Assembly (NCBI GenBank): GCA_963815195.1
Contig: CAWFGE010000023.1
Coordinates: forward strand, 448,001-512,000
Source: an uncultured Planctomycetaceae bacterium
GTDB taxonomy: Bacteria; Planctomycetota; Planctomycetia; Planctomycetales; Planctomycetaceae
Reading direction: 5' to 3'
DNA: 64,000 nt
Shown piece after piece: positions 1 to 64,000 of the stretch. The notes beneath the pieces were generated by a model. The model was given only the letters and a program-made list of their open reading frames with translations, did no database searches and was not told the origin of the DNA. The position numbers and the translations under genes are program-made. Numbering within the stretch: position 1 is the first letter of the stretch; every line of letters begins with the position of its first letter.

Positions 1-1
1 G

Positions 2-2746
2 CCGCCTTATATCTGGCGGCTCGAAGACACGACGGGCGACGGCGTCGCGGACCAGCGGGACATCATCGTCAGCCAGTTCGGTTATTCCGGGAACGCCGCG
101 AGCATCCACGGCTGCTTTTTCGGTCCCGACGGCCGGCTGTATTGGTGCGACGGCTATCACGGCCACGAGTTCCGCGATAAAACCGGGGCGATCACCAGCC
201 AACGGGAAGGCTCCTACATCTTCTCCTGCCGGCCCGACGGCTCGGACGTGCGCCTGCACTGCGGCGGGGGAATGGACAATCCCGTCGAAGTGGATTTCAC
301 CGCGGAAGGCGATGTCCTCGGCACCGTCAACATTCTCTACACCCGGCCGCGCGTGGACTGCTTCGTGCATTGGCTTCACGGCGGGGCCTATCCGCACCGC
401 GAGCGCGTGCTCAAGGAGATCAAAACCACCGGCGATCTGCTCGGTCCCGTGCACCGGTTTGGGCACGTCGCCACCTCGGGAACGCTGCGGTATCGAAGCG
501 GGGCCCTCGACCATCGTTGGCAGGACAACTTCTTCGCGACGTTCTTTAACAGCGGCAAAGTCGTCCGGCTGGAACTTGCCAAAAAAGGTTCGACCTATCG
601 CGCGACCCAGCGCGAGTTTCTCTCCTGCGATTCGCGGGACTTTCATCCCACGGACGTCATCGAAGACGCCGACGGGAGTTTGCTCGTCGTCGATACCGGC
701 GGCTGGTTCTACCGCGGCTGCCCCACGTCGCAGCTTTCGAAGCCCGAAATCCTCGGTGCCATTTATCGCATCCGCCGCCAGGGCATGACGCCGCTGGTCG
801 ATCCCTGGGGAAAGCGAATCGATTGGGCCCAGCTCACGAACGAGCAACTCGCCCGCCTGCTCAACGACAGCCGGTATCAAGTCCGCGAGCACGCGGTCGA
901 GGAATGCGTGAAACGTGCTGCGACAATCATTCCCACCCTGACGCGCGCGATCCAGCGCCGCGATGTGCGGGAACGGCTCGGCTCCGTTTGGGCCTTGACC
1001 CGCATGCTCGGGAAAAACGCGGGGGCCCAAGACGAGATCCAAACCGCCATTCGGCTGGCGCTCAACGATCGATTAAATTCCATCCGCCAGGCCGCTTGCC
1101 GAAGCCTGGCGACGTATCCCGATCCCCGGGCGTTTCCGAAACTCGCGGAGCTGATCGCGCATGATGAACCCGCGATCCGCCGCGAAGCCGCCAAGGCGCT
1201 CGGCCGCTTGGGGGATGCCAAAGCGGTTCCCGTGCTGCTCGACGCCTTGTCCCATCCGATGGACCGCTCGGAAGAACACGCCGTGATTTATGCTTTGATC
1301 GAGCTCGGCGACGTGGATCAAATCACCAAAGGCCTCGAATCTCCCTCGGCCCCCATTCAGCGCGGAGCCTTGATCGCCGTTCAGCAGCTTGATCCGATGC
1401 GGCTGAAACTGAAACAGGTCGCACCGCTCTTGGAGACCGAAGACAAAACGCTCAGCCGGACCGTGCTGGGAATTTATCAGCAACACGCCGGCGATCCCGA
1501 GTGGGCGAACTCCGCGGCGGCGGCTTTGCAAAAATGGCTCGCCAAGAGCGACGCCAACAAAAGCCGGGCGCAAACCGTGCAAGGTTTGATCCAGACCTTC
1601 GCCTCGCAGGAACCGGTGGCGAAGCTCCTCGGACAAAAGTTGCGAGAGGCGGAGCTTTCGGGTGAACCGCAAATGCAAATCCTCGAGGCGCTCGCAGGCG
1701 GGAATCGGCTGCCTTTCTATGAAACCTGGACGGCTCCATTGGAAGCGGGACTGAAGTCCCAGGATGCGGCGGTTGTTCAGAAAACAATCGCCGCCGTCGC
1801 CGCCATCGAGACCGCGCGGTTCAATGAGCCTTTGAATCAGCTTGGCCAGGACGCTCGCCGATCGCCGGTGTTAAGAGTGCTCGCGATCGAGGCGGCCGCG
1901 GGGCGGGACAGTCGGCTGTCGAAGCCCGCTTTTGATTTGCTCGTCCGCATCATTCGCGACGGCGGCGAGTCGAAAGAGCTTTCCCGGGCGGTGCAGTTGG
2001 TCGGCGGCGCCTCGTTGACAAAAGAGCAACTCTTGGCGCTGGCTCCGCTATTGAAAACCGCGGGGCCGGTGGCGATACAGAATCTGGTCTCGGCCTTCGA
2101 GCGCAGCGGCGACCACGAAGTGGCCGAGGCTTTCTTGCAATCGATGGAGCAGAGCCGGGCCTTGTTGAGCGTGCCGACGCCTCAACTTTCCGACGTCATC
2201 AAGCGGTACCCTGCGGACTTGCGCGGCCGGGGCAACGCCCTTTTGGATCGGCTGAAAGAAGAGGAGCAACAGCGGCTGGCGAGGCTCGATCAATTGTTGC
2301 CGCGATTGAAGGCAGGCGACGCCGAGCGCGGCCGGGAGTTGTTCTTCGCGGAGAAGTCCAAGTGCGCGACCTGCCATCGCGTGGGCGAGAAGGGCGGCCG
2401 CATCGGTCCCGACCTGACGACGATCGGAGCCAACCGTTCGCCCGCGGATTTGCTGGAGTCGATCGTGTTTCCCTCGGCGACTTTGGTCAGAGACTATCAG
2501 CCCTATACGGTCCTCACCACCCAAGGCCAAACCATGACGGGCCTGGTCGTGCGCGACACGGGCGATGAAATCTGGCTGCAGCAACAACTCGGCGAGCCGG
2601 TCCGCCTGGCCCGCGGGCAGATCGAAGTCATGCAGCCCAGCACCGTGTCCATCATGCCCAACGGACTCGAAAAAACGCTCACCGAAGCCGAGCTCGCAGA
2701 CGTGATCGCGTATCTGGAGAGCCTGAAAGCCAACAGGAGCGAGTAG
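2..2746 (+). CDS. PVC-type heme-binding CxxCH protein (beta-propeller/dehydrogenase-like N-terminus, HEAT repeats, C-terminal cytochrome c); 5' end lies outside the window
   Basis: Frame open from base 2 (PPYIWRLEDTTGDGVAD...FGPDGRLYW); FHPTDVIEDADGSLLVVDTGGW; HEAT-like repeats; CATCH heme motif followed by IGPDL and SIMPNGLE. Confidence 0.9.
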   Translation, partial: PPYIWRLEDTTGDGVADQRDIIVSQFGYSGNAASIHGCFFGPDGRLYWCDGYHGHEFRDKTGAITSQREGSYIFSCRPDGSDVRLHCGGGMDNPVEVDFTAEGDVLGTVNILYTRPRVDCFVHWLHGGAYPHRERVLKEIKTTGDLLGPVHRFGHVATSGTLRYRSGALDHRWQDNFFATFFNSGKVVRLELAKKGSTYRATQREFLSCDSRDFHPTDVIEDADGSLLVVDTGGWFYRGCPTSQLSKPEILGAIYRIRRQGMTPLVDPWGKRIDWAQLTNEQLARLLNDSRYQVREHAVEECVKRAATIIPTLTRAIQRRDVRERLGSVWALTRMLGKNAGAQDEIQTAIRLALNDRLNSIRQAACRSLATYPDPRAFPKLAELIAHDEPAIRREAAKALGRLGDAKAVPVLLDALSHPMDRSEEHAVIYALIELGDVDQITKGLESPSAPIQRGALIAVQQLDPMRLKLKQVAPLLETEDKTLSRTVLGIYQQHAGDPEWANSAAAALQKWLAKSDANKSRAQTVQGLIQTFASQEPVAKLLGQKLREAELSGEPQMQILEALAGGNRLPFYETWTAPLEAGLKSQDAAVVQKTIAAVAAIETARFNEPLNQLGQDARRSPVLRVLAIEAAAGRDSRLSKPAFDLLVRIIRDGGESKELSRAVQLVGGASLTKEQLLALAPLLKTAGPVAIQNLVSAFERSGDHEVAEAFLQSMEQSRALLSVPTPQLSDVIKRYPADLRGRGNALLDRLKEEEQQRLARLDQLLPRLKAGDAERGRELFFAEKSKCATCHRVGEKGGRIGPDLTTIGANRSPADLLESIVFPSATLVRDYQPYTVLTTQGQTMTGLVVRDTGDEIWLQQQLGEPVRLARGQIEVMQPSTVSIMPNGLEKTLTEAELADVIAYLESLKANRSE

Positions 2747-2756
2747 CGATCGCAAA

Positions 2757-2931
2757 GAGCCGCGCACGAAGTAAGCGGACGGCGCTATACCGAGAGGAGC
2801 CGCGCACGAAGTAAGCGGACGGCGCTATACCGAGAGGAGCCGCGCACGAAGTAAGCGGTAGCGTTTCCGCTTACTTCGTGCGCGGCTCTTTGCAGGCAAT
2901 CCCGCTATCCCGCTTACTGCGTGCGCGGCTC
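2757..2931. repeat. REP/BIME-like cluster: three direct copies of GAGCCGCGCACGAAGTAAGCGG (40-bp period) plus two inverted copies
   Basis: Direct copies at 2757, 2797, 2837; inverted copies at 2867-2888 and 2910-2931 (one mismatch); lies between convergent genes. Confidence 0.9.
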
Positions 2932-4900
2932 TATTCATACTCCTGGTAGGATTTCTCTTCGACGATCCTGGACCCCAAGAGCGTGTTGATCTCCCGCTTG
3001 AGCTGCGCCCGGCGGTCGTTGGTGCGATACACGGCGCGGGCGAGTTCGATAAATTCCTCGCCAAAGTTCTGGTCGCGTTCGCAGTCGCGGATGTCGTCTT
3101 CGATGTCCCAGAGCTTCTGGTTGACTTCTCTAAGCGAGACGGTCAAAGCGTCCAACTCGGCCGAAGCCGGAAGATGCCGCCGCCGGGTTTCCTTCAGGAC
3201 TTCGAGTTCCGTGCGGACGTGGCGGAGCTTGTCGTCATCGGCGATCCGCTCCGCTTTGATTTCCAGAATCGTGATTTTGTCAACGAGTTCGCCCGGTGCG
3301 ATTTCGGCTTGGAGCGAAGGGATCTGAGTTTCTGATTTTTCTTTTAGGCCATAGAGTTTCGGCGCGGGGGCAGCGAGTTGGGTTTGCAGTTCGGCCGCCA
3401 TCTCGGCGAAGACGCCGTCCCAGTCGCCGAGCGCTTTCTGCCGAAACAGCCGCATCGTCGGATACCAGGGGCAGTCGCTGCGGTTTCTGAGCCAACGCCA
3501 ATCGGCCGCCGTCGACAGGGGCAGCCAGGCCGGCCGGCCCAATGCGCCTGCGAGATGATTGACCGACGTGTCGCAGGCGATGATCAAATCCAGATGCTGC
3601 ATGACGGCGGCGGTGTCCGTGAACGCTCCGCCCGACGCATCGAGGCCGTCCAGAATCACCACGGGCACGTCGGACTTCATCTCCTCGAGTTGCTCGGCTC
3701 CGTGATTTTTTTGCAGGCTGACCAGCGTGACGTGGGGCAGGTTCGCAATCGCGGCGAAATGTTTGAGGGGAATCGACCGGAGCTTGTCGCCGCGAAACGT
3801 GGGACTGCCCTGCCAACTGATGCCGATTTTGAAACCGTCCAGCGCATCGATTCTCGATTTCCAAAGCTCCACGTTCGCGGGATCGGGAAACACATAGGGC
3901 ACGGTCTTGGGGCAGTTCTCGCCGGTGATGTTCAAGAGGCCCGGAAGACTCAACAGCGGGATATGCAAGTCGAACGTGATCGCGCCTGGCTCATCGATGG
4001 GGAACCATTCATCGATGCCTTCGCAGCGGCTGAGGAGTTTTTGGAGCGGTTTTTGACAAGCGAAGACGATCCGCGCGCCTTGGGACTTGAGCAGCGGAAT
4101 CAGCCGGATGAATTGCAGCACATCGCCCATGCCCTGCTCGGTGTGGATGAGCAAGCCGCGGCCGTCCAGCGGCGAACCGTCCCATTGCGGGCGCGGATCG
4201 GCGGCCGTTGGGTCTGGCCGGTGCGGAACCGCCATTCGTATTCCACCCAGCCGTCGTGATACCGCTCCTCGGCCAGCCACGCGAGCGCCCGGTTGAAGTG
4301 CGCATGCGGGTTGCCCGGTTGGAGCCGGAGGGTGGCTTCATATTGCCGGAGGGCTTCGTCGCAGCGGCCGACCTGGTTAAAGCAAATTCCCAGATAGTTG
4401 TGCGCGAGCACCAGATCGGGCCGATAGGCGAGCGCTTTTTCGAGTGCGGGAATCGCATCGAGCTGCCGCTCTTCCTTGCAGGCCACCAGGCCGAGCGTTT
4501 GCCAGGCGAGGGCGTTGTCCGGCTGCTTTTCGACGACCGACTGCGCGAGTTCCCGCGCCTCGACCAGCCGGTTGAGTTCCCAGTGGATCAGGCTCAAATG
4601 CGCGCGGGCCGGCAGGTGCTCGGAATTGAGTTCGAGCGATTTGCGAAACGCGGTTTCGGCCTCGGCAATGCGGGCGGCATCGATCAGCGCCGAACCCAGC
4701 TCCGCATGGGCGTCGGCGGAAACGTCGCGGCGGCCCTGCTGCTCCAACAGCACCGCCATCCCATGCCAGGCCCCGATGTGGCGCTTCTCGGCGTCGAGCA
4801 CCTGCCGGTAAAGGGTTTCCGCTTCCGCAAGTTGCCCGTTTTGGTGATGCTGCCCCGCCGCCTGAAAAATTGCTTGCACGTTCGCGCCTGCAGAGTTCAC
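2931..4900 (-). CDS. TPR-repeat protein with GT9-like glycosyltransferase domain and C-terminal DUF6165-like domain; apparent frameshift near 4200
   Basis: ORF 4100..4900 has TPRs ending GWVEYEWRF; it continues in ORF 2931..4280 as PQWDG...EQGMGD...DTSVNHLAGALG...DWRWL...PWYPTMRLFRQ; the tail is GELVDKITILEIK...LWDIEDDIR...ARAVYRTNDRRA...EEKSY. Confidence 0.8.
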
Positions 4901-4974
4901 GAAGAAGCCTCCCGGAGATTAGAGCGTTAAGGACCGCACGAACAGCAGCTTATCTTCTCAAACTGTAAGCCTTT

Positions 4975-5115
4975 GGATGGCTGGGCGCAAATTCCCCTTG
5001 GAGTAAGGCTGGAACTGTGAATGCTGGGGCTATGGCCGAGCGAGAAAACTTTCACACGGCCCCAGACCTCAAATCTGCTTTTTCCTTGGAACATTCCATT
5101 GCGCCCCAGCCACCC
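4975..5115. repeat. REP-like palindromic element (GGGTGGCTGGGGCGCA...TGCGCCCCAGCCACCC family)
   Basis: Imperfect terminal inverted repeats and internal CTGGGGCTATGG/CCCCAG; same layout recurs at 28933-29075. Confidence 0.7.
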
Positions 5116-5325
5116 CCTGCACTTTCGACTTACAGTCTGAGTTATCTTCTTTCGATTCGAAGGTTCGATTCGAAGGTTCGATTCGTGGACATCACAGTTT
5201 GTCTTAGCCGCTTCGCGGCTCAGGAATTCCCAACAGATTCACGTCCAAAAATCGTTTGGGTGATGAAGCTCGTGAGCGATGAGACTTCTGAACGATGAAA
5301 CAGGATATTTATTTCTCGATCCATC

Positions 5326-5985
5326 CTAACGATTGGGGTCCGTGTTTCGCAGCGGCAGGGAGAGATGGCGGCGGATTTCGTTTTGGACTTCGGGAATCAT
5401 TCCCGTGCCGTCCACTTCGACGACCAACTCCTTGCGACGGAAGCGTTCGAGCATAGGCTGGGTTTTGGAGTGATAATCGCGGAGCCGATTTGCCAGGGCT
5501 TCTTCGGTGTCGTCGGGCCGGCTGACCAACTTCCCGCCGCACACGTCGCAGGTTTCGGGAACCTTGGGGCGGTGGTGGATCAGGTTGTAATCCAGGCCGC
5601 AAAAGCTGCATAGCCGGCGGGAGAGCACGCGTTCGCGGACGGCCTCGTCCGGCAGCGTGATGTGAATGACGGCGTCGATGTCGTAGCTTTCCAGAAAGAA
5701 CGCGGCCTGCGTGGAGTTTCTGGGGAAGCCGTCGAGAATGAAGCCGAAGTTCCAGTCGTGCTCTTTCAGCCTCCAGATGATGATTTCCTCGACGACCTCA
5801 TCGCCGACGAGTTCGCCGTTGTCGATGGTCCGCCGCACGCGGGCCCCGAGCTTGGTGTGGTTTTCGATGTGCCAGCGAAAGATTTCGCCCACGCTGATGT
5901 GGACCAGGTCGAGGTCGTCTTTGAGCATGCGGGCCTGCGTGCCTTTGCCGCAGCCTTGCACGCCCATGATGATGTATTTGTGCAT
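5326..5985 (-). CDS. adk: Adenylate kinase with Zn-binding lid
   Basis: GVQGCGKGTQA P-loop, HISVGEIFR, GFILDGFPR, lid CSFC...CDVC, RPDD. Confidence 0.92.
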   Translation of the reverse strand: MHKYIIMGVQGCGKGTQARMLKDDLDLVHISVGEIFRWHIENHTKLGARVRRTIDNGELVGDEVVEEIIIWRLKEHDWNFGFILDGFPRNSTQAAFFLESYDIDAVIHITLPDEAVRERVLSRRLCSFCGLDYNLIHHRPKVPETCDVCGGKLVSRPDDTEEALANRLRDYHSKTQPMLERFRRKELVVEVDGTGMIPEVQNEIRRHLSLPLRNTDPNR

Positions 5986-6040
5986 GCCGACGCCTCTGAA
6001 TCGCATTTGCGAAAAAACGAACCGAGTTCCATCCGCGGTA

Positions 6041-9000
6041 TCAAGATGGCTTTCCAGAATCTGACCCAGCGAACCACGGATAGATAGCCGGTACGACCAG
6101 GGAGGTCAAGAGCGTGCTCGTGATCAGGCCGCCGATAACGACCGTCGCCAGCGGGCGCTGCATCTCGGCCCCGTCGCCGTGCGAGAGAGCCATCGGCAAG
6201 AATCCCAGGCTGGCGACCATTGCGGTCATCAAAACAGGCCGCAACCGGACCAGCGCGGTTTGATGCGGGACTTCGTGAATCTCGACGCCTTCCTGCCTAA
6301 GATGCTCCGCCGCGCTGACCCACACCAATCCGTTCAAGACCGCCACCCCGAACAGGGCGATAAACCCAACGCCCGCGGAGATGCTGAACGGCATGTCCCG
6401 GAGTGCGAGGGCAAAAATCCCTCCGGTTGCGGCCATCGGGACGGCAAAAAAGATCAACAGCGCCAGCCGCGCCGATCCAAACGTGGTGTGCAGCAGGAGA
6501 AAAATCACGAGCAAAACAATCGGCGTGATGATCGCCAACCGGCGGGAGGCCGATTGCAGGTTCTCAAAATCGCCGCCCCAACGGATTTCAAAGCCCGGCG
6601 GCAAGTCCACTTCTTTCTCCACCGCCCGGCGGGCCTCGGCCACGAATGTCGCCACGTCCCGGCCGCGGACGTTCGCCTGCACGTACGTTCGGCGGCGGTT
6701 GGATTCGTGCTCGATCGAAGGCGGCGTCTCCTCGTAGCGAATCGTCGCCAGTTCCTTGAGCGGCACCGACTTGTCGCCCGATTGGAATACGGGAAGCTGC
6801 TCGAGCAGATACACGTTTTCCCGCCAGGGTTCCGGGATGCGGACCCGGATCGGAAACCGCCGGGCCTCGTCGAACACCAGACCCACATCATGCCCGCCCA
6901 GGGAACTCACGACATCCATCACCCGCGACGCATCGACGCCGTAGAGGGCGAGTTGCTCGGGACGCGGCTCGATCCGCAGCGTCGTGAGGTTCGCCTGATA
7001 GTCCGCTTTCACGTCGGCCGCGCCGGGGATTTTTTTGAGGACCTGCTCGATCTGGCCGGCTTTCTTGTTGAGGACTTCGAGCTCGTTGCCGTAGAGCAGC
7101 ACGGCCACGTCCGCTTTCACGCCCGCGACCAGTTCATCGACGCGCATCTCGATCGGCTGCGTAAATCCGAACACGACGCCGGGGACGTTCTCGTTGAGGA
7201 GCTTCGAGATTTCTTCGATCAAATCCTCGCGGGTCTTGCCGTCGGGCCATTCATCGTGATGTTTGAGGATCACCCACACGTCGGTCTGGTGCACGCCCAT
7301 CACATCGTTGGCGATTTCGGGCCGGCCGGTTTTGCAGAAGACGGTTTTGACTTCGGGCAGGTCGCGGAGCAATGTTTCAATCTGCGTCGACATCGTCAGC
7401 GAATCTTCCAGCGAAGCGCTCGGCAGACGCACGGCTTCGATCAACAGGTCGCCTTCCTCCAACCGCGGCATGAACTCGGCCCCCAGATACAGCCCGACCG
7501 GAATGCTCGCCGCGAACAAACCGACCGCGACCAGCGTCGTGCGGATCGGATGGGCGATCGTCCGCGTGACCAGCGGATCGTAAACCTTTTTAATCATGCG
7601 GATCAGCCAGACTTCTTTTTCCTCCATCCGCTTGGGGAGCGCGAGCGACGCCAAGGCCGGCATCAGCGTGAGCGAAAGCACCAGCGAACCGGCCAAAGCG
7701 AACAAAACCGTCAAGGCCATCGGGCGGAACAGTTTGCCCTCCGTACCCTGAAGCGCGAGGATCGGCACGTACACCACGGCGATGATCAGCTCGCCGAACA
7801 TCGTGGGTTTGCGGACTTCGATCGCGGCATCGCGGATGACTTCGTTATGCGGCCGGCCTTCGTGGTTTTCCGAGACCCGGCGAATGCAGTTCTCGACCAT
7901 AATCACCGAGCTGTCGACGATCAGCCCGAAGTCGATCGCCCCCAGGCTCATCAGGCTCGCCGTGATGCCCGTGGCCCACATCATGTTCGTCGCGAACAGC
8001 ATCGAGAGCGGAATGGCCAAAGCCACCACCACGCCCGCGCGAAAACTGCCCAGCATGAATAACAGCACGATGATCACGAGCGCCCCGCCTTCGGTGAGGT
8101 TCTTGAGCACCGTGTGGAGCGTGCGGCTGATGAGGGCGGTGCGGTCGTAAGTGATGTCGAGCGAAACCCCCGGGGGCAAGGTCTTTTCGATGTCCTCCAA
8201 ACGGGCTTTGGCGTTTTGCACGACTTCGCGGGAGTTGGCTCCGATGAGCATCATCACCAGCCCCGTGACCGCTTCGCCGCGGCCGTCGCGGGTGACGGCT
8301 CCCTGACGGGTCATGGGGGCGATGACCACGTCGGCCACGTCGCCGAGCAGAATCGGCGTTTCGCCGTCGACGGAATGCACGACGATCTGCCGGAGGTCGC
8401 CTTCGCTTTTCACGAGCGATTGGCCGCGGATGAACTGCTGCTCGCCGTGATGCACCACATACCCACCGCCCGCGGTGACGTTGTTGTTTTCGAGCCTTTG
8501 AAACAGATCGGCCAGAGAGATTCCATAACTCGCGAGGCGGTCGGGGTTGGGGCGGACTTCGTAGGTTTTATAAAACCCGCCGTGGGTGTTGATTTCCGTA
8601 ACGCCGGCAACTTCGCGGAGACGGGCGCGATGTCCCAATCCAGAATCGTGCGGAGCTCCATCGGCGTGTAGCCTTCGCCTTTAACTTCAAACTGCAGGAT
8701 TTCGCCGAGGGCCGTCGTCAAAGGTCCCAATTCCGGTTTGCCGTAGCCGGGCGGAATATTGGCCTCGGCCTGCGTAATGCGGTTGGCGACTTGCTGCCGG
8801 GCCCAGTAAATGTCGGTTTTTTCCTTGAACACCACCGTGACAACCGAAATCCCGAACCGGGAAATGCTGCGGACTTCCTCCACGTCCGGGAGCCCGCCCA
8901 TCGCCCATTCCACCGGGTAGGTGACATACCGCTCGACTTCGATCGGCGAGAGCGCCCCCGCATCGGTGACCACCTGGACTTGCACGTTGGTCATGTCCGG

Positions 9001-9117
9001 GACGGCGTCGATGGGCAGATTCAGCGCGGCATACATTCCGCCCATCGCCATCAAGCCGATCAACACGAACACTAAAAAGCGATTGTTGAGCGAAAGTTCA
9101 ATCAGTTTCGATAACAT
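6041..9117 (-). CDS. czcA: CusA/CzcA-family heavy-metal RND efflux transporter; apparent frameshift near 8625
   Basis: LPIDAVPDMTNVQVQV, SLGAIDFGLIVDSS, VGFIALFGVAVLNG, RLRPVLMTA; the two ORFs join at LDWDIAP/RLREVAGV. Confidence 0.9.
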
Positions 9118-9194
9118 CTTACCACCGTGCTCATTTCGTCACATTGATCTCAACAAATCCGAAATCCGGATTTCGTGCTTCGGATTTCCCTCGG

Positions 9195-10679
9195 CTATTC
9201 CTCTTCTTCCAACAGCAGTTCCGACTTTAAGAGGAACGCGCCCTTGTCCACGATTCTCTGCCCCGGTTTGAGGCCGTGCTTGACTTCGACCCACTCCGGC
9301 GTCTCCATGCCCGTGACGATATCCAACCGCTCGTACCGCCCCGTGCCCACCTCGGCGAACAGGAACGTTTTGTCCTCGTGCTTCATCAGCGAATCCGGGG
9401 AGACAGCCAGCACATCTTTGGACCCGCCCACGGGAACTTTCACCCGCACAAACATCCCCGGCCGCAATCGGCCGGCGGCGTTGTCGATCTCGGCGAACAG
9501 CGGCAAGGCGTGCGATTGCCCGGACACCTCCCGCCCGATGTAAACGACCTTGGCTTTTAAGATTTCATCCGGCAGCGCGGGCGTTTGCACGAGGACGGTG
9601 TCCCCAAGATGAATCGCGAGCGCCGACCAGTCCCCGTCGCGAATCTCGGCGTCGGCCCACAATGTTTTCGTATCGGCCACGGTCAAGAGCGATTCGCCTT
9701 GCGTGACCCGCTCGCTCGGAGCGAACAGCAACTCCTCCACGGTGCCCGCGATCGGCGAGCGCAGCTCCACGGAAGACAGGTTCCGGGACTCATCGCCCGA
9801 GAACTCCTCGTCCTCGTATCCCAACAGGGTATTGAGCTTTTGGCGGCCGATCTCCAGTTGCCTTTGGGCATTTTTGTATTCGGCCTGGGCTTGGATGGAG
9901 CTTTGCCGCGTGTCGAACAAGACCTGTTCCGACAGGGCCCGAAACGCCGCCTGGGTCATCCGCTGGTTCGCGGTCCGCTCTTGCAAGGTCTTTGTGGGAA
10001 TCACGCCTGCGCTGCGGATGGACTCGGTTCCGCTCAAGAGTTGATCCGCCAACTGATAGCGGGCATAGGCCGACATCAGCGTCTCCCGGCTTTTGCCCAA
10101 GGTCCGGGCCTTGAACGTCTTTTCCACGTCCATCACGTCCGGCGCCGTGTTGAGGACTTCGATCAAATCCTGCGTGTTGGCGACGACTTTCTGCTCCCAA
10201 TCCCAACGGCGGGACGCGAGATCCAACTTTGTCTCGAGCTGCAGGACTTCCGCCCGCGCCAGCCCGACCGCGGGGCTGTAAAACAAAGCCAACAAACCGC
10301 CCGGCTCCACGGTGTCGCCGGGCTTGACGGCCATCCGCTTGAGCATGCCGTCCGTGGGGGCCCGCAAGGCGATGTGCTTCGTCTGGTTGTACTCAAGCCG
10401 GCCGGGAATCATCCGCCAGTCCCGGAGCGGGCGAATCTCAGCCGGGGAAGCGTGCAGGTGGGCGTTTTGAAGATGGCCGGACGACATGGTGACCACCGGG
10501 TTTGGGTTGGACGAAGCATTTTCGCCGGCATCCATCGGCCCGGCGTCTTGTGGTTCGCCCGCAGGACTCCAGAACCCCGAAAGGCCGCCCCAGACCCCGA
10601 CGGTGAGCAGCACAACAATCAGCAGGCCCCCCGACAACAAAATGGGATGGCGGAGCCATTGGACGGCAGAAGATTTCAT
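9195..10679 (-). CDS. RND efflux periplasmic adaptor (CzcB/CusB-like)
   Basis: N-terminal TM segment, LRAPTDG and LRSPIAG lipoyl-like halves, coiled coil, LRPGMFV, GLKPGQRIVDKGAFLLKS; directly upstream of czcA. Confidence 0.88.
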   Translation of the reverse strand: MKSSAVQWLRHPILLSGGLLIVVLLTVGVWGGLSGFWSPAGEPQDAGPMDAGENASSNPNPVVTMSSGHLQNAHLHASPAEIRPLRDWRMIPGRLEYNQTKHIALRAPTDGMLKRMAVKPGDTVEPGGLLALFYSPAVGLARAEVLQLETKLDLASRRWDWEQKVVANTQDLIEVLNTAPDVMDVEKTFKARTLGKSRETLMSAYARYQLADQLLSGTESIRSAGVIPTKTLQERTANQRMTQAAFRALSEQVLFDTRQSSIQAQAEYKNAQRQLEIGRQKLNTLLGYEDEEFSGDESRNLSSVELRSPIAGTVEELLFAPSERVTQGESLLTVADTKTLWADAEIRDGDWSALAIHLGDTVLVQTPALPDEILKAKVVYIGREVSGQSHALPLFAEIDNAAGRLRPGMFVRVKVPVGGSKDVLAVSPDSLMKHEDKTFLFAEVGTGRYERLDIVTGMETPEWVEVKHGLKPGQRIVDKGAFLLKSELLLEEEE

Positions 10680-10814
10680 GGCAGTTGTCTCAGCAAAAAT
10701 GGCCGCGAGGCAGCAGGAAAGCCTCACATCGACTCAGGGACCGAACCGGATTAATGCGCACGGGAAAGCGGCGGCGGCTTCGATGGAAGACGAAGCGGAA
10801 CGATCAAAATCCGC

Positions 10815-11332
10815 TTAGCAACGAGCGACGCTGAGAATGTCGCAAAGCGAAATCCGCGCGGAGAATGTCTGCAGAAACTGCCGGGCGCGGGCGGCGAAGC
10901 GGTCCCGGGTGCATTCTCGAACTCTTCGCAATCCCGCTGCCACGCTTGGAAAGAGTCCGCCCACGCGAACTGCCGCTCCATGTCGAACTGCGGCGAAGAC
11001 GCGGGACCGTCCAGACACGGGCTGTGGTCTTCCGTCATCAACACGGGCAGCCGCGGTGATTCGGGATCCTTGGGGGCCTGTTGGTCGCAGCCGCCCATCT
11101 GCCACAAGAGGGCAAAATGCACATGCCACTCGGAACGGGCGGGATGCATTTTCAATCCGGGATGAAAATGCTCGAGATGCCAAGCCAAATCGCGGTCCGC
11201 GGCTTCCTCCGCCATTTCATGCCGATGCACCCAAGGCAGGGGGGCATTCCACAACGCGAGGCACACAGGCAGGAAGATCAAAGATCGAACCCACCCTGCG
11301 GCGTGCCAGGTTGTGGAGAATTTGGTCAACAT
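10815..11332 (-). CDS. His-rich hypothetical protein upstream of the metal efflux genes; likely frameshifted, probable C-terminus FLQTFSARISLCDILSVARC
   Basis: Hydrophobic N-terminal segment, then PWVHRH...WHLEHFH...WHVH; same strand as czcBA. Confidence 0.55.
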
Positions 11333-11561
11333 CGAACGATGGTGCTGGCCGGAGAAATAGGAACCCACGTTGTTTAGATATATAGTATTTCACCCGGCCC
11401 ACCCTGGGTCAAGATCCCCCTCCAAATTGAGATTCATTCCCAGGGCCGGCCTTTTTTCCGATTTTTGGAGAAAAATCGCAAATCTTATAAATCCGCGCCG
11501 CCAACGTTTCGTAAAGAGGACTACTTCCCAGATCTCTCCCCCTCAATCCAAGCGAAAACCC

Positions 11562-12446
11562 ATGAAACAATCTTACGATCAATGGCAAATTCTTCCCGGC
11601 GACCGATTTTCCGTTTGCGGCCAAACCGTCCAAGCCCTTCCCGCGGCGGCCTATCTCTGCGAACTGGATTGTTACGGCAAGGCGGTGCTCAAACGGCATT
11701 CGCTGCAGGTGGACGATTTGATCGACATTCCCGACTCCCTCGCCAACCGAGTGCTCGAAGAAGTCGAGGACTTTTGGAACCGGGGCGATTTGTTTGCCCA
11801 GTTCGGCTTTCTCCACCGCCGGGGTTATATGTTCTATGGAATCCAGGGCAGCGGCAAGTCCTCGCTGATTCATCAAATCGTCGCCAGAATCATTGAAGCC
11901 GGGCACGTGGCGTTCTTCTGCGTCCATCCTTACGCCTTCCTGAATTGCGTGCAGGAGTTCCGCCGGGTCGAAGAAGATCGGCCGATGGTCTGCGTGTTTG
12001 AAGATGTGGACGCGATCATCGAAAACTTCGGCGACAGCGAAATCCTGCAATGGCTCGACGGGAATTACCAGGTCAACACGGCCGTAAACATCGCCAGCAC
12101 GAACTATCCCGAAAAGCTCGACCCCAGGCTCGTGTCCCGGCCGCGGCGGTTCGACCGGGTTCTCGAAATCGGCCTGCCCTCGGCCGACCAGCGCGAGGCC
12201 TACCTCAACCGCAAACGCCCACACATGGCTCCCGGCGAGCGGGAAATCTGGGTCCAGGAAACGGAAGGACTCTCCTTCGCGAGCTTGGCGGAACTCATCA
12301 TCAGCGTGTGCTGCTTGGGGAACGATTTCCACGAGACCCTGCAAACGCTCCGCGACCAGCACGTGGCGGGGCGCTTCGGCACGGAAAGCCCGGAAGAGGA
12401 ACGCCGTCAACTCCAAATGACGGGTTCGGATTGCGAAGAGTTTTAG
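11562..12446 (+). CDS. Single-domain AAA+ ATPase (BCS1/FtsH-clade-like)
   Basis: RRGYMFYGIQGSGKS (Walker A), VFEDVD (Walker B), STNYPEKLDPRLVSRPRRFD (SRH). Confidence 0.85.
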   Translation: MKQSYDQWQILPGDRFSVCGQTVQALPAAAYLCELDCYGKAVLKRHSLQVDDLIDIPDSLANRVLEEVEDFWNRGDLFAQFGFLHRRGYMFYGIQGSGKSSLIHQIVARIIEAGHVAFFCVHPYAFLNCVQEFRRVEEDRPMVCVFEDVDAIIENFGDSEILQWLDGNYQVNTAVNIASTNYPEKLDPRLVSRPRRFDRVLEIGLPSADQREAYLNRKRPHMAPGEREIWVQETEGLSFASLAELIISVCCLGNDFHETLQTLRDQHVAGRFGTESPEEERRQLQMTGSDCEEF

Positions 12447-12466
12447 GGGCTTCCCACCGCTCCGTC

Positions 12467-13599
12467 TTAGCTCGCCTTGGTGGTGATGCCTTTGAGCCAC
12501 ATCTTGAGCTGTTCTGGGTTCGGGGAAATCTCGAAGGCGGCGGCGCGGCTGATGAATTCGCGATCGACAAAATCCTTCAGGCTGTGATTGAAGGCTTGCA
12601 TGCCGTCTTCCCGGTCGTAAATCACGCTGTAGAGCTTTTCGTCGGCGTTCTCCGAGACGTATTTGCGGACGCTCGGATTAAACCGCATGATCTCCACGAT
12701 CGGCACCCGGCCCGGCTCGTCCACAATCGTTTTGAGCAGCTTCTGGCCGCAGATCGCCCGCATGTTCATAGACATCGTCGCCCGGATGGCGTTGTGCATC
12801 ATCGGCGGGAACAAGTCCAGAATACGGGCAATCGTGCCCGGCGCGGAACTGGCGTGGATCGTCCCGAACACGAGGTGCCCGGTCTCTGCCGCGTGAATGG
12901 CCGTCTCGAACGTGTCCCGGTCCCGCATTTCCCCCACGAGCATGATGTCCGGGTCTTCGCGGACGGCGTGCTTCATCGCCACGTGGAAGTCGATCACGTC
13001 CTGCCCGATCTCTCGCTGGTTGATCAGGCAGTTGTCGGAGGTGTAAACGAATTCGATCGGGTCTTCGATCGTCAAAATGTGCTTGTTCATGTTGTGGTTG
13101 ATCCAGTCCAGCATCGAGGCGATCGTGGTCGATTTCCCCGAACCGGTCACCCCGGCCAAGAGCACCATGCCCTGGTCGTACTTGCAGAGGCTCTCCATCA
13201 CCGGCGGCAGGTAGAGTTTCTCGAACGGCGGGATGAAGCGTTCGATTTTCCGGGCCACCATTCCGACTTTGCTCAACTGCGTCAGCAAATTCACGCGGAA
13301 CCGCCACGGTTCATCGTTATAAACCATCGTCTTGGCAAAGTCCGCCCCGCCGTCGCGGTGGAAAATGTCGAGGTTCCGCTGGTCCATCATGGGGAACGTC
13401 AGCTCGATCATTTTCGATTCGCTGATCGGCGGCATGTCCAGCGTCTTCAGTCCGCCTCGCATCCGAAAGATCGGCGGGCGATCCACCTGCAGGTGTATAT
13501 CGGAAGCGCCAATTTGACCGCTGCCTTGAAGATTTTGTCGATTTCGATTTCTTTTTTCGGATCGAATGTGGACTTGGTCCACTCATGAACCATCACCAT
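12467..13599 (-). CDS. pilT: PilT/PilU-family type IV pilus retraction ATPase; apparent frameshift near 13510
   Basis: ASDIHL, GVTGSGKSTT, TIEDPIEF, REDPDIMLVGEMRD, AETGHLVFGTIH; N-terminus MVMVHEW...IDKIFKAAVKL lies in the adjacent frame. Confidence 0.88.
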
Positions 13600-13996
13600 G
13601 AATGTTCCCTCGCCGGCATGGATCGATGCCGGTTAATGAAAGGCTGCGAAGCAATTTTAGATAACACGAAAAGCCCGCCAATAAATATCCTACCCGATTC
13701 GTTCCCGCCCGTCCAAGATTATTCCCCCTCATTTGCCCATGGGGTGAATCAGGGTGGCACCCCGATCTACCTGCTTTTGTGAGACACACTCTTCTCCATC
13801 ACAAGCGGAGGCTGCCGGTGCCTGCGGCGGGGCGGTTTGGCATGACTCCGCGGATCTGCTAAGGTTCATTCGAGGAGATTTGGAACCGGGCACGGGCGGG
13901 GAGATATACAGTGGGACAGCGATTCCCGCCGGTGCCGAAGTAAGTTTGACGATCCGCATGCAAAGGATGGTCTGTCCCACAAGCAAGGGGAATTTC

Positions 13997-14479
13997 ATGC
14001 AAATTACCAAGGACAAAGTCGCCACGATCGACTACACGCTCAAGAACGATGAAGGCGATGTGCTCGATACGTCCCAGGGTGGGCCACCGCTGTCGTATCT
14101 GCACGGAGCCCGCAACATTATCCCCGGCTTGGAAACCGCCTTGGAAGGCCAAAGCCCCGGCGATGAGGTGAACGTCTCCGTTCCCCCCGAGCAGGGTTAC
14201 GGCGAGCGGAACGAAGGCCTCCGCCAACAGGTGGACCGCAGCCAATTCCAAGGCGTGGACGACCTCGCCGTCGGCATGCAGTTCCGCGTGCCGACCAACC
14301 AGGGCGATATGGTCGTCCACGTCGCGGAGATCGAGGGCGAAACCGTGACCGTCGACGGCAATCATCAACTGGCCGGCATGACGCTGCACTTCGATGTCAC
14401 TGTCCGCGATGTCCGCGAAGCCACCGAGGAAGAAAAAACCCACGGCCACGTCCACGGCCCCGGCGGGCATGCTCATTAG
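13997..14479 (+). CDS. slyD: FKBP-type peptidyl-prolyl isomerase SlyD
   Basis: PLSYLHGARNIIPGLETALEG, VDGNHQLAGMTLHF, His-rich tail HGHVHGPGGHAH. Confidence 0.95.
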   Translation: MQITKDKVATIDYTLKNDEGDVLDTSQGGPPLSYLHGARNIIPGLETALEGQSPGDEVNVSVPPEQGYGERNEGLRQQVDRSQFQGVDDLAVGMQFRVPTNQGDMVVHVAEIEGETVTVDGNHQLAGMTLHFDVTVRDVREATEEEKTHGHVHGPGGHAH

Positions 14480-14699
14480 TTGAAGGGGCAAAGGCTTCGA
14501 ACAAGGGGCAAAGGCCACAGAGGAGCAAAGGGTTTTGCGGGGATGGTGCGCACTTTGCCCAACCGCTTCTGGCATTTGGATTTCCGTCATTCGGATTTCG
14601 AGATTTGCATTGGGGATTTCCCGCTTTGATCCGTTTCGGGCTTGGCTGCGTTTTCCTGTGTATTGGTCCAATGGTTGGCCCTCACACGGGAGAAATGTC

Positions 14700-15744
14700 A
14701 TGAAAAAACGGTCGATGTTGGCAGCGTTCGTGTTGATGTCGTTCGCGGTCATCGGTTGCCGGCCTTACGATGTGCCGGAGTTCAAGGAGATCGAAACCAG
14801 CCACTCGGCGTTTCTCGTGCCCTTGGAGAACGATGCGGAAGAGCAGATCGCCTTCGCGTCCGAGGCGTTCTTAAAGCAGCACAAGATCTCGACCAAGCGC
14901 ATCCAGATCCCACACCGCTGGGTCCAGAAGGGGCGGTTCTGGTTCGACGGCGAATGGGTGGGCACCAAGCGGCTCATTACCGTGGACCGCGCACCGATCA
15001 CCCGCGAATGGGTCGCCAGCCGCGACCAGGGCACCTCGGCCAAGGATGAAGCCCTGTGGGTGGAATCGCAAGATTCCGTCGGCTTTTCCACAGGCATCAC
15101 CTGCACAGCGCAGGATTCCCGACGAGGACGCGGCCATCAAGTTCCTGTTCAACTATCCCGGCGGTTCGCTGGCCAACGTGATGGACACCGAAATCCGCGC
15201 CCGCATCCAGAAAGTCATGGCCCGCAAGGCGGCGGAGTACATCATGGACGAACTGCGGGAAAAGAAAAACGAAATCATGGATGACATCGAAGCCGACGTG
15301 GTGCCGTTCTTTGAAGACCGGGGCATCGAGATCACCACCATCGGCCAGTTCGGCGGGTTCACCTATGAGAACAAGGAAATCCAGCAGGCGATCGACAACG
15401 TGTTCAAAGCCCAACAAGACGAGGAAGTCGCCAAGGCCGAGTACAAGGCCCAGGTCGAACGCAATAAGACCGTCGAGATGGAGGCCCAGGGCAAAGCGAT
15501 GGCGGTCCAGAAAGAAGCCGAGGGCAAAGCGGAGGCCATCAAATCCGTCGCCGACGCGAAGGTGTACGAAATCGAAAAAGCGCTCGAGAACCAGGAAGTC
15601 TATCTGCGGTTAAAGCAGTTGGAACTGGAAGAAAAGCGCATGGAAAAATGGGACGGCCGCTATCCGACCTATTTGATGAACGTCGGCGAAGGCGAAGCCA
15701 TGCCCAATCTCATCCTGCCCATGCCCGCCACGGCGGGGAAATGA
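14700..15744 (+). CDS. SPFH/band-7 domain lipoprotein; apparent frameshift near 15110
   Basis: Lipobox VIGC; VESQDSVGF; AE/AQ-rich coiled coil; EKWDGRYP tail typical of SPFH proteins. Confidence 0.75.
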
Positions 15745-15946
15745 GCGGAGAGCCAAGAGCGGAGGGCTAAGAGCCGGAAAGAAGAATCAAGAGTCCACGC
15801 CCAACGGAAATCGGCCTGAGGGAAATCGCGAAGTTCTGCCTATTCCCAAGCCAAGCGTTTCCCGCTAAAAAGTGAATAGGCTGCCGGGCGTCCGGGGCCG
15901 CTGGGCTCTTGATTTTTCATTGATCGAATCACCGATTTCCGAGCTG

Positions 15947-16735
15947 ATGAACTCTTCGCCTCTGCACTTTTTTCCGCTGACGCTGCCTTACACGCTGATC
16001 CTGGTCCTGCTCGTTGCGGGACTCTTGATTCTGCTGCAATTGCAGGTTCTCAAATATGCCTACGAGAAACTGGGGCTGCATCCTTATGCGGTTTTGGGGA
16101 TTCTGATGTTGTCGCTGTTGGGCGGGTTTGTGAATATCCCCGTGGCGGAGTTGCCGAAGGAGAAGACCCTTGATAAAGAAGTGGTCCGCTTTGCCGGGGT
16201 GGATTATGTCGTCCCGGTCGTGCGAAGCTGGCCGGGGACGGTCATCGCGGTCAACGTGGGCGGGGCGGTCGTGCCGGCCTTGCTCTCGATCTATCTGGTC
16301 TTCAAATATCGGCTGTTTCTGCGGGGGTTGATCGCCACGGCGATCGTCGCGCTCGTGGTGCATAAGCTGGCCTATCCGGTCAAGGGTCTGGGGATCGCCA
16401 CGCCGACTTTTGTTCCGCCCATCGTGGCCGCGGGGATGGGACTTTTGATTGGCCGGCAATTCGCCGCTCCCTTGGCGTACGTGGCCGGTTGCATGGGCAC
16501 GCTGATCGGGGCGGACCTTTTGAACCTCGACAAAATTCAAGGGCTGGGCGCATCGATGGCGTCCATCGGCGGCGCGGGGACCTACGACGGCGTGTTTCTG
16601 ACGGGCATCTTTGCCGTGCTCTTGACCTGGAGTCCCGCCCCCAAATCCGTGCCCGCCGGCGCGAACGAGTCGCCCCCATCGAACATGCCCCAAACCGAGC
16701 CGAAGCCCTCATCTCGCGCTCCGGAGAACCCGTGA
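15947..16735 (+). CDS. DUF1614-family membrane protein
   Basis: GGFVNIPV, IAVNVGGAVVP, GTLIGADLLNL, SIGGAGTYDGVFLTGI. Confidence 0.85.
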   Translation: MNSSPLHFFPLTLPYTLILVLLVAGLLILLQLQVLKYAYEKLGLHPYAVLGILMLSLLGGFVNIPVAELPKEKTLDKEVVRFAGVDYVVPVVRSWPGTVIAVNVGGAVVPALLSIYLVFKYRLFLRGLIATAIVALVVHKLAYPVKGLGIATPTFVPPIVAAGMGLLIGRQFAAPLAYVAGCMGTLIGADLLNLDKIQGLGASMASIGGAGTYDGVFLTGIFAVLLTWSPAPKSVPAGANESPPSNMPQTEPKPSSRAPENP

Positions 16736-16738
16736 CCT

Positions 16739-17512
16739 ATGCCGCCCAAATCCGAACTCGTCAAACTGCTCGCCCGGCTCGAAGCCGGCGAATTGGACAT
16801 CGGCGAAACAGCCGATGCTCTGCTCGCACAGAGCGGCGCTCCGCGCTCGGCGATCACCGACGACGCCCACATCGACCTCGATCGGCATTCGCGGTGCGGG
16901 TTTCCGGAAGTGATTTACGGCGAAGGCAAAACGCCGGCGGCGATGGTCGAGATTATCGAGCAGTTAAGCGGCCAAGGCCAGGCGGTGCTGGCGACGCGCG
17001 TCTCCGCGGAGCAGGCGGCCGCGGTGAGGAGCCGGTTTCCGCAGATGATCCACAACGAAACCGCCCGCACACTGCGGATGCCGAGCGAACCTCCGCAGCC
17101 GATCCGCGGGCGGGTGCAGGTGGTCACGGCGGGCACCAGCGACCGCCCCGTGGCCGAGGAAGCGCTCGAGACGCTCTGGTGGATGAACTGCGAAGCCGGT
17201 TTGGTGATTGACGTCGGCGTCGCGGGGCCGCATCGCTTGCTCTATCATCTGGAATCGCTCCGCGGTTGCGACGCGATCGTGGTCGCGGCGGGGATGGAAG
17301 GGGCGCTGCCGTCCGTCGTGGGCGGGCACGTCGATTGCCCGGTGGTCGCGGTTCCGACGAGCGTGGGCTACGGGGCGAACCTGGGCGGATGGTCGGCCTT
17401 GTTGGGGATGCTCAATAGCTGTGCCGCCAATGTGACGGTGGTGAATATCGACGCGGGATTCAAAGCCGGCTACATCGCCGGCCTGATCGCCAAACGTTGC
17501 TCCAAATCTTGA
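16739..17512 (+). CDS. larB: Nickel-pincer cofactor biosynthesis protein LarB
   Basis: GFPEVIYGEGKT, TAGTSDRPVAEEA, DVGVAGPHRL, AGMEGALPSVVGG, PTSVGYG, VVNIDAGF. Confidence 0.92.
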   Translation: MPPKSELVKLLARLEAGELDIGETADALLAQSGAPRSAITDDAHIDLDRHSRCGFPEVIYGEGKTPAAMVEIIEQLSGQGQAVLATRVSAEQAAAVRSRFPQMIHNETARTLRMPSEPPQPIRGRVQVVTAGTSDRPVAEEALETLWWMNCEAGLVIDVGVAGPHRLLYHLESLRGCDAIVVAAGMEGALPSVVGGHVDCPVVAVPTSVGYGANLGGWSALLGMLNSCAANVTVVNIDAGFKAGYIAGLIAKRCSKS

Positions 17513-17529
17513 CGAAGCGGACTTCGCGA

Positions 17530-18045
17530 ATGACGCAAGACGACGCAAACGAATCACCCCCACCGCGCCGGCGTTCCTCGCGGCTTCGTCGGGGGTTATT
17601 TCTGGCCGGGGGATTGGGAATTCTCTTGGGAGTGATGGTCGTGGGGAATTGGTTCGCGGGAAAACCCGAAGGTCTGGGCGTGCAAAACGGCCGCCTGGCG
17701 AATTGCCCCGATTCGCCGAATTGCGTTTGCTCCCAGGACGAGCGTGAATCCCATTACGTGGAACCGTTCACGTTCGAAGGCGCTCCGCAGGCGGCGTTTG
17801 CGCGGTTGGCTCGAATCATAAAATCCCAGCCGCGCACGAAGATCGTCGAAGAGACCGACACGTATCTCCGCGTGGAAGTCACGACGCGCGTGCTCCGGTT
17901 TGTGGACGATGTGGAGTTTCTTTTGAAACCGGAAGAGCAGCGGATCCACGTCCGCTCCGCGTCGCGGGTCGGCCATTCCGACATGGGCGCCAACCGCGAC
18001 CGCGTGGAACATCTCCGCGAAGCCTTCAACAAGGCGGCGGAATAA
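17530..18045 (+). CDS. DUF1499-family protein
   Basis: LANCPDSPNCVCSQ, FVDDVEF, IHVRSASRVGHSDMGANRDRVE. Confidence 0.9.
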   Translation: MTQDDANESPPPRRRSSRLRRGLFLAGGLGILLGVMVVGNWFAGKPEGLGVQNGRLANCPDSPNCVCSQDERESHYVEPFTFEGAPQAAFARLARIIKSQPRTKIVEETDTYLRVEVTTRVLRFVDDVEFLLKPEEQRIHVRSASRVGHSDMGANRDRVEHLREAFNKAAE

Positions 18046-18046
18046 C

Positions 18047-21000
18047 CTACTCGGGAGCCATCGCCGCTTCGAGGTCTTCCCGCGTGTGCGACAGATCGCC
18101 TGGGACGGAATCACCCGCCAATTCGATGGCCCGGATGGCGGATTGGAACACCGGGTGGAGGTAGTGCTGGCGGATTTGCGGATTCCCACGCCGGGCGGCT
18201 TCCGTAAACAACAGCAGCCGCTTCGCGAGGATATCCAGTTCCGCCTCATCCGTGAGCGTCCCGGAATCGAAGACCTGTTTGATGACCAGGAGCAAGACTT
18301 CAATGTTCGTGCGGTTGACCTGCTCGGGCTTGATTTTGGCGATGACGCGATTGAGTTCCTCCCAAGCCTGGGCATCGTAGGTGTTGTCGGCTTTTCGGGA
18401 TAAGAGGGCCTGGACGGCTTTCTTCTCGATCTCGAACACCTTTTGCTGCTTCTGGAAGGTTTCCCGGGCGCTCGCCATTTTTTTCTCGAAGTCGGCTTCC
18501 AACGCGTTCGCCTGCGCGAGCCAGTGTTTGGGCGAGTTGGGGTCTTTTTCGGGGAGCGCATCGTCTTTGGGGCCGGCGAGCGCGAGCGCCAAGCTTTTCT
18601 TGTAATACAGCCGGGCCAGGTAGAACCACAAGGTTGCGCTGTTTTTAAAGCCTTGAAGCTCGGCTTGGGCGGCGGCTTCTCCCAGCGCCTCTGCGCTCGC
18701 TCGTAATTGGGCGGATCGCCGAAGAGGTACACGTCCGCCTGGCGTTCGTAGATGTTGGGCAGCCGGCTGCGGGCCTCGGCTTCTCTGCCGGAGAACCGCT
18801 CGCCGTCGTTGTCGTGCTCGATCGATTGGATCAAATCCTTATAGATCGCCAGCGCCACGGGCGGTTTATCGGCGGGATCGGTGCCGCCCCGCCCCTGGAA
18901 GTGGAGTGCCATCGCGGTGCCTTGCTTGTTGAACAGTATCGGCCGCCAGGCGAAGTCGTTCCCCTGTTTCCGGTTGGCCGCGCGGATCTTGGTCGCCTTC
19001 TCGAAGGAGTCGATCGCTTCCTGCATCTGCCAGCCGTCCACGCGGAGCCAGGCCTGCCGTTCCAGCATCTCCGCTTGGAGCGGGTGGCCCGTCGCGAGGT
19101 TCATCCGCTTCGCCCAAGCTTCGGCCGCATCGTCGCCGACGTGAAGCTGCTCGAAGGCCCGGTCCAGGTTTTCCAATTTCCGGTATTGGTCGGCCATCTG
19201 GCAATGCAAGCTGATTTGGAACAGCCCCGCTTCGGGAACCGCCGTTGCGGCCTCCTGGGCCCGGAGAATGCTTTTGGAATACTCCCGGCGATCGCCCAAA
19301 AACCGGCTGAAGTCCGACCGGGCCAAGGCCCCGAGCACCTTCTCCACCGGATCGGACTCGTCGTAGCTGTCGATGGCGGCTTCGTAGAGCTGCTCGGTGC
19401 GGACCGCGTGCTCGCTGTTGTTCGCGCAGAGATGATGCAGAATGCCCGCAAACAAATGCAGTTCGGTCGGTGACCAGTCGGCCTTCAATGCCTCGTCGTC
19501 CGCCTGGGACGAATCGCCGCCGAACGGCGGAAGGATTTTCAGCAAGTCCTCATCGTAGGAGGAGTGGGTTCGGTCGACAATCAGCACCAGCCCGGCATAA
19601 GAGCGTTCGCGCTCGGGGAGCCGGGATTCCAATTCCTGCGCGACGGTTTCCAGATCGTTCTGCACGGATTGAGTGTCGGCCGAGTTCAGGCGGGATTTGA
19701 AGTCTTCGAGCGAAATCCCGCCGATCTCGGTTTCGCCGCTGCGGATCGCCTGCATGAGCGCTTTGCGAAACCCTGGTCCGAACCACGGCGTTTCCTCGAA
19801 CCACCAATCGCCGTTGAGTCCCGGAAGCGCCCCCACCTGCGCGGCGAAGACCGGGTCTTGAGCGGGGCGGAACATCAGCCACATGGCCGACAAAAACACG
19901 ACCGCCAACACTCCGAGCGAAGCCTGCCATTTGCGGGACTTGAACCACGCCGGCCGCGGCGGTTGAATTTGGGAGTCGGAATCGATGTCGGTCGAGGATT
20001 CGTGCGGCCGGCGGGTTTTTTCGCCGCTGCCGTTTTCCGCCGGGGCGAACTCCTCGCGGAGTGGATCCGCATGCCCGCTGCCCAACAGGTCGTTGCTCGA
20101 AACATTCACGGTGGGCACCGGGGCGTGGCTGAAGGCCGTGCTCGTGACCGTGACTTTGGGAGCCGGGGTGTCGGCGTACCGCGGGACGTCCGTATGATCC
20201 GAAAGCGGCCCGAGGGCGTCGACGACTTCGTGCGGCGACGCGAACCGCTCCTTGAGCGCCTTCGCCATCATGCGGTCGATGATCGGCTGGAGTTTTTCGC
20301 CGTGCTCGTGCTCCACGCGCGGCACCGGCCCCAAGCGGTGGGCTTCCTGCTTCTTCAGCCAGTGCGTGTAGCTTTCGCCCCCATAGGGCGGCGTGCCGGT
20401 GACCAGGTAATACAGCGTGCAGCCCAGGCTGTAGATGTCAGACTGGATCGTGGCCCCCATCGGGTCTTCCCATTGCTCGGGGGCCATGAAGTCGATCGTG
20501 CCCATCACGCTGCCGCGCTTTGTCAGCCGCGACGCATTGGCCTCGGCTTGGAGCCGGGCGAGTCCGAAATCGAGAATCTTCACCGAGCCGGTTTGGTCGA
20601 TCATCAAGTTCGAAGGCTTGATGTCGCGGTGCACCAGGAAATGCTCGTGGGCGTGCTGCAAGCCTTCCGCGGCCTGCCGGATCAACTCGCACGCGACGCC
20701 CAGACGGCAGCCGTTCGTGGTGTTTGACCAGATGATCGAGATTGACGCCGTCGACGTATTCCATCACGAGATACAAGACGCCGTGCTCGCGGTTGGCTTC
20801 GTGAGCCCGCACGATGTTGGGATGGTTCAGCCGGCCCGCGAGTTCGATCTCCATCGAAAAGCGGTTGATGTCGTCCTCGTCGAAATCGCTCGGCAGGACC
20901 TTGATGGCCCGGTACTGTTTGAAAAGCTCGTGCCAGGCTTTATAAACCACGCCCATCCCGCCCCGGCCGCAGGCTTCGATGATCTCGTAAGGACCGATCC

Positions 21001-21424
21001 GCATCCGTCCCGCGGGCGTTTGGTTTTGCAAGTGCGCCGGCGAGGAACCGGACGAAGACTTCGCGGTGGGCGAAGGCGTGTGCTGCGTTTCGCCGGGCCG
21101 CGGCTCGTCCGGCTTCCGCCGGCGGACGCTCACCACCAACTCGGCGACGGCGGATGCGTGCTCCGGAAAGCGGAGCGTGTATTCCTCCGCCGTGAACGAG
21201 TCCCCCGCCTTCGCCCGGTAATCCAGTTCCAGCCCCAAGAGTTCTTCGAGCAGCCGGTCGCGATGATCCGCGGACACTTGGGACAGGGAGGTTTCGATTT
21301 TGGGCGATTCGCCGGCTTTGAGGAGGCTTTCAAAGGCCTCGCAAATGCGGTCGATGCGCACGCCGAGCGAGACCTCCGACGATGAAGGTATGGCGGGATG
21401 TCTGTCTTGCCCGTTGTCGTTCAC
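18047..21424 (-). CDS. Membrane Ser/Thr protein kinase with C-terminal helical/TPR-like region; apparent frameshifts near 20705 and 18695
   Basis: IDRICEAFE planctomycete-type N-terminus, GRGGMGVVY, AIKVL, HRDIKPSN, DFGLA, GTIDFMAPE, DIYSLG; TM segment; GTG start overlaps the ECF stop (GTGA). Confidence 0.88.
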
Positions 21425-22104
21425 TCCGCTTCCTCCGAGGCGGCTTTGTCGTCTTGATCGAATCCAGGGTTCCCCCATTCCACGAAACCCAATTCTTTTG
21501 CCCATTTGTCGCGAATCAATCGTAGTTTGCGTTCCACCGTGCGGGGCACGCATTCGAGGAAATCGGCGATCTCGTCGTTGGTGTAGCCCTCCAGCTTGTA
21601 CCGCGCGACCGCCACCAGCGACTCATCGTCCAAAACTTTGAACAATTGCTCCAAACCCTCGGCGGCGAGCGCGGCGAGTTCCGGCGTGGGCTCGTGGCCC
21701 AGCACCTGCCCGATGCCGCCCAGGTCGGCCTCGTCTTTCCCGGGTTTCAGAAAAATCGATTCCCCGCGGACCTGACCCTCGCCGCGTTTTTTCGCTTTTT
21801 GCCGCTTAAGCTCCGCATAGGCTTTACGGACGGTAATCGTCACCAGCAGCTTCCACAACTCCTGGCGGTCGCCCAGGCAGAACTGCCCGTCGGCGGCCCG
21901 TTTGTAAAAACTGTTCATGGCGGACAGGGCGACATCTTCCTCGTCCGCGGCCCGGCGGTTGATGCCGATTTGATCGAACTTCCGGCGGGCCAGACGCACC
22001 AAGCGGTCGAAATATTGCTCCCAAAGCAGATGAGCGGCGCGCTCGTCGCCTCCGCTGAGCTTTTCGATCCAAACCGTGACCTCGTCCGAACCCGGTCCAT
22101 CCAT
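21421..22104 (-). CDS. Planctomycete-type ECF sigma factor, coupled to the kinase
   Basis: VTVWIEKLSGGDERAAHLLWEQYFDRLVRLAR, DEEDVALSA, EGYTNDEIA...RTVERKLRLIR. Confidence 0.9.
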   Translation of the reverse strand: MDGPGSDEVTVWIEKLSGGDERAAHLLWEQYFDRLVRLARRKFDQIGINRRAADEEDVALSAMNSFYKRAADGQFCLGDRQELWKLLVTITVRKAYAELKRQKAKKRGEGQVRGESIFLKPGKDEADLGGIGQVLGHEPTPELAALAAEGLEQLFKVLDDESLVAVARYKLEGYTNDEIADFLECVPRTVERKLRLIRDKWAKELGFVEWGNPGFDQDDKAASEEAE

Positions 22105-22428
22105 TTCCGCTGCTGCCCCCAGAATTTCCCGAACCGCAAATCGGTTCCTTGCCCGATGTTTCCATTCTAGGGACAACCGAAACCCCGTTCAAATGGTTTT
22201 TTTCATCGGAACGCCTCTATATCAGACCATCGTCAAATCGTTTCACCCGCCCGGCACATCTTCCTCGCCCTCAGCGAGATCGCTTTTTCCCGCACAACCC
22301 GGACAGCCTGCCTAACCCGCCGCTTCGCCGCCGTGAGCGGCCGGGCGCTCGCCGCCGGTCTTAATTTTGAGTCATTCCTCTTCATCACGACCCGAGTTTA
22401 GAGCCGCGCCACAGCAAAAACGTCTCTC

Positions 22429-22713
22429 TCAACGTCTTGGGGGCTTCAACTGCGGGAATTGGTCGTGAAAGCGGAATCGTTCCCACCAACTCGGACGGCG
22501 GACGCATGGGTTGCTGTTGTGCGTGACGTGCATTTCGCCGGCGTGCGTCAGGAGGACCAGCGTGCCCCGGTTTCCGGATTCCATGACGGTCATGTAGTGG
22601 CAGATGATGGAAGAATCGTCATCGTCTCCCACAGGAGCCCCGCCTTGGGCAGCATTGGCGTTTGGCCTCGTTTCTTCATAAATGACCGGATCGCCCGTGG
22701 AAAACCTGCGCAT
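22429..22713 (-). CDS. Small hypothetical protein
   Basis: ATG start; FxxGDPVIY N-terminus and RRPSWWER...FP C-terminus resemble a small planctomycete family (from memory, not searched). Confidence 0.55.
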   Translation of the reverse strand: MRRFSTGDPVIYEETRPNANAAQGGAPVGDDDDSSIICHYMTVMESGNRGTLVLLTHAGEMHVTHNSNPCVRRPSWWERFRFHDQFPQLKPPRR

Positions 22714-22851
22714 GCTCGTGGTCTCTGTGAGTTAAAGAGAATTCTTTACGGCAAGTGCAATTGAGGATGGGAAGGGGTTTGTGTTTTGCGTCCTGCGCTT
22801 GCTGTCCAATAAGAAGATGGCGGTTTGCCGGTTTGCGCGGACAAAGAAATC

Positions 22852-22937
22852 AGGCGAGCGGGAGGTGTCAGCCTCCTGGTGACTCCGGCGAACCCAAAGC
22901 TCAAGGAAACGAGGAGGCTGACGCCTCCCGCTCGCCT
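22852..22937. repeat. REP pair (GGCGAGCGGGxGGxGTCAGCC family), inverted with a short spacer
   Basis: AGGCGAGCGGGAGGTGTCAGCCTCCTGGT at 22852-22880 and near-perfect reverse complement at 22909-22937. Confidence 0.85.
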
Positions 22938-22959
22938 TGATCCTCGCTTCGCGCCGAAA

Positions 22960-24210
22960 TTAAGACAGGCCGGAATCGTCGAGGTTGGGAAGGTTGCCGT
23001 TGTCCCAATCGTTTTCGAGCGAGAACACCGAATCGCCTCCGGTCAGGTCTTCGCCGGTGCGGTTGAGGACGGCGGGGCAGACCACGGGCGATTTCTTGAC
23101 TTCGATGGTGAGCGTCGGCCATTCCTCGGCGGGAGTCATGAGTTCGATCCCCCGCTCGCTGAGCAGCACCGAATCCCCCAACACCGCCGGCCCCACGGAG
23201 GGATGCCAATAGAGTGCCATATGGGAATCGAGCCGGAACGTGCCGCCCGGCACCAGGGGGACTTCCGCCGGGCTGTAGCCGATGACCTCGGCCTGCGAAG
23301 CCAACTGCCATTCGCTGGCGTGGCCGAACTTCTCATAAATCCGAGCCACCCGCTCCCAGACGTCTTTGAGTTCCCAACCCGGCAGGGAGAAGTGCATGCC
23401 GGTGGCGTGAATCAGCGCGGCCGTCTGGTGGGCGGTTTGAATTTCCGCCGGGATCGAATCGAAGCACACGGTGCGCGAGGCCCCCACGCAAATTCCCCAC
23501 CGCCGGCCGATCGCGGAAATCGCGCAGGTGCGGTCGATCGGACGCCCGTCGAACGACCAATGCCGATACCGACCGCGCCGGCCTTCCGCGACCACCTGGA
23601 TCAATTCGGGGATGATGCGGTGCTTCATCATGCGGTGCGCGACTTCGGCGGCGACTTCCGCTTCGGTCGCTCCGCGGGGAAACCGCCGGGCGGTGGCTTC
23701 GACGGCATGCGCGACCGCTTTGCCCATCTCCCGCATCCGCGCGCATTCCAGTTCGGTCAGCGGCAGCCGGAGCTCCGCGAGTTCAGAAGAGACGTCGGTC
23801 ACCCCCGCCAGCGGAAAATCGCCCGCGACGTTTCGGCCGCGGACAATGTCTCCCATCAACTGCTGCCGGGGCTGATGCCAGGGCCGTTCCTTGAGTTGAA
23901 ACCCCAGGCCCGGCAATTCGTGATCGAACAACAGCGGCGAGTTGACGTTGTCCGTCACCAGCACCCGCGCGTCGGGCGTGATGAAAATCGCCGCCGCGCT
24001 TTGCGAGGAACCGCCCCGCGAGTTGTCGCCGCCCGCCGTAAACCAGGCGAAGTTCGCCGGCTGTTGGAGCAGAAGGGCATCGTAGCCGGTCCGCTCCAGA
24101 AACTCCGCCACAATCCGTTGCTTGGCGTCGACATCGCCCGCGCGGTCGGGATTCCGCCGCGCCGGGATCTCGGCTTCGGATTTGGAATGAGTCAGCGAAA
24201 CGGTTGACAT
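22960..24210 (-). CDS. M24 (creatinase/prolidase-fold) family protein lacking the metal ligands
   Basis: DALLLQQPANFAWFTAGG N-domain, TEAEVAA, GASRTV; the usual D/D/H/E/E ligands are not recognisable. Confidence 0.75.
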   Translation of the reverse strand: MSTVSLTHSKSEAEIPARRNPDRAGDVDAKQRIVAEFLERTGYDALLLQQPANFAWFTAGGDNSRGGSSQSAAAIFITPDARVLVTDNVNSPLLFDHELPGLGFQLKERPWHQPRQQLMGDIVRGRNVAGDFPLAGVTDVSSELAELRLPLTELECARMREMGKAVAHAVEATARRFPRGATEAEVAAEVAHRMMKHRIIPELIQVVAEGRRGRYRHWSFDGRPIDRTCAISAIGRRWGICVGASRTVCFDSIPAEIQTAHQTAALIHATGMHFSLPGWELKDVWERVARIYEKFGHASEWQLASQAEVIGYSPAEVPLVPGGTFRLDSHMALYWHPSVGPAVLGDSVLLSERGIELMTPAEEWPTLTIEVKKSPVVCPAVLNRTGEDLTGGDSVFSLENDWDNGNLPNLDDSGLS

Positions 24211-24372
24211 GAGCAATCCTCGATGGTGGCCCGACGGTCAGCAATAAAGGAACTCCGGAAACCAAGCGTTCTCTTGTGAGACAATAACCGTCGCACTACT
24301 TTAAGTTTACCACGCCGCCCACCACAACCAAGCACTTCCGTCAAAAACTTTCGCGCCCAAGGGACCCTCCCA

Positions 24373-24862
24373 ATGGCCCGGCAGGAATCCGACCGCGAAG
24401 ATCTGATGCGCGAAGCGAAAGCTCTCGCGCCGCGCGGAATTCCTATGCCCCGGCGAAGCGGAACTCGTCGTCGCCGGTTTTTTCCGAGATGGCCGGTTGG
24501 CGATTTATTTCGGCCCCGATCCTGTCTTTCAATTCGATAACGGGCAGCGGCTCCGGCGGGCGTATGTCGCGGGTTCTCTGTATCGCACCCAGGGAGAAAC
24601 CCTGGCCCGGTTGGTCCGAAAGCGCTCCCAGGACCAAACCCTGCTCCTCCGCCACGACTTGGACCCCGCCGAATTGGAAGCCTTTCGCACCTCCGCAGTC
24701 AAACGCCTCGTTGGGCTGCGAAACGCCCTCGCCGAGAACACCGTCAAAGTCACGGCGCAAATTCCGGAAGAGGAAAACTTTCTGCCGGATTTGAGGCAGG
24801 CTCTGACGGCCGTCTTGGAGCACAATCTCCCGCTCGCCCCACGCATCCCCGGCAAACGCTGA
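24373..24862 (+). CDS. Hypothetical protein; apparent frameshift near 24435
   Basis: MARQESDREDLMREAKAL continues as EFLCPGEAELVVAGFFRDGRLAIYFGPDPVFQFD...LRRAYV in the adjacent frame. Confidence 0.65.
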
Positions 24863-24891
24863 GCATTTTTTTCTTAAACGGGATCCTTCAT

Positions 24892-25035
24892 TAGCCGCAG
24901 GACGCTAGCCCCGGTTCGGCCCGAAAACCGGACCTTGTCGCGTTCAATGCTAACCTTACTCTTGCGCACCGCATCCTCCGGAACGCGCCTGCGTCCAGTT
25001 CGCTCCGCGAAAACCGGGGCTACGCCCGGCGGCTA
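24892..25035. repeat. REP-like inverted pair (TAGCCGCxGGxCGCTAGCCCCGGTT family)
   Basis: Arms TAGCCGCAGGACGCTAGCCCCGGTT and AACCGGGGCTACGCCCGGCGGCTA; related copies at 39794-39857 and 60566-60644. Confidence 0.75.
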
Positions 25036-25249
25036 GTTTTTTCAACCCGAGAAATCATGCGCTGGCGCGTTCGGGCTGATTGCCTCCCATTGTTGTTTTT
25101 TGGGAAAAGTTGGGAAAAGCGCTGTTGACTGTATGGGCGTTTTGTTAAGCTATAAATTCTCTGTACCCGTTTCACATTTTCCTGACCGCTATCCATCGTC
25201 TCGGCTCTGAGACTCCGTACTTCCTGCGCTCCATGAGGAGATTTGACCC

Positions 25250-25723
25250 ATGGCACCGAAACCCGTTCTGGCCAAAAACATCATGGTCACGAAACTCGTG
25301 ACGCTTTCGCCGGACATGGATGCGTTTGAAGCGATCGACCTCCTCCTCAAGTACCGCATTTCCGGAGCCCCGGTGGTCGATTCGGAGCGGAACTACCTCG
25401 GCGTGTTTTCCGAACGCTGTTGCATGAGCTTTCTGGTGGAGGGGGCCTATCAACAGTTGCCCTCGATCCAGGTTTATGCCTACATGGACACCGAGGCGTT
25501 GACCATCGACGAGGACATGGACCTGTTGAGCATCGCGCAGATTTTCATCAACACCCACGCCCGCCGGCTGCCCGTGCTCAGGGAGGGAAAACTCGTCGGC
25601 CAAATCAGCCGCCGGGATGTGCTGAGCGCGATTCATGCGATGTGCGCGTTCGCGAGCAACGAAGAGTCCGCGCTGTTGTATCTGAGTTCCCTCGTCGAAC
25701 GCCACGAAGCTCCGATCGCCTAG
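25250..25723 (+). CDS. CBS-domain pair protein
   Basis: ISGAPVVD...GVFSERC and RRLPVLREGKLVGQISRRDVL; GAGGAG RBS upstream. Confidence 0.9.
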   Translation: MAPKPVLAKNIMVTKLVTLSPDMDAFEAIDLLLKYRISGAPVVDSERNYLGVFSERCCMSFLVEGAYQQLPSIQVYAYMDTEALTIDEDMDLLSIAQIFINTHARRLPVLREGKLVGQISRRDVLSAIHAMCAFASNEESALLYLSSLVERHEAPIA

Positions 25724-25752
25724 CCAGGAAAGTCGGCGACTGAAAACCGCTC

Positions 25753-28744
25753 CTATGTCACGGCGGGTTCATTTCGCGCGCGGAGGGCGGCGTAGAGGAA
25801 CTCGTCGATCGCTCCTTTCCAGAGTTCGTTGATATTGTTCGCCGTCACCCCAGTGCGGGCGTCGCGGACCGAAGGCCTGGGCCGCAGCGTGTATTTGCGG
25901 ATGATGTCTTCCACCTGCACGGCTTCCTGCGATTCGGGATCCTCGCCGCCGGCCTCGAGCATTTGCCGATAGGCGAGTTCCGAATGCAATAAGTCTTCCA
26001 CGAGCGGGGCGGCCTCTTCGGGAGAAAGATCGCTCGTCGCCGAGATGCTGGTGGCGGACGGGCGGTGCGTGGCCGTCACCTTGGATCGGTAGCGTTTGCA
26101 CCGGAGACCCCGGCCGTGCGTTTTTTGCTTTTCGAGGGAAACCTCGGACGGCGGGATGTCCGAATCGTCGCTGTCGGCCACCGGCAGCACCCGGACTTTG
26201 ACGAACTTCGACTTCTTCGCGTGCTTGGGCGTCCGCCCGTAAACCATCTCATGCATCCCCGCTTCGCCGCGGAGCATCCCGAAGATCGCCACGCCTTCGA
26301 CCAACAGCGTCAGCTGCCGCGTCTGCTTGGGCGAGAAGAGTTCCTCATCGATAATCTTCGCCTCGAAACCTTTGAGCTGCGCCCAATGGATGTACATGTC
26401 AGCGACGTTTCCCACGAGATCGTCCGGGGCATCGTCATCGACGGTCGAAATCGCCACGAACGCATCGCTGCGGTCCAGTTCGCTTTGACACTCCAGGCTG
26501 AACCGCACGAGGTCGGCGTGCTGTTGGCTGTGGGCCGCCTTCTCCGCGACGGCCGCGAGCTTGTCTGCGTCGCCTTGGCTCTTCGCCGACTCAAACTGCC
26601 GCACCAATTCCTCCGTGCGCTTCCGCACGCGGGCGACGGCTTCGAGCAGGCGTTCCAGCCGATAGATTTCCCCCAGCACGTCGCGGGCTGCTTCGGGATC
26701 GTCCCAGAAATCGACCTCGGTCGTCCGATGCAAGAGGTCGGTCTTTTGCTGCTCGAGCTTGCGGTCGGCACATTGCTGCTCCAGGTTCGCGATCGCGGTT
26801 TGCAGGAGGGTGATGCGTTCTTCGATCTGGCCGGGCTTGAGCTTGCTCTTGGTGCCGTGGATCGGATCGACGACCTGCACGCCCTTGGCGATGGATTCCT
26901 GTTTTCGGCTCAGGCGGTCCTGCACGATCCGCACCGTGATCCCGTTCCCCGCCGGCAACAAACGCAACAGCGACTGCCGGTTTTCGCCGGTCATATGCAC
27001 AATCTGCCGGGCGATGGGCAGGAGCGCAAATTTCTCGACGGCCCGCTTTAAGGGTCTGGCTCCATAGATCGGACTGAAACCTTCGCGGACGAGAATGTCG
27101 ATCACGCCGGGGTCCACATCGACCCGCAATTCCCGCCGGGTGATGCCGCTGCGGAGAAGCACCTGCCCCAGTTCCCGCTGGGCCAGAATCCGCACGTGCT
27201 CGCGCTCCAAAGGCCTGAAGGAAACAATGCGGTCGATGCGGTTCAAAAACTCCGGCCGGAAGAAACTTTCCATCGCCCGCACCGATTCCTCCTGCAGGCT
27301 GTTTTCGGGCGGCGTATGGAAGCCCAGGGGCGGAGCATCGATCAAATCGCTGCCCAGGTTCGAGGTCATAATGATGATCGTCTGCGTGAAGTTCGTGGTC
27401 CGGCCCGCGGGATCGGACAGCCGCCCGTCGTCGAACACCTGCAAAAGAAGATCGAAAATATTGCTATGGGCTTTTTCGATCTCATCCAACAGGATCACCG
27501 AGAACGGTTGCTGGCGAACCCGGCTGAGCAGGCTGCCCATGTGGAGCGGCGAATCCGCCCGCGCCGGGGCTGCCGATGAATTTCTCGAACGAGTGAAAAT
27601 CTTTGAACTCGGACATGTCGAAGCGGATCATGCGGTCGCTCGAGCCGAAGATGAACTCCGCGAGCGCTTTCGCGAGTTCCGTCTTCCCCACGCCCGTCGG
27701 CCCGACGAAAAACAGCACGCCCATTGGCTTTTCGGGATCGGTCAGGCCGGCTTTGATGAGCGTGATCAAATCGATCACCGATTCCACCGCCTGCGGCTGG
27801 CCGATGACTCGCGACTCGAAAAACTGTCGGACCTCGGGGAGCTTGAGCGGTTGCGAATCGTCCAACAACCGTCCCGGAATGCCGGTGAAGGATTCCAGCG
27901 TCTGCACCACGTCTTCGTGCTGGATTTCCGTCTCGAATTCCGCCGGCAGCCGTTCTCCGTTGGTGGCGGCGGCGGTGTGGTTCAATTTCAAATTGACGAG
28001 TTGCTCGAGGAGTTTGATCGCTCCGCCGGGCGCAGCGAGGCCGGGGAAATAGAGTTCGCCGAAGTCCAGAATCGCGGTCAGCGTGTTTTCCGGGAAGATC
28101 AGCTTGCGGCCGGATTCCAACAGGGCCCGCTCGGCGATGGCGTCGGCGGAGCGGCGAACGATCTGGCGGACGTCCTGCTCGGACGGTTCCTCGATGCGGA
28201 ACACCGTGAAGAGCTTGTTGAACGAAGGATGGCGTTCGATCCCGCTGCGGAAGGAATCCGGCGTGCATTCGCCGATCAGCGTCACGTCGCCGTTCTCGAC
28301 GAACGACGCCAGGAACGCGGCCATGTTCTCGTCCGACTTGGAATGCTTCCCCGCGTCGGGGAGTTGATGGATGTCGGTGAAATACACGGCGATCGACAAC
28401 GGCCGCTGGGCGAAGCCGGCCAGTTCCTGCACGCGGGTCTGCCATTCGCCGATGTACGAGGTGCCGGCCATCAACATGGAGGTCGAGGTCTCGAGCACGA
28501 GCCAGGGTTTTCGTTCCCGCTGAGCGACCCGGCGGAAGAGTTCGTACAAGATGGCCGACTTCCCGCCACCCGATGGGCCGACCAATAAAAACGAATTGTG
28601 CTTGGCGTGGTCGAGGTGGCGTTCGAGGAGTTCAAGCTCCGCATCGCGAAAATAAGCCCGCGGCCCGCGCGAATCCTGCAAACGGGTCGAGAGCACGTTT
28701 CCATAAGGTTCCAGCGTGCGGATCAGATCGGGATCGAAAGACAT
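25753..28744 (-). CDS. ClpA/ClpB-like double AAA+ ATPase fused to a C-terminal degenerate RF2-like release-factor domain; apparent frameshift near 27555
   Basis: D1: GPSGGGKS, AGTSYIGEWQTR, IGECT; D2: FVGPTGVGKTELAKALA, RFDMSEF, LLDEIEKAH, IIMTSNLG, FRPEFLNRID, YGARPLKR; then DFWDDPE...MYIHWA...GEAGMH...THRPS...IRKY...VRDARTG...GAIDEFL. Confidence 0.85.
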
Positions 28745-28879
28745 GGCGGGAAGAGTCAAGGGGCAAAGGCCACAGAGGAGCAAAGACCACAAAGTGACAA
28801 ACGGGAAGCGATCGAACAACACCGAATGAGTATATCACATCGAATGTTTGGCCGCGTGTCATTGCAAAAACCGCCCAAC

Positions 28880-29111
28880 CGCGGAGAATGGCAGAAATTG
28901 CCCCCTTAACTACTCAAACTCAGGGGGGGTGAGGGTGGCTGGGGCGCACAGGAAGGGATCAAGCGAAAAACGCGTTTCGAACGCTGGGGCCATGGGAGTG
29001 ATTTCTCTCGCCTCCATAGCCCCAGGATTCGCTGGCCTCACTTTATCCCGAGAGAAATCTGCGCCCCAGCCACCCAGTCGCGGAGAATGGCAGAAATTGC
29101 CCCACTTAACT
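28880..29111. repeat. REP-like palindromic element flanked by a ~32-bp direct repeat
   Basis: CGCGGAGAATGGCAGAAATTGCCCC(A)CTTAACT at 28880-28911 and 29079-29111; inverted arms at 28933-28948 and 29060-29075. Confidence 0.85.
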
Positions 29112-29125
29112 TGGAGAGACCCACC

Positions 29126-31303
29126 ATGACCGCACGCTCCGAAGCATCCCGTTCGATTGATCCCGCCGCCCAACACGCTGCCTTTCTTCTCATCTGCCTG
29201 TTGATGGGTTCGCTCTTTCCGAACGCGGCGTTCGCTCAATTGGACACAAGCCGCGGCGACAAGATGATCGCGGAATACTTTCGCCGGGAGACCGAAAAAC
29301 TCACCCGGCAATCGCTGGCCGAAATTCAGACTCGCGAGGATTGGGAAAAACACCGGGGCGAATATCGCCGGCAACTGCGGGAAATGCTCGGCCTCGATCC
29401 TTTCCCCGAAAAGACGCCCTTGAAGCCGGTTGTCACCGGGACTTTGGAAGCGGATGAGTTTGTCGTGGAGAAATTACACTTTCAATCCCGGCCCGGGTTC
29501 TACGTCACCGCGAACTTCTATAAGCCCAAAACCTTTGAAGGCAAACTCCCCACGATTCTTTACGTCTGCGGACACGGCGGGAAAAAGAAGGATGGCATGA
29601 GCCTGGGCAATAAGACGACCTATCAGCACCACGGCGAATGGTTCGCCCGCAACGGCTATGCCTGCCTGACCATCGACACCGTGCAACTCGGCGAGATCGA
29701 AGGCCTCCATCACGGCACTTACCGGTATGGGATGTGGTGGTGGAATGCGCGGGGGTATTCCTCGGCGGGCGCGGAGGCCTGGAACTGCATCCGCGCTTTG
29801 GATTATCTGGAAACCCGCCCCGAAGTCGATGCAGACCGCCTCGGCGTCACCGGGCGGTCCGGCGGCGGGGCTTACAGTTGGTGGATCGCAGCGCTCGATG
29901 AACGCATCAAAGTCGCCGTGCCGGTGGCGGGGATTACGAGTTTGAAGAACCACGTCGTCGATGGCTGCGTGGAAGGGCACTGCGACTGTATGTATCCCGT
30001 CAACACCTACCGCTGGGATTTCGCCCAGGTCGCGGCCTTGGTCGCGCCCCGGCCGCTGCTCATCTCCAACAGCGACAAGGACCGCATCTTCCCGCTCGAC
30101 GGCGTCGTGGATGTGTACTTCAAGACGCGGCGGATTTATAAGCTCCTGGGAGCCGAGGACAAGATCGGCCTCCAAATCACCGAAGGCCCGCACAAGGACA
30201 CGCAGAACCTGCGGGTGCACGCCTTCCATTGGTTCAACGAGCACCTCAAAGGCCAAAACCCGTCGCCTTTGATCGAAACCGCCGCCAAGCCGTTTTTCGA
30301 CCCGGCGGAGCTCGCGGTGTTCCCGCCGGGCGAACTTCCCCAGGATCAAATCAACACGAAGATCCAAGAAACCTTCGTCCCCCAAGCCGCCCCGCCGAAA
30401 GTTCCCGCGTCGAAAGAAGAGTGGAACAAACAAAAAACCGAATGGCGGCAGGCACTCGAATCCCGCTGCTTCCGCGGCTGGCCGACGGACGAATACCCGC
30501 CCGGCGAAAAGCTGGATTTGAAAGAAGCTTTTTCCGCCCTGAAAGACGGCGTGCGGCTGTCGGCGTATGACTTCACCAGCCGGGATGGGATTCGACTTCG
30601 GTTGTACGTGGCCCACAGGGATGGGCTGAAACCGGAGGAATTGAAGCTCGCCGTGCTGAATGTCCTGGATGCCGAGGCTTGGAAGAATTTCGTCGCGATG
30701 ATGCGGGCCGGTTTCCCAGAGCAGTTTGCGGAGGAAATCTCCGTCGCAAAAAACGCGGAAGAATTTGCACAAAACAAGAAGATGTTCGAGTCTTTCCCCT
30801 GGGCAATGGCCTACATCGCTCCGCGGGGCATTGGGCCGACGGCTTGGAAACAGGATCAGCGATCGCAAACCCAGACCCGCAGGCGGTTTATGCTGTTGGG
30901 CCAAACCTGGGACAGCATGCAGGTCTGGGACCTTCGCCGGGCCGCCCAGGCGCTCCGCAACGTGAAAGGCATGAAAGACACCCAGCTGTGGATGCAGGGC
31001 GAACGCAATATGGCGGGGATCACGCTGTACGCGGCCCTGTTCGAACCGCATGTTTACCGGCTGGATTTGTGGAACCTCAGCCAAACCCATCGCGACGGGC
31101 CGATTTTTTTGAACGTGCTCCGGTTTTTGGACATCCCCCAAGCCGTGGCGATGGCGGCCGAGAATTCCCAAGTGCGGATTTATCAAAAAGACAAAACCGG
31201 CTGGGAATTCCCGCAAGAAGCCGCCAAGACCCTCGAATGGGATTCCAAGCAGATTCAAATTCGCGAAATCCCCCCGCCTAAGCCCGAGTCGGCCGGCCGC
31301 TAA
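29126..31303 (+). CDS. Secreted alpha/beta hydrolase (acetylxylan-esterase/S9-like)
   Basis: Signal peptide ending AFA; LYVCGH; RALDYLETRPEVD; nucleophile GRSGGG; ALVAPRPLLI. Confidence 0.85.
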   Translation: MTARSEASRSIDPAAQHAAFLLICLLMGSLFPNAAFAQLDTSRGDKMIAEYFRRETEKLTRQSLAEIQTREDWEKHRGEYRRQLREMLGLDPFPEKTPLKPVVTGTLEADEFVVEKLHFQSRPGFYVTANFYKPKTFEGKLPTILYVCGHGGKKKDGMSLGNKTTYQHHGEWFARNGYACLTIDTVQLGEIEGLHHGTYRYGMWWWNARGYSSAGAEAWNCIRALDYLETRPEVDADRLGVTGRSGGGAYSWWIAALDERIKVAVPVAGITSLKNHVVDGCVEGHCDCMYPVNTYRWDFAQVAALVAPRPLLISNSDKDRIFPLDGVVDVYFKTRRIYKLLGAEDKIGLQITEGPHKDTQNLRVHAFHWFNEHLKGQNPSPLIETAAKPFFDPAELAVFPPGELPQDQINTKIQETFVPQAAPPKVPASKEEWNKQKTEWRQALESRCFRGWPTDEYPPGEKLDLKEAFSALKDGVRLSAYDFTSRDGIRLRLYVAHRDGLKPEELKLAVLNVLDAEAWKNFVAMMRAGFPEQFAEEISVAKNAEEFAQNKKMFESFPWAMAYIAPRGIGPTAWKQDQRSQTQTRRRFMLLGQTWDSMQVWDLRRAAQALRNVKGMKDTQLWMQGERNMAGITLYAALFEPHVYRLDLWNLSQTHRDGPIFLNVLRFLDIPQAVAMAAENSQVRIYQKDKTGWEFPQEAAKTLEWDSKQIQIREIPPPKPESAGR

Positions 31304-31510
31304 TTTTTCGTACAGAGCGGGTTTTCGGGGATTTCGCTCATCCGAACCGGGCCGGTTTGCGTTCTCTGAACGACTTTTCCCCAAATTTCAGGGGATTATC
31401 GGCCTTCAGACCCTCATATCCGGCCAAGGAATGAGAAAACTCCCGCGGATTTCGGTGAGGAACCGGGAATAATCCGGCCCCCTTGCGGGTCCTACTTGTT
31501 AGGAAGGACT

Positions 31511-32056
31511 ATGGACAACGGCAAACGCTCTGCGAAGTGTCCCACTCTGCCGGAATTGGTGGACGTTTATTACGAACGTCTGTACCGATTCGCCTACCGG
31601 CTGAGCGGGTCCGCGGCGGATGCCGAGGATTTGACCCAACAAACGTTTCTCAGCGCCCAGACGAATCTTCACCAACTCCGCGAACCCGAACACGCCAAGT
31701 CCTGGATGTTCACCATTTTGCGGAATACCTATTTGAAAGGACGCCGAGCCCGAAAAACGGCGGACGTGGTTTCGCTGGAAAAGACTCCGGAACCGTCGGA
31801 AACGACGGACGAAGCCGCGCATTTGCGGATGGAGGAACTTCAGTCGGTCTTGGACGAGTTGCCAGACGAGTTCCGCGAACCACTCGTCTTGTTCTATTTT
31901 CAGGAGTTCAGTTATAAAGAAATTGCCGAGCTGTTGGAGGTGCCCCTGGGCACGGTGATGAGCCGGCTGGCCCGTGGGAAGCAGCATCTCCGCAAACGCC
32001 TTGCGGGCGAAGAAGCGGATTCGCTCACGACTCCCGCCCACCAGAAGAAACCGTGA
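31511..32056 (+). CDS. ECF-family sigma-70 factor
   Basis: LYRFAYRLSGSAADAEDLTQQTF; SYKEIAELLEVPLGTVMSRLARGK; AGGA RBS. Confidence 0.93.
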   Translation: MDNGKRSAKCPTLPELVDVYYERLYRFAYRLSGSAADAEDLTQQTFLSAQTNLHQLREPEHAKSWMFTILRNTYLKGRRARKTADVVSLEKTPEPSETTDEAAHLRMEELQSVLDELPDEFREPLVLFYFQEFSYKEIAELLEVPLGTVMSRLARGKQHLRKRLAGEEADSLTTPAHQKKP

Positions 32057-32193
32057 TATTTTGTCACAGCCGAAGACGCTCGGAACCCTTTTACTGCTAT
32101 AAGTTTACAGTTCTTCACTTTGTTCATTGACGAAGCCTCCGGTGGAACGTGGAGGGTTTGTCAATGAGGGACATCGATCGGAAAGAAGGCATT

Positions 32194-33001
32194 ATGGACC
32201 GCCCAACCGCTCTCGACCTGCTGGAAGTCGTTCGCCCGGATGCGGACGATCTCCACGATCTGGTATTCGAGGAGGCTTTGGCGTATCTGGAAACGGATCC
32301 CGAGGCGGGCGAAGAGTTTGCGCCGGCGGGACCAGGATCGGCAAATCGCCGAGGCGATGCAAGAGGTCCCGGTGCCTGGGGATCTCAAGCAGCGTTTGGT
32401 CGCGGCCCTCGAAGAGAATCCGGTCCGCGTGCCCGAATCCTCCCCCGGGGAAAAATCTCCGGTGCGGCGGCGATGGATGCTCTCGGCTTTGGTGGTGCTC
32501 GCGAGCAGTCTTTTGGCGGCGGTGGGGATCTGGCTGTTCTACGAACCGGAACCTCGATTGCTCACGGTGCAAGAGTTGGAAAACTCCGCGCCCTACACCG
32601 AGGCCGAGTTCGCCCGGCTCCAGGCGTTCTCCGGGCCGTTTGAACCGCGCCTGCCGGAAGGTCTGTGGGTGATGGATCGGCGGTTTCATTTTTCCTCTGC
32701 GAAGGGCTTCGCCCCGAATCCGGAAGGGGCCGACCGTGTCGCGGTTTACGAGTTCCATTTTCGCGATCCCCGGCAGCCGCGGGCCGGCGTTTTGAGGGGC
32801 GTGTTGCTCGTTTTGCCGAAGTCGGGACTCGAAGCGGCTCCCGAAAGCCAGTCGTTTTTCGACGGCACCTACACCACGACCCAAGCCCAGCCCCGCGTGG
32901 CCATCCGCGCGTGGACGGAGCGGGACCGCGTGTATGTCTGCCTGGTGCCGATGGCCGACTTCGATGCGCTCAGCCGGGCTTTGGAATCCACCCACGCATA
33001 G
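32194..33001 (+). CDS. Putative membrane anti-sigma factor; apparent frameshift near 32325
   Basis: Follows the ECF gene; DRQIAEAMQEVPVPGDLKQRL motif, single TM helix, extracytoplasmic domain. Confidence 0.65.
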
Positions 33002-33090
33002 CCAAACTCGCCGGGGCAATTTCCGCAAAATCCCCCCAAGCGTTCGTGATGGTCAGGATTTCGGGCGAGATTTTGCCGTGCCATAAATCC

Positions 33091-34654
33091 GTGTCTGGCC
33101 GTTTTCTATGGCGCGAACTGGGTAGAGTGTGTAAAGTAGGCAATCCTGTCGTCCGCGATGTGCGGGGGCGAGTTGATTTCACTTCCAGAGGAGGGATTGC
33201 GATGCAGGAACCCCGAGTTGCCAAAGAGGTTTATATCGAGTCAATGCGGTCGGAGCTTGAGGGCTTGTTGGGCGAAGTGATGGAGGCCGTGAATGCGGCG
33301 CCGGGCGGTCGCGTGATTGCCGACAGTGAGGAGCAAGTGCGGCAGTTGATGCACGAGTTTCGCCGCCGGGCTTACGAGCGGGCCGTGCAGATGCGAGCGG
33401 ACTCAGCCGAGTCCGCTTTTCCCCCCTCCGGAGAACGAAGCGACGGGAACACCCATGCGCAACAAAGGTCGCCAGAAGCACACCGTGATGACGGTCAACG
33501 GGCGGGTTAAGCTTCGCCGGATTCGCTGGCAACCAGCCGGCGGCGGCAGCGTGACGCCGCTGGATGAGTGGTTGGACGAAGCCTGCCAGCAGTTCACGCA
33601 AGGCGTCGTCGAATTGGCCTGCCGATTGAACCGTTGCGAAAGCAGTTTTCTGGAACTGTCCGTGACCCTGAAGCGTGCGGCGGGGCTTTCGATCGGCAAG
33701 GAAACGCTCCGGCAATTGATCGAAGCCGAAGGCCAAACGGTCTTGGAACAAACGCGTCGCAACGAACTGAGGCCCGACTGGGAGGCGTCGGATTGCCAAA
33801 CCCCTGAGGGCGAAACTCGCGTGTATTTCGGTTGTGACGGCGTGAAGGTTCCCGTGATCACGGAGACGGAAAAGAAGCAGCGGCGGGCTCAGGTCGTCGA
33901 GAAACGGAAAGAACGCAAATCCGAGGGCCGCTCTCTCAATCCGTTGGAACGATTGAAGCCGGGCGCCGACGGCCCGTACAAGGAATTTCGTCTGGTGCAG
34001 TTTTATTCGGAAGACCAGGAAAACCGCTGGATCAGCGTCAGCCGGGGCGACCATGAAGTGGTCGGGCGGGTGATGCGCCGGGACGCCTCGCGGATTCAGT
34101 TGGATCAGGCGGACGCTTCGATCGGGATTTATGACGGGGCCGTGTGGATCGATCGCCAAGCGGAGAAACAAGGCCTGCGGTTGACCGCCCGCGGACTCGA
34201 CTTCTGGCATCTTCGGGATTACGCGCAAAAGACGCGGCGGTCGCTTTACGGAGACGACGAAGCCGGCAAAAGCTGGCTGGACGAATTGATGCACACCTTC
34301 AAGCATGAAGGTTACGAAACAGCGTGGGATCAGCTCACGACCCAGCGGGCCCAACTGGAAAACGAAACGAAAAAGCAAGCCCTGGATGGACTCTTGCACT
34401 ACATGGCCGAACGCAGCCATCTGATTAAATACCCCGAGTTCCGCGCCAACGGGTGGCAAATCGGCAGCGGTCCAACCGAAGCCCAATGCCGCACGACCAC
34501 CAGCCGCATCAAAGGCAAAGGCCGCCGCTGGGATCCCGACAACGCCCTGGCCGTAATGGCCTTGGAAGCCCTCCACCAAAGCCACGCCTGGGACTCTCAC
34601 TGGAACCTCAATTGACCAACCAACTTAACCCCGCCAGAATTTCCGGCCACACAC
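33091..34654 (+). mobile_element. ISKra4-like (Mutator-type DDE) insertion sequence, copy 1, 1564 bp
   Basis: Ends GTGTCTGGCCG / CGGCCACACAC; same ends, length and protein as the inverted copy at 55161-56724; no target duplication. Confidence 0.9.
33202..34615 (+). CDS. ISKra4-like transposase in two frames (orfA from 33202, orfB 33455-34615) joined at TTTTCCCCCC
   Basis: GCDGV (D), YDGAVWI (D), LDFWH, IGSGPTEAQC (E), RIKGKGRRW. Confidence 0.88.
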
Positions 34655-34668
34655 ACCGCAGAAGCGCC

Positions 34669-34800
34669 CGGGTGCCACTGGCAGCTTGCTGCCAGTGTTT
34701 TTACAATCCAAACACACACCGGGAAAACCGTCCGTAAGCCAATTCCGCGAAGCCACTGGCAACAAGTTGCCAGTGGCACCCGGCGCCAGTGGCACCCGGC
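34669..34800. repeat. REP pair (GGGTGCCACTGGC...GCCAGTG family) with a partial third copy
   Basis: CGGGTGCCACTGGCAGCTTGCTGCCAGTG at 34669-34697; inverted copy 34754-34782; GCCAGTGGCACCCGGC repeated at 34785-34800. Confidence 0.85.
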
Positions 34801-35177
34801 GTCCCGCACTGCTTCCTGTTCCCCGGTGGGGTCTTGGTCATCCGACAGGTCTCCCTGCTTTATGTATCTGGCCTTCGGACCATTCCGCCTCCAACCACCT
34901 GACTGCTCCCGCCATCGCTTTGACACGCGGGCACCGCCCGCAGGGTGGTCCCTCAGCGTGGCGGGCTTCCCAAAACAGGTCTGGGCTTCGCCGTTCCCTA
35001 GCAGGCTCGCCAGACAGCCCGGCCGAATCGAGTTCACTTGCGTTACGGAATGGTCGTTCTCCTCCGGTTGTTTCCCACCCCCTGTCGTCAGGACGCAGTG
35101 ACCATCAGATACAGGCCGGAGAGCGTCTGCCTGAAGGGGACTTCCACCTCTCGAACCAGATACACTCACAGGCACAC
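34801..35177 (-). ncRNA. 5' fragment (roughly domain I) of a group II intron; no RT ORF or domains V/VI
   Basis: Minus strand starts GTGTGCC (GUGYG), then GGTGGAAGTCC...GGGGTGGGAAACAACCGGAGG...GAACTCGATTCGGCCGG...GGCGAGCCTGCTAG...GGCGAAGCCC...GGGAGACCTG, matching my recollection of bacterial group II intron 5' regions. Confidence 0.8.
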
Positions 35178-35316
35178 TAGGGTCCGCTGTGCGGACCATT
35201 GGGTTTCTTGGAATTCTACGAATGGCTTGCAGAATCGCGCGCCCGTTGTTGCAATGATTTTGGGCCACGAAGTGAAAATGGTCCGCACAGCAGTCTAGGG
35301 TCCGCATGCGCGGACC
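35178..35316. repeat. REP cluster (TAGGGTCCGCTGTGCGGACC family)
   Basis: Hairpin copy at 35178-35197, partial inverted copy at 35280-35291, variant copy at 35296-35316. Confidence 0.8.
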
Positions 35317-35366
35317 ACCAATCCTCGTCAGCCAAATCGAAACAGAATTCGCATCAAGGTTCAGGC

Positions 35367-36809
35367 ATGTTACACCCACCGTTCAATCGGCGCGAGATGT
35401 TGTCCCGCAGCGGCATGGGGCTGGGATCGCTGGCGTTCGCCCAGTTGCTCCAGCAGACGGGAAACCTCGTTCAAAGTCAAAAGGCGGACGCGGGACTCCG
35501 CGGGCCCAACCCGCTGGCTCCCAAGCCCGCCCAGTTTCCGTCGCGGGTCAAGCACGTCATTCATCTCTTCATGAACGGCGGCCCATCGCATGTCGACACC
35601 TTCGATCCCAAGCCGATGTTGCAAAAGTACGCGGGGAAGAAATTGCCGAACGGGAATCTCCGCACCGAGCGCCCCACCGGAGCCGCTTTCCCTTCGCCGT
35701 TCAAGTTTCAAAAATATGGCCAGAGCGGCATCGAAGTCAGCGAGCTTTTCCCGCACGTGGGGAAGTGCGTGGACGACCTGGCGGTGATTCGTTCGATGCA
35801 CGCCGACGTCCCCAACCACGAGCCGTCGCTGTTGTTGATGAACTGCGGCGAAGCCCGCTTGATCCGGCCGAGCCTGGGATCCTGGCTCACATATGGCTTG
35901 GGCAGCGAGAACCAAAACCTGCCGGCGTTTATCGCGATGTGTCCTGGCGGCTATCCGATCCAGGAATCGCAAAACTGGCAGTCGGGTTTCTTGCCGGGGA
36001 TTTACCAGGGGACTTATATTGACACGAAGCACACCGAGATCGACAAGCTCATCGCCCACATCAAAAACGACCGCGTCTCGAGAGCCGACCAACGCCGGCA
36101 GTTGGATTTGCTGTTGGCCCTCAACGTGCGGCATCAAGACCAGCGGCCGAACGATCCCGAACTCGACGCCCGCATTCAATCCTTCGAACTCGCCTACCGC
36201 ATGCAGCAAGAGGCAGCCGAGGCCTTCGATGTCAGCCGCGAACCGAAGCACATTCAGGAGATGTACGGTCCCGGTACGCAGGCTCGGCAGATTCTGATCG
36301 CCCGCCGGCTCGTTGAGCGCGGCGTTCGCTTTGTGCAGGTTTGGCACGGCCAGGGCCAGCCTTGGGACAGCCACGACGACATCGAAGTCAACCACCGCCG
36401 GCTGGCCCGCGAATGCGACCAGGCGATCGGGGCCTTGATCACGGATCTCAAACAGCGCGGGATGCTCGAAGAGACTTTGATTATCTGGGGCGGCGAGTTC
36501 GGCCGCACTCCCGCCGTCGAATTGCCCAAGAAAGGCAGCAACCAGGGCAAAGTCAACGGCCGGGACCACAACCACTACGGCTTCACGATGTGGCTCGCCG
36601 GCGGCGGGGTAAAAGCCGGGACGGTTTACGGGGCCACCGACGAGTTCGGCTTCAAAGCTGTGGAAAACCGCGTGCACGTCCACGATCTGCACGCGACGAT
36701 TCTCCGGCTGATCGGCTTCGATCACGAACGCTTCACCTACCGCTATGCCGGCCGCGACTTCCGTCTGACCGATGTCCACGGCCGAATTATCGACGACCTG
36801 ATCGCGTAG
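35367..36809 (+). CDS. DUF1501-family protein (Tat-like signal)
   Basis: NRREML, FMNGGPSHVDTFDPKP, ARRLVERGVRFVQ, WGGEFGRTP, GRDHN, HVHDLHATIL. Confidence 0.93.
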   Translation: MLHPPFNRREMLSRSGMGLGSLAFAQLLQQTGNLVQSQKADAGLRGPNPLAPKPAQFPSRVKHVIHLFMNGGPSHVDTFDPKPMLQKYAGKKLPNGNLRTERPTGAAFPSPFKFQKYGQSGIEVSELFPHVGKCVDDLAVIRSMHADVPNHEPSLLLMNCGEARLIRPSLGSWLTYGLGSENQNLPAFIAMCPGGYPIQESQNWQSGFLPGIYQGTYIDTKHTEIDKLIAHIKNDRVSRADQRRQLDLLLALNVRHQDQRPNDPELDARIQSFELAYRMQQEAAEAFDVSREPKHIQEMYGPGTQARQILIARRLVERGVRFVQVWHGQGQPWDSHDDIEVNHRRLARECDQAIGALITDLKQRGMLEETLIIWGGEFGRTPAVELPKKGSNQGKVNGRDHNHYGFTMWLAGGGVKAGTVYGATDEFGFKAVENRVHVHDLHATILRLIGFDHERFTYRYAGRDFRLTDVHGRIIDDLIA

Positions 36810-36854
36810 TCGTTCGCTTTCCGTTTTAGGTCCCGCGGCCCGAGGAATCATCCC

Positions 36855-37772
36855 ATGACCGATCCCATCAATCGACGGCAGGCTCTGGTCGCGGCGGCTT
36901 CAAGCGTGTTGGCCGGGACGCTATGGCATCCCTTCGCGAAAGCGGCCGGCGACAAGAAGGAACCCGAGCAGCCGATTTGCGTATTTACGAAGCCGTTCAA
37001 TTCCCTCTCGTTCGATCAACTGGCCGAGGGTGTGGCCGAATTGGGTTTCGACGGCATCGAAGCCCCGATTCGAAAAGGCGGCCACATCGAGCCGGCGGAG
37101 GCCCAAGACAAATTGCCCAGGCTGGCCCTGGCTCTCAAAAAGCGGGGCCTGGAAATCACGGTGATGACCTCCGACATCAACGATCCTCGCGATCCACTCA
37201 CGGCCAAGGTGCTGCGGACCGCGGCTGGACTGGGCATCCGGCGGTATCGCATGAAGTATCTGACCTACGATCTCAAACGGCCCGTCGACCAGCAACTCCA
37301 CGAATGGCAAGCCCAGCTCAAGGACCTCGCGGCGATGAACCGCGAGATCGGCATTCGGGCGGTGTATCAAAATCACGCCAGCGGTAAACTCCTCGGCGCG
37401 GCGATTTGGGATTTGGCTGTCGTGCTCGAAGGGATTCCAGTGGAGCAAATCGGCGTGGCTTACGACATCCGCCACGCCGCGGTGGAAGGCGGGATGAGTT
37501 GGCCGATCACGTTCCAAAAAATCCGCCCGCATATCGACACCGTTTACGCGAAGGATTTCCGCTGGGTCAACGGAAAACCGGAAAACGTGCCGTTGGGAGA
37601 AGGGCAGGTCAGCCCGCAGGTTTTCCAGATGCTCGCCCAATCGAATTTCGACGGCCCGGTTTCCTTGCACGAGGAATACCTGGACCACCGCAAGCCGGAA
37701 TTGGTCCCCGAGCATTTCGCGGCGATGAAGCGCGATCTGGCCACGCTCAAACGCTGGCTGAACCGCGCCTAA
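36855..37772 (+). CDS. Sugar-phosphate isomerase/epimerase (xylose-isomerase-like TIM barrel) with Tat signal
   Basis: NRRQAL, GFDGIE, YQNH, YDIRH, KDF, PLGEG, SLHEEY. Confidence 0.85.
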   Translation: MTDPINRRQALVAAASSVLAGTLWHPFAKAAGDKKEPEQPICVFTKPFNSLSFDQLAEGVAELGFDGIEAPIRKGGHIEPAEAQDKLPRLALALKKRGLEITVMTSDINDPRDPLTAKVLRTAAGLGIRRYRMKYLTYDLKRPVDQQLHEWQAQLKDLAAMNREIGIRAVYQNHASGKLLGAAIWDLAVVLEGIPVEQIGVAYDIRHAAVEGGMSWPITFQKIRPHIDTVYAKDFRWVNGKPENVPLGEGQVSPQVFQMLAQSNFDGPVSLHEEYLDHRKPELVPEHFAAMKRDLATLKRWLNRA

Positions 37773-37992
37773 AAGACTCCGCCGATCATCGCAAATCGGT
37801 TCCGAAAGGGCTCCCATCATTTGCCCAATCCCTGCGCGGATTTGCCAAGCGAAATCGCAGGCGTGGTGCGGAAAGTTCCTTCGCGAAGATCTTTTCTGCA
37901 TTTGGGCGCGCGTTGGAAAACTTGCGGATTTTCCGCGGTTTCCCCATCAATCGCCGCGGTTTATCAAAGCGGAGATCTCGATTGCGAACGCC

Positions 37993-38009
37993 TTGGCATG
38001 CCGATTGCT
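37993..38009 (+). promoter_or_regulatory. Sigma-54 (-24/-12) promoter upstream of the DUF1559 gene
   Basis: TTGGCATGCCGATTGCT matches TGGCA(C/T)-N5-TTGC(A/T) with GG-N10-GC spacing. Confidence 0.7.
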
Positions 38010-38284
38010 TTTCGAGTCAACGACTCGTTTGAGCCCAAGCGTTCGACCCGCCTGAAACCCGCCTGCCCCACGCTGGAGTCCGTCTGCCCCATGTAATCTC
38101 CCTACCGTAACTCGGCCGTGCGACGGGCCATCGCACGTTATTCCCGCCCGTGAATCCCGCTTTGTCTTCCTTCGGATTGTTCCCGCGATTGGACTGTTTT
38201 CCGCGTGCCTTTTGCGGTCTTGGTCCGCGCCCCGATTGTTTTCCCATTCCTGTTTTGATTTTTTTGTTTCGAGGAGTCGAAATC

Positions 38285-39304
38285 ATGTTGCCGACGCGAT
38301 TGAATCGGTCCGCCCGCTTACGGGGCTTCACGTTGATCGAGCTTTTAGTGGTGATTGCGATCATCGCCATCTTGATTGCCTTGTTATTGCCCGCGGTGCA
38401 GCAAGCCCGCGAAGCCGCCCGCCGCACCGAGTGCAAGAACCAGCTCAAGCAGCTCGGCTTGGCGCTCCACAACTATCACGATTCCAACCTGACGTTTCCG
38501 ATGGGGACGCGTTATCCCATCAGCGCGCCGAATTGGCGGGTGGGCATTTTGCCTTATCTCGATCAGGCCGCGCTCTACAACAACGTGGACATCAATTCGC
38601 AAGCGACCATTGGCGGGTTTTCGAGCAAGCGCGAAGACAGCGGCAGCTACGGCTACGGGACCGGCCGGAATGCCGTGCTCAAGGGGCTCGCTGTGCCCAA
38701 TTGGAATTGCCCCTCCAGCCCCAACTCCAAAAACGCCAGCGGACAGTCCCCGACATATAACAATGCCGAGCTCGGGCAGACGATGGATTACGTCGGCATC
38801 GCGGGCGCCACGCCCGACCCCGGCGGGAACACGGGCGTGTGTTCCGGGACGACCGGTTACGGCGGGATCTTCTGCGAGAACGGCATGCTGTTCCCCAACG
38901 GCAACACGCGGATCCGCGACGTGACGGACGGGGCCTCGAATACGATGATCGTCGGCGAGCAATCGGGACGCGTGGGCGGCACGAAAGACATCCGCGCAAA
39001 CTACCACGGCGGTTGGGCGGGTTTTACGGTCACGCAGCGGCCGGCTTCCATGACCGGTTCCCCGTGGGGGTCCGCCACCACGACGCTCAGGTATCCCATC
39101 AATGCGGGCCTCTCGGTTTGCGTCGGTGGCTCGGGCTGCGACGCGACGTACGACGGCAACACCGTGCTCAACTCGTTTCACCCGGGAGGAACTCAAGTGC
39201 TACTCGTCGACGGCTCGGTGCATTTCCTCTCGGAAAACATGAACCTCAACACCTTCCGCAGCCTCGGCGCCCGAAACGACGGCCAGGTCGTCGGCCAGTT
39301 TTGA
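38285..39304 (+). CDS. DUF1559 prepilin-type N-methylation protein with H-X9-DG motif
   Basis: GFTLIELLVVIAIIAILIALLLPAVQQAREAARR, DVTDGASNT, HPGGTQVLLVDGSV. Confidence 0.95.
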   Translation: MLPTRLNRSARLRGFTLIELLVVIAIIAILIALLLPAVQQAREAARRTECKNQLKQLGLALHNYHDSNLTFPMGTRYPISAPNWRVGILPYLDQAALYNNVDINSQATIGGFSSKREDSGSYGYGTGRNAVLKGLAVPNWNCPSSPNSKNASGQSPTYNNAELGQTMDYVGIAGATPDPGGNTGVCSGTTGYGGIFCENGMLFPNGNTRIRDVTDGASNTMIVGEQSGRVGGTKDIRANYHGGWAGFTVTQRPASMTGSPWGSATTTLRYPINAGLSVCVGGSGCDATYDGNTVLNSFHPGGTQVLLVDGSVHFLSENMNLNTFRSLGARNDGQVVGQF

Positions 39305-39358
39305 CGATCAATCGAGAAACGATTCTCCCTCCCAATTCTCTTATCACGGAACAGACCG

Positions 39359-39784
39359 ATGATTCCAGGACTCTTGAAGATTCTTAAAACGCATTCGTTA
39401 TCCGCAGCCGCTTTGGCCGTTTTCCTCGGAGCACTTTGCGGTTGCGGCGGCTCGGAACCTTCGGGCAGCGTGCAGGGCACGGTGACCCTCAAAGGCAAGC
39501 CGCTCGAAGACGGGCAGGTGCTGTTATTTGCCGAACCGGGACGGCCGGTGTCGGCGGCGGCGATTTCCGCGAACGGCGTCTTTCAATTCGCCGAGCCGAT
39601 TCCCGCGGGCAAATATGCGGTCGCGATCTTGCCGGCCGGGGAAGAACTTCCCGCCGGTGCGGAGCCTCCTTCCGTGAAAACCGCCCTTCCCCAAATCCCT
39701 CCGAAATACCGCAGCGAAGTCACCAGCGGCTTAAACGCGGCCATCCAACCAGGCGATAACGCCTTGACGTTTCAGATGAAATAG
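39359..39784 (+). CDS. Small lipoprotein of the type usually paired with DUF1559 (carboxypeptidase-regulatory-like fold)
   Basis: Lipobox LCGC, VQGTVTLKGKPL, IPPKY...TSGL. Confidence 0.8.
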   Translation: MIPGLLKILKTHSLSAAALAVFLGALCGCGGSEPSGSVQGTVTLKGKPLEDGQVLLFAEPGRPVSAAAISANGVFQFAEPIPAGKYAVAILPAGEELPAGAEPPSVKTALPQIPPKYRSEVTSGLNAAIQPGDNALTFQMK

Positions 39785-39793
39785 GGACCATGT

Positions 39794-39857
39794 ATCAGCC
39801 CGAGCGCGCTAGCGTCCGGTTATCCCAATAAACCGGGGCTAGCGCCCTGCGGCTGAT
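39794..39857. repeat. REP-like hairpin
   Basis: ATCAGCCCGAGCGCGCTAGCGTCCGGTT...AACCGGGGCTAGCGCCCTGCGGCTGAT. Confidence 0.7.
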
Positions 39858-40086
39858 CGATGCGACAATTATTGTTCGAGCGATCCTCACCTTTCTCAAC
39901 TTCTTCCCTCGGGCTTTGCTTCGCCGCGGAATGATCCCGCCGGTGTCCAAGGCCCGTTTGTTTGTTTCTTCCGTCCACCCTTCGCCGCGAGTTTTTCGCC
40001 GATGCTTTGGCCTTTGCCTCGGTTTTGGTTTAATCTGTAAGCCGTTGGTTTTGCCAAACGGATCAAACCTTTGAGGAGTTCTGGCC

Positions 40087-42112
40087 ATGCGAGTCACCGA
40101 ACGGCATCGTTTCGCCCTCGGCACTGCGCTCGATTTTCGCGCTCATGTTCTCCCAAGCCTCGGCGGGGCTGAAGGAGGAATTGCTGCCGAGGCTCCAGTC
40201 GCATCGCGGGCGGGTCGCGGTGTCGGTGAAACATCTCAAGCTGGGCACGGGGTTCGATTTTCAAGCCGACGAACCGATGTCCACGGCGAGCCTGATCAAA
40301 CTCCCGGTGATGATCGAAGCCTACCGCCAGGCCGCGGCGGGAAAGATCGACCTCGATGCCCCGGTCACATTGCGAGAGGAAGACAAGGTGCCCGGTTCGG
40401 GGATCCTCACCACGCAGTTTTCCCCGGGGGCCCGGTTTCCGCTGCGGGACGCGATTCGCTTGATGATCGCCTATTCCGACAACACGGCCACGAACCTGGT
40501 GCTCGATCAAATCGGGTTGAAAGCCACCAACGAATATATGGAGAAGCTCGGCTTTCCCAACACGAAAATCCATGCCAAGGTGTTCCGGCGGGACACATCC
40601 ATCGCCCCCGACCGCAGCCGGCAATTTGGGTTGGGCAGCACGACAGCGAAGGAGCTGGTTTCGCTCTTGGAGCTTCTCCATCAAGGCAAACTGGCCGATG
40701 CGGAACACACGAAGGCGATGCTCGAACATCTGGAGCGCTGCGAGGACAAAGCCCGCTTTCCGCGGCTTTTGCCGGCGGGAACCAAGGTGGCTCATAAGAC
40801 CGGTTCGGTCTCGCGGGTCCGCACGGATGCGGGGATCATCTTTTCTCCGTCGGGGCCGATTGCCCTCTGCGTGCTGACGGCGGAGAACCAGGACCAGCGC
40901 TGGACCGAAGACAACGCCGGCACGCGGTTGTGCAGCGACGTGGCGAAGATTGTGTTCGATCATTTTAATTCCAAACCTGCGGTCGCGGCGGCGAATCCGC
41001 AGGAACTGAAACTCGGTGCGGAAGGCCCGTTGGTTGAGGACTTGCAAAGAACCTTGAACGCCCGCTTGGAGCCTTCGCCGCAAATTGCCCAAGACGGCGA
41101 GTTCGGCCCCGAAACCCAATCGGCCGTGGAGCGGTTTCAGAAAGAGCACAAGCTGACGGTCAGCGGCATCGTCGCGGCGGAGACTTGGAAGGCGCTCGGA
41201 ACATTGGTGACAACCGACCCGCCAGTGCCGGCTCCGGAACAAGTCAATCACGCCGAGTTGCCCGTCACCGACGCGGACCCGCTCAGCGGGCCGCCTCTGG
41301 TGACCTCGAAAGCCTGGGCGATTGCCGACGCCGAGACGGGGAAACTTTTGGAAGGCCGGCAGGCGGACAAACCCCGCGATTTCGCGAGCACGACGAAAAT
41401 GATGACGGCCTATCTCGTCTTGAAACTTGCCGAGACCGAGCCAAAGGTGTTCGACGAAGAGGTCGTGTTTTCCGAGAGGGCCGACACCACCGGCGGCTCG
41501 TCGGCGCGGATTCGCGCGGGAGAACGGCTCCCCGTCAGAGAACTGCTTTACGGACTCATGCTGCCTTCGGGGAACGATGCCTCGATCGCCTTGGCCGAGC
41601 ACTTCGGCGGCCGGTTTGCCAAGGACAAAACCGAAGAACCCGATCCGCTGGATTCGTTCGTGGCGGAGATGAACCGCACTGCAAAAGCCTTGGGCATGGA
41701 GCACACGACTTACAAAAATCCGCACGGCCTCACCGCGGAAGGCCATCAGAGCACCGCCGAGGATTTGGCGAAGCTTGGGCATGCGGCGATCCGGCTTCCC
41801 AAGTTTCGGGAGTACATCAACACCCGGCAGCACGGCTGCACTTTGACGGGGCCGGGCGGCTATCGGCGGAACATCGTTTGGAAGAACACCAACCAGCTTT
41901 TGGGCATCCGGGGCTACCACGGCATCAAAACCGGCACGACCTCCGCGGCCGGGGCGTGTCTCGTTTCGCTCGGCGAGCGCGGCGGGAAATCGGTGATCGT
42001 CGTCGTCCTGGGAGCCACCTCCGGCGATGCCCGCTACGTCGATACCCGAAACCTCTTCCGCTGGTGGTGGCAGGAAGGCGAAGCCCTCAGCCAAGAATCA
42101 AAGGAAAACTAA
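40087..42112 (+). CDS. Serine hydrolase fusion: class A beta-lactamase-like domain + peptidoglycan-binding domain + S11 D-Ala-D-Ala carboxypeptidase; apparent frameshift in the signal peptide near 40135
   Basis: Domain 1 SLIK/SDN/KTG; DGEFGPETQSAVERFQ PG-binding motif; domain 2 STTK/SGN/KTG; GAGGAG RBS before 40087. Confidence 0.88.
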
Positions 42113-42115
42113 CCG

Positions 42116-43207
42116 ATGCGACTGGTCACTTTTGGCGAAGTGATGCTCCGGCTCGCGCCGCAGGAGTTTTACCGGCTCCGGCAGACGATGCCCGGGACTT
42201 TGGATGCCACGTTCGGCGGCGGGGAACTCAACGTCGCGGTCTCGGTGGCGGTTCAGGGCGGGAAGTCTGCGTTTCTGACGGTGCTGCCCGACAACCCCAT
42301 CACCGACGCGTTCGTCCAGGAACTAAAAAAGCTCGGCGTGGATGCTGAGCTGGTGATCCGCTCAAACCGCGGCCGGTTTGGGATTTATTTTGTCGAAACC
42401 GGAGCCAACCAGCGCGGCGGCACCGTGACTTACGACCGCGACGGATCGGCGATTTCGATTTTTGATCCTGACGAGTACGATTGGAACGCCTCGTTTGAGG
42501 GGGCCGACTGGCTGCACGTCACGGGGATTACGCCGGCTTTGAGCGAGAACGCCGCGGAAGCGACGTTGCTGGCCCTCAAAAATGCGCGGGAGCGCGGCTT
42601 AAAAATCTCCTGCGATTTGAACTACCGCAAAAAACTCTGGCGGTGGGACAAGAAAACCCCTCCGGTGGACCTGGCCCGCAAAACCATGCGGGAACGGATG
42701 CCTTTGATCGATTACGTGATCGCCAACGAGGAAGACGCCGATTTGGCGCTTGGTATTCGGGCGGAGGAAACCGATGTGGAGGCCGGTGAACTCAACGCGG
42801 CGGCTTACGCAGGCGTGGCCCGGCGGATTGTGGAAGAGTTCCCCAACGTCTTAGGCGTCGCGATCACGCTTCGCGAAAGCCTTTCCGCGAGCCATAACAA
42901 TTGGGGGGCGATGTATTACGAATCCGGTTCTCAAAAGTCGCATTTCGCACCGACGACGGCGGACGGCGTTTATACTCCCTATGAGATTCGCAATATCGTG
43001 GACCGCGTCGGGGCGGGGGATTCGTTTGCCGGGGCATTGATCTTCGCCATGAACACGCCGGGGCTCGATACGTTTCCCACGGCTCTCGAATACGCCGTCG
43101 CCGCGAGTTGTTTGAAGCACAGCATCAAAGGCGATTTCAATTACGTGACGCGATCCGAGATCGAAAGCCTGATGCGCGGCTCCGGCAGCGGCCGCGTGCA
43201 GCGCTGA
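42116..43207 (+). CDS. PfkB-family sugar kinase (2-keto-3-deoxygluconate kinase-like)
   Basis: VTFGEVMLRL, GGGELNVAV, DLNYRKKLW, NEED, DRVGAGDSF. Confidence 0.9.
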   Translation: MRLVTFGEVMLRLAPQEFYRLRQTMPGTLDATFGGGELNVAVSVAVQGGKSAFLTVLPDNPITDAFVQELKKLGVDAELVIRSNRGRFGIYFVETGANQRGGTVTYDRDGSAISIFDPDEYDWNASFEGADWLHVTGITPALSENAAEATLLALKNARERGLKISCDLNYRKKLWRWDKKTPPVDLARKTMRERMPLIDYVIANEEDADLALGIRAEETDVEAGELNAAAYAGVARRIVEEFPNVLGVAITLRESLSASHNNWGAMYYESGSQKSHFAPTTADGVYTPYEIRNIVDRVGAGDSFAGALIFAMNTPGLDTFPTALEYAVAASCLKHSIKGDFNYVTRSEIESLMRGSGSGRVQR

Positions 43208-43238
43208 TTGATAACCGAGGACCACTGACGCATCATTC

Positions 43239-44680
43239 ATGGCGAAGTCTCGTTCCCAGACGCGATTGAACAGCCGGCTTTCTTCGGCGGCGACGCCCTT
43301 GGCGCTCATCGGCAAGGATCGCAAGGTGCTGTTTTTCAACCACGGGTTTGAACGGCTCACGGGGTGGGGCGCGGACCTGGTGCTCGGCTCCGTGTGCGAA
43401 TACACGACCGAAGGCGATCCGCAAACCGTGCGGGCTTTGTTGGGAAGTCTGTGCCCGCCGCCGCGGGTGTTCGAGGGCCAGCCTGTGGAGGCCCCGGCCA
43501 CTCTGCCTCGCCAAAGCGGGCCGCCCGTGACCCGGTGGCTCAAGCACGTGCCGTTGTTGGACGACTCTGGCCAGGTGGATTGTGTGCTGGTCGTCTTGGA
43601 AGAACTCCGATCGTCTCAAACCTCCGTCGCCGATTCGCCGGCGCAGCGGCTGCATGCGGAATTGACTTCGCTCCGCGCCGGCTGCGGAGCCGATTCGGAA
43701 TGAGCACGATCATCGCCAACAGCGAAGCCATGCTCCGCGTCGTGCAGCAGGTGCAATTGGCGATCGCCGGTCGCTCGGCGTTGGTGTTGGAAGGCGAAGC
43801 GGGCACCGGCAAGGAGCACATCGCCCGCGTAATCCATCACGAGACCGCCCGCAGGATTCACGAGGCCCTCGATTTTCGGCAAGCGTCGTTCGTGCCTTTG
43901 GACTGCGCCAGGATGCTGCCCATCGACCTCAAGCGAACGCTCAGGCGGATGTTTAAGAGCGTCCGGCAAGACGCTGAAGAAGAATCTTCGCCCGAGCCGA
44001 CGATGACGCCGGGCACCGTCTTTTTGCAGAACGTGGACGCCATGCCCCGCGATGTGCAGGAGTTCGTCGCCGACTCGTTTCCGGAAACAGTCGGCGATAG
44101 CGGTTTGCGATTGATGGCCGGGACTGCGGAGGATTTGGATGCGCTGGTCGAGTCCGGGGCGATGCGGACGGATTTTTTTTATCTCATCTCTCCGCTGCGG
44201 ATTTCGCTGCCGACGTTGCAAAACCGGCCGCGGGATTTGGAACTGTTGGCCCAGGCGTTTTTGGAGCGGATGAACGTGGGGGCCGACCGCCAGTTGGAAG
44301 GCTTCAGCGCGGAGGTCTGGAAGGAGCTTCGCGAATACAACTGGCCCGCCAATCTGGACGAGTTGGCGGCGGTCATCGAAGAGGCCCGCACCGCCTGCCA
44401 GGATGTCATCATCGGCAAAGATGATCTGCCGTTCCGGTTCCGCATGGGCCGCGACGCCCAATCCGTCGGTCCGGCCTTCGAACCCAAGGCCCGGCCTTTG
44501 GAGCCGTTTCTCGAACAGGTGGAGCGCGAGCAAATCGAATTGGCCTTGGAAGACGCCCGCTACAACAAAAAGAAAGCCGCCGACCTGTTGGGCCTGACCC
44601 GCGCGAAACTCTACCGCCGGATGGAAACCCTGGGCATCGCCGATGAAAACGAAAGCGCATCGGCCAGCGACGAAAACTAG
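43239..44680 (+). CDS. PAS-like + degenerate sigma-54-activator AAA + Fis HTH regulator; apparent frameshift near 43680
   Basis: FFNHGFERLTGW (PAS-like), GEAGTGKE, YNWPANLDEL, NKKKAADLLGLTRAKLYRRM; no GAFTGA. Confidence 0.8.
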
Positions 44681-44784
44681 CCGCTTCTGGGTGGACGATG
44701 TTTGTGCGTTTGTGCAAAAAGCGCGGCGGAATTGCGTATAGGATTAGGGAGGAGGCGTTTGGTTCGCTCAAGGCGGGGGGAAAC

Positions 44785-45604
44785 ATGCAGTTTCATCGGC
44801 AAACGGCGGTTCGGCTGGCGGATGTTTACCGCCGGCTGCGAAGCCATTTCGATTATTCGCATCCCTGGTGGCCGGGGACGCCGTTCCAGATCACGCTTAC
44901 GGCGGTCTTGGTGCAGCAGTGCGATTGGGCCGTGGCGTGGGAAGCCGTGCTCCGGCTGGAAGCGGGGGGCGTGAAGAGTCTCGTCGATCTGGCCGACCAC
45001 GAGGCCGAACGCGTCTGGGAAGCCATTCGCCGCGTGACGTTTGCCCGCAAAAAGTCGGAGCGGCTGGTGGAGATCGCGGAATGGGTCCGCGGAGCAGGGT
45101 TTGAGACTTTCGAGGCGTTCCTCTCCACGGACCGCGACACGCGGATTGTGCGGACGGAAGTGCTCGGCCGGCGGGGCGTCGGTCCCGAAACGGCGGACTG
45201 CCTGCTGGGATTCGCGTCCGAGCATCCGGTGTTTGTCGTGGATGCCTACACGCGGCGGATTTTCGAGCGGCTGAGCGTGGTGCCGAACCTCTCCGCCGAC
45301 TTTTGGCGGAAAGGCCGCTACGAGGAACTCCAGGAATTCTTCGAGCCTGCACCTCCTCGGCGACCTGACTTTGTATGATGAGTTCGACTTCCCGCCGGAA
45401 TTGTCCCGCGAGGTGGCGATCCTCAGGGACTATCACGCCCTGCTCGTCGAGCTGGGAAAACACCACTGTTTGAAGACCAACCCCCACTGCCATAAGACCG
45501 GAAAACCCGGCTGGCAGAATTACGTCTCCTGCCAAAACCATTGCCTGTCCAAACTGTGCACCGCCTGTCCGCTGTCGGACCTCTGCCAATTTCCGATGAA
45601 ATGA
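44785..45604 (+). CDS. HhH-GPD endonuclease III-related DNA glycosylase-like protein; apparent frameshift near 45345
   Basis: WWPGTPFQITLTAVLVQQCDW, GVGPETAD, FVVDAYTRRIF, YHALLVELGKHHC, Cys-rich tail. Confidence 0.8.
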
Positions 45605-45727
45605 ACGGCCAAAGGCGAATCCACCCTTGCCGGAGCGAGCGAGGAATGGCACATTAAACATGGGTTTTCCGGTTCGGGAGGCCCCATCGGATGAAGCCCG
45701 TGTTACTTTGAATCGAGGAAACGAACC

Positions 45728-46255
45728 ATTAAAGGCCCCGGATTAAGATTGGGATTGGATGTCCGCCGCATTTGGGAATGCCCCGCGTGCGGCCGACGGG
45801 CGAAGCGGCACGGCGACATCACGCAGAACCGCTGCGCTTGCCAGGATCCGCCTGCGCGGATGCGTTTGGTGGAAGAGCCGCGGCCGGCCCGCGAATATCA
45901 GCCTTACATTGTCCCCGAAATGGATGCGGACGAACTCGCGGACGGCGAGGAAATGCCGGCGGCGGACGCTCCTCCGGAAGAAATGGCCGACGCGGTGATC
46001 GAAACGGACGCCCCTCCGGAAGAGAGCCCACCGGAGGCCGACGAACCGCCGCCTCCCCAGGAAGCGGCCGAGCTTGAGACCGCCACACTCGAAACAGAAG
46101 AGGCGGTTTCCGAGACGCCGGCAGCGGACGAGGAAGCCGCGGCCGATTCGCCGATAGAAAATAAACCGGATGCGACGTCCCGCAAGGGCCGCTCTCGCCG
46201 CCGGCGGTCTCGCAAACGTTCGCGGGACCGCGGCTCGCAAGGCGAAGGGGCATAG
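45728..46255 (+). CDS. Hypothetical protein with Zn-ribbon, acidic linker and basic tail; start uncertain (ATT 45728 or TTG 45749)
   Basis: WECPACG...CAC, then a Glu/Pro-rich region and an RRRRSRKR tail. Confidence 0.65.
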   Translation: MKGPGLRLGLDVRRIWECPACGRRAKRHGDITQNRCACQDPPARMRLVEEPRPAREYQPYIVPEMDADELADGEEMPAADAPPEEMADAVIETDAPPEESPPEADEPPPPQEAAELETATLETEEAVSETPAADEEAAADSPIENKPDATSRKGRSRRRRSRKRSRDRGSQGEGA

Positions 46256-46340
46256 ACGAGCGTTTTGATCTTTTTTCGTTGGACACGACCAGGCGGCACC
46301 GACGGCAGGTTGGTCCGCTCGCCTTTGACTTCTCGATCCG

Positions 46341-47249
46341 ATGCCCAACTACACTCGCAAACACCGGACTTTGCATTGGCCGATCACCATGAGCGTCTCG
46401 CTGATGATGCTCAACGTGGCGCTGATGGTGGGCTGGATTGTGCTCGCGGCCCAGATCAAAGAATGGAACGTGCTGACCATCGGCACAATCGCCTTCGCGC
46501 TGATTCTCGTCGGTTTGACGTTTTATATGGTGCTGACGATCAAGGAAGTCCGCGTCAGCCAGCAGCAGGCGAACTTCGTGGACAGCGTCACGCATGAACT
46601 CAAATCGCCCATCGCTTCATTGCGGCTGTATTTGGAAACCATGCAGATGCGGCCCCTGAGCGAAGAGCAGCGGGTGGAGTTTTACGGAGTGATGGAGGCG
46701 GAGCTTACGCGGCTGAACCGGCTCATCAATCACCTGCTCGAAGTCGGCCGGCTCGACGCCATCGGCCAGGAGTCCGAACCCGAGGACATTCTGCTCGAGC
46801 CGTTTCTCCGCAAATGCGCCGCGAACGCCTGCACGCTCTACAACTTGGATATGGACAACGTCATCAAGTTCGACATCGAACCGGCCGTCATTAACGGCCG
46901 GCCGTTGGTCTTACAAATGATCTTCGGGAACCTTTTGGACAACGCCCTCAAATACGCCGGCGTTCCGCCCCGCGTGGAAGTCGAGGTGCGGATCAAGAAC
47001 CGCGGCCGGGTTGTCACACGGATCCTGGACAATGGTCAGGGCGTCCCGTCCAACTTGCGGAAGAAGATCTTTCAGATTTTTTTCCGCGCCGGCAACGAAT
47101 TGGAGCGGACCCGCCAAGGCACCGGGTTAGGGCTTTACATCGTCAAGACGCTTGTCCATATAATGAAAGGAAAAATCGCCGTCCGAGACCGCGAAGCAGA
47201 ACCGGGAAGTTCGTTCGAAATCGAACTGCCGGGGAGGGCTGTCACGTGA
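46341..47249 (+). CDS. Sensor histidine kinase
   Basis: Two TM helices, VTHELKSP, NLLDNALKY, DNGQG, GTGLGL. Confidence 0.93.
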   Translation: MPNYTRKHRTLHWPITMSVSLMMLNVALMVGWIVLAAQIKEWNVLTIGTIAFALILVGLTFYMVLTIKEVRVSQQQANFVDSVTHELKSPIASLRLYLETMQMRPLSEEQRVEFYGVMEAELTRLNRLINHLLEVGRLDAIGQESEPEDILLEPFLRKCAANACTLYNLDMDNVIKFDIEPAVINGRPLVLQMIFGNLLDNALKYAGVPPRVEVEVRIKNRGRVVTRILDNGQGVPSNLRKKIFQIFFRAGNELERTRQGTGLGLYIVKTLVHIMKGKIAVRDREAEPGSSFEIELPGRAVT

Positions 47250-48022
47250 GACTGTTGATTGTTGAAGATGAACCGGCCATGGCGGATGGCCTCAAGTTCA
47301 ACTTTGAATCCGAAGGCTACGATGTCTCCGTCGCCGGAGACGGCTTCCGGGCGTTGGAACTGTTTGAAGAAACCTGCCGGCCCCCGGACGACGGCAAAGA
47401 GCGGCCCCCCGCCTTCGATGCGATCGTGTTGGACCTGATGCTGCCGGGCATGAGCGGGTACGAAACCTGCCGGCGGATCCGCGAACTCGATCCGCACGTG
47501 CCCGTGTTGGTGTTGAGCGCACGCACGCTGGCGGAAGACCGCATGCTGGCGTTCGACGCGGGCACCGATCAGTATCTCACCAAGCCGTTCGAACTGGCGG
47601 AACTGCTCAACCGGGTGCGAAACGTCATCGAACGCCACCGCAGCAAGACCGCCCCGGAACACCGCCCGCCCGCCGACGAATCCTCCGGTCCCAAGCGCTA
47701 TGTGTTTCCTCAGTTCGAGCTGAATTTGAAGCGGTACGAGCTCAAAGTCGGGGACGAGGTCCACACCCTCACGCCGCGGGAGTTGGAACTCCTCCGCTAC
47801 TTCATCGAGCACGAAGGCACCGTGCTTTCGCGGGGGAAAATCCTCAAAGACGTCTGGGACGAGCCGTCGGACCTCAATTCGCGGACCATCGACAACTTCG
47901 TGCTCCGCCTGAGGAAATACATCGAGCCCGACCCCGCCAATCCGCAGCACATTCTTTCCGTCCGCGGGGCCGGCTACCGCTTCGTCGCGGAGCCCGAGGC
48001 CCAGAAGCAATCCTCTTCGTGA
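47246..48022 (+). CDS. OmpR/PhoB-family response regulator
   Basis: LIVEDE, LDLMLP, KPF, winged helix RTIDNFVLRLRKYIE...VRGAGYRF; GTGA overlap with the kinase. Confidence 0.93.
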   Translation: MRLLIVEDEPAMADGLKFNFESEGYDVSVAGDGFRALELFEETCRPPDDGKERPPAFDAIVLDLMLPGMSGYETCRRIRELDPHVPVLVLSARTLAEDRMLAFDAGTDQYLTKPFELAELLNRVRNVIERHRSKTAPEHRPPADESSGPKRYVFPQFELNLKRYELKVGDEVHTLTPRELELLRYFIEHEGTVLSRGKILKDVWDEPSDLNSRTIDNFVLRLRKYIEPDPANPQHILSVRGAGYRFVAEPEAQKQSSS

Positions 48023-48046
48023 GGGCAAAACCTTGCGGCGGCCGCG

Positions 48047-48296
48047 TTAGTGGCCCGGCGACGGCGGCGGCTGTCTTTCTTGTTGAGCCTTCTTGCGGGC
48101 GGAAAGGGCGAGCGCCAGCCAGATGAACGCATAGCCTGTGGCGGTGAGCGCCTCCGATGCCCATCCCCAGTTTGCCGGCCCGAAGTTCGCCCGGAACGCC
48201 GGCGATGGGATGCGTGTGAATCCGCCAGACCCCGGCAAGGCCGGCGGCCAGCATTAACACCGTCCAGCATCCGCAGGGCAGAATCAATCGTTTCAT
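48047..48296 (-). CDS. Small membrane protein; apparent frameshift near 48150
   Basis: MKRLILPCGCWTVLMLAAGLAG...GMGIGGA continues as LTATGYAFIWLALALSARKK; follows prmC. Confidence 0.5.
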
Positions 48297-48310
48297 GGCG
48301 GAAGCGATGG

Positions 48311-49215
48311 TTAGAAGTTGTCGGTCCGGACCTGCGCCGCGGCGACGCGGGCCAGCCCCGCAAGATCTTTGAGGATGCGGACGTTCTCGTACCGGCCGTC
48401 GCGATTCATCAAGGCTTCGACCGTCCCGCTTTGCTCGGGGGCGATCTCCATTAGCAACCCGCCGCCGGGGATTAAATAGCTCGGCGCCTCCTGGATCAGC
48501 GTGCGGATCAAATCCAGACCGTCGGCTCCGGAAACCAAAGCCCCCTTGGGTTCGTGGAGCCTGACATCGGGTTGGAGTTGATCGAGTTCGCCCTCGGCCA
48601 CGTAAGGCGGATTGCTGACGATAAGATCAAACTCCGCCCCCGCGGGCAACGGCGAAAACCCATCACCCAATAGGAACGTGATCTGGTCGCCGACGTTGTT
48701 CGCCTCGGCGTTTTCCGTCGCGATGGCGAGAGCCGGTTCGCTGATCTCGATCGCGGTGACATTCGCGGATTTGAGATTGGACGCAATCGCTACCCCGATG
48801 CAGCCCGAGCCGGTGCCCACGTCCAGAATCCTCGGCGACGCCAGCGACTTGGCGAGCGTCAACACTTCCATCACCAGCGTCTCGGTATCGGGACGCGGGA
48901 TCAACACGTCCGCCGTCACCCGGAACGGTAAGCCATAAAACTCGCGATGCCCCACGAGATACGCCACCGGCTCGGCCATGGCCCGCCGCTGCACCAACTC
49001 CCGCATCTCCGCCCGCTCTTCATCCGTGAGGACTTCCTCGAACCGCGTGTAAAGCTCGATCCGTTTGCAGCTCCCGCATGGGCCAGGAGGATCTCGGCAT
49101 CCAACCGCGGCGACTCGCTGCCATGCTTCGACAGATGCGCCGTGGTCCACTCCAAAATCCGCCGGACCGTCCACGGTTCGTTCGAATTGTTTGAGTTATG
49201 CGGCACGGCGGACAT
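48311..49215 (-). CDS. prmC: Release factor glutamine methyltransferase; apparent frameshift near 49075
   Basis: [43 protein letters not shown]. Confidence 0.93.
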
Positions 49216-49299
49216 TCCAGTCACCAAAAAAGGCGAGCGGGGGGCGTCAGCCCCCTGGTTACTTACGGTCAAGAGTTGACAATGTTTGCACGCGACTGT

Positions 49300-49530
49300 C
49301 TACCACTCATCGGGATCTATCTTTTCACATTCCGCTTCGATAGCTTGGGACATGGCGTCCAGATCGGATTCTTCAATCGCTCCCGCAAATCGCAGTAAAT
49401 CCTGCCCGTGAACGCCTTGAAGCGGCCGCGATGCGAGATTTCGCGCGAACTCCAGCACTTGGCGTTGTTGCTCAATCGTCAGTTTGCTCAGGTGATTGGA
49501 CAACTCGGATTCAATCGAGGAATCGACCAT
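49300..49530 (-). CDS. Small antitoxin-like protein (DUF2281-like)
   Basis: LSKLTIEQQRQVLEFARNL...GQDLLRFAGAI...IDPDEW; overlaps a short [16 protein letters not shown] that resembles a decayed PIN toxin start. Confidence 0.6.
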   Translation of the reverse strand: MVDSSIESELSNHLSKLTIEQQRQVLEFARNLASRPLQGVHGQDLLRFAGAIEESDLDAMSQAIEAECEKIDPDEW

Positions 49531-49532
49531 TT

Positions 49533-49955
49533 TTACAACGAGTTCCAAAGATACATCGATTTCTTAGTGTCAACGGCACGTTGTGATAAGGCGCGAAGTT
49601 GTATGAGGATATCTTGAAAATCCGCCGCCGACCAACCCAGTTCTTCCGCCGTCATGTCGGCACAGCATTGGGCTACGTCTGGCACTTGAGAATCCGTCAA
49701 CTCTGCGAGTGATTTCGTCATGTCCGCGGGGACGCCCATCGTCCAATCTTCGGCATCTTCCGGGCTGAGCAGGGGAAACTCGTCAAGCAAATCAATCGGA
49801 TCGTCTTCGCCCCGGAGCACCGCCGAGATTCCGGCGGCTTCCAGTGGAGTGATGTATTTGAACTGGCAGCGATCTTCGGCAGGAAAGTCTTCAGTGGAAC
49901 CATATTCCAAAAAAGAATCAGGAGTGGCGATGAAGAAATCACTCAAGATCGACAT
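49533..49955 (-). CDS. Acidic hypothetical protein
   Basis: ATG with AAGGAG upstream; MSILSDFFIA...LRALSQRAVDTKKSMYLWNSL; loosely YfbM/DUF1877-like. Confidence 0.7.
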   Translation of the reverse strand: MSILSDFFIATPDSFLEYGSTEDFPAEDRCQFKYITPLEAAGISAVLRGEDDPIDLLDEFPLLSPEDAEDWTMGVPADMTKSLAELTDSQVPDVAQCCADMTAEELGWSAADFQDILIQLRALSQRAVDTKKSMYLWNSL

Positions 49956-50004
49956 TTCCCCGTGCTCCTTGAAACCAGGGGGCTGACGCCCCCCGCTCGC
50001 CTTC

Positions 50005-51084
50005 TTAGTTCTTCCCGGCAGCGCCGCCGCCCAGGCGTTCCTGGCGGTCGAACTCCAACAGGGCTTCGATGAGTTCGTCGAGATTGCCCTGCATGATTTG
50101 ATCGAGCTTGTACAGCGTGAGGTTGATGCGGTGGTCGGTCACCCGGCCTTGGGGGAAATTGTAGGTGCGGATTCGTTGGCTGCGGTCGCCGGAGCCGATC
50201 AGCGTCCGCCGGGCGTCGGCGCGGGCGGCGGCGGCTTCGCGCTGCTTGGCTTCCAGGACCCGGCTTCTTAAAATCCGCATCGCGCGGGCTTTGTTTTTGT
50301 GCTGGCTTTTTTCGTCCTGGCATTTGACGACCGTGCCCGTTGGCAGGTGCGTGATGCGCACCGCGGATTCGGTCTTGTTCACTTTTTGCCCGCCCGGACC
50401 GCCCGCCCGCATCGTGTCGATCTGCAAATCCTCTTCGCGGATCTCCACATCGACTTCGCTGGCTTCGGGGAGCACGGCCACGGTCGCGGCGCTTGTGTGA
50501 ATCCGCCCCTGCGTTTCGGTTTCGGGAACCCGCTGGACGCGGTGGCCGCCGCTCTCGAATTGCAGCTCGTGAAAGGCCCCCTCGCCGGTGACGGAAAACG
50601 TGATTTCCTTGTAGCCGCCCATTTCGGAGGGGCTGACGTCCATCACCTCCATTTTCCAGCCGCGTTCTTCGATAAAGCGCTTATACATCTCGAACAGATC
50701 GCCGGCGAAGATGCCCGCCTCATCGCCGCCGGTGCCCGCGCGGATTTCCATAATCAGGCCGCCGTAGGTGATCGCATCCCCCGCCGCCGCGAGGTCTTCG
50801 AGATCGGTCTTCAGCTTCTCCTGCTTTTCGAGAAGCTCGTCGAGCTCGGCCTGGGCGTAGGCCTTGGCGGCGGGGTCGGTTTCCTCTTCGAGCATCATCT
50901 GGGCGGCTTCGATGTCCGCCTCGCGGTTGTAGTAGTCCCGCACCGCGTGGGCGACCTTTTGCAAGCCCCCGTATTCCCGCTGGACGGCGATCATGCGGTC
51001 GGTGTTCGAGAGGACTTCCGGATCCTGGAGCTGTTTTTCCAACTCCTGAAAGCGTTTGTATTTGGAGTCGAGACTGGGAAACAT
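50005..51084 (-). CDS. prfA: Peptide chain release factor 1
   Basis: [25 protein letters not shown] (PxT motif), [22 protein letters not shown]. Confidence 0.97.
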
Positions 51085-51216
51085 GGGAAAAACCAAAATC
51101 GAGAGACGAATGCGAGGGCCGAAACAAAACACGGGGCCAGCGCAAGCCCATCCGTGACTCTCTCACCGATTTTGCCATCGGCGGGCGGAGTCCGGCTTCG
51201 GGCACCTCGAACGCCT

Positions 51217-51504
51217 TTACGATTCGGCCTGTTCTTCGGCCGGTTTGTTCTGGCGGCGTTTTTCCCAGTTGTATTTCTTCTGGAATTTTTCGACCCGGCC
51301 GGCGGAATCGACGTACTTCATCTTGCCGGTGAAGAACGGATGGGAAGCGGAGCTCACTTCAACCTTAACAAGAGGATAGGTGTTGCCGTCTTCCCATTCG
51401 ATCGTTTCTTTCGAGGTGATCGTGGAGCGGGTGAAGAACTTGGCCCCCGTGGAAGTGTCCAAAAACACGACGGGGTGGTAATCGGGATGAATGTCTTTCT
51501 GCAT
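51217..51504 (-). CDS. rpmE2: 50S ribosomal protein L31, type B (Zn-free)
   Basis: [14 protein letters not shown]...[18 protein letters not shown]...DSAGRVEKF; no Cys. Confidence 0.95.
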
Positions 51505-51770
51505 GGTCCTGCCAGTCTCTACCGAAATGTGCGAAAAAAGCCCCGTTAAGGAATTGGGGGCATGGACAGCGGGTGCATAGCGAATTGTATAGTTTACGCG
51601 GGCAAAGGGAAGTCAACAAGGTTGCAATTTGTCCTTGGGATTTCTCGGATTTCCCGTGTCGGTTGATCGCCGGGCCGGGTTTGGGGGATGATGGTAAGAG
51701 GGAATACCGGGGCAGCGGGCCCTGTGCGAGTGACGGGTTTTGGATTTCTTCAGCATCAGAAAGGGTCGTG

Positions 51771-52913
51771 ATGAAAACTTCTCTCTCCCGCCGGGCGTTT
51801 TTGGGGTCGGCGGCGGCGTTCTCCACGTCGGCCGCGTTCGGGTTTGCGGTCAACAAAAAGTCGGCCCCCGCCGCGAAGGTCCAGGACCTTCGCGTGATCA
51901 GCAAAACGCCCGAGATTTATCACGGTTGGCCCACGCTCACCCGGCGGGCGAACGGGCAACTCTTGGTGGTGTGGTCCGGCGGACGGGAAGGCCATGTCTG
52001 CCCGTTCGGCCGCGTCGATATGATGCGGTCCCACGACGACGGCGAAACCTGGACCTGGCCGCGAACTCTCTTGGACGGGGCCATCGACGACCGCGATTCG
52101 GGCATTCTGGAAACCGCCCAAGGCAGCCTCTTGGTGACGACCTTCACCTCCCTCGCCTACGAAGCTTATTTGAAAAAACAGCCAACGGAACAACAGGAAC
52201 GCTGGCTCGCCGCCCATCGCAGGCTCAATGACCAACAACGAAAGGCCGAGCTCGGCGAATGGATGATCCGCTCGACCGACGGCGGCATCACCTGGTCCGA
52301 GCGGTATCCCACGATCGTCAACAGCCCGCACGGACCGGTCCAACTCGCCGACGGGCGGCTGTTGTATGCCGGGAAGAAGTTGTGGACGAGCGATAAACAA
52401 GTCGGCGTTTGCGAATCGGCCGACGACGGACGGACCTGGAAATGGCTCGCCGCCATTCCGGCCCGCGACGGCGATTCCTTCAGCAACTACCACGAACTCC
52501 ACGCGGTCGAAATCGGCGGCAAGATTCTCGTCCACATTCGCAACCACAATCAGGCCAACAGCCGCGAAACGCTGCAGGCCGAATCGACCGACGGCGGCCG
52601 GACCTGGACGAAGCCGCGGTCCATCGGCGTATGGGGGCTGCCTTCGTTTCTCACCAAGCTCCAAGACGGCCGATTGCTGATGACCTACGGACATCGCCGG
52701 CCGCCCTTCGGCAACCAGGCCCGCATCAGCGAAGATGCCGGCCAGACCTGGAGCGAGCCCTTGATGATCTCCACCGACGGCGCCGGCGGGGACCTGGGCT
52801 ATCCCAGCACGGTCCAACTCCCAGACGGCTCGCTGGTCACGGTGTGGTACGAAAACATGAAGTCCTCCCCCTACGCCGTCTTAAGACAAGCCCGCTGGTC
52901 GATCGAGAGCTAA
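51771..52913 (+). CDS. Sialidase-family/BNR-repeat protein with Tat signal
   Basis: SRRAFL; repeated Asp boxes SxDxGxTW; DLGYPS. Confidence 0.88.
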   Translation: MKTSLSRRAFLGSAAAFSTSAAFGFAVNKKSAPAAKVQDLRVISKTPEIYHGWPTLTRRANGQLLVVWSGGREGHVCPFGRVDMMRSHDDGETWTWPRTLLDGAIDDRDSGILETAQGSLLVTTFTSLAYEAYLKKQPTEQQERWLAAHRRLNDQQRKAELGEWMIRSTDGGITWSERYPTIVNSPHGPVQLADGRLLYAGKKLWTSDKQVGVCESADDGRTWKWLAAIPARDGDSFSNYHELHAVEIGGKILVHIRNHNQANSRETLQAESTDGGRTWTKPRSIGVWGLPSFLTKLQDGRLLMTYGHRRPPFGNQARISEDAGQTWSEPLMISTDGAGGDLGYPSTVQLPDGSLVTVWYENMKSSPYAVLRQARWSIES

Positions 52914-53057
52914 ATGGCGAGGGGTGGTGTCAGCCCCGGGTTCTTCCCTTTGGAGAGTCGCTCATCTTTTCCAGAAACGAACCACGCCCTGCTCTAGCCA
53001 AAACCCTCGGGATGTTGCGATGATGCCGTTTTTGGAGCAAACAAAAAAGGACGCAAA

Positions 53058-54968
53058 ATGGCCCGCACCGAACCGGAGTTGGATGAGCTCGAAAGCGAAA
53101 ACCTCGATCACGAAAGCCCCGAAGAGGTTTTGGATGAGCTCGAGCAGCTTTACACGCCGGAACCGGGGGAGTTGCAGCTCACGGTCCGCGCGGTGCTCAC
53201 GGGTTGTGTGATCGGCGGCGTGGTGGGGGCGATGAATATCTCCATCGGCCTGAAGATCGGCTGGTCGTTCGGCGGCTCGCTGATCGCCGCGATCCTGGGC
53301 TATTCGATCTGGTATTTTCTCGGCCCGCAGAGGCCATTTACGGTCCTGGAAACCAACATTGCCCAAACGTCGGGATCGGCCGCCGGTTCGATGGCATCGG
53401 CCGCGGGACTGTTGGCGCCCATCCCGGCATTGATGATGCTCGGCATCCACCTGGAAATGTGGCAGCTCTTTTTCTGGACCTTGAGCGTAGGCTATCTCGG
53501 CGTGTTTTATGCCGTCCCTTTGCGGAGGCAGATGGTCGTCATCGACAAGCTGCGATTTCCTACCGGCATCGCCACGGCGGAGACGATTGTCTCCATCTTC
53601 GCCGAGGGAGTCGAGGCCGTCCGCAAAGCCCGCACGCTCTTGTTGTGGGCGATCCTCGCGGCGGCGTTCGTGCTGTTGAAATACTCGTGGGCTCCCGGCT
53701 GGATCGGCCCTTCTTTTGAAAACCCGCCCATGGAATTCCTCGGAGCGGTCGGCGCGTTTTTGGGCCTGTGGGGCTTCGGCATTCTCATCAGTCCCGTGAT
53801 GACCGGAGCGGGTTTGGTGATCGGTCCCCGCGTCGGCATCTCTCTTGTGTTGGGAGCGGTCACGGGTTGGCTGGTGCTGGGGAATCTGGTGAACGCGTTG
53901 GGCTGGGTCAGCGATGCCAATGCGATTATGAGTTACGAAAAAGGGGCTCGCGGTTGGATTCTTTGGCCGGGCGTGGCGATTATGGTCGGCGACGCCCTCG
54001 CCAGTCTTGCCCTCCAATGGCGGACTTTTGTGAATGCTCTTCGGCCTGGCACCCAACTCGGTGAAGGCGACGACTTCGGCAACCCCGAAGAAATGATCCC
54101 CAACTCCTGGTGGATAGGCGGCCTTGCGCTCGGAACGATTCTGGCGATCGCGGTGATGCAAACCGTGTTCGGCATCGCCTGGTATCTGACCTTGATCGCC
54201 GTCGCGTTGTCGTCGATTCTTTCCGCGATCGCCGTCCGCTCCACGGGCGAAACCGACATCAACCCCGTCGGCGGGATGGGCAAGGTCACGCAGTTGGTGT
54301 TCGGCGGCATCACGCAGGCCCAAGGCATCAGCGGCCCGCAGGCGGTTTCCACAAACTTGATGGCCGCCGCCATCACCGGCTCCGGGGCATCGCAGGCGGC
54401 GGACATGATGCAGGACCTCAAGACCGGTCATCTGTTGGGGGCGTCGCCGCGGAAGCAGATCATCGCTCAATGCGTGGGCATCCTCGCGGGCGTGGCAGTG
54501 GTCGTGCCGGTGTATGCCTTGTTCGATCGCGTGCACGAGATCGGCGGAACCAAAAGCGGTTACCCCGCACCGGCGGCTCATGCTTGGAAGGCGATGGCCG
54601 AGCTGTTGAGCGAAGGCCTGGGCGCTTTGCCCACGCACGCGGGCTGGGCCGTGCTGATCGGGTTCATCTTCGGGGCAGCTCTGCCGACGTTCCGCAAGTT
54701 GGCTCCGTCCGCCGCCCGCTACATCCCGAGCGGATTGGCCTTCGGGATCGCATTTCTGGTGCCGGGCATGTACTCCGTGGCGATGTTCGTGGGCACAATG
54801 CTGCTCGTGTTCTGGCAGAAATTCAAACCCGCCCAATGCAAAGCGTTGGCGTTTGCGGTCGCTTCCGGCCTGATCGCCGGCGAAGGCTTGATGAACGTCG
54901 TCACGGCCCTCTTGGAACTGGCCCGCCAAACGGTCCTCAACGGCGTCTGGCCTCCGGTGGCCGGATAG
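53058..54968 (+). CDS. OPT-family oligopeptide transporter
   Basis: LTVRAV, ETNIAQT, LRFPTG, GETDINP, QDLKTG, ASGLIAGEG. Confidence 0.92.
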   Translation: MARTEPELDELESENLDHESPEEVLDELEQLYTPEPGELQLTVRAVLTGCVIGGVVGAMNISIGLKIGWSFGGSLIAAILGYSIWYFLGPQRPFTVLETNIAQTSGSAAGSMASAAGLLAPIPALMMLGIHLEMWQLFFWTLSVGYLGVFYAVPLRRQMVVIDKLRFPTGIATAETIVSIFAEGVEAVRKARTLLLWAILAAAFVLLKYSWAPGWIGPSFENPPMEFLGAVGAFLGLWGFGILISPVMTGAGLVIGPRVGISLVLGAVTGWLVLGNLVNALGWVSDANAIMSYEKGARGWILWPGVAIMVGDALASLALQWRTFVNALRPGTQLGEGDDFGNPEEMIPNSWWIGGLALGTILAIAVMQTVFGIAWYLTLIAVALSSILSAIAVRSTGETDINPVGGMGKVTQLVFGGITQAQGISGPQAVSTNLMAAAITGSGASQAADMMQDLKTGHLLGASPRKQIIAQCVGILAGVAVVVPVYALFDRVHEIGGTKSGYPAPAAHAWKAMAELLSEGLGALPTHAGWAVLIGFIFGAALPTFRKLAPSAARYIPSGLAFGIAFLVPGMYSVAMFVGTMLLVFWQKFKPAQCKALAFAVASGLIAGEGLMNVVTALLELARQTVLNGVWPPVAG

Positions 54969-54990
54969 TCGTCCGACGCTGCCGATCAAC

Positions 54991-55029
54991 AAAAACAGCC
55001 GGTTGCCGCCACGGGGCAACCGGCTGTTT
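54991..55029. terminator. Intrinsic terminator, likely for tRNA-Gly and possibly bidirectional
   Basis: AAACAGCCGGTTGCC-loop-GGCAACCGGCTGTTT hairpin; T-run follows on the minus strand. Confidence 0.8.
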
Positions 55030-55033
55030 CAAA

Positions 55034-55104
55034 AGCGGGTGAAGGGAATCGAACCCTCACATTTGGCTTGGGAAGCCAACGCTCTACCATTGAGCTACAC
55101 CCGC
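55034..55104 (-). tRNA. tRNA-Gly (anticodon CCC), CCA not encoded
   Basis: GCGGGTGTAGCTCAATGGTAGAGCGTTGGC-TTCCCAA-GCCAAATGTGAGGGTTCGATTCCCTTCACCCGCT folds as a cloverleaf. Confidence 0.96.
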
Positions 55105-55123
55105 AGGGGAAATCATTTCGTAC

Positions 55124-55152
55124 AAGCTATCTCAGCCATTGCCCGCGGTCAA
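55124..55152 (-). promoter_or_regulatory. Sigma-70-type promoter of tRNA-Gly
   Basis: TTGACC-17 bp-TAGCTT on the minus strand, about 20 nt upstream of the tRNA. Confidence 0.65.
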
Positions 55153-55160
55153 GTTGGAAA

Positions 55161-56724
55161 GTGTGTGGCCGGAAATTCTGGCGGGGTTAAGTTGGTTGGT
55201 CAATTGAGGTTCCAGTGAGAGTCCCAGGCGTGGCTTTGGTGGAGGGCTTCCAAGGCCATTACGGCCAGGGCGTTGTCGGGATCCCAGCGGCGGCCTTTGC
55301 CTTTGATGCGGCTGGTGGTCGTGCGGCATTGGGCTTCGGTTGGACCGCTGCCGATTTGCCACCCGTTGGCGCGGAACTCGGGGTATTTAATCAGATGGCT
55401 GCGTTCGGCCATGTAGTGCAAGAGTCCATCCAGGGCTTGCTTTTTCGTTTCGTTTTCCAGTTGGGCCCGCTGGGTCGTGAGCTGATCCCACGCTGTTTCG
55501 TAACCTTCATGCTTGAAGGTGTGCATCAATTCGTCCAGCCAGCTTTTGCCGGCTTCGTCGTCTCCGTAAAGCGACCGCCGCGTCTTTTGCGCGTAATCCC
55601 GAAGATGCCAGAAGTCGAGTCCGCGGGCGGTCAACCGCAGGCCTTGTTTCTCCGCTTGGCGATCGATCCACACGGCCCCGTCATAAATCCCGATCGAAGC
55701 GTCCGCCTGATCCAACTGAATCCGCGAGGCGTCCCGGCGCATCACCCGCCCGACCACTTCATGGTCGCCCCGGCTGACGCTGATCCAGCGGTTTTCCTGG
55801 TCTTCCGAATAAAACTGCACCAGACGAAATTCCTTGTACGGGCCGTCGGCGCCCGGCTTCAATCGTTCCAACGGATTGAGAGAGCGGCCCTCGGATTTGC
55901 GTTCTTTCCGTTTCTCGACGACCTGAGCCCGCCGCTGCTTCTTTTCCGTCTCCGTGATCACGGGAACCTTCACGCCGTCACAACCGAAATACACGCGAGT
56001 TTCGCCCTCAGGGGTTTGGCAATCCGACGCCTCCCAGTCGGGCCTCAGTTCGTTGCGACGCGTTTGTTCCAAGACCGTTTGGCCTTCGGCTTCGATCAAT
56101 TGCCGGAGCGTTTCCTTGCCGATCGAAAGCCCCGCCGCACGCTTCAGGGTCACGGACAGTTCCAGAAAACTGCTTTCGCAACGGTTCAATCGGCAGGCCA
56201 ATTCGACGACGCCTTGCGTGAACTGCTGGCAGGCTTCGTCCAACCACTCATCCAGCGGCGTCACGCTGCCGCCGCCGGCTGGTTGCCAGCGAATCCGGCG
56301 AAGCTTAACCCGCCCGTTGACCGTCATCACGGTGTGCTTCTGGCGACCTTTGTTGCGCATGGGTGTTCCCGTCGCTTCGTTCTCCGGAGGGGGGAAAAGC
56401 GGACTCGGCTGAGTCCGCTCGCATCTGCACGGCCCGCTCGTAAGCCCGGCGGCGAAACTCGTGCATCAACTGCCGCACTTGCTCCTCACTGTCGGCAATC
56501 ACGCGACCGCCCGGCGCCGCATTCACGGCCTCCATCACTTCGCCCAACAAGCCCTCAAGCTCCGACCGCATTGACTCGATATAAACCTCTTTGGCAACTC
56601 GGGGTTCCTGCATCGCAATCCCTCCTCTGGAAGTGAAATCAACTCGCCCCCGCACATCGCGGACGACAGGATTGCCTACTTTACACACTCTACCCAGTTC
56701 GCGCCATAGAAAACGGCCAGACAC
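55161..56724 (-). mobile_element. ISKra4-like insertion sequence, copy 2, with 8-bp target duplication GTTGGAAA
   Basis: Inverted copy of 33091-34654; GTTGGAAA at 55153-55160 and 56725-56732. Confidence 0.93.
55200..56613 (-). CDS. ISKra4-like transposase (orfA/orfB, same split as copy 1)
   Basis: Translated orfA and orfB are identical to copy 1. Confidence 0.88.
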
Positions 56725-59120
56725 GTTGGAAATCCGGCGAGCTGAATCGAGCGAAGTAAACTCAAGAGGTCCCAATCTCCCAATCTCCCAATCTCCCAAT
56801 CTCCCAATCTCCCAATCTCCCAATCTCCCAATCTCCCAATCTCCCAATCTCCCAATCTCCCAATCTCCCAATCTCCCAATCTCCCAATCTCCCCCATCAC
56901 CGGAGCGCAGGCGTCCATGCGGAAGGTCCGGCTGAGGTAGCGGGACAACCGGGCGGCGAGGGACTGCGGGGCGGTTTTGATTTTCGCGGACCCGGTGCTG
57001 CCGGCCGAGAGCCGGGCGTTGTGCGGGTCGAGCCGGACGCGGGCCTGGTAAGACGTGCTGACGAGTTCGGGCCGGCCTTGTTCGTTCAATCGCGTGGGCA
57101 GGTCTTCGTGCTGCAGCAGTTCGCGTGGCGTAACTTTGAGATCGATCTGGGCGACATCCTCGACGACGCCGGTGAGGAGTTCGCCGGGCCGTTCTTCCAG
57201 CCGCAACCGCACCGTTTGCCCCGGCCGGACGAACTGCACGTCCCCCTGGTCAATCACCAACAGGGCTTCCATCTTCTCGGCATCGCCGATCAAACAAAAC
57301 AGCGTCCCGGTTTCCAAATAGCCGTGGAGATTCTTGGGATCGAGGGGCGAGCCCGACCAGCGGGCGAGTTCGCCTTCCGCGGCGGCTTCGTCTTGAAAGG
57401 CCGGCGGCAAGACGGTCCCCGCGACCGGGGCGGTGATCGTCAGCCGGCGGGCGTTTTCCTCGCGCTCGGCGAGGCGTTTTCGCAATTCCGCAAGAGCCTG
57501 TTCCGCAGCGGGGATCTGGGCCTTTGCCTTGGGGTCGGCTCGCTGGCTGAGTTTCAGATTCTGGAGCTTGAGTTCCTGCTCGTGAATCTTCCCGCGGGTC
57601 TCGACGACCTCCTTCTGGATGTCCAGGTTATGGAGTTCGCCCAACACGTCGCCCGGTTGGACTTGAGTGCCGGAGGCGATCGCGTTTTCGAGCGTGCCGT
57701 CCACGGCGACATACACGCGGGTCGCATCCTGGGGCTGCACAATCGCCGCGGTCTTTACGCTGTAGGGCAGCGGGATCAACGATAACCCCGCAAGCCCCGC
57801 CAGCGTCAATCCGCCGCGGAGGAAGAGTCTGGACCATTTCACGTCGTCTGTCCTTAATGGATCCCGTAAGAATTTGATTCCGCGGATCGCGGGGCCGATC
57901 AGCAATCCGCCCACCGCGGCGACGGCCAGCATCCGGGCCAGAACTTCAAGTCGATAGGGTTTGAGGACTTCGTGACAGAACCACAGGATCGTCACCAGCA
58001 CGAACACCCGATACGCGGCCGCGAGCACGGCATACAGCATGAGCGCGAGCCGATGCCTGCCCGGCAGCACGCGGTCGTTTTCCAGATCGGTCCCCAGATA
58101 AAACCGCCCAAAAACCTGCTTGATGAGGGCACCGGCTTGCTGGCGGAGGTTGGGAACTTCCACCAGGTCGGCCAGCATATAATAGCCATCATACCTTAAC
58201 AGCGGATTGCCGTTGAAGAGCACCGTCGTCACCGAGCAGATCACCATCACGTTGAGGCAGAGCGCATTTAATAGCCCCGGCTCCGAGAACCACCACAGGA
58301 ACGTGGCGACGGACGCCAGGATCATTTCGACGTACATCCCCGCCCCGCTGATGGCGACGCGGTGCCATTTGTTGGGCAGCATCCAGGCGTCGGAAACATT
58401 CACATACAGGCAGGGCGTGAAGACCAAAAACATCACGCCCAGCTCGTGGCATTCGCCGCCAAAGTGCCGCAGGCTTACGGCATGGCCGAGTTCGTGCAGG
58501 ATCTTGGTGAAGGCGAACACGGCCATCAACAGCACGGCATTTCGCCAGCCGAAGAAGGCGTCGAAATCCGGCAGCCGGGCTTCGACGGTTTGAAACTGCA
58601 CCGCGACCAACAGTAGGCGCAGGCAAACAGAGCAAAACAGAGCGCAATGCACGCCGGCGAGAGCAGCCAGGCCACGCGGGGATAAAGCCAATTCAAAAAC
58701 GTTTCGGGATCGAGGCCGCGAAAGCGGACGGCGAGCGGATTGGCGAATTGCTGCCAGAACTCCCGCCGGCGGCGCTTGGTGTGGCGTTCGAGCAGTTCCT
58801 CCGCCTGGCCGCGGGCATCGGTGATCAACAGGCCTTCGCCGTGGAGCATCGCCAAAAACGATTGAAGCTGCGGCAGGCTGATCCGCTGCGGCGCGAACTC
58901 CTCCTCGAAAGTCCGGCGGATGTCATCCAGGCTCACGGGGCCGTCGAGCATTTGAAAGATGCGGTATTCCTCGTCGCGCAATTGGAAATACTGAAGCGAG
59001 ACGGGATCCTTGAGCACCCAATACCTGCGGTCCCCGTACTGCAAGGGATCCGCGCACGTCCCGCCGACGCCGCAACCGCAGCGGCCGGGACGATGAGGCA
59101 AGAAACTCCGCGGCACTCAT
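56676..59120 (-). CDS. Planctomycete M50/site-2-protease-like + HlyD-like membrane fusion protein; apparent frameshifts near 59055 and 58620; 3' end uncertain
   Basis: SSSRPLRLRRR, YWVLKDPV, HELGH, NPLLRYDGYY, ITAPVAGTV, biotinyl/HlyD-like C-terminal half. Confidence 0.82.
56771..56890. repeat. Perfect microsatellite (CCCAATCT) x15
   Basis: 120 bp of an exact 8-bp unit. Confidence 0.97.
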
Positions 59121-59203
59121 TTGTCGTCAATCACTCCCTCGAACGCAGCCGGTTCAAAAATCGGTCGCCGGCATCGGACGGCCGCACGACCATGTAACGC
59201 CGG

Positions 59204-60526
59204 TTAGCGGGGAAAGACAAGCTTGAACGCAACGGGTCCCTCGTTGGATCGGCCCACGAGATAACCGTTGCCTTCGTTGTCTCTCGTATTCGTCCCGTAT
59301 AGCAAGAGGTTTTTGTGGGATTGAACGGGACCTTGCCTTAAATCGACCGCCCGGGACATCCCGCGGTTCAGATCAAAGACCACCCATTGGTTTTCCCCGT
59401 TCGGAGGCCTCGCGATGCCGCAGGCATATTCTGTCCCGGCGAACGTGTAAAGGGCCGGAGGATAAGAAGATCCTTGCGGATGAAACCAACCCAGGTGGGT
59501 GATCTCCGCCTGATCTTTCGCGGGATGGACTCGCCACAGGCCGCCGGTCGACGTTGTGAACAGCAAATCGCCGTCCGCGAGAAACGTCCAACCCACGATG
59601 CCATGCGACTCGAAATCGGGCGTGGCTTGGTAATCGGGCAGGGGCACGGCCTGGACTTCGCGGAGGTTTTCGTCCCATTCGACCAACTCGGCGGCGAGGG
59701 CTTTGGGATTGTCCTCCGTGGGCCGGGGGCGAACGCGGGGCACATAGGCGTGGCCGTTTAGATCGACGAGAAAATTCCGGGAGATATGCCCGCCCACGGA
59801 GCCCACCCGCACGCTTCGGGTCATGTTCGTCTGGGTGTCGAATTGATAGAGCATGTGGCCGAAATAGCCCAAAGCATAGACCCAGCGGCCGCCTCCTCCC
59901 ACGGCGATCAAGGCTTCCTTGGTGTTTAAGAGGTGCTCCCACTCGCTGGCGAAAGGCTTCATCCGCCACAGATGGCCACCCCAGACCGGATATGCGGAGC
60001 CGTCGCCTTTTTCGCCGGTTTCGTCCATCGAGGCAAAATACAAGTACCCATCGTCCGCCGGGTAGATTTTGGAGTGGATCTTCATTTGCGATTCGTCCGC
60101 CTCCAGGGGTCGGACTTTTCGTAGCTGATCCAAGACGCCACCGCGGTCGAAGACTTCCTCCAAATCCGGCATGTACTCGAACAAATGGGCGGAGGGTTGG
60201 GGCACGCCGCCGGCGGCCACGCCGAACCAGATATGCCCCCGGTCATCGCGTCCCGTCGCTCCCCAAATTGCATCCCGCCCCGGAAACTCGGGCAGCGGGA
60301 TCTCCACAATCCGAGGCGGCTGAAACACATCCGCCGGGGGCGGGAAGAACCGCGTCGCCATCCGGTCTTCGGGGCTTCGTTTCGGCAAAGCCTGCTTGGG
60401 GAGTTTGACCGAGGACTGAAGAGACGAGGTTTCTTCGGGAGGCGGATTGTTCTGACAACCCATTAAGGCAATGGCCAGAATGACCCCTTCCGCCAACAGC
60501 CGGGCACGATATTTCCAAATCCGCAT
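59204..60526 (-). CDS. Hypothetical lipoprotein, probably a beta-propeller
   Basis: Lipobox LMGC; repeated DxxGxxxF/Y strands. Confidence 0.75.
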   Translation of the reverse strand: MRIWKYRARLLAEGVILAIALMGCQNNPPPEETSSLQSSVKLPKQALPKRSPEDRMATRFFPPPADVFQPPRIVEIPLPEFPGRDAIWGATGRDDRGHIWFGVAAGGVPQPSAHLFEYMPDLEEVFDRGGVLDQLRKVRPLEADESQMKIHSKIYPADDGYLYFASMDETGEKGDGSAYPVWGGHLWRMKPFASEWEHLLNTKEALIAVGGGGRWVYALGYFGHMLYQFDTQTNMTRSVRVGSVGGHISRNFLVDLNGHAYVPRVRPRPTEDNPKALAAELVEWDENLREVQAVPLPDYQATPDFESHGIVGWTFLADGDLLFTTSTGGLWRVHPAKDQAEITHLGWFHPQGSSYPPALYTFAGTEYACGIARPPNGENQWVVFDLNRGMSRAVDLRQGPVQSHKNLLLYGTNTRDNEGNGYLVGRSNEGPVAFKLVFPR

Positions 60527-60565
60527 CAGTATGAGGCTCTCCCAAGGAGTTCGTCGCGAAATGCA

Positions 60566-60644
60566 TGAGCGGCCCGGCGTAGCTGCCGGTTGTTTTAGGT
60601 TGTCCTGAAATCTCCAAGACCGGCGGCTAGCGCCGGGCCGCTCA
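60566..60644. repeat. REP-like inverted pair
   Basis: TGAGCGGCCCGGCGTAGCTGCCGGT...ACCGGCGGCTAGCGCCGGGCCGCTCA. Confidence 0.75.
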
Positions 60645-60649
60645 CATTT

Positions 60650-60991
60650 TCAATACCGGGGCAGGCTGGGATCGATCGTTTGCGACCAGAGATCGATGCC
60701 CCCGGCGAGGCTTTTGACGTTGGCGAAGCCTTGCCCGGCCAGCCAGCGGGCGACTTGCAGGCTTCGGCCGCCGTGATGGCAATGCACGACGATCTCGCGG
60801 CCCTTGTGCTCGTCCAACTCGCCGACCCGCTGTTGGATTTCGCTCATAGGCAAGAGCTGCGTCCCTTCGATCCGCACCAATTCGTATTCGCTCTGCTCGC
60901 GGCAGTCGAGAAACAGGAACTCTTCGGAGTTCTCCAGCTTGTGTCGGACGGACTGACAGTCGATTTCCATCGAGGGCAGCGGGGCATTCAT
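60650..60991 (-). CDS. Rhodanese-like protein
   Basis: LDCREQSEY, CHHGGRS, SLAGGIDLWS...PRY. Confidence 0.92.
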   Translation of the reverse strand: MNAPLPSMEIDCQSVRHKLENSEEFLFLDCREQSEYELVRIEGTQLLPMSEIQQRVGELDEHKGREIVVHCHHGGRSLQVARWLAGQGFANVKSLAGGIDLWSQTIDPSLPRY

Positions 60992-61111
60992 CGCGATCGG
61001 GTCCCTTAAGTGATTGACCTTGTTCCCTTTAGAACGGGAATCCTATGATAAGCTATAATTGCGGGCGGGGGCTATTCTCGCGAATGGCCCCGGCCCCATC
61101 AAGTATGTCCC

Positions 61112-61190
61112 GGCGAGCGTGGGCGTCAGCCCCATGATTTCGCGGATTCCAAATTCGACGTCATCATGGGGCTGACGCCCCACGCTCGCC
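61112..61190. repeat. REP pair, same family as 22852 and 49230/49973
   Basis: GGCGAGCGTGGGCGTCAGCCCCATGAT...ATCATGGGGCTGACGCCCCACGCTCGCC. Confidence 0.85.
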
Positions 61191-61231
61191 ATGTGTGCCG
61201 AGTTTGTTCTTACTTTTGGAATGCCCCTCTC

Positions 61232-62748
61232 ATGAAAGTCAAGGAATTTCTCGCCCATTACGGTGTTACGGAAAACCCGTTCGGGCAAGAAATGCGCAAT
61301 CCGACCACGTGTTTCGCGACCATTGCTTGAACGGCACGCATCACCCGGCGTGGGACAAAATCTTCGGCGACCCCGGCATGCCTTCGACCTCCGTCGTCTT
61401 CGGCGAAAAAGGCAGCGGCAAAACCGCGCTCCGGCTGCAAATCGCCAAGGAACTCGACGGCTACAACGAAAAACATCCCGAGCACAAAGCCTTCATCATC
61501 CAGTACGACGACTTCAACCCCTTCCTCGACAGCTTCCGCGACCGGCTGCACGGCCGCAAACGCCGGCCTCAAAAAGTCCTCGCTTACTGGCGGCTCTACG
61601 ACCACATGGATGCGATTCTCTCGCTGGGGGTCCGGCGACTGGTGCGGACCGTCCTCAACGCAGAGCCGATGAAGCTCAACCCCAATGCGGAAATCAACGA
61701 CGAGGACGTCGCCCGGCTGTCCGATCTCCAGCGGCGGGATTTGCTGTTGCTCGCGGCCTTTTATAACCACACCTTCGACCAGGCCCCGCTCCGCCGCTGG
61801 AACGCCCTAAGGCATAAGCTGGGCTATCAATCGTGGACCTCCACGCAAACCTGGCTGTCCAAGTGGGACATCGGCCTGGGCCTGTTTGTCACGTTCCTCA
61901 CCATCCTGGTGACCTGGGCCAACTGGGGCTTCCAATCGCTGTTCAACATCTGGGTGGGGCTGATTATTCTCGCCGGCTGGATTCCGTACATCCGGCACCA
62001 GATCAAGCTCTATTGGGCCGCGTGGCGTGCGTCGAAGCAGATCCGCGTATTCGACCTGTTGCCCAACTCGCTCCGGCAAATCTTGAGCCGATTCGACTGG
62101 AGCCACATCGAAGAGCAGCCCATGCCCACCAAAGATCGCAGCGACGACCGCTATGCGCTCCTGACCAAATTCCAGGGCATTCTGGAAACGTTGGGCTACG
62201 ACGGAATTGTCGTTCTGGTGGACCGCGTGGACGAGCCCCACCTCATCAACGGCTCGCCCGAGCGAATGCGGGATCTCCTGTGGCCGATGTTCGACAACAA
62301 GTTCTTAAAGCACCAGAACATCGGCTTTAAACTCCTCTTGCCCGCCGACGTGATGTACTACGTCGATCGCGAGGAAAAAGCATTCTACGAACGCTCCCGG
62401 CTGGATAAGCAGAACCTGATCCGCTCGCTGGAATGGACCGGGGAATCGCTGTACGACGTGGCCAACGACCGCTTGCAAGCCGTCGCCAAGCCGCAAAACG
62501 GCAAGCAGCTCGCCATCCGCGATTTCTTTGAAGACGACATGACGGAGGCGGAGCTCATCAGCATGTTTTCCCGCTTCCGCGTGCCCCGGCATCTGTTCAA
62601 GTTCCTGTACCGGCTGTTCGTCGAGCACTGCAACCGCTACACCAGCGAAAACCCGAACTGGAAAATCCACCGCGACACGGTGCAATGGACGCTGTCCAAC
62701 TTCACCCGCGACCTGGAAGAACTCCAAAAAGGCCTGGGCACGGGTTAG
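61232..62748 (+). CDS. P-loop NTPase with two internal TM helices; apparent frameshift near 61291
   Basis: MKVKEFLAHYGVTENPFGQE/AQSDHVF; GEKGSGKT; VLVDRVDE; TM pair between Walker A and Walker B. Confidence 0.8.
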
Positions 62749-62783
62749 AAGAAAAACTCTCGCCCGAGCGCCGTTCAGGATCT

Positions 62784-63101
62784 TCAGTCCTTCCTTCCGC
62801 GTAAGAGGTGGCGAAAGCCAATCGCGAATCCCAAGACGATCAATGCACCAAAAAGCAATGCGCACCCCGGATCAATCAGTAATGGGATCCACCAGAGGGA
62901 TTGAACCATGTCGTTGGGCGCAATGAGACAGCCGATTGTGCCGACAAGTCCGCCGAACAGCGGGACCATCGAATAGCCGCGAGGTTCCCCATCCGGGTTG
63001 AGCTTTCTCGGAATTATGAACATCGCGCACCATTGCCCAATTCCAATCCATAGGGATAAGGCAAGAAAAGGGGTGGCGATAATCCAACGCAGCAGTTGCA
63101 T
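62784..63101 (-). CDS. Small membrane protein, AT-richer than its neighbours
   Basis: Three hydrophobic segments; SMVPLFGGLVG...WWIPLLIDPG. Confidence 0.65.
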   Translation of the reverse strand: MQLLRWIIATPFLALSLWIGIGQWCAMFIIPRKLNPDGEPRGYSMVPLFGGLVGTIGCLIAPNDMVQSLWWIPLLIDPGCALLFGALIVLGFAIGFRHLLRGRKD

Positions 63102-63543
63102 GGCAAATGAGTGAGAAAATGCACGTCGTGTTGGACGAAACGATCTGTCACGTCCGGGACTTCAATGGTAGCACGATCGTTCCCCATACAACCCTGTTTT
63201 GCTCCCACGTTCCCAAGCAGCTTGGGAGCGCGGGGATGAAAATTACCGCCGGCTACGCACCAATGGGTTCGTTAATTGGCGTTGTTGGCTCGAAGATTTG
63301 TCCAAAAACCCATCCCCTTCTCTTTGATTCTTCCGTTACCCCAAAATCGCATCAATAAAAATCAAAGCAAATACCATTGGGCGATCGCCCAGCGGCTGAT
63401 AGAATTATCACGAGGAACGCGCGTCAGGTTTCTTGACTCCGAAAGACTAAAACCGTCGGGATTGAGTCCTGGAAATCATGCTGTGTGCCAAGAGCGAATC
63501 AGGGTGAGCCGGAAAAGGGTGGCACGGTTTGGGGAGGCGGATT

Positions 63544-64000
63544 ATGGTGAGAATTCTCGTCGTGGATGACTCGGCGGTCGATCGCAGGCTGGCCGGCGGC
63601 CTCTTGCAGAAAAACCCCAACTGGCAAGTGCACTATGCCACCGACGGGGCGGCCGCCCTCAAAGAGATCGAACTGCACCTGCCCGATCTCGTGCTGACCG
63701 ATTTGCAGATGCCCCACATGAACGGGCTGGAACTCGTGGGCAAAGTCCGCGAGGAATACCCGATGATCCCCATCATCCTCATGACCGCCAAGGGCAGCGA
63801 AGAAATCGCCGTCGAGGCCCTCAAACGCGGGGCGGCGTATTACGTCCCCAAGAAAACGCTCTCGCGGGAACTCCACGAGGTCGTCGAGCGCACGCTGCAC
63901 ACCGCCAAGGAGACCCGCTCGCAATCCCGGCTCATGCGGCGGATGGTCCACAACGAAACCACCTTCGTCCTGGAAAACGACCTCTCGCTGATTCCCTCGG
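63544..64000 (+). CDS. Response regulator receiver protein; runs off the window end
   Basis: MVRILVVDDSAVDR, LTDLQMP, LMTAKG, YVPK; GGAGG RBS. Confidence 0.9.
   Translation, partial: MVRILVVDDSAVDRRLAGGLLQKNPNWQVHYATDGAAALKEIELHLPDLVLTDLQMPHMNGLELVGKVREEYPMIPIILMTAKGSEEIAVEALKRGAAYYVPKKTLSRELHEVVERTLHTAKETRSQSRLMRRMVHNETTFVLENDLSLIPS

Follow-up and report, generated by a model that had tools for sequence, protein, structure and literature searches.

The window analysed here, a stretch of 64,000 nucleotides from a contig of an uncultured Planctomycetaceae bacterium, carries on its minus strand a gene that joins a Clp-type ATPase with two AAA+ modules (D1 and D2) to a complete, catalytically dead relative of the release factor RF2 (Table 1). 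The gene is held in two overlapping open reading frames of that strand, 27482..28822 (446 aa) and 25753..27540 (595 aa), and the codon at 28744 corresponds to the start methionine of its orthologues. A preliminary description of this locus, made from the sequence alone, had quoted a series of Clp and RF2 motifs, and all of them are present in the translation; it had also placed the join between D2 and the RF part within one reading frame, and that join does lie inside the second of the two ORFs. Separate and normal RF1 and RF2 are encoded by the same genome, together with an ArfB-like factor, ClpB, ClpC and ClpP. The organism's own RF1 and RF2 retain SPF/PxT and GGQ, as had already been observed for the GGQ of the canonical prfA of the window.

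Table 1. Features of the fusion gene and of the canonical prfA gene, in positions of the window
Feature	Position	Strand	Basis or remark
Whole gene, Clp-type double AAA+ ATPase and dead RF2	25753..28744	minus	~997 codons, 2-base deficit bridged
First reading-frame piece: D1 module and start of D2, to pore-loop position	27482..28744	minus	ORF/family scans
D1 Walker A GPSGGGKS, intact	28556..28579	minus	translation
D1 pore-loop position SYIGEW, tyrosine kept	28442..28459	minus	by-eye alignment, own ClpC AGTKYRGQFEE
D1 Walker B position VYFTDIH	28367..28387	minus	T-D where own ClpC (ILFIDELH) has D-E
Second reading-frame piece: remaining D2, D2-small, linker, RF2-like domains 1-4	25753..27540	minus	ORF/family scans
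D2 Walker A GPTGVGKT	27680..27703	minus	translation, Pfam
D2 pore-loop-1 position, no aromatic; site of 2-base deficit	27541..27583	minus	sequence comparison
D2 Walker B LLDEIEKAH, intact	27466..27492	minus	translation
xGF loop PPLGFHTPP, at ClpP-docking loop position of ClpC/ClpA	27307..27333	minus	alignment
D2 sensor-2 motif GARPLKR, in D2-small domain	27043..27063	minus	translation, Pfam
Linker of ~55 residues, D2-small to RF domain 1	26821..26985	minus	G002 model residues 593-636; rough boundaries
RF2-like module, all four domains, compact in model	25756..26820	minus	model, PDB comparison, TIGR00020
VDFWDDP	26695..26715	minus	translation
DMYIHWAQLKGF (RF2-like motif)	26365..26400	minus	translation
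GEAGMHE	26248..26268	minus	translation
SPF anticodon-loop position: YGRTPKH, no SPF, 2 residues shorter than own RF2	26221..26241	minus	alignment
FVKVRVLP	26182..26205	minus	translation
GGQ-loop position: HGRGLRCKRYRSK, 4 residues shorter, without Gln, K/R 6/13	26080..26118	minus	alignment
VTATHRPS	26056..26079	minus	translation
Switch-loop region, shortened by 6 residues with respect to own RF2, directly before IIRKY	25891..25923	minus	alignment
IIRKY	25891..25905	minus	translation
VRDARTG	25849..25869	minus	translation
GAIDEFL	25795..25815	minus	translation
Canonical prfA, GGQ kept	50005..51132	minus	translation

Integrity of the gene and spread of its family

The orthologues of two genomes of the same genus (G002 and G003) are unbroken proteins of 997-998 aa, and compared with them the gene of the window is short by 2 bases at ~27559/27560, where an indel near 27555 had been suspected. 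In the orthologue of G001, 1 base is missing within the same ~10 bases. A 297-base contig of the metagenome run X1, with a depth of only 3.9, spans 27353-27647 and shows 2 bases inserted behind 27559 and otherwise 0 differences; with these 2 bases the fusion gene becomes a single frame of 997 codons. As this contig is intact, and as the same assembly likewise splits the housekeeping genes for ClpC and the second ClpP and a Ser/Thr kinase gene in the window, comparison of the sequences indicates that the frame break near 27559 is most likely an assembly error and not biology. We consider it very improbable that the gene is a decaying pseudogene here or that the break is functional, giving two polypeptides or being bridged by programmed frameshifting: the two deficits do fall almost at the same place and the ATG opening the downstream piece is kept in all four genomes, but dN/dS between the two broken genomes (G000 and G001) is 0.05-0.14 on either side of the break (0.056 for the N part, 0.049 for the rest of D2 and 0.142 for the RF part) at dS of 0.33-0.47, the X1 contig brings the frame back, the assembly also has breaks in other essential-type genes, and a real break would fall between the Walker A and Walker B motifs of an AAA+ domain. 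Programmed frameshifting, for which prfB is a precedent, was rejected, the X1 frame being intact and the window needing a shift of +1/-2 where G001 needs one of -1/+2, so that no recoding signal could be common to both.

The preliminary description had called for a survey of other genomes, and the fusion is indeed widespread. The combination of PCRF, AAA_2 and D2-small was found in 32/32 database clusters of similar length and in 55 of the best 150 representatives, those 55 being at least 850 aa long, and some of the longer relatives carry HEAT or TPR repeats at their N-terminus. Members occur in Planctomycetota, in a few Verrucomicrobiales and in one MAG labelled Chloroflexota; the cultured Thalassoroseus pseudoceratinae has an intact orthologue. 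All 4 genomes of the genus have the fusion, and a frame of at least 979 aa is present in 22 of 400 further genomes sampled from the phylum, 10 of 11 in family f29. One Verrucomicrobiales MAG harbors a fusion of 961 aa (L070); for the Verrucomicrobiales MAG G435, none of 250 other genomes of its phylum matched at E <= 1e-28. Searching with a 5-sequence alignment (A4) returned 12 related loci, among which an Anaerococcus-labelled one with 24% identity (L073) may be an ordinary RF2. The C-terminal extension of the paralogue in L003 was considered as a possible remnant of an RF-like domain and discarded, hhalign against alignment A3 giving a probability of 1.8%.

Other genome pairs gave dN/dS values of 0.04-0.17, with 0.11-0.17 for the RF part. 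The fusion family is conserved and purifying selection acts on both halves of the protein. Taken at the level of sequence, a Clp ATPase carrying a complete but dead RF2 is a real, conserved family.

No conserved neighbour gene (ClpP, tmRNA, ribosomal or other) was found in the window and L050-L054, that is, in 6 of 13 loci; upstream genes are shared, among the loci scanned, only by G058 and G092, both of one genus. With PADLOC, D2 alone was matched, in part and by generic AAA+ models (DolB, 4e-27, residues 302-466; PDC-M37B).

The two AAA+ modules

A search of the fusion ORFs against Pfam allowed us to recover the three families expected beforehand, AAA_2 (1.8e-29), ClpB_D2-small (9.4e-10) and PCRF (4.3e-15), while RF-1 (PF00472), also named in the preliminary description, has no match in the fusion protein. 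A single continuous match covers positions 166-719 of the 734 of the ClpA model, which has no M-domain, and scores 340 bits for an equivalog cut-off of 993. The supposed lack of a Clp N-domain was borne out, as Pfam gives no Clp_N match, the protein begins at the D1 lead-in and the match to the ClpA model sets in only at 166-190. The coiled-coil M-domain found within D1 of ClpB was not detected with the ClpB model (TIGR03346), whose best stretch covers D2 only (526-836 of 853; 362.7 bits, cut-off 1232.1).

D1 has an intact Walker A motif and a tyrosine at the pore-loop position. Its Walker B is degenerate, as previously stated, and its arginine-finger pair, at what we take to be the corresponding position, reads N-K (SFNKLF). 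Having lost both the acidic pair of Walker B and the pair of arginine fingers, D1 probably binds ATP without hydrolysis, and D2 alone looks hydrolytic. The ATPase site of D2 is, by its motifs, complete. Of the 78 long proteins of the family, 23 have an aromatic residue near the D2 pore-loop position, at places that are not conserved; the protein of the window has none there and GYVG is absent. The "double motor" of the preliminary description holds good as two AAA+ modules but not as two hydrolytic motors, considering the losses in D1 and the missing GYVG of D2.

Between the Walker B and sensor-2 motifs of D2 lies a loop of the xGF type, a feature that was not on the earlier list and that is found throughout the family. 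In alignment A1, G475 is invariant and F476 is conserved in at least 90%, and G[FLY] is present in 71/71 of the xGF loops that could be delimited in the 78 long proteins. The organism's own ClpC reads FGL and its own ClpB has no such motif. The motif is of the ClpP-loop type, which makes ClpP docking putative. This loop is disordered when the G002 orthologue is modelled at full length (pLDDT below 50, residues 471-481), as would be predicted for a docking loop. The complex predicted for the D2 part (residues 300-620 of A1) and two copies of the own ClpP gave 0.14 and 0.04 for a mark of 0.32, values obtained without controls.

Similarly to ClpA and ClpC, the fusion protein thus has two AAA modules (AAA_2 and D2-small), no M-domain, an intact D2 site, a D1 pore tyrosine and an xGF loop where own ClpC has FGL. 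In contrast to them, it has no N-domain, D1 Walker B, arginine fingers or D2 GYVG, and it carries a C-terminal extension of 400 residues. The linker leading to the RF part is modelled as a beta hairpin, then a short helix, then a beta pair. The pTM of the full-length G002 model is 0.51, so that no fixed arrangement of the parts is predicted.

The RF2-like module

The C-terminal part had been described as a full-length RF2-like protein, and this was substantiated by two lines of comparison. The NCBIfam prfB model (TIGR00020) matches residues 246-587 of the second ORF over model positions 4-353 of 353 with an E value of 1.3e-38, far beyond chance, at a score of 132.9 bits (135.4 bits with the unbroken protein of G002) that lies under the curated cut-off of 370. 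Among the NCBIfam models the RF part is nearer to RF2 than to RF1 (2e-15). The predicted structure of the module (pLDDT 91, pTM 0.88) has free E. coli RF2 (1gqe) as its best PDB match, with an E value of 3e-22, a TMq of 0.73 and 367 aligned columns, and all PDB chains listed at ranks 1-50 are class-I release factors. Against ribosome-bound RF2 the TM is only ~0.43, the modelled conformation being compact as in free RF2.

The RF part and RF2 (PrfB) have in common the four-domain fold, its order and the scaffold motifs FWDD, MY..WA..GF, GE.G.H, R.Y and D.RTG..LD.F. They differ in that the fusion has no SPF, no GGQ and no GGT(E/D) at the alpha5 tip in the alignment to own RF2, that its switch loop, which we presume to be the element so named in the RF structure literature, is 6 residues shorter, and that its RF part sits behind an ATPase of 640 residues. 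The absence of SPF and GGQ, claimed earlier for this gene, applies to every family member aligned; the losses at the alpha5 tip and in the switch loop come in addition to it. All four elements are lost in 18/18 fusion sequences aligned to own RF2 and in 14/14 sequences of alignment A3. No GGQ stands at the GGQ loop in any of the 55 long representatives; P0147, considered as a long fusion retaining GGQ, was rejected because its GGQ letters stand at the SPF-loop position. In place of GGQ there is a basic loop with 2-6 K/R per 13 residues in 14/14 sequences, own RF1 and RF2 having 1. With SPF, GGQ, the alpha5 tip and most of the switch loop gone, the RF part cannot act as a stop-codon-triggered factor. 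Members branching more deeply retain an RF2-like switch-loop W-G and G-E-x-G-x-H-R, and one of them (P0073) also GGGGDGT at the alpha5 tip, which hints at descent from an RF2 that was active on the ribosome.

Possible functions of the fusion protein

The preliminary description had suggested that the RF scaffold may dock the unfoldase on stalled ribosomes or that the protein may mimic a release factor. With a probability of about 0.4, we infer that the protein is an unfoldase coupled to ClpP, which its dead RF2 would dock on ribosomes. It would assemble as a Clp-type hexamer whose RF2 modules, by virtue of their RF2 shape, would be docking adaptors at the ribosomal A-site/factor-binding region, where they would neither decode a stop codon nor hydrolyse peptidyl-tRNA. 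D2 would provide the ATP-driven work, the D1 tyrosine loops would hold the ribosome-associated protein and the xGF loops would link the ring to ClpP1P2, so that the extracted protein would be degraded. Several observations argue against ribosome docking. The four elements through which RF2 is coupled to the decoding and peptidyl-transferase centres are all lost, and together with the compact, free-RF2-like model this suggests that ribosome binding by the RF domain may have been lost altogether. The entrance for Clp substrates is at D1, and the RF module, lying at the D2, ClpP-proximal end, seems badly placed for substrate delivery. Canonical ClpP partners translocate by means of a D2 pore-loop aromatic, which is missing here, and no conserved neighbour in the 6 loci suggests translation.

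None of the known bacterial rescue systems (tmRNA-SmpB, ArfA-RF2, ArfB, PrfH-RtcB, RqcH/RqcP) is known to us to couple an AAA+ unfoldase to an A-site factor, and the pairing of the two is regarded as eukaryotic and archaeal. By analogy with such machines, the fusion could tentatively be seen as a single-chain bacterial counterpart of dead-RF and ATPase rescue pairs, in which a ClpP-coupled hexamer at a stalled or vacant A site would, by pulling, degrade the bound protein or split the ribosome. According to a survey of release factors, Dom34 is catalytically dead, and Vms1 is catalytically active and binds the double-ring AAA+ protein Cdc48 (PMC6514570). Dom34/Pelota with ABCE1 and Vms1 with Cdc48 resemble the proposed action of the fusion, by analogy only, in combining an RF paralogue with an ATPase that works mechanically on stalled ribosomes; they differ in having the unrelated aeRF1 fold on separate polypeptides, whereas the fusion is one chain known from its sequence. 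ArfB and PrfH are likewise specialised offshoots of the bacterial RF peptidyl-hydrolase lineage but, according to section 2.4 of the same survey (PMC6514570), they have given up domains and not the catalytic Gln; in the fusion family, every domain is still there and the Gln is gone.

A second explanation, which we judge rather unlikely, is exaptation away from the ribosome: the dead RF2 would bind RNA or RNPs, recruiting RNA-bound clients or tethering the ring to transcripts, with no A-site docking. PrfB3 of land-plant chloroplasts is described as an RF2-derived protein that has lost SPF and GGQ, has a role other than termination and binds the petB 3' UTR (PMC5897788). It thus resembles the RF part of the fusion in features only, and it differs in being a stand-alone plant protein where the fusion is bacterial and attached to an ATPase. 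By features, the ESM-Atlas cluster that comes nearest also carries the name 'PrfB3, chloroplastic' (score 0.92), a lead only. The basic loop in place of the GGQ loop, the loss of decoding and switch elements and the compact model fit RNA binding as well. However, the entire four-domain RF2 scaffold is retained at identities down to 22-30%, and with it domain 1, the part of RF2 that is turned towards the factor-binding site; such conservation over deep divergence is more than an RNA-binding patch seems to require. The switch-loop W-G kept in the deeper branches and the absence of a conserved neighbour in the 6 loci also speak against it.

The RF2 module could instead be structural or regulatory, serving autoinhibition, oligomerisation or as a lever driven by D2 without any ribosome or RNA binding, in a ring that remodels ordinary clients. 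The loss of every catalytic and decoding loop, the position of the module at the ClpP-proximal C-terminal end and the pTM of the full-length model agree with this, and the N-terminal HEAT/TPR repeats of longer relatives could be the true client binders. Yet the short form of the window lacks any client-binding domain at its N-terminus, so that its sole candidate specificity element is the RF module, and the conserved basic loop suggests contact with nucleic acid; the dN/dS of the RF part denotes a constrained surface without indicating its purpose. We find this role improbable.

Still less expected is a conflict or stress system, in which a sporadically inherited ATPase would block or inspect ribosomes under phage attack or starvation, as an A-site plug reset by ATP. 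Its occurrence is patchy (frequent in family f29, 0/250 in the phylum of G435), the Chloroflexota-labelled member hints at transfer, and non-catalytic RF-like baeRF-1 families are proposed in the survey of release factors as negative regulators entering the A site (PMC6514570). PADLOC gave only the generic AAA+ matches, though, and the 6 loci show neither conserved partners nor a mobile-element context; presence in all 4 genomes of the genus under strong purifying selection fits a housekeeping accessory.

No description of a Clp-RF fusion was found in the openly accessible literature, to which our search was confined; passages of the main text of the release factor survey, its section 2.4 among them, treat only RF1, RF2, ArfB and PrfH among bacterial RFs (PMC6514570). 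The fusion is a concrete, clonable candidate for a link between a Clp unfoldase and the ribosome, or RNA. If it docks on ribosomes, it would add a branch, present in Planctomycetota and scattered phyla, to ribosome quality control in bacteria; if it binds RNA, bacteria would have in it a parallel to PrfB3 of plants. The fusion also widens the catalogue of Clp/Hsp100 classes by an unusual arrangement, a putatively hydrolysis-dead ring with a gripping tyrosine next to a live ring without it that bears a ClpP-type docking loop. In public annotation, members of the family are named only 'AAA family ATPase' or 'ClpA/ClpC'.

Reading frames and the break near 27559

The fusion gene (28744..25753, minus strand) lies in two overlapping ORFs. 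The first matches AAA/AAA_16 and the initial 57 positions of AAA_2 (Pfam), and the second the remainder of AAA_2 (1.8e-29), ClpB_D2-small (9.4e-10) and PCRF (4.3e-15). Residues 246-587 of the second ORF also align with the NCBIfam prfB model, from position 4 to 353 of 353 (E 1.3e-38; 132.9 bits, cut-off 370), RF1 models of this collection matching far more weakly (2e-15). All motifs listed in the preliminary description were found in the translation and given coordinates, the D2-to-RF join that it placed in one frame falls within a single ORF, and the PCRF and near-full-length prfB matches agree with its reading of the C-terminal part.

Features of the window, with their coordinates
Feature	Coordinates	Strand	Remarks
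First ORF of fusion gene	27482..28822	minus	446 aa; overlaps second ORF
Second ORF of fusion gene	25753..27540	minus	595 aa; overlaps first ORF
RF1 (prfA), canonical	50005..51132	minus	PET tripeptide at PxT position; GGQ intact
Ser/Thr protein kinase	17596-21553	minus	apparently divided between two overlapping ORFs; Pkinase positions 1-95 on 20438-21553, 104-253 on 17596-20685
Sizeable ORFs (418, 278, 473, 260 aa)	22960-24216 and 32192-35379	minus	no Pfam family at E <= 1e-10
DUF1501 and DUF1559 genes	35199-36809 and 38150-39304		typical of planctomycetes

Two genomes of the same genus (G002 and G003) have uninterrupted ORFs of 997 and 998 aa, with the start Met at window base 28744. Aligned with these, the window is 2 bases short within the codons of the D2 pore-loop position. 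A metagenome contig of 297 bases (run X1), a single weak witness with its depth of 3.9, spans 27353-27647, carries 2 bases inserted behind 27559 and is otherwise identical; their restoration gives one 997-codon frame with a loop as long as in G002 and G003. The sister species G001 also has a deficit, of 1 base, inside this stretch of roughly 10 bases (locus L009, about 3237-3290, minus strand). Between the two "broken" genomes dN/dS is 0.056 upstream of the break and 0.049/0.142 downstream (dS 0.33-0.47), and such low values on either side indicate that both halves are still under selection; a pseudogene is less likely.

Further genes are split in the same assembly, namely ClpC, a second ClpP gene and the kinase of the window. 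ClpC (G000:C20:29894-33475) falls into ORFs of 465 aa and 334 aa directly before the D2 Walker A, and one ClpP gene, the second in a tandem pair (G000:C13:548856-549396), is split at profile position ~102-105; both support an indel-prone assembly, and the kinase split is probably another such indel. The X1 contig, the restored frame, dN/dS and the other split genes point to an assembly error behind the 2-base deficit. A recoding signal common to the window's genome and G001 is unlikely, since the two would require opposite shifts. The pore-loop codons at the break also vary by substitution across all four genomes of the genus, and this stretch is either hard to sequence or truly fast-evolving.

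The ATPase and release factor modules

The ClpA model (734 positions) is covered in one stretch (166-719) and the protein begins directly at the D1 lead-in; the fusion therefore lacks both an N-domain and a ClpB-type M-domain. In D1, Walker A (GPSGGGKS) is retained, as is a tyrosine in the pore loop (SYIGEW). The D1 Walker B has T-D in place of the D-E found in ClpC of the same genome, and the pair at what we take to be the Arg-finger position is N-K. D2 is complete for Walker A, Walker B, sensor-1 Asn, FRPEFLNRID and GARPLKR; in place of the GYVG pore loop it has a variable segment devoid of aromatic residues, and only 23 of 78 long family proteins have an aromatic nearby, at non-conserved places.

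A G-F dipeptide (rarely G-L or G-Y) occurs between sensor 1 and FRPEF in 71/71 loops that could be delimited; in a 29-sequence family alignment its Gly is invariant and its Phe at least 90% conserved. This xGF loop presumably corresponds to the IGF/IGL/LGF loops that dock to ClpP; ClpC of the genome reads FGL at this place, and its ClpB has no counterpart. The full-length model (overall pLDDT 83.9, pTM 0.51) shows the xGF loop as disordered, with pLDDT <50 at residues 471-481.

The RF module (last 355 residues) was modelled with AlphaFold from 29 family sequences at pLDDT 91 and pTM 0.88, and in Foldseek against PDB every chain at the listed ranks 1-50 is a class-I release factor. The best match, free E. 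coli RF2 (1gqe; E 3e-22, TMq 0.73, 367 aligned columns), upholds the RF2 fold first proposed from motifs. The model represents the compact form, as its TM to open, ribosome-bound RF2 structures is only about 0.43.

SPF and GGQ are both present in the separate RF2 of this genome. Alignment of 18 fusion sequences with this RF2 confirmed the reported loss of both motifs: in all 18, SPF is removed by a 2-residue and GGQ by a 4-residue deletion. The GGT(E/D) tip of what we take to be alpha5 is likewise lost throughout, and the presumed switch loop is shortened by a 6-residue deletion. The loop replacing GGQ is basic in 14/14 diverse members, with 2-6 K/R per 13 residues against 1 K/R in the corresponding loop of the own RF1 and RF2. 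Some deeper-branching members keep the RF2-like W-G of the switch loop, and one (P0073) has the alpha5 tip GGGGDGT; these sequence remnants suggest that a functional RF2 decayed step by step. The prfA of the window does keep its GGQ, as had been noted. A 158-aa frame (G000:C12:129980-130354, plus strand) that matches RF-1, the GGQ domain, at 66.5 bits is probably, judged by size, an ArfB-type rescue factor, so that a GGQ-bearing rescue factor would already be present in the genome.

Distribution of the fusion

The proposed survey of other genomes found that the fusion recurs: it is present in 4/4 genomes of the genus and absent from the 37 further genomes sampled from its family and class, and 22 members of a 400-genome phylum sample match in frames of at least 979 aa (E <= 1e-25), with 10 of 11 genomes matched in one family (f29). 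A protein search limited to 548-1745 aa gave 32 clusters, all with PCRF, AAA_2 and D2-small, including an "AAA family ATPase" of Thalassoroseus pseudoceratinae and another of a Pirellulaceae MAG. The RF part alone had 1649 matches at E <= 1e-3 among 1.84 billion representatives; 55 of the best 150 are at least 850 aa long with a C-terminal RF part, and none of these 55 has GGQ at the GGQ loop.

Forms of 1200-1400 aa bear extra N-terminal HEAT (P0055, P0065) or TPR (P0099) repeats, and some proteins of about 345 aa have a PCRF-only architecture. Stand-alone RF2-like proteins without GGQ (300-499 aa; database representatives P0053, P0067 and 15 more) also rank with the nearest relatives of the fused module. 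These may be either pieces of fusions, cut off by short contigs, or genuine dead RF2 paralogues that occur unfused. Named records come from Planctomycetaceae, Pirellulaceae, Planctomycetia and Planctomycetota MAGs and from three Verrucomicrobiales- or Akkermansia-labelled MAGs; a Verrucomicrobiales locus (L070) encodes a fusion of 961 aa, and one cluster is labelled Chloroflexota. For G435, a Verrucomicrobiales MAG, a sample of 250 genomes from its phylum yielded no match in any other genome.

Database entries of the family are titled "AAA family ATPase" or "ClpA/ClpC", and one JGI record reads "ClpA/protein subunit release factor A". Full-text literature searches found no description of a Clp-RF fusion, and a broad survey gives only RF1, RF2, ArfB and PrfH as bacterial RF peptidyl-hydrolases (PMC6514570, section 2.4). 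What is new is the combination of two known modules, with a function that is predicted only.

Possible functions

The gene encodes a Clp double-AAA+ protein and a complete RF2 scaffold in a single chain; the fusion is conserved and under selection, and its RF2 part is unable to decode or hydrolyse. We infer that any specificity of the short form would have to come from the RF module. The module has a shape that evolution fitted to the ribosomal A site; the basic loop that it has acquired hints at contact with RNA, and the xGF loop, universal in the family, at coupling to ClpP. On these grounds we tentatively propose, with a probability of about 0.4, a ribosome-docked, ClpP-coupled unfoldase, in which the RF module would dock the Clp ring at the ribosome and the xGF loop would couple it to ClpP. 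Such a protein would be analogous to Dom34-ABCE1 or Vms1-Cdc48 (PMC6514570). Weighing against this proposal, the RF module lacks every ribosome-coupling loop, appears compact as modelled and is attached at the ClpP-proximal end, and D2 lacks a translocating aromatic.

The main rival, only somewhat less probable in our estimate, is off-ribosome RNA binding as in plant PrfB3, a chloroplast RF2 relative that has likewise lost SPF and GGQ (PMC5897788); PrfB3 is also the nearest ESM-Atlas cluster, which is a lead only. A structural or regulatory RF module is less likely, as is a conflict system; adjoining genes vary from locus to locus (6 of 13 fetched loci scanned), and PADLOC has no specific model for the fusion.

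Elsewhere in the genome, three tandem Clp-like paralogues (L002-L004, G000:C15:713928-724315) each have a dead-looking D1 Walker B, a D2 without GYVG and an xGF loop (LGF, GFGF, VGF). An RF-like tail was rejected for L003, its C-terminal extension of ~330 aa not being RF-like (hhalign probability 1.8%). Together the three may make up a class of Clp ATPases of their own, related to the fusion and as yet unexplored.
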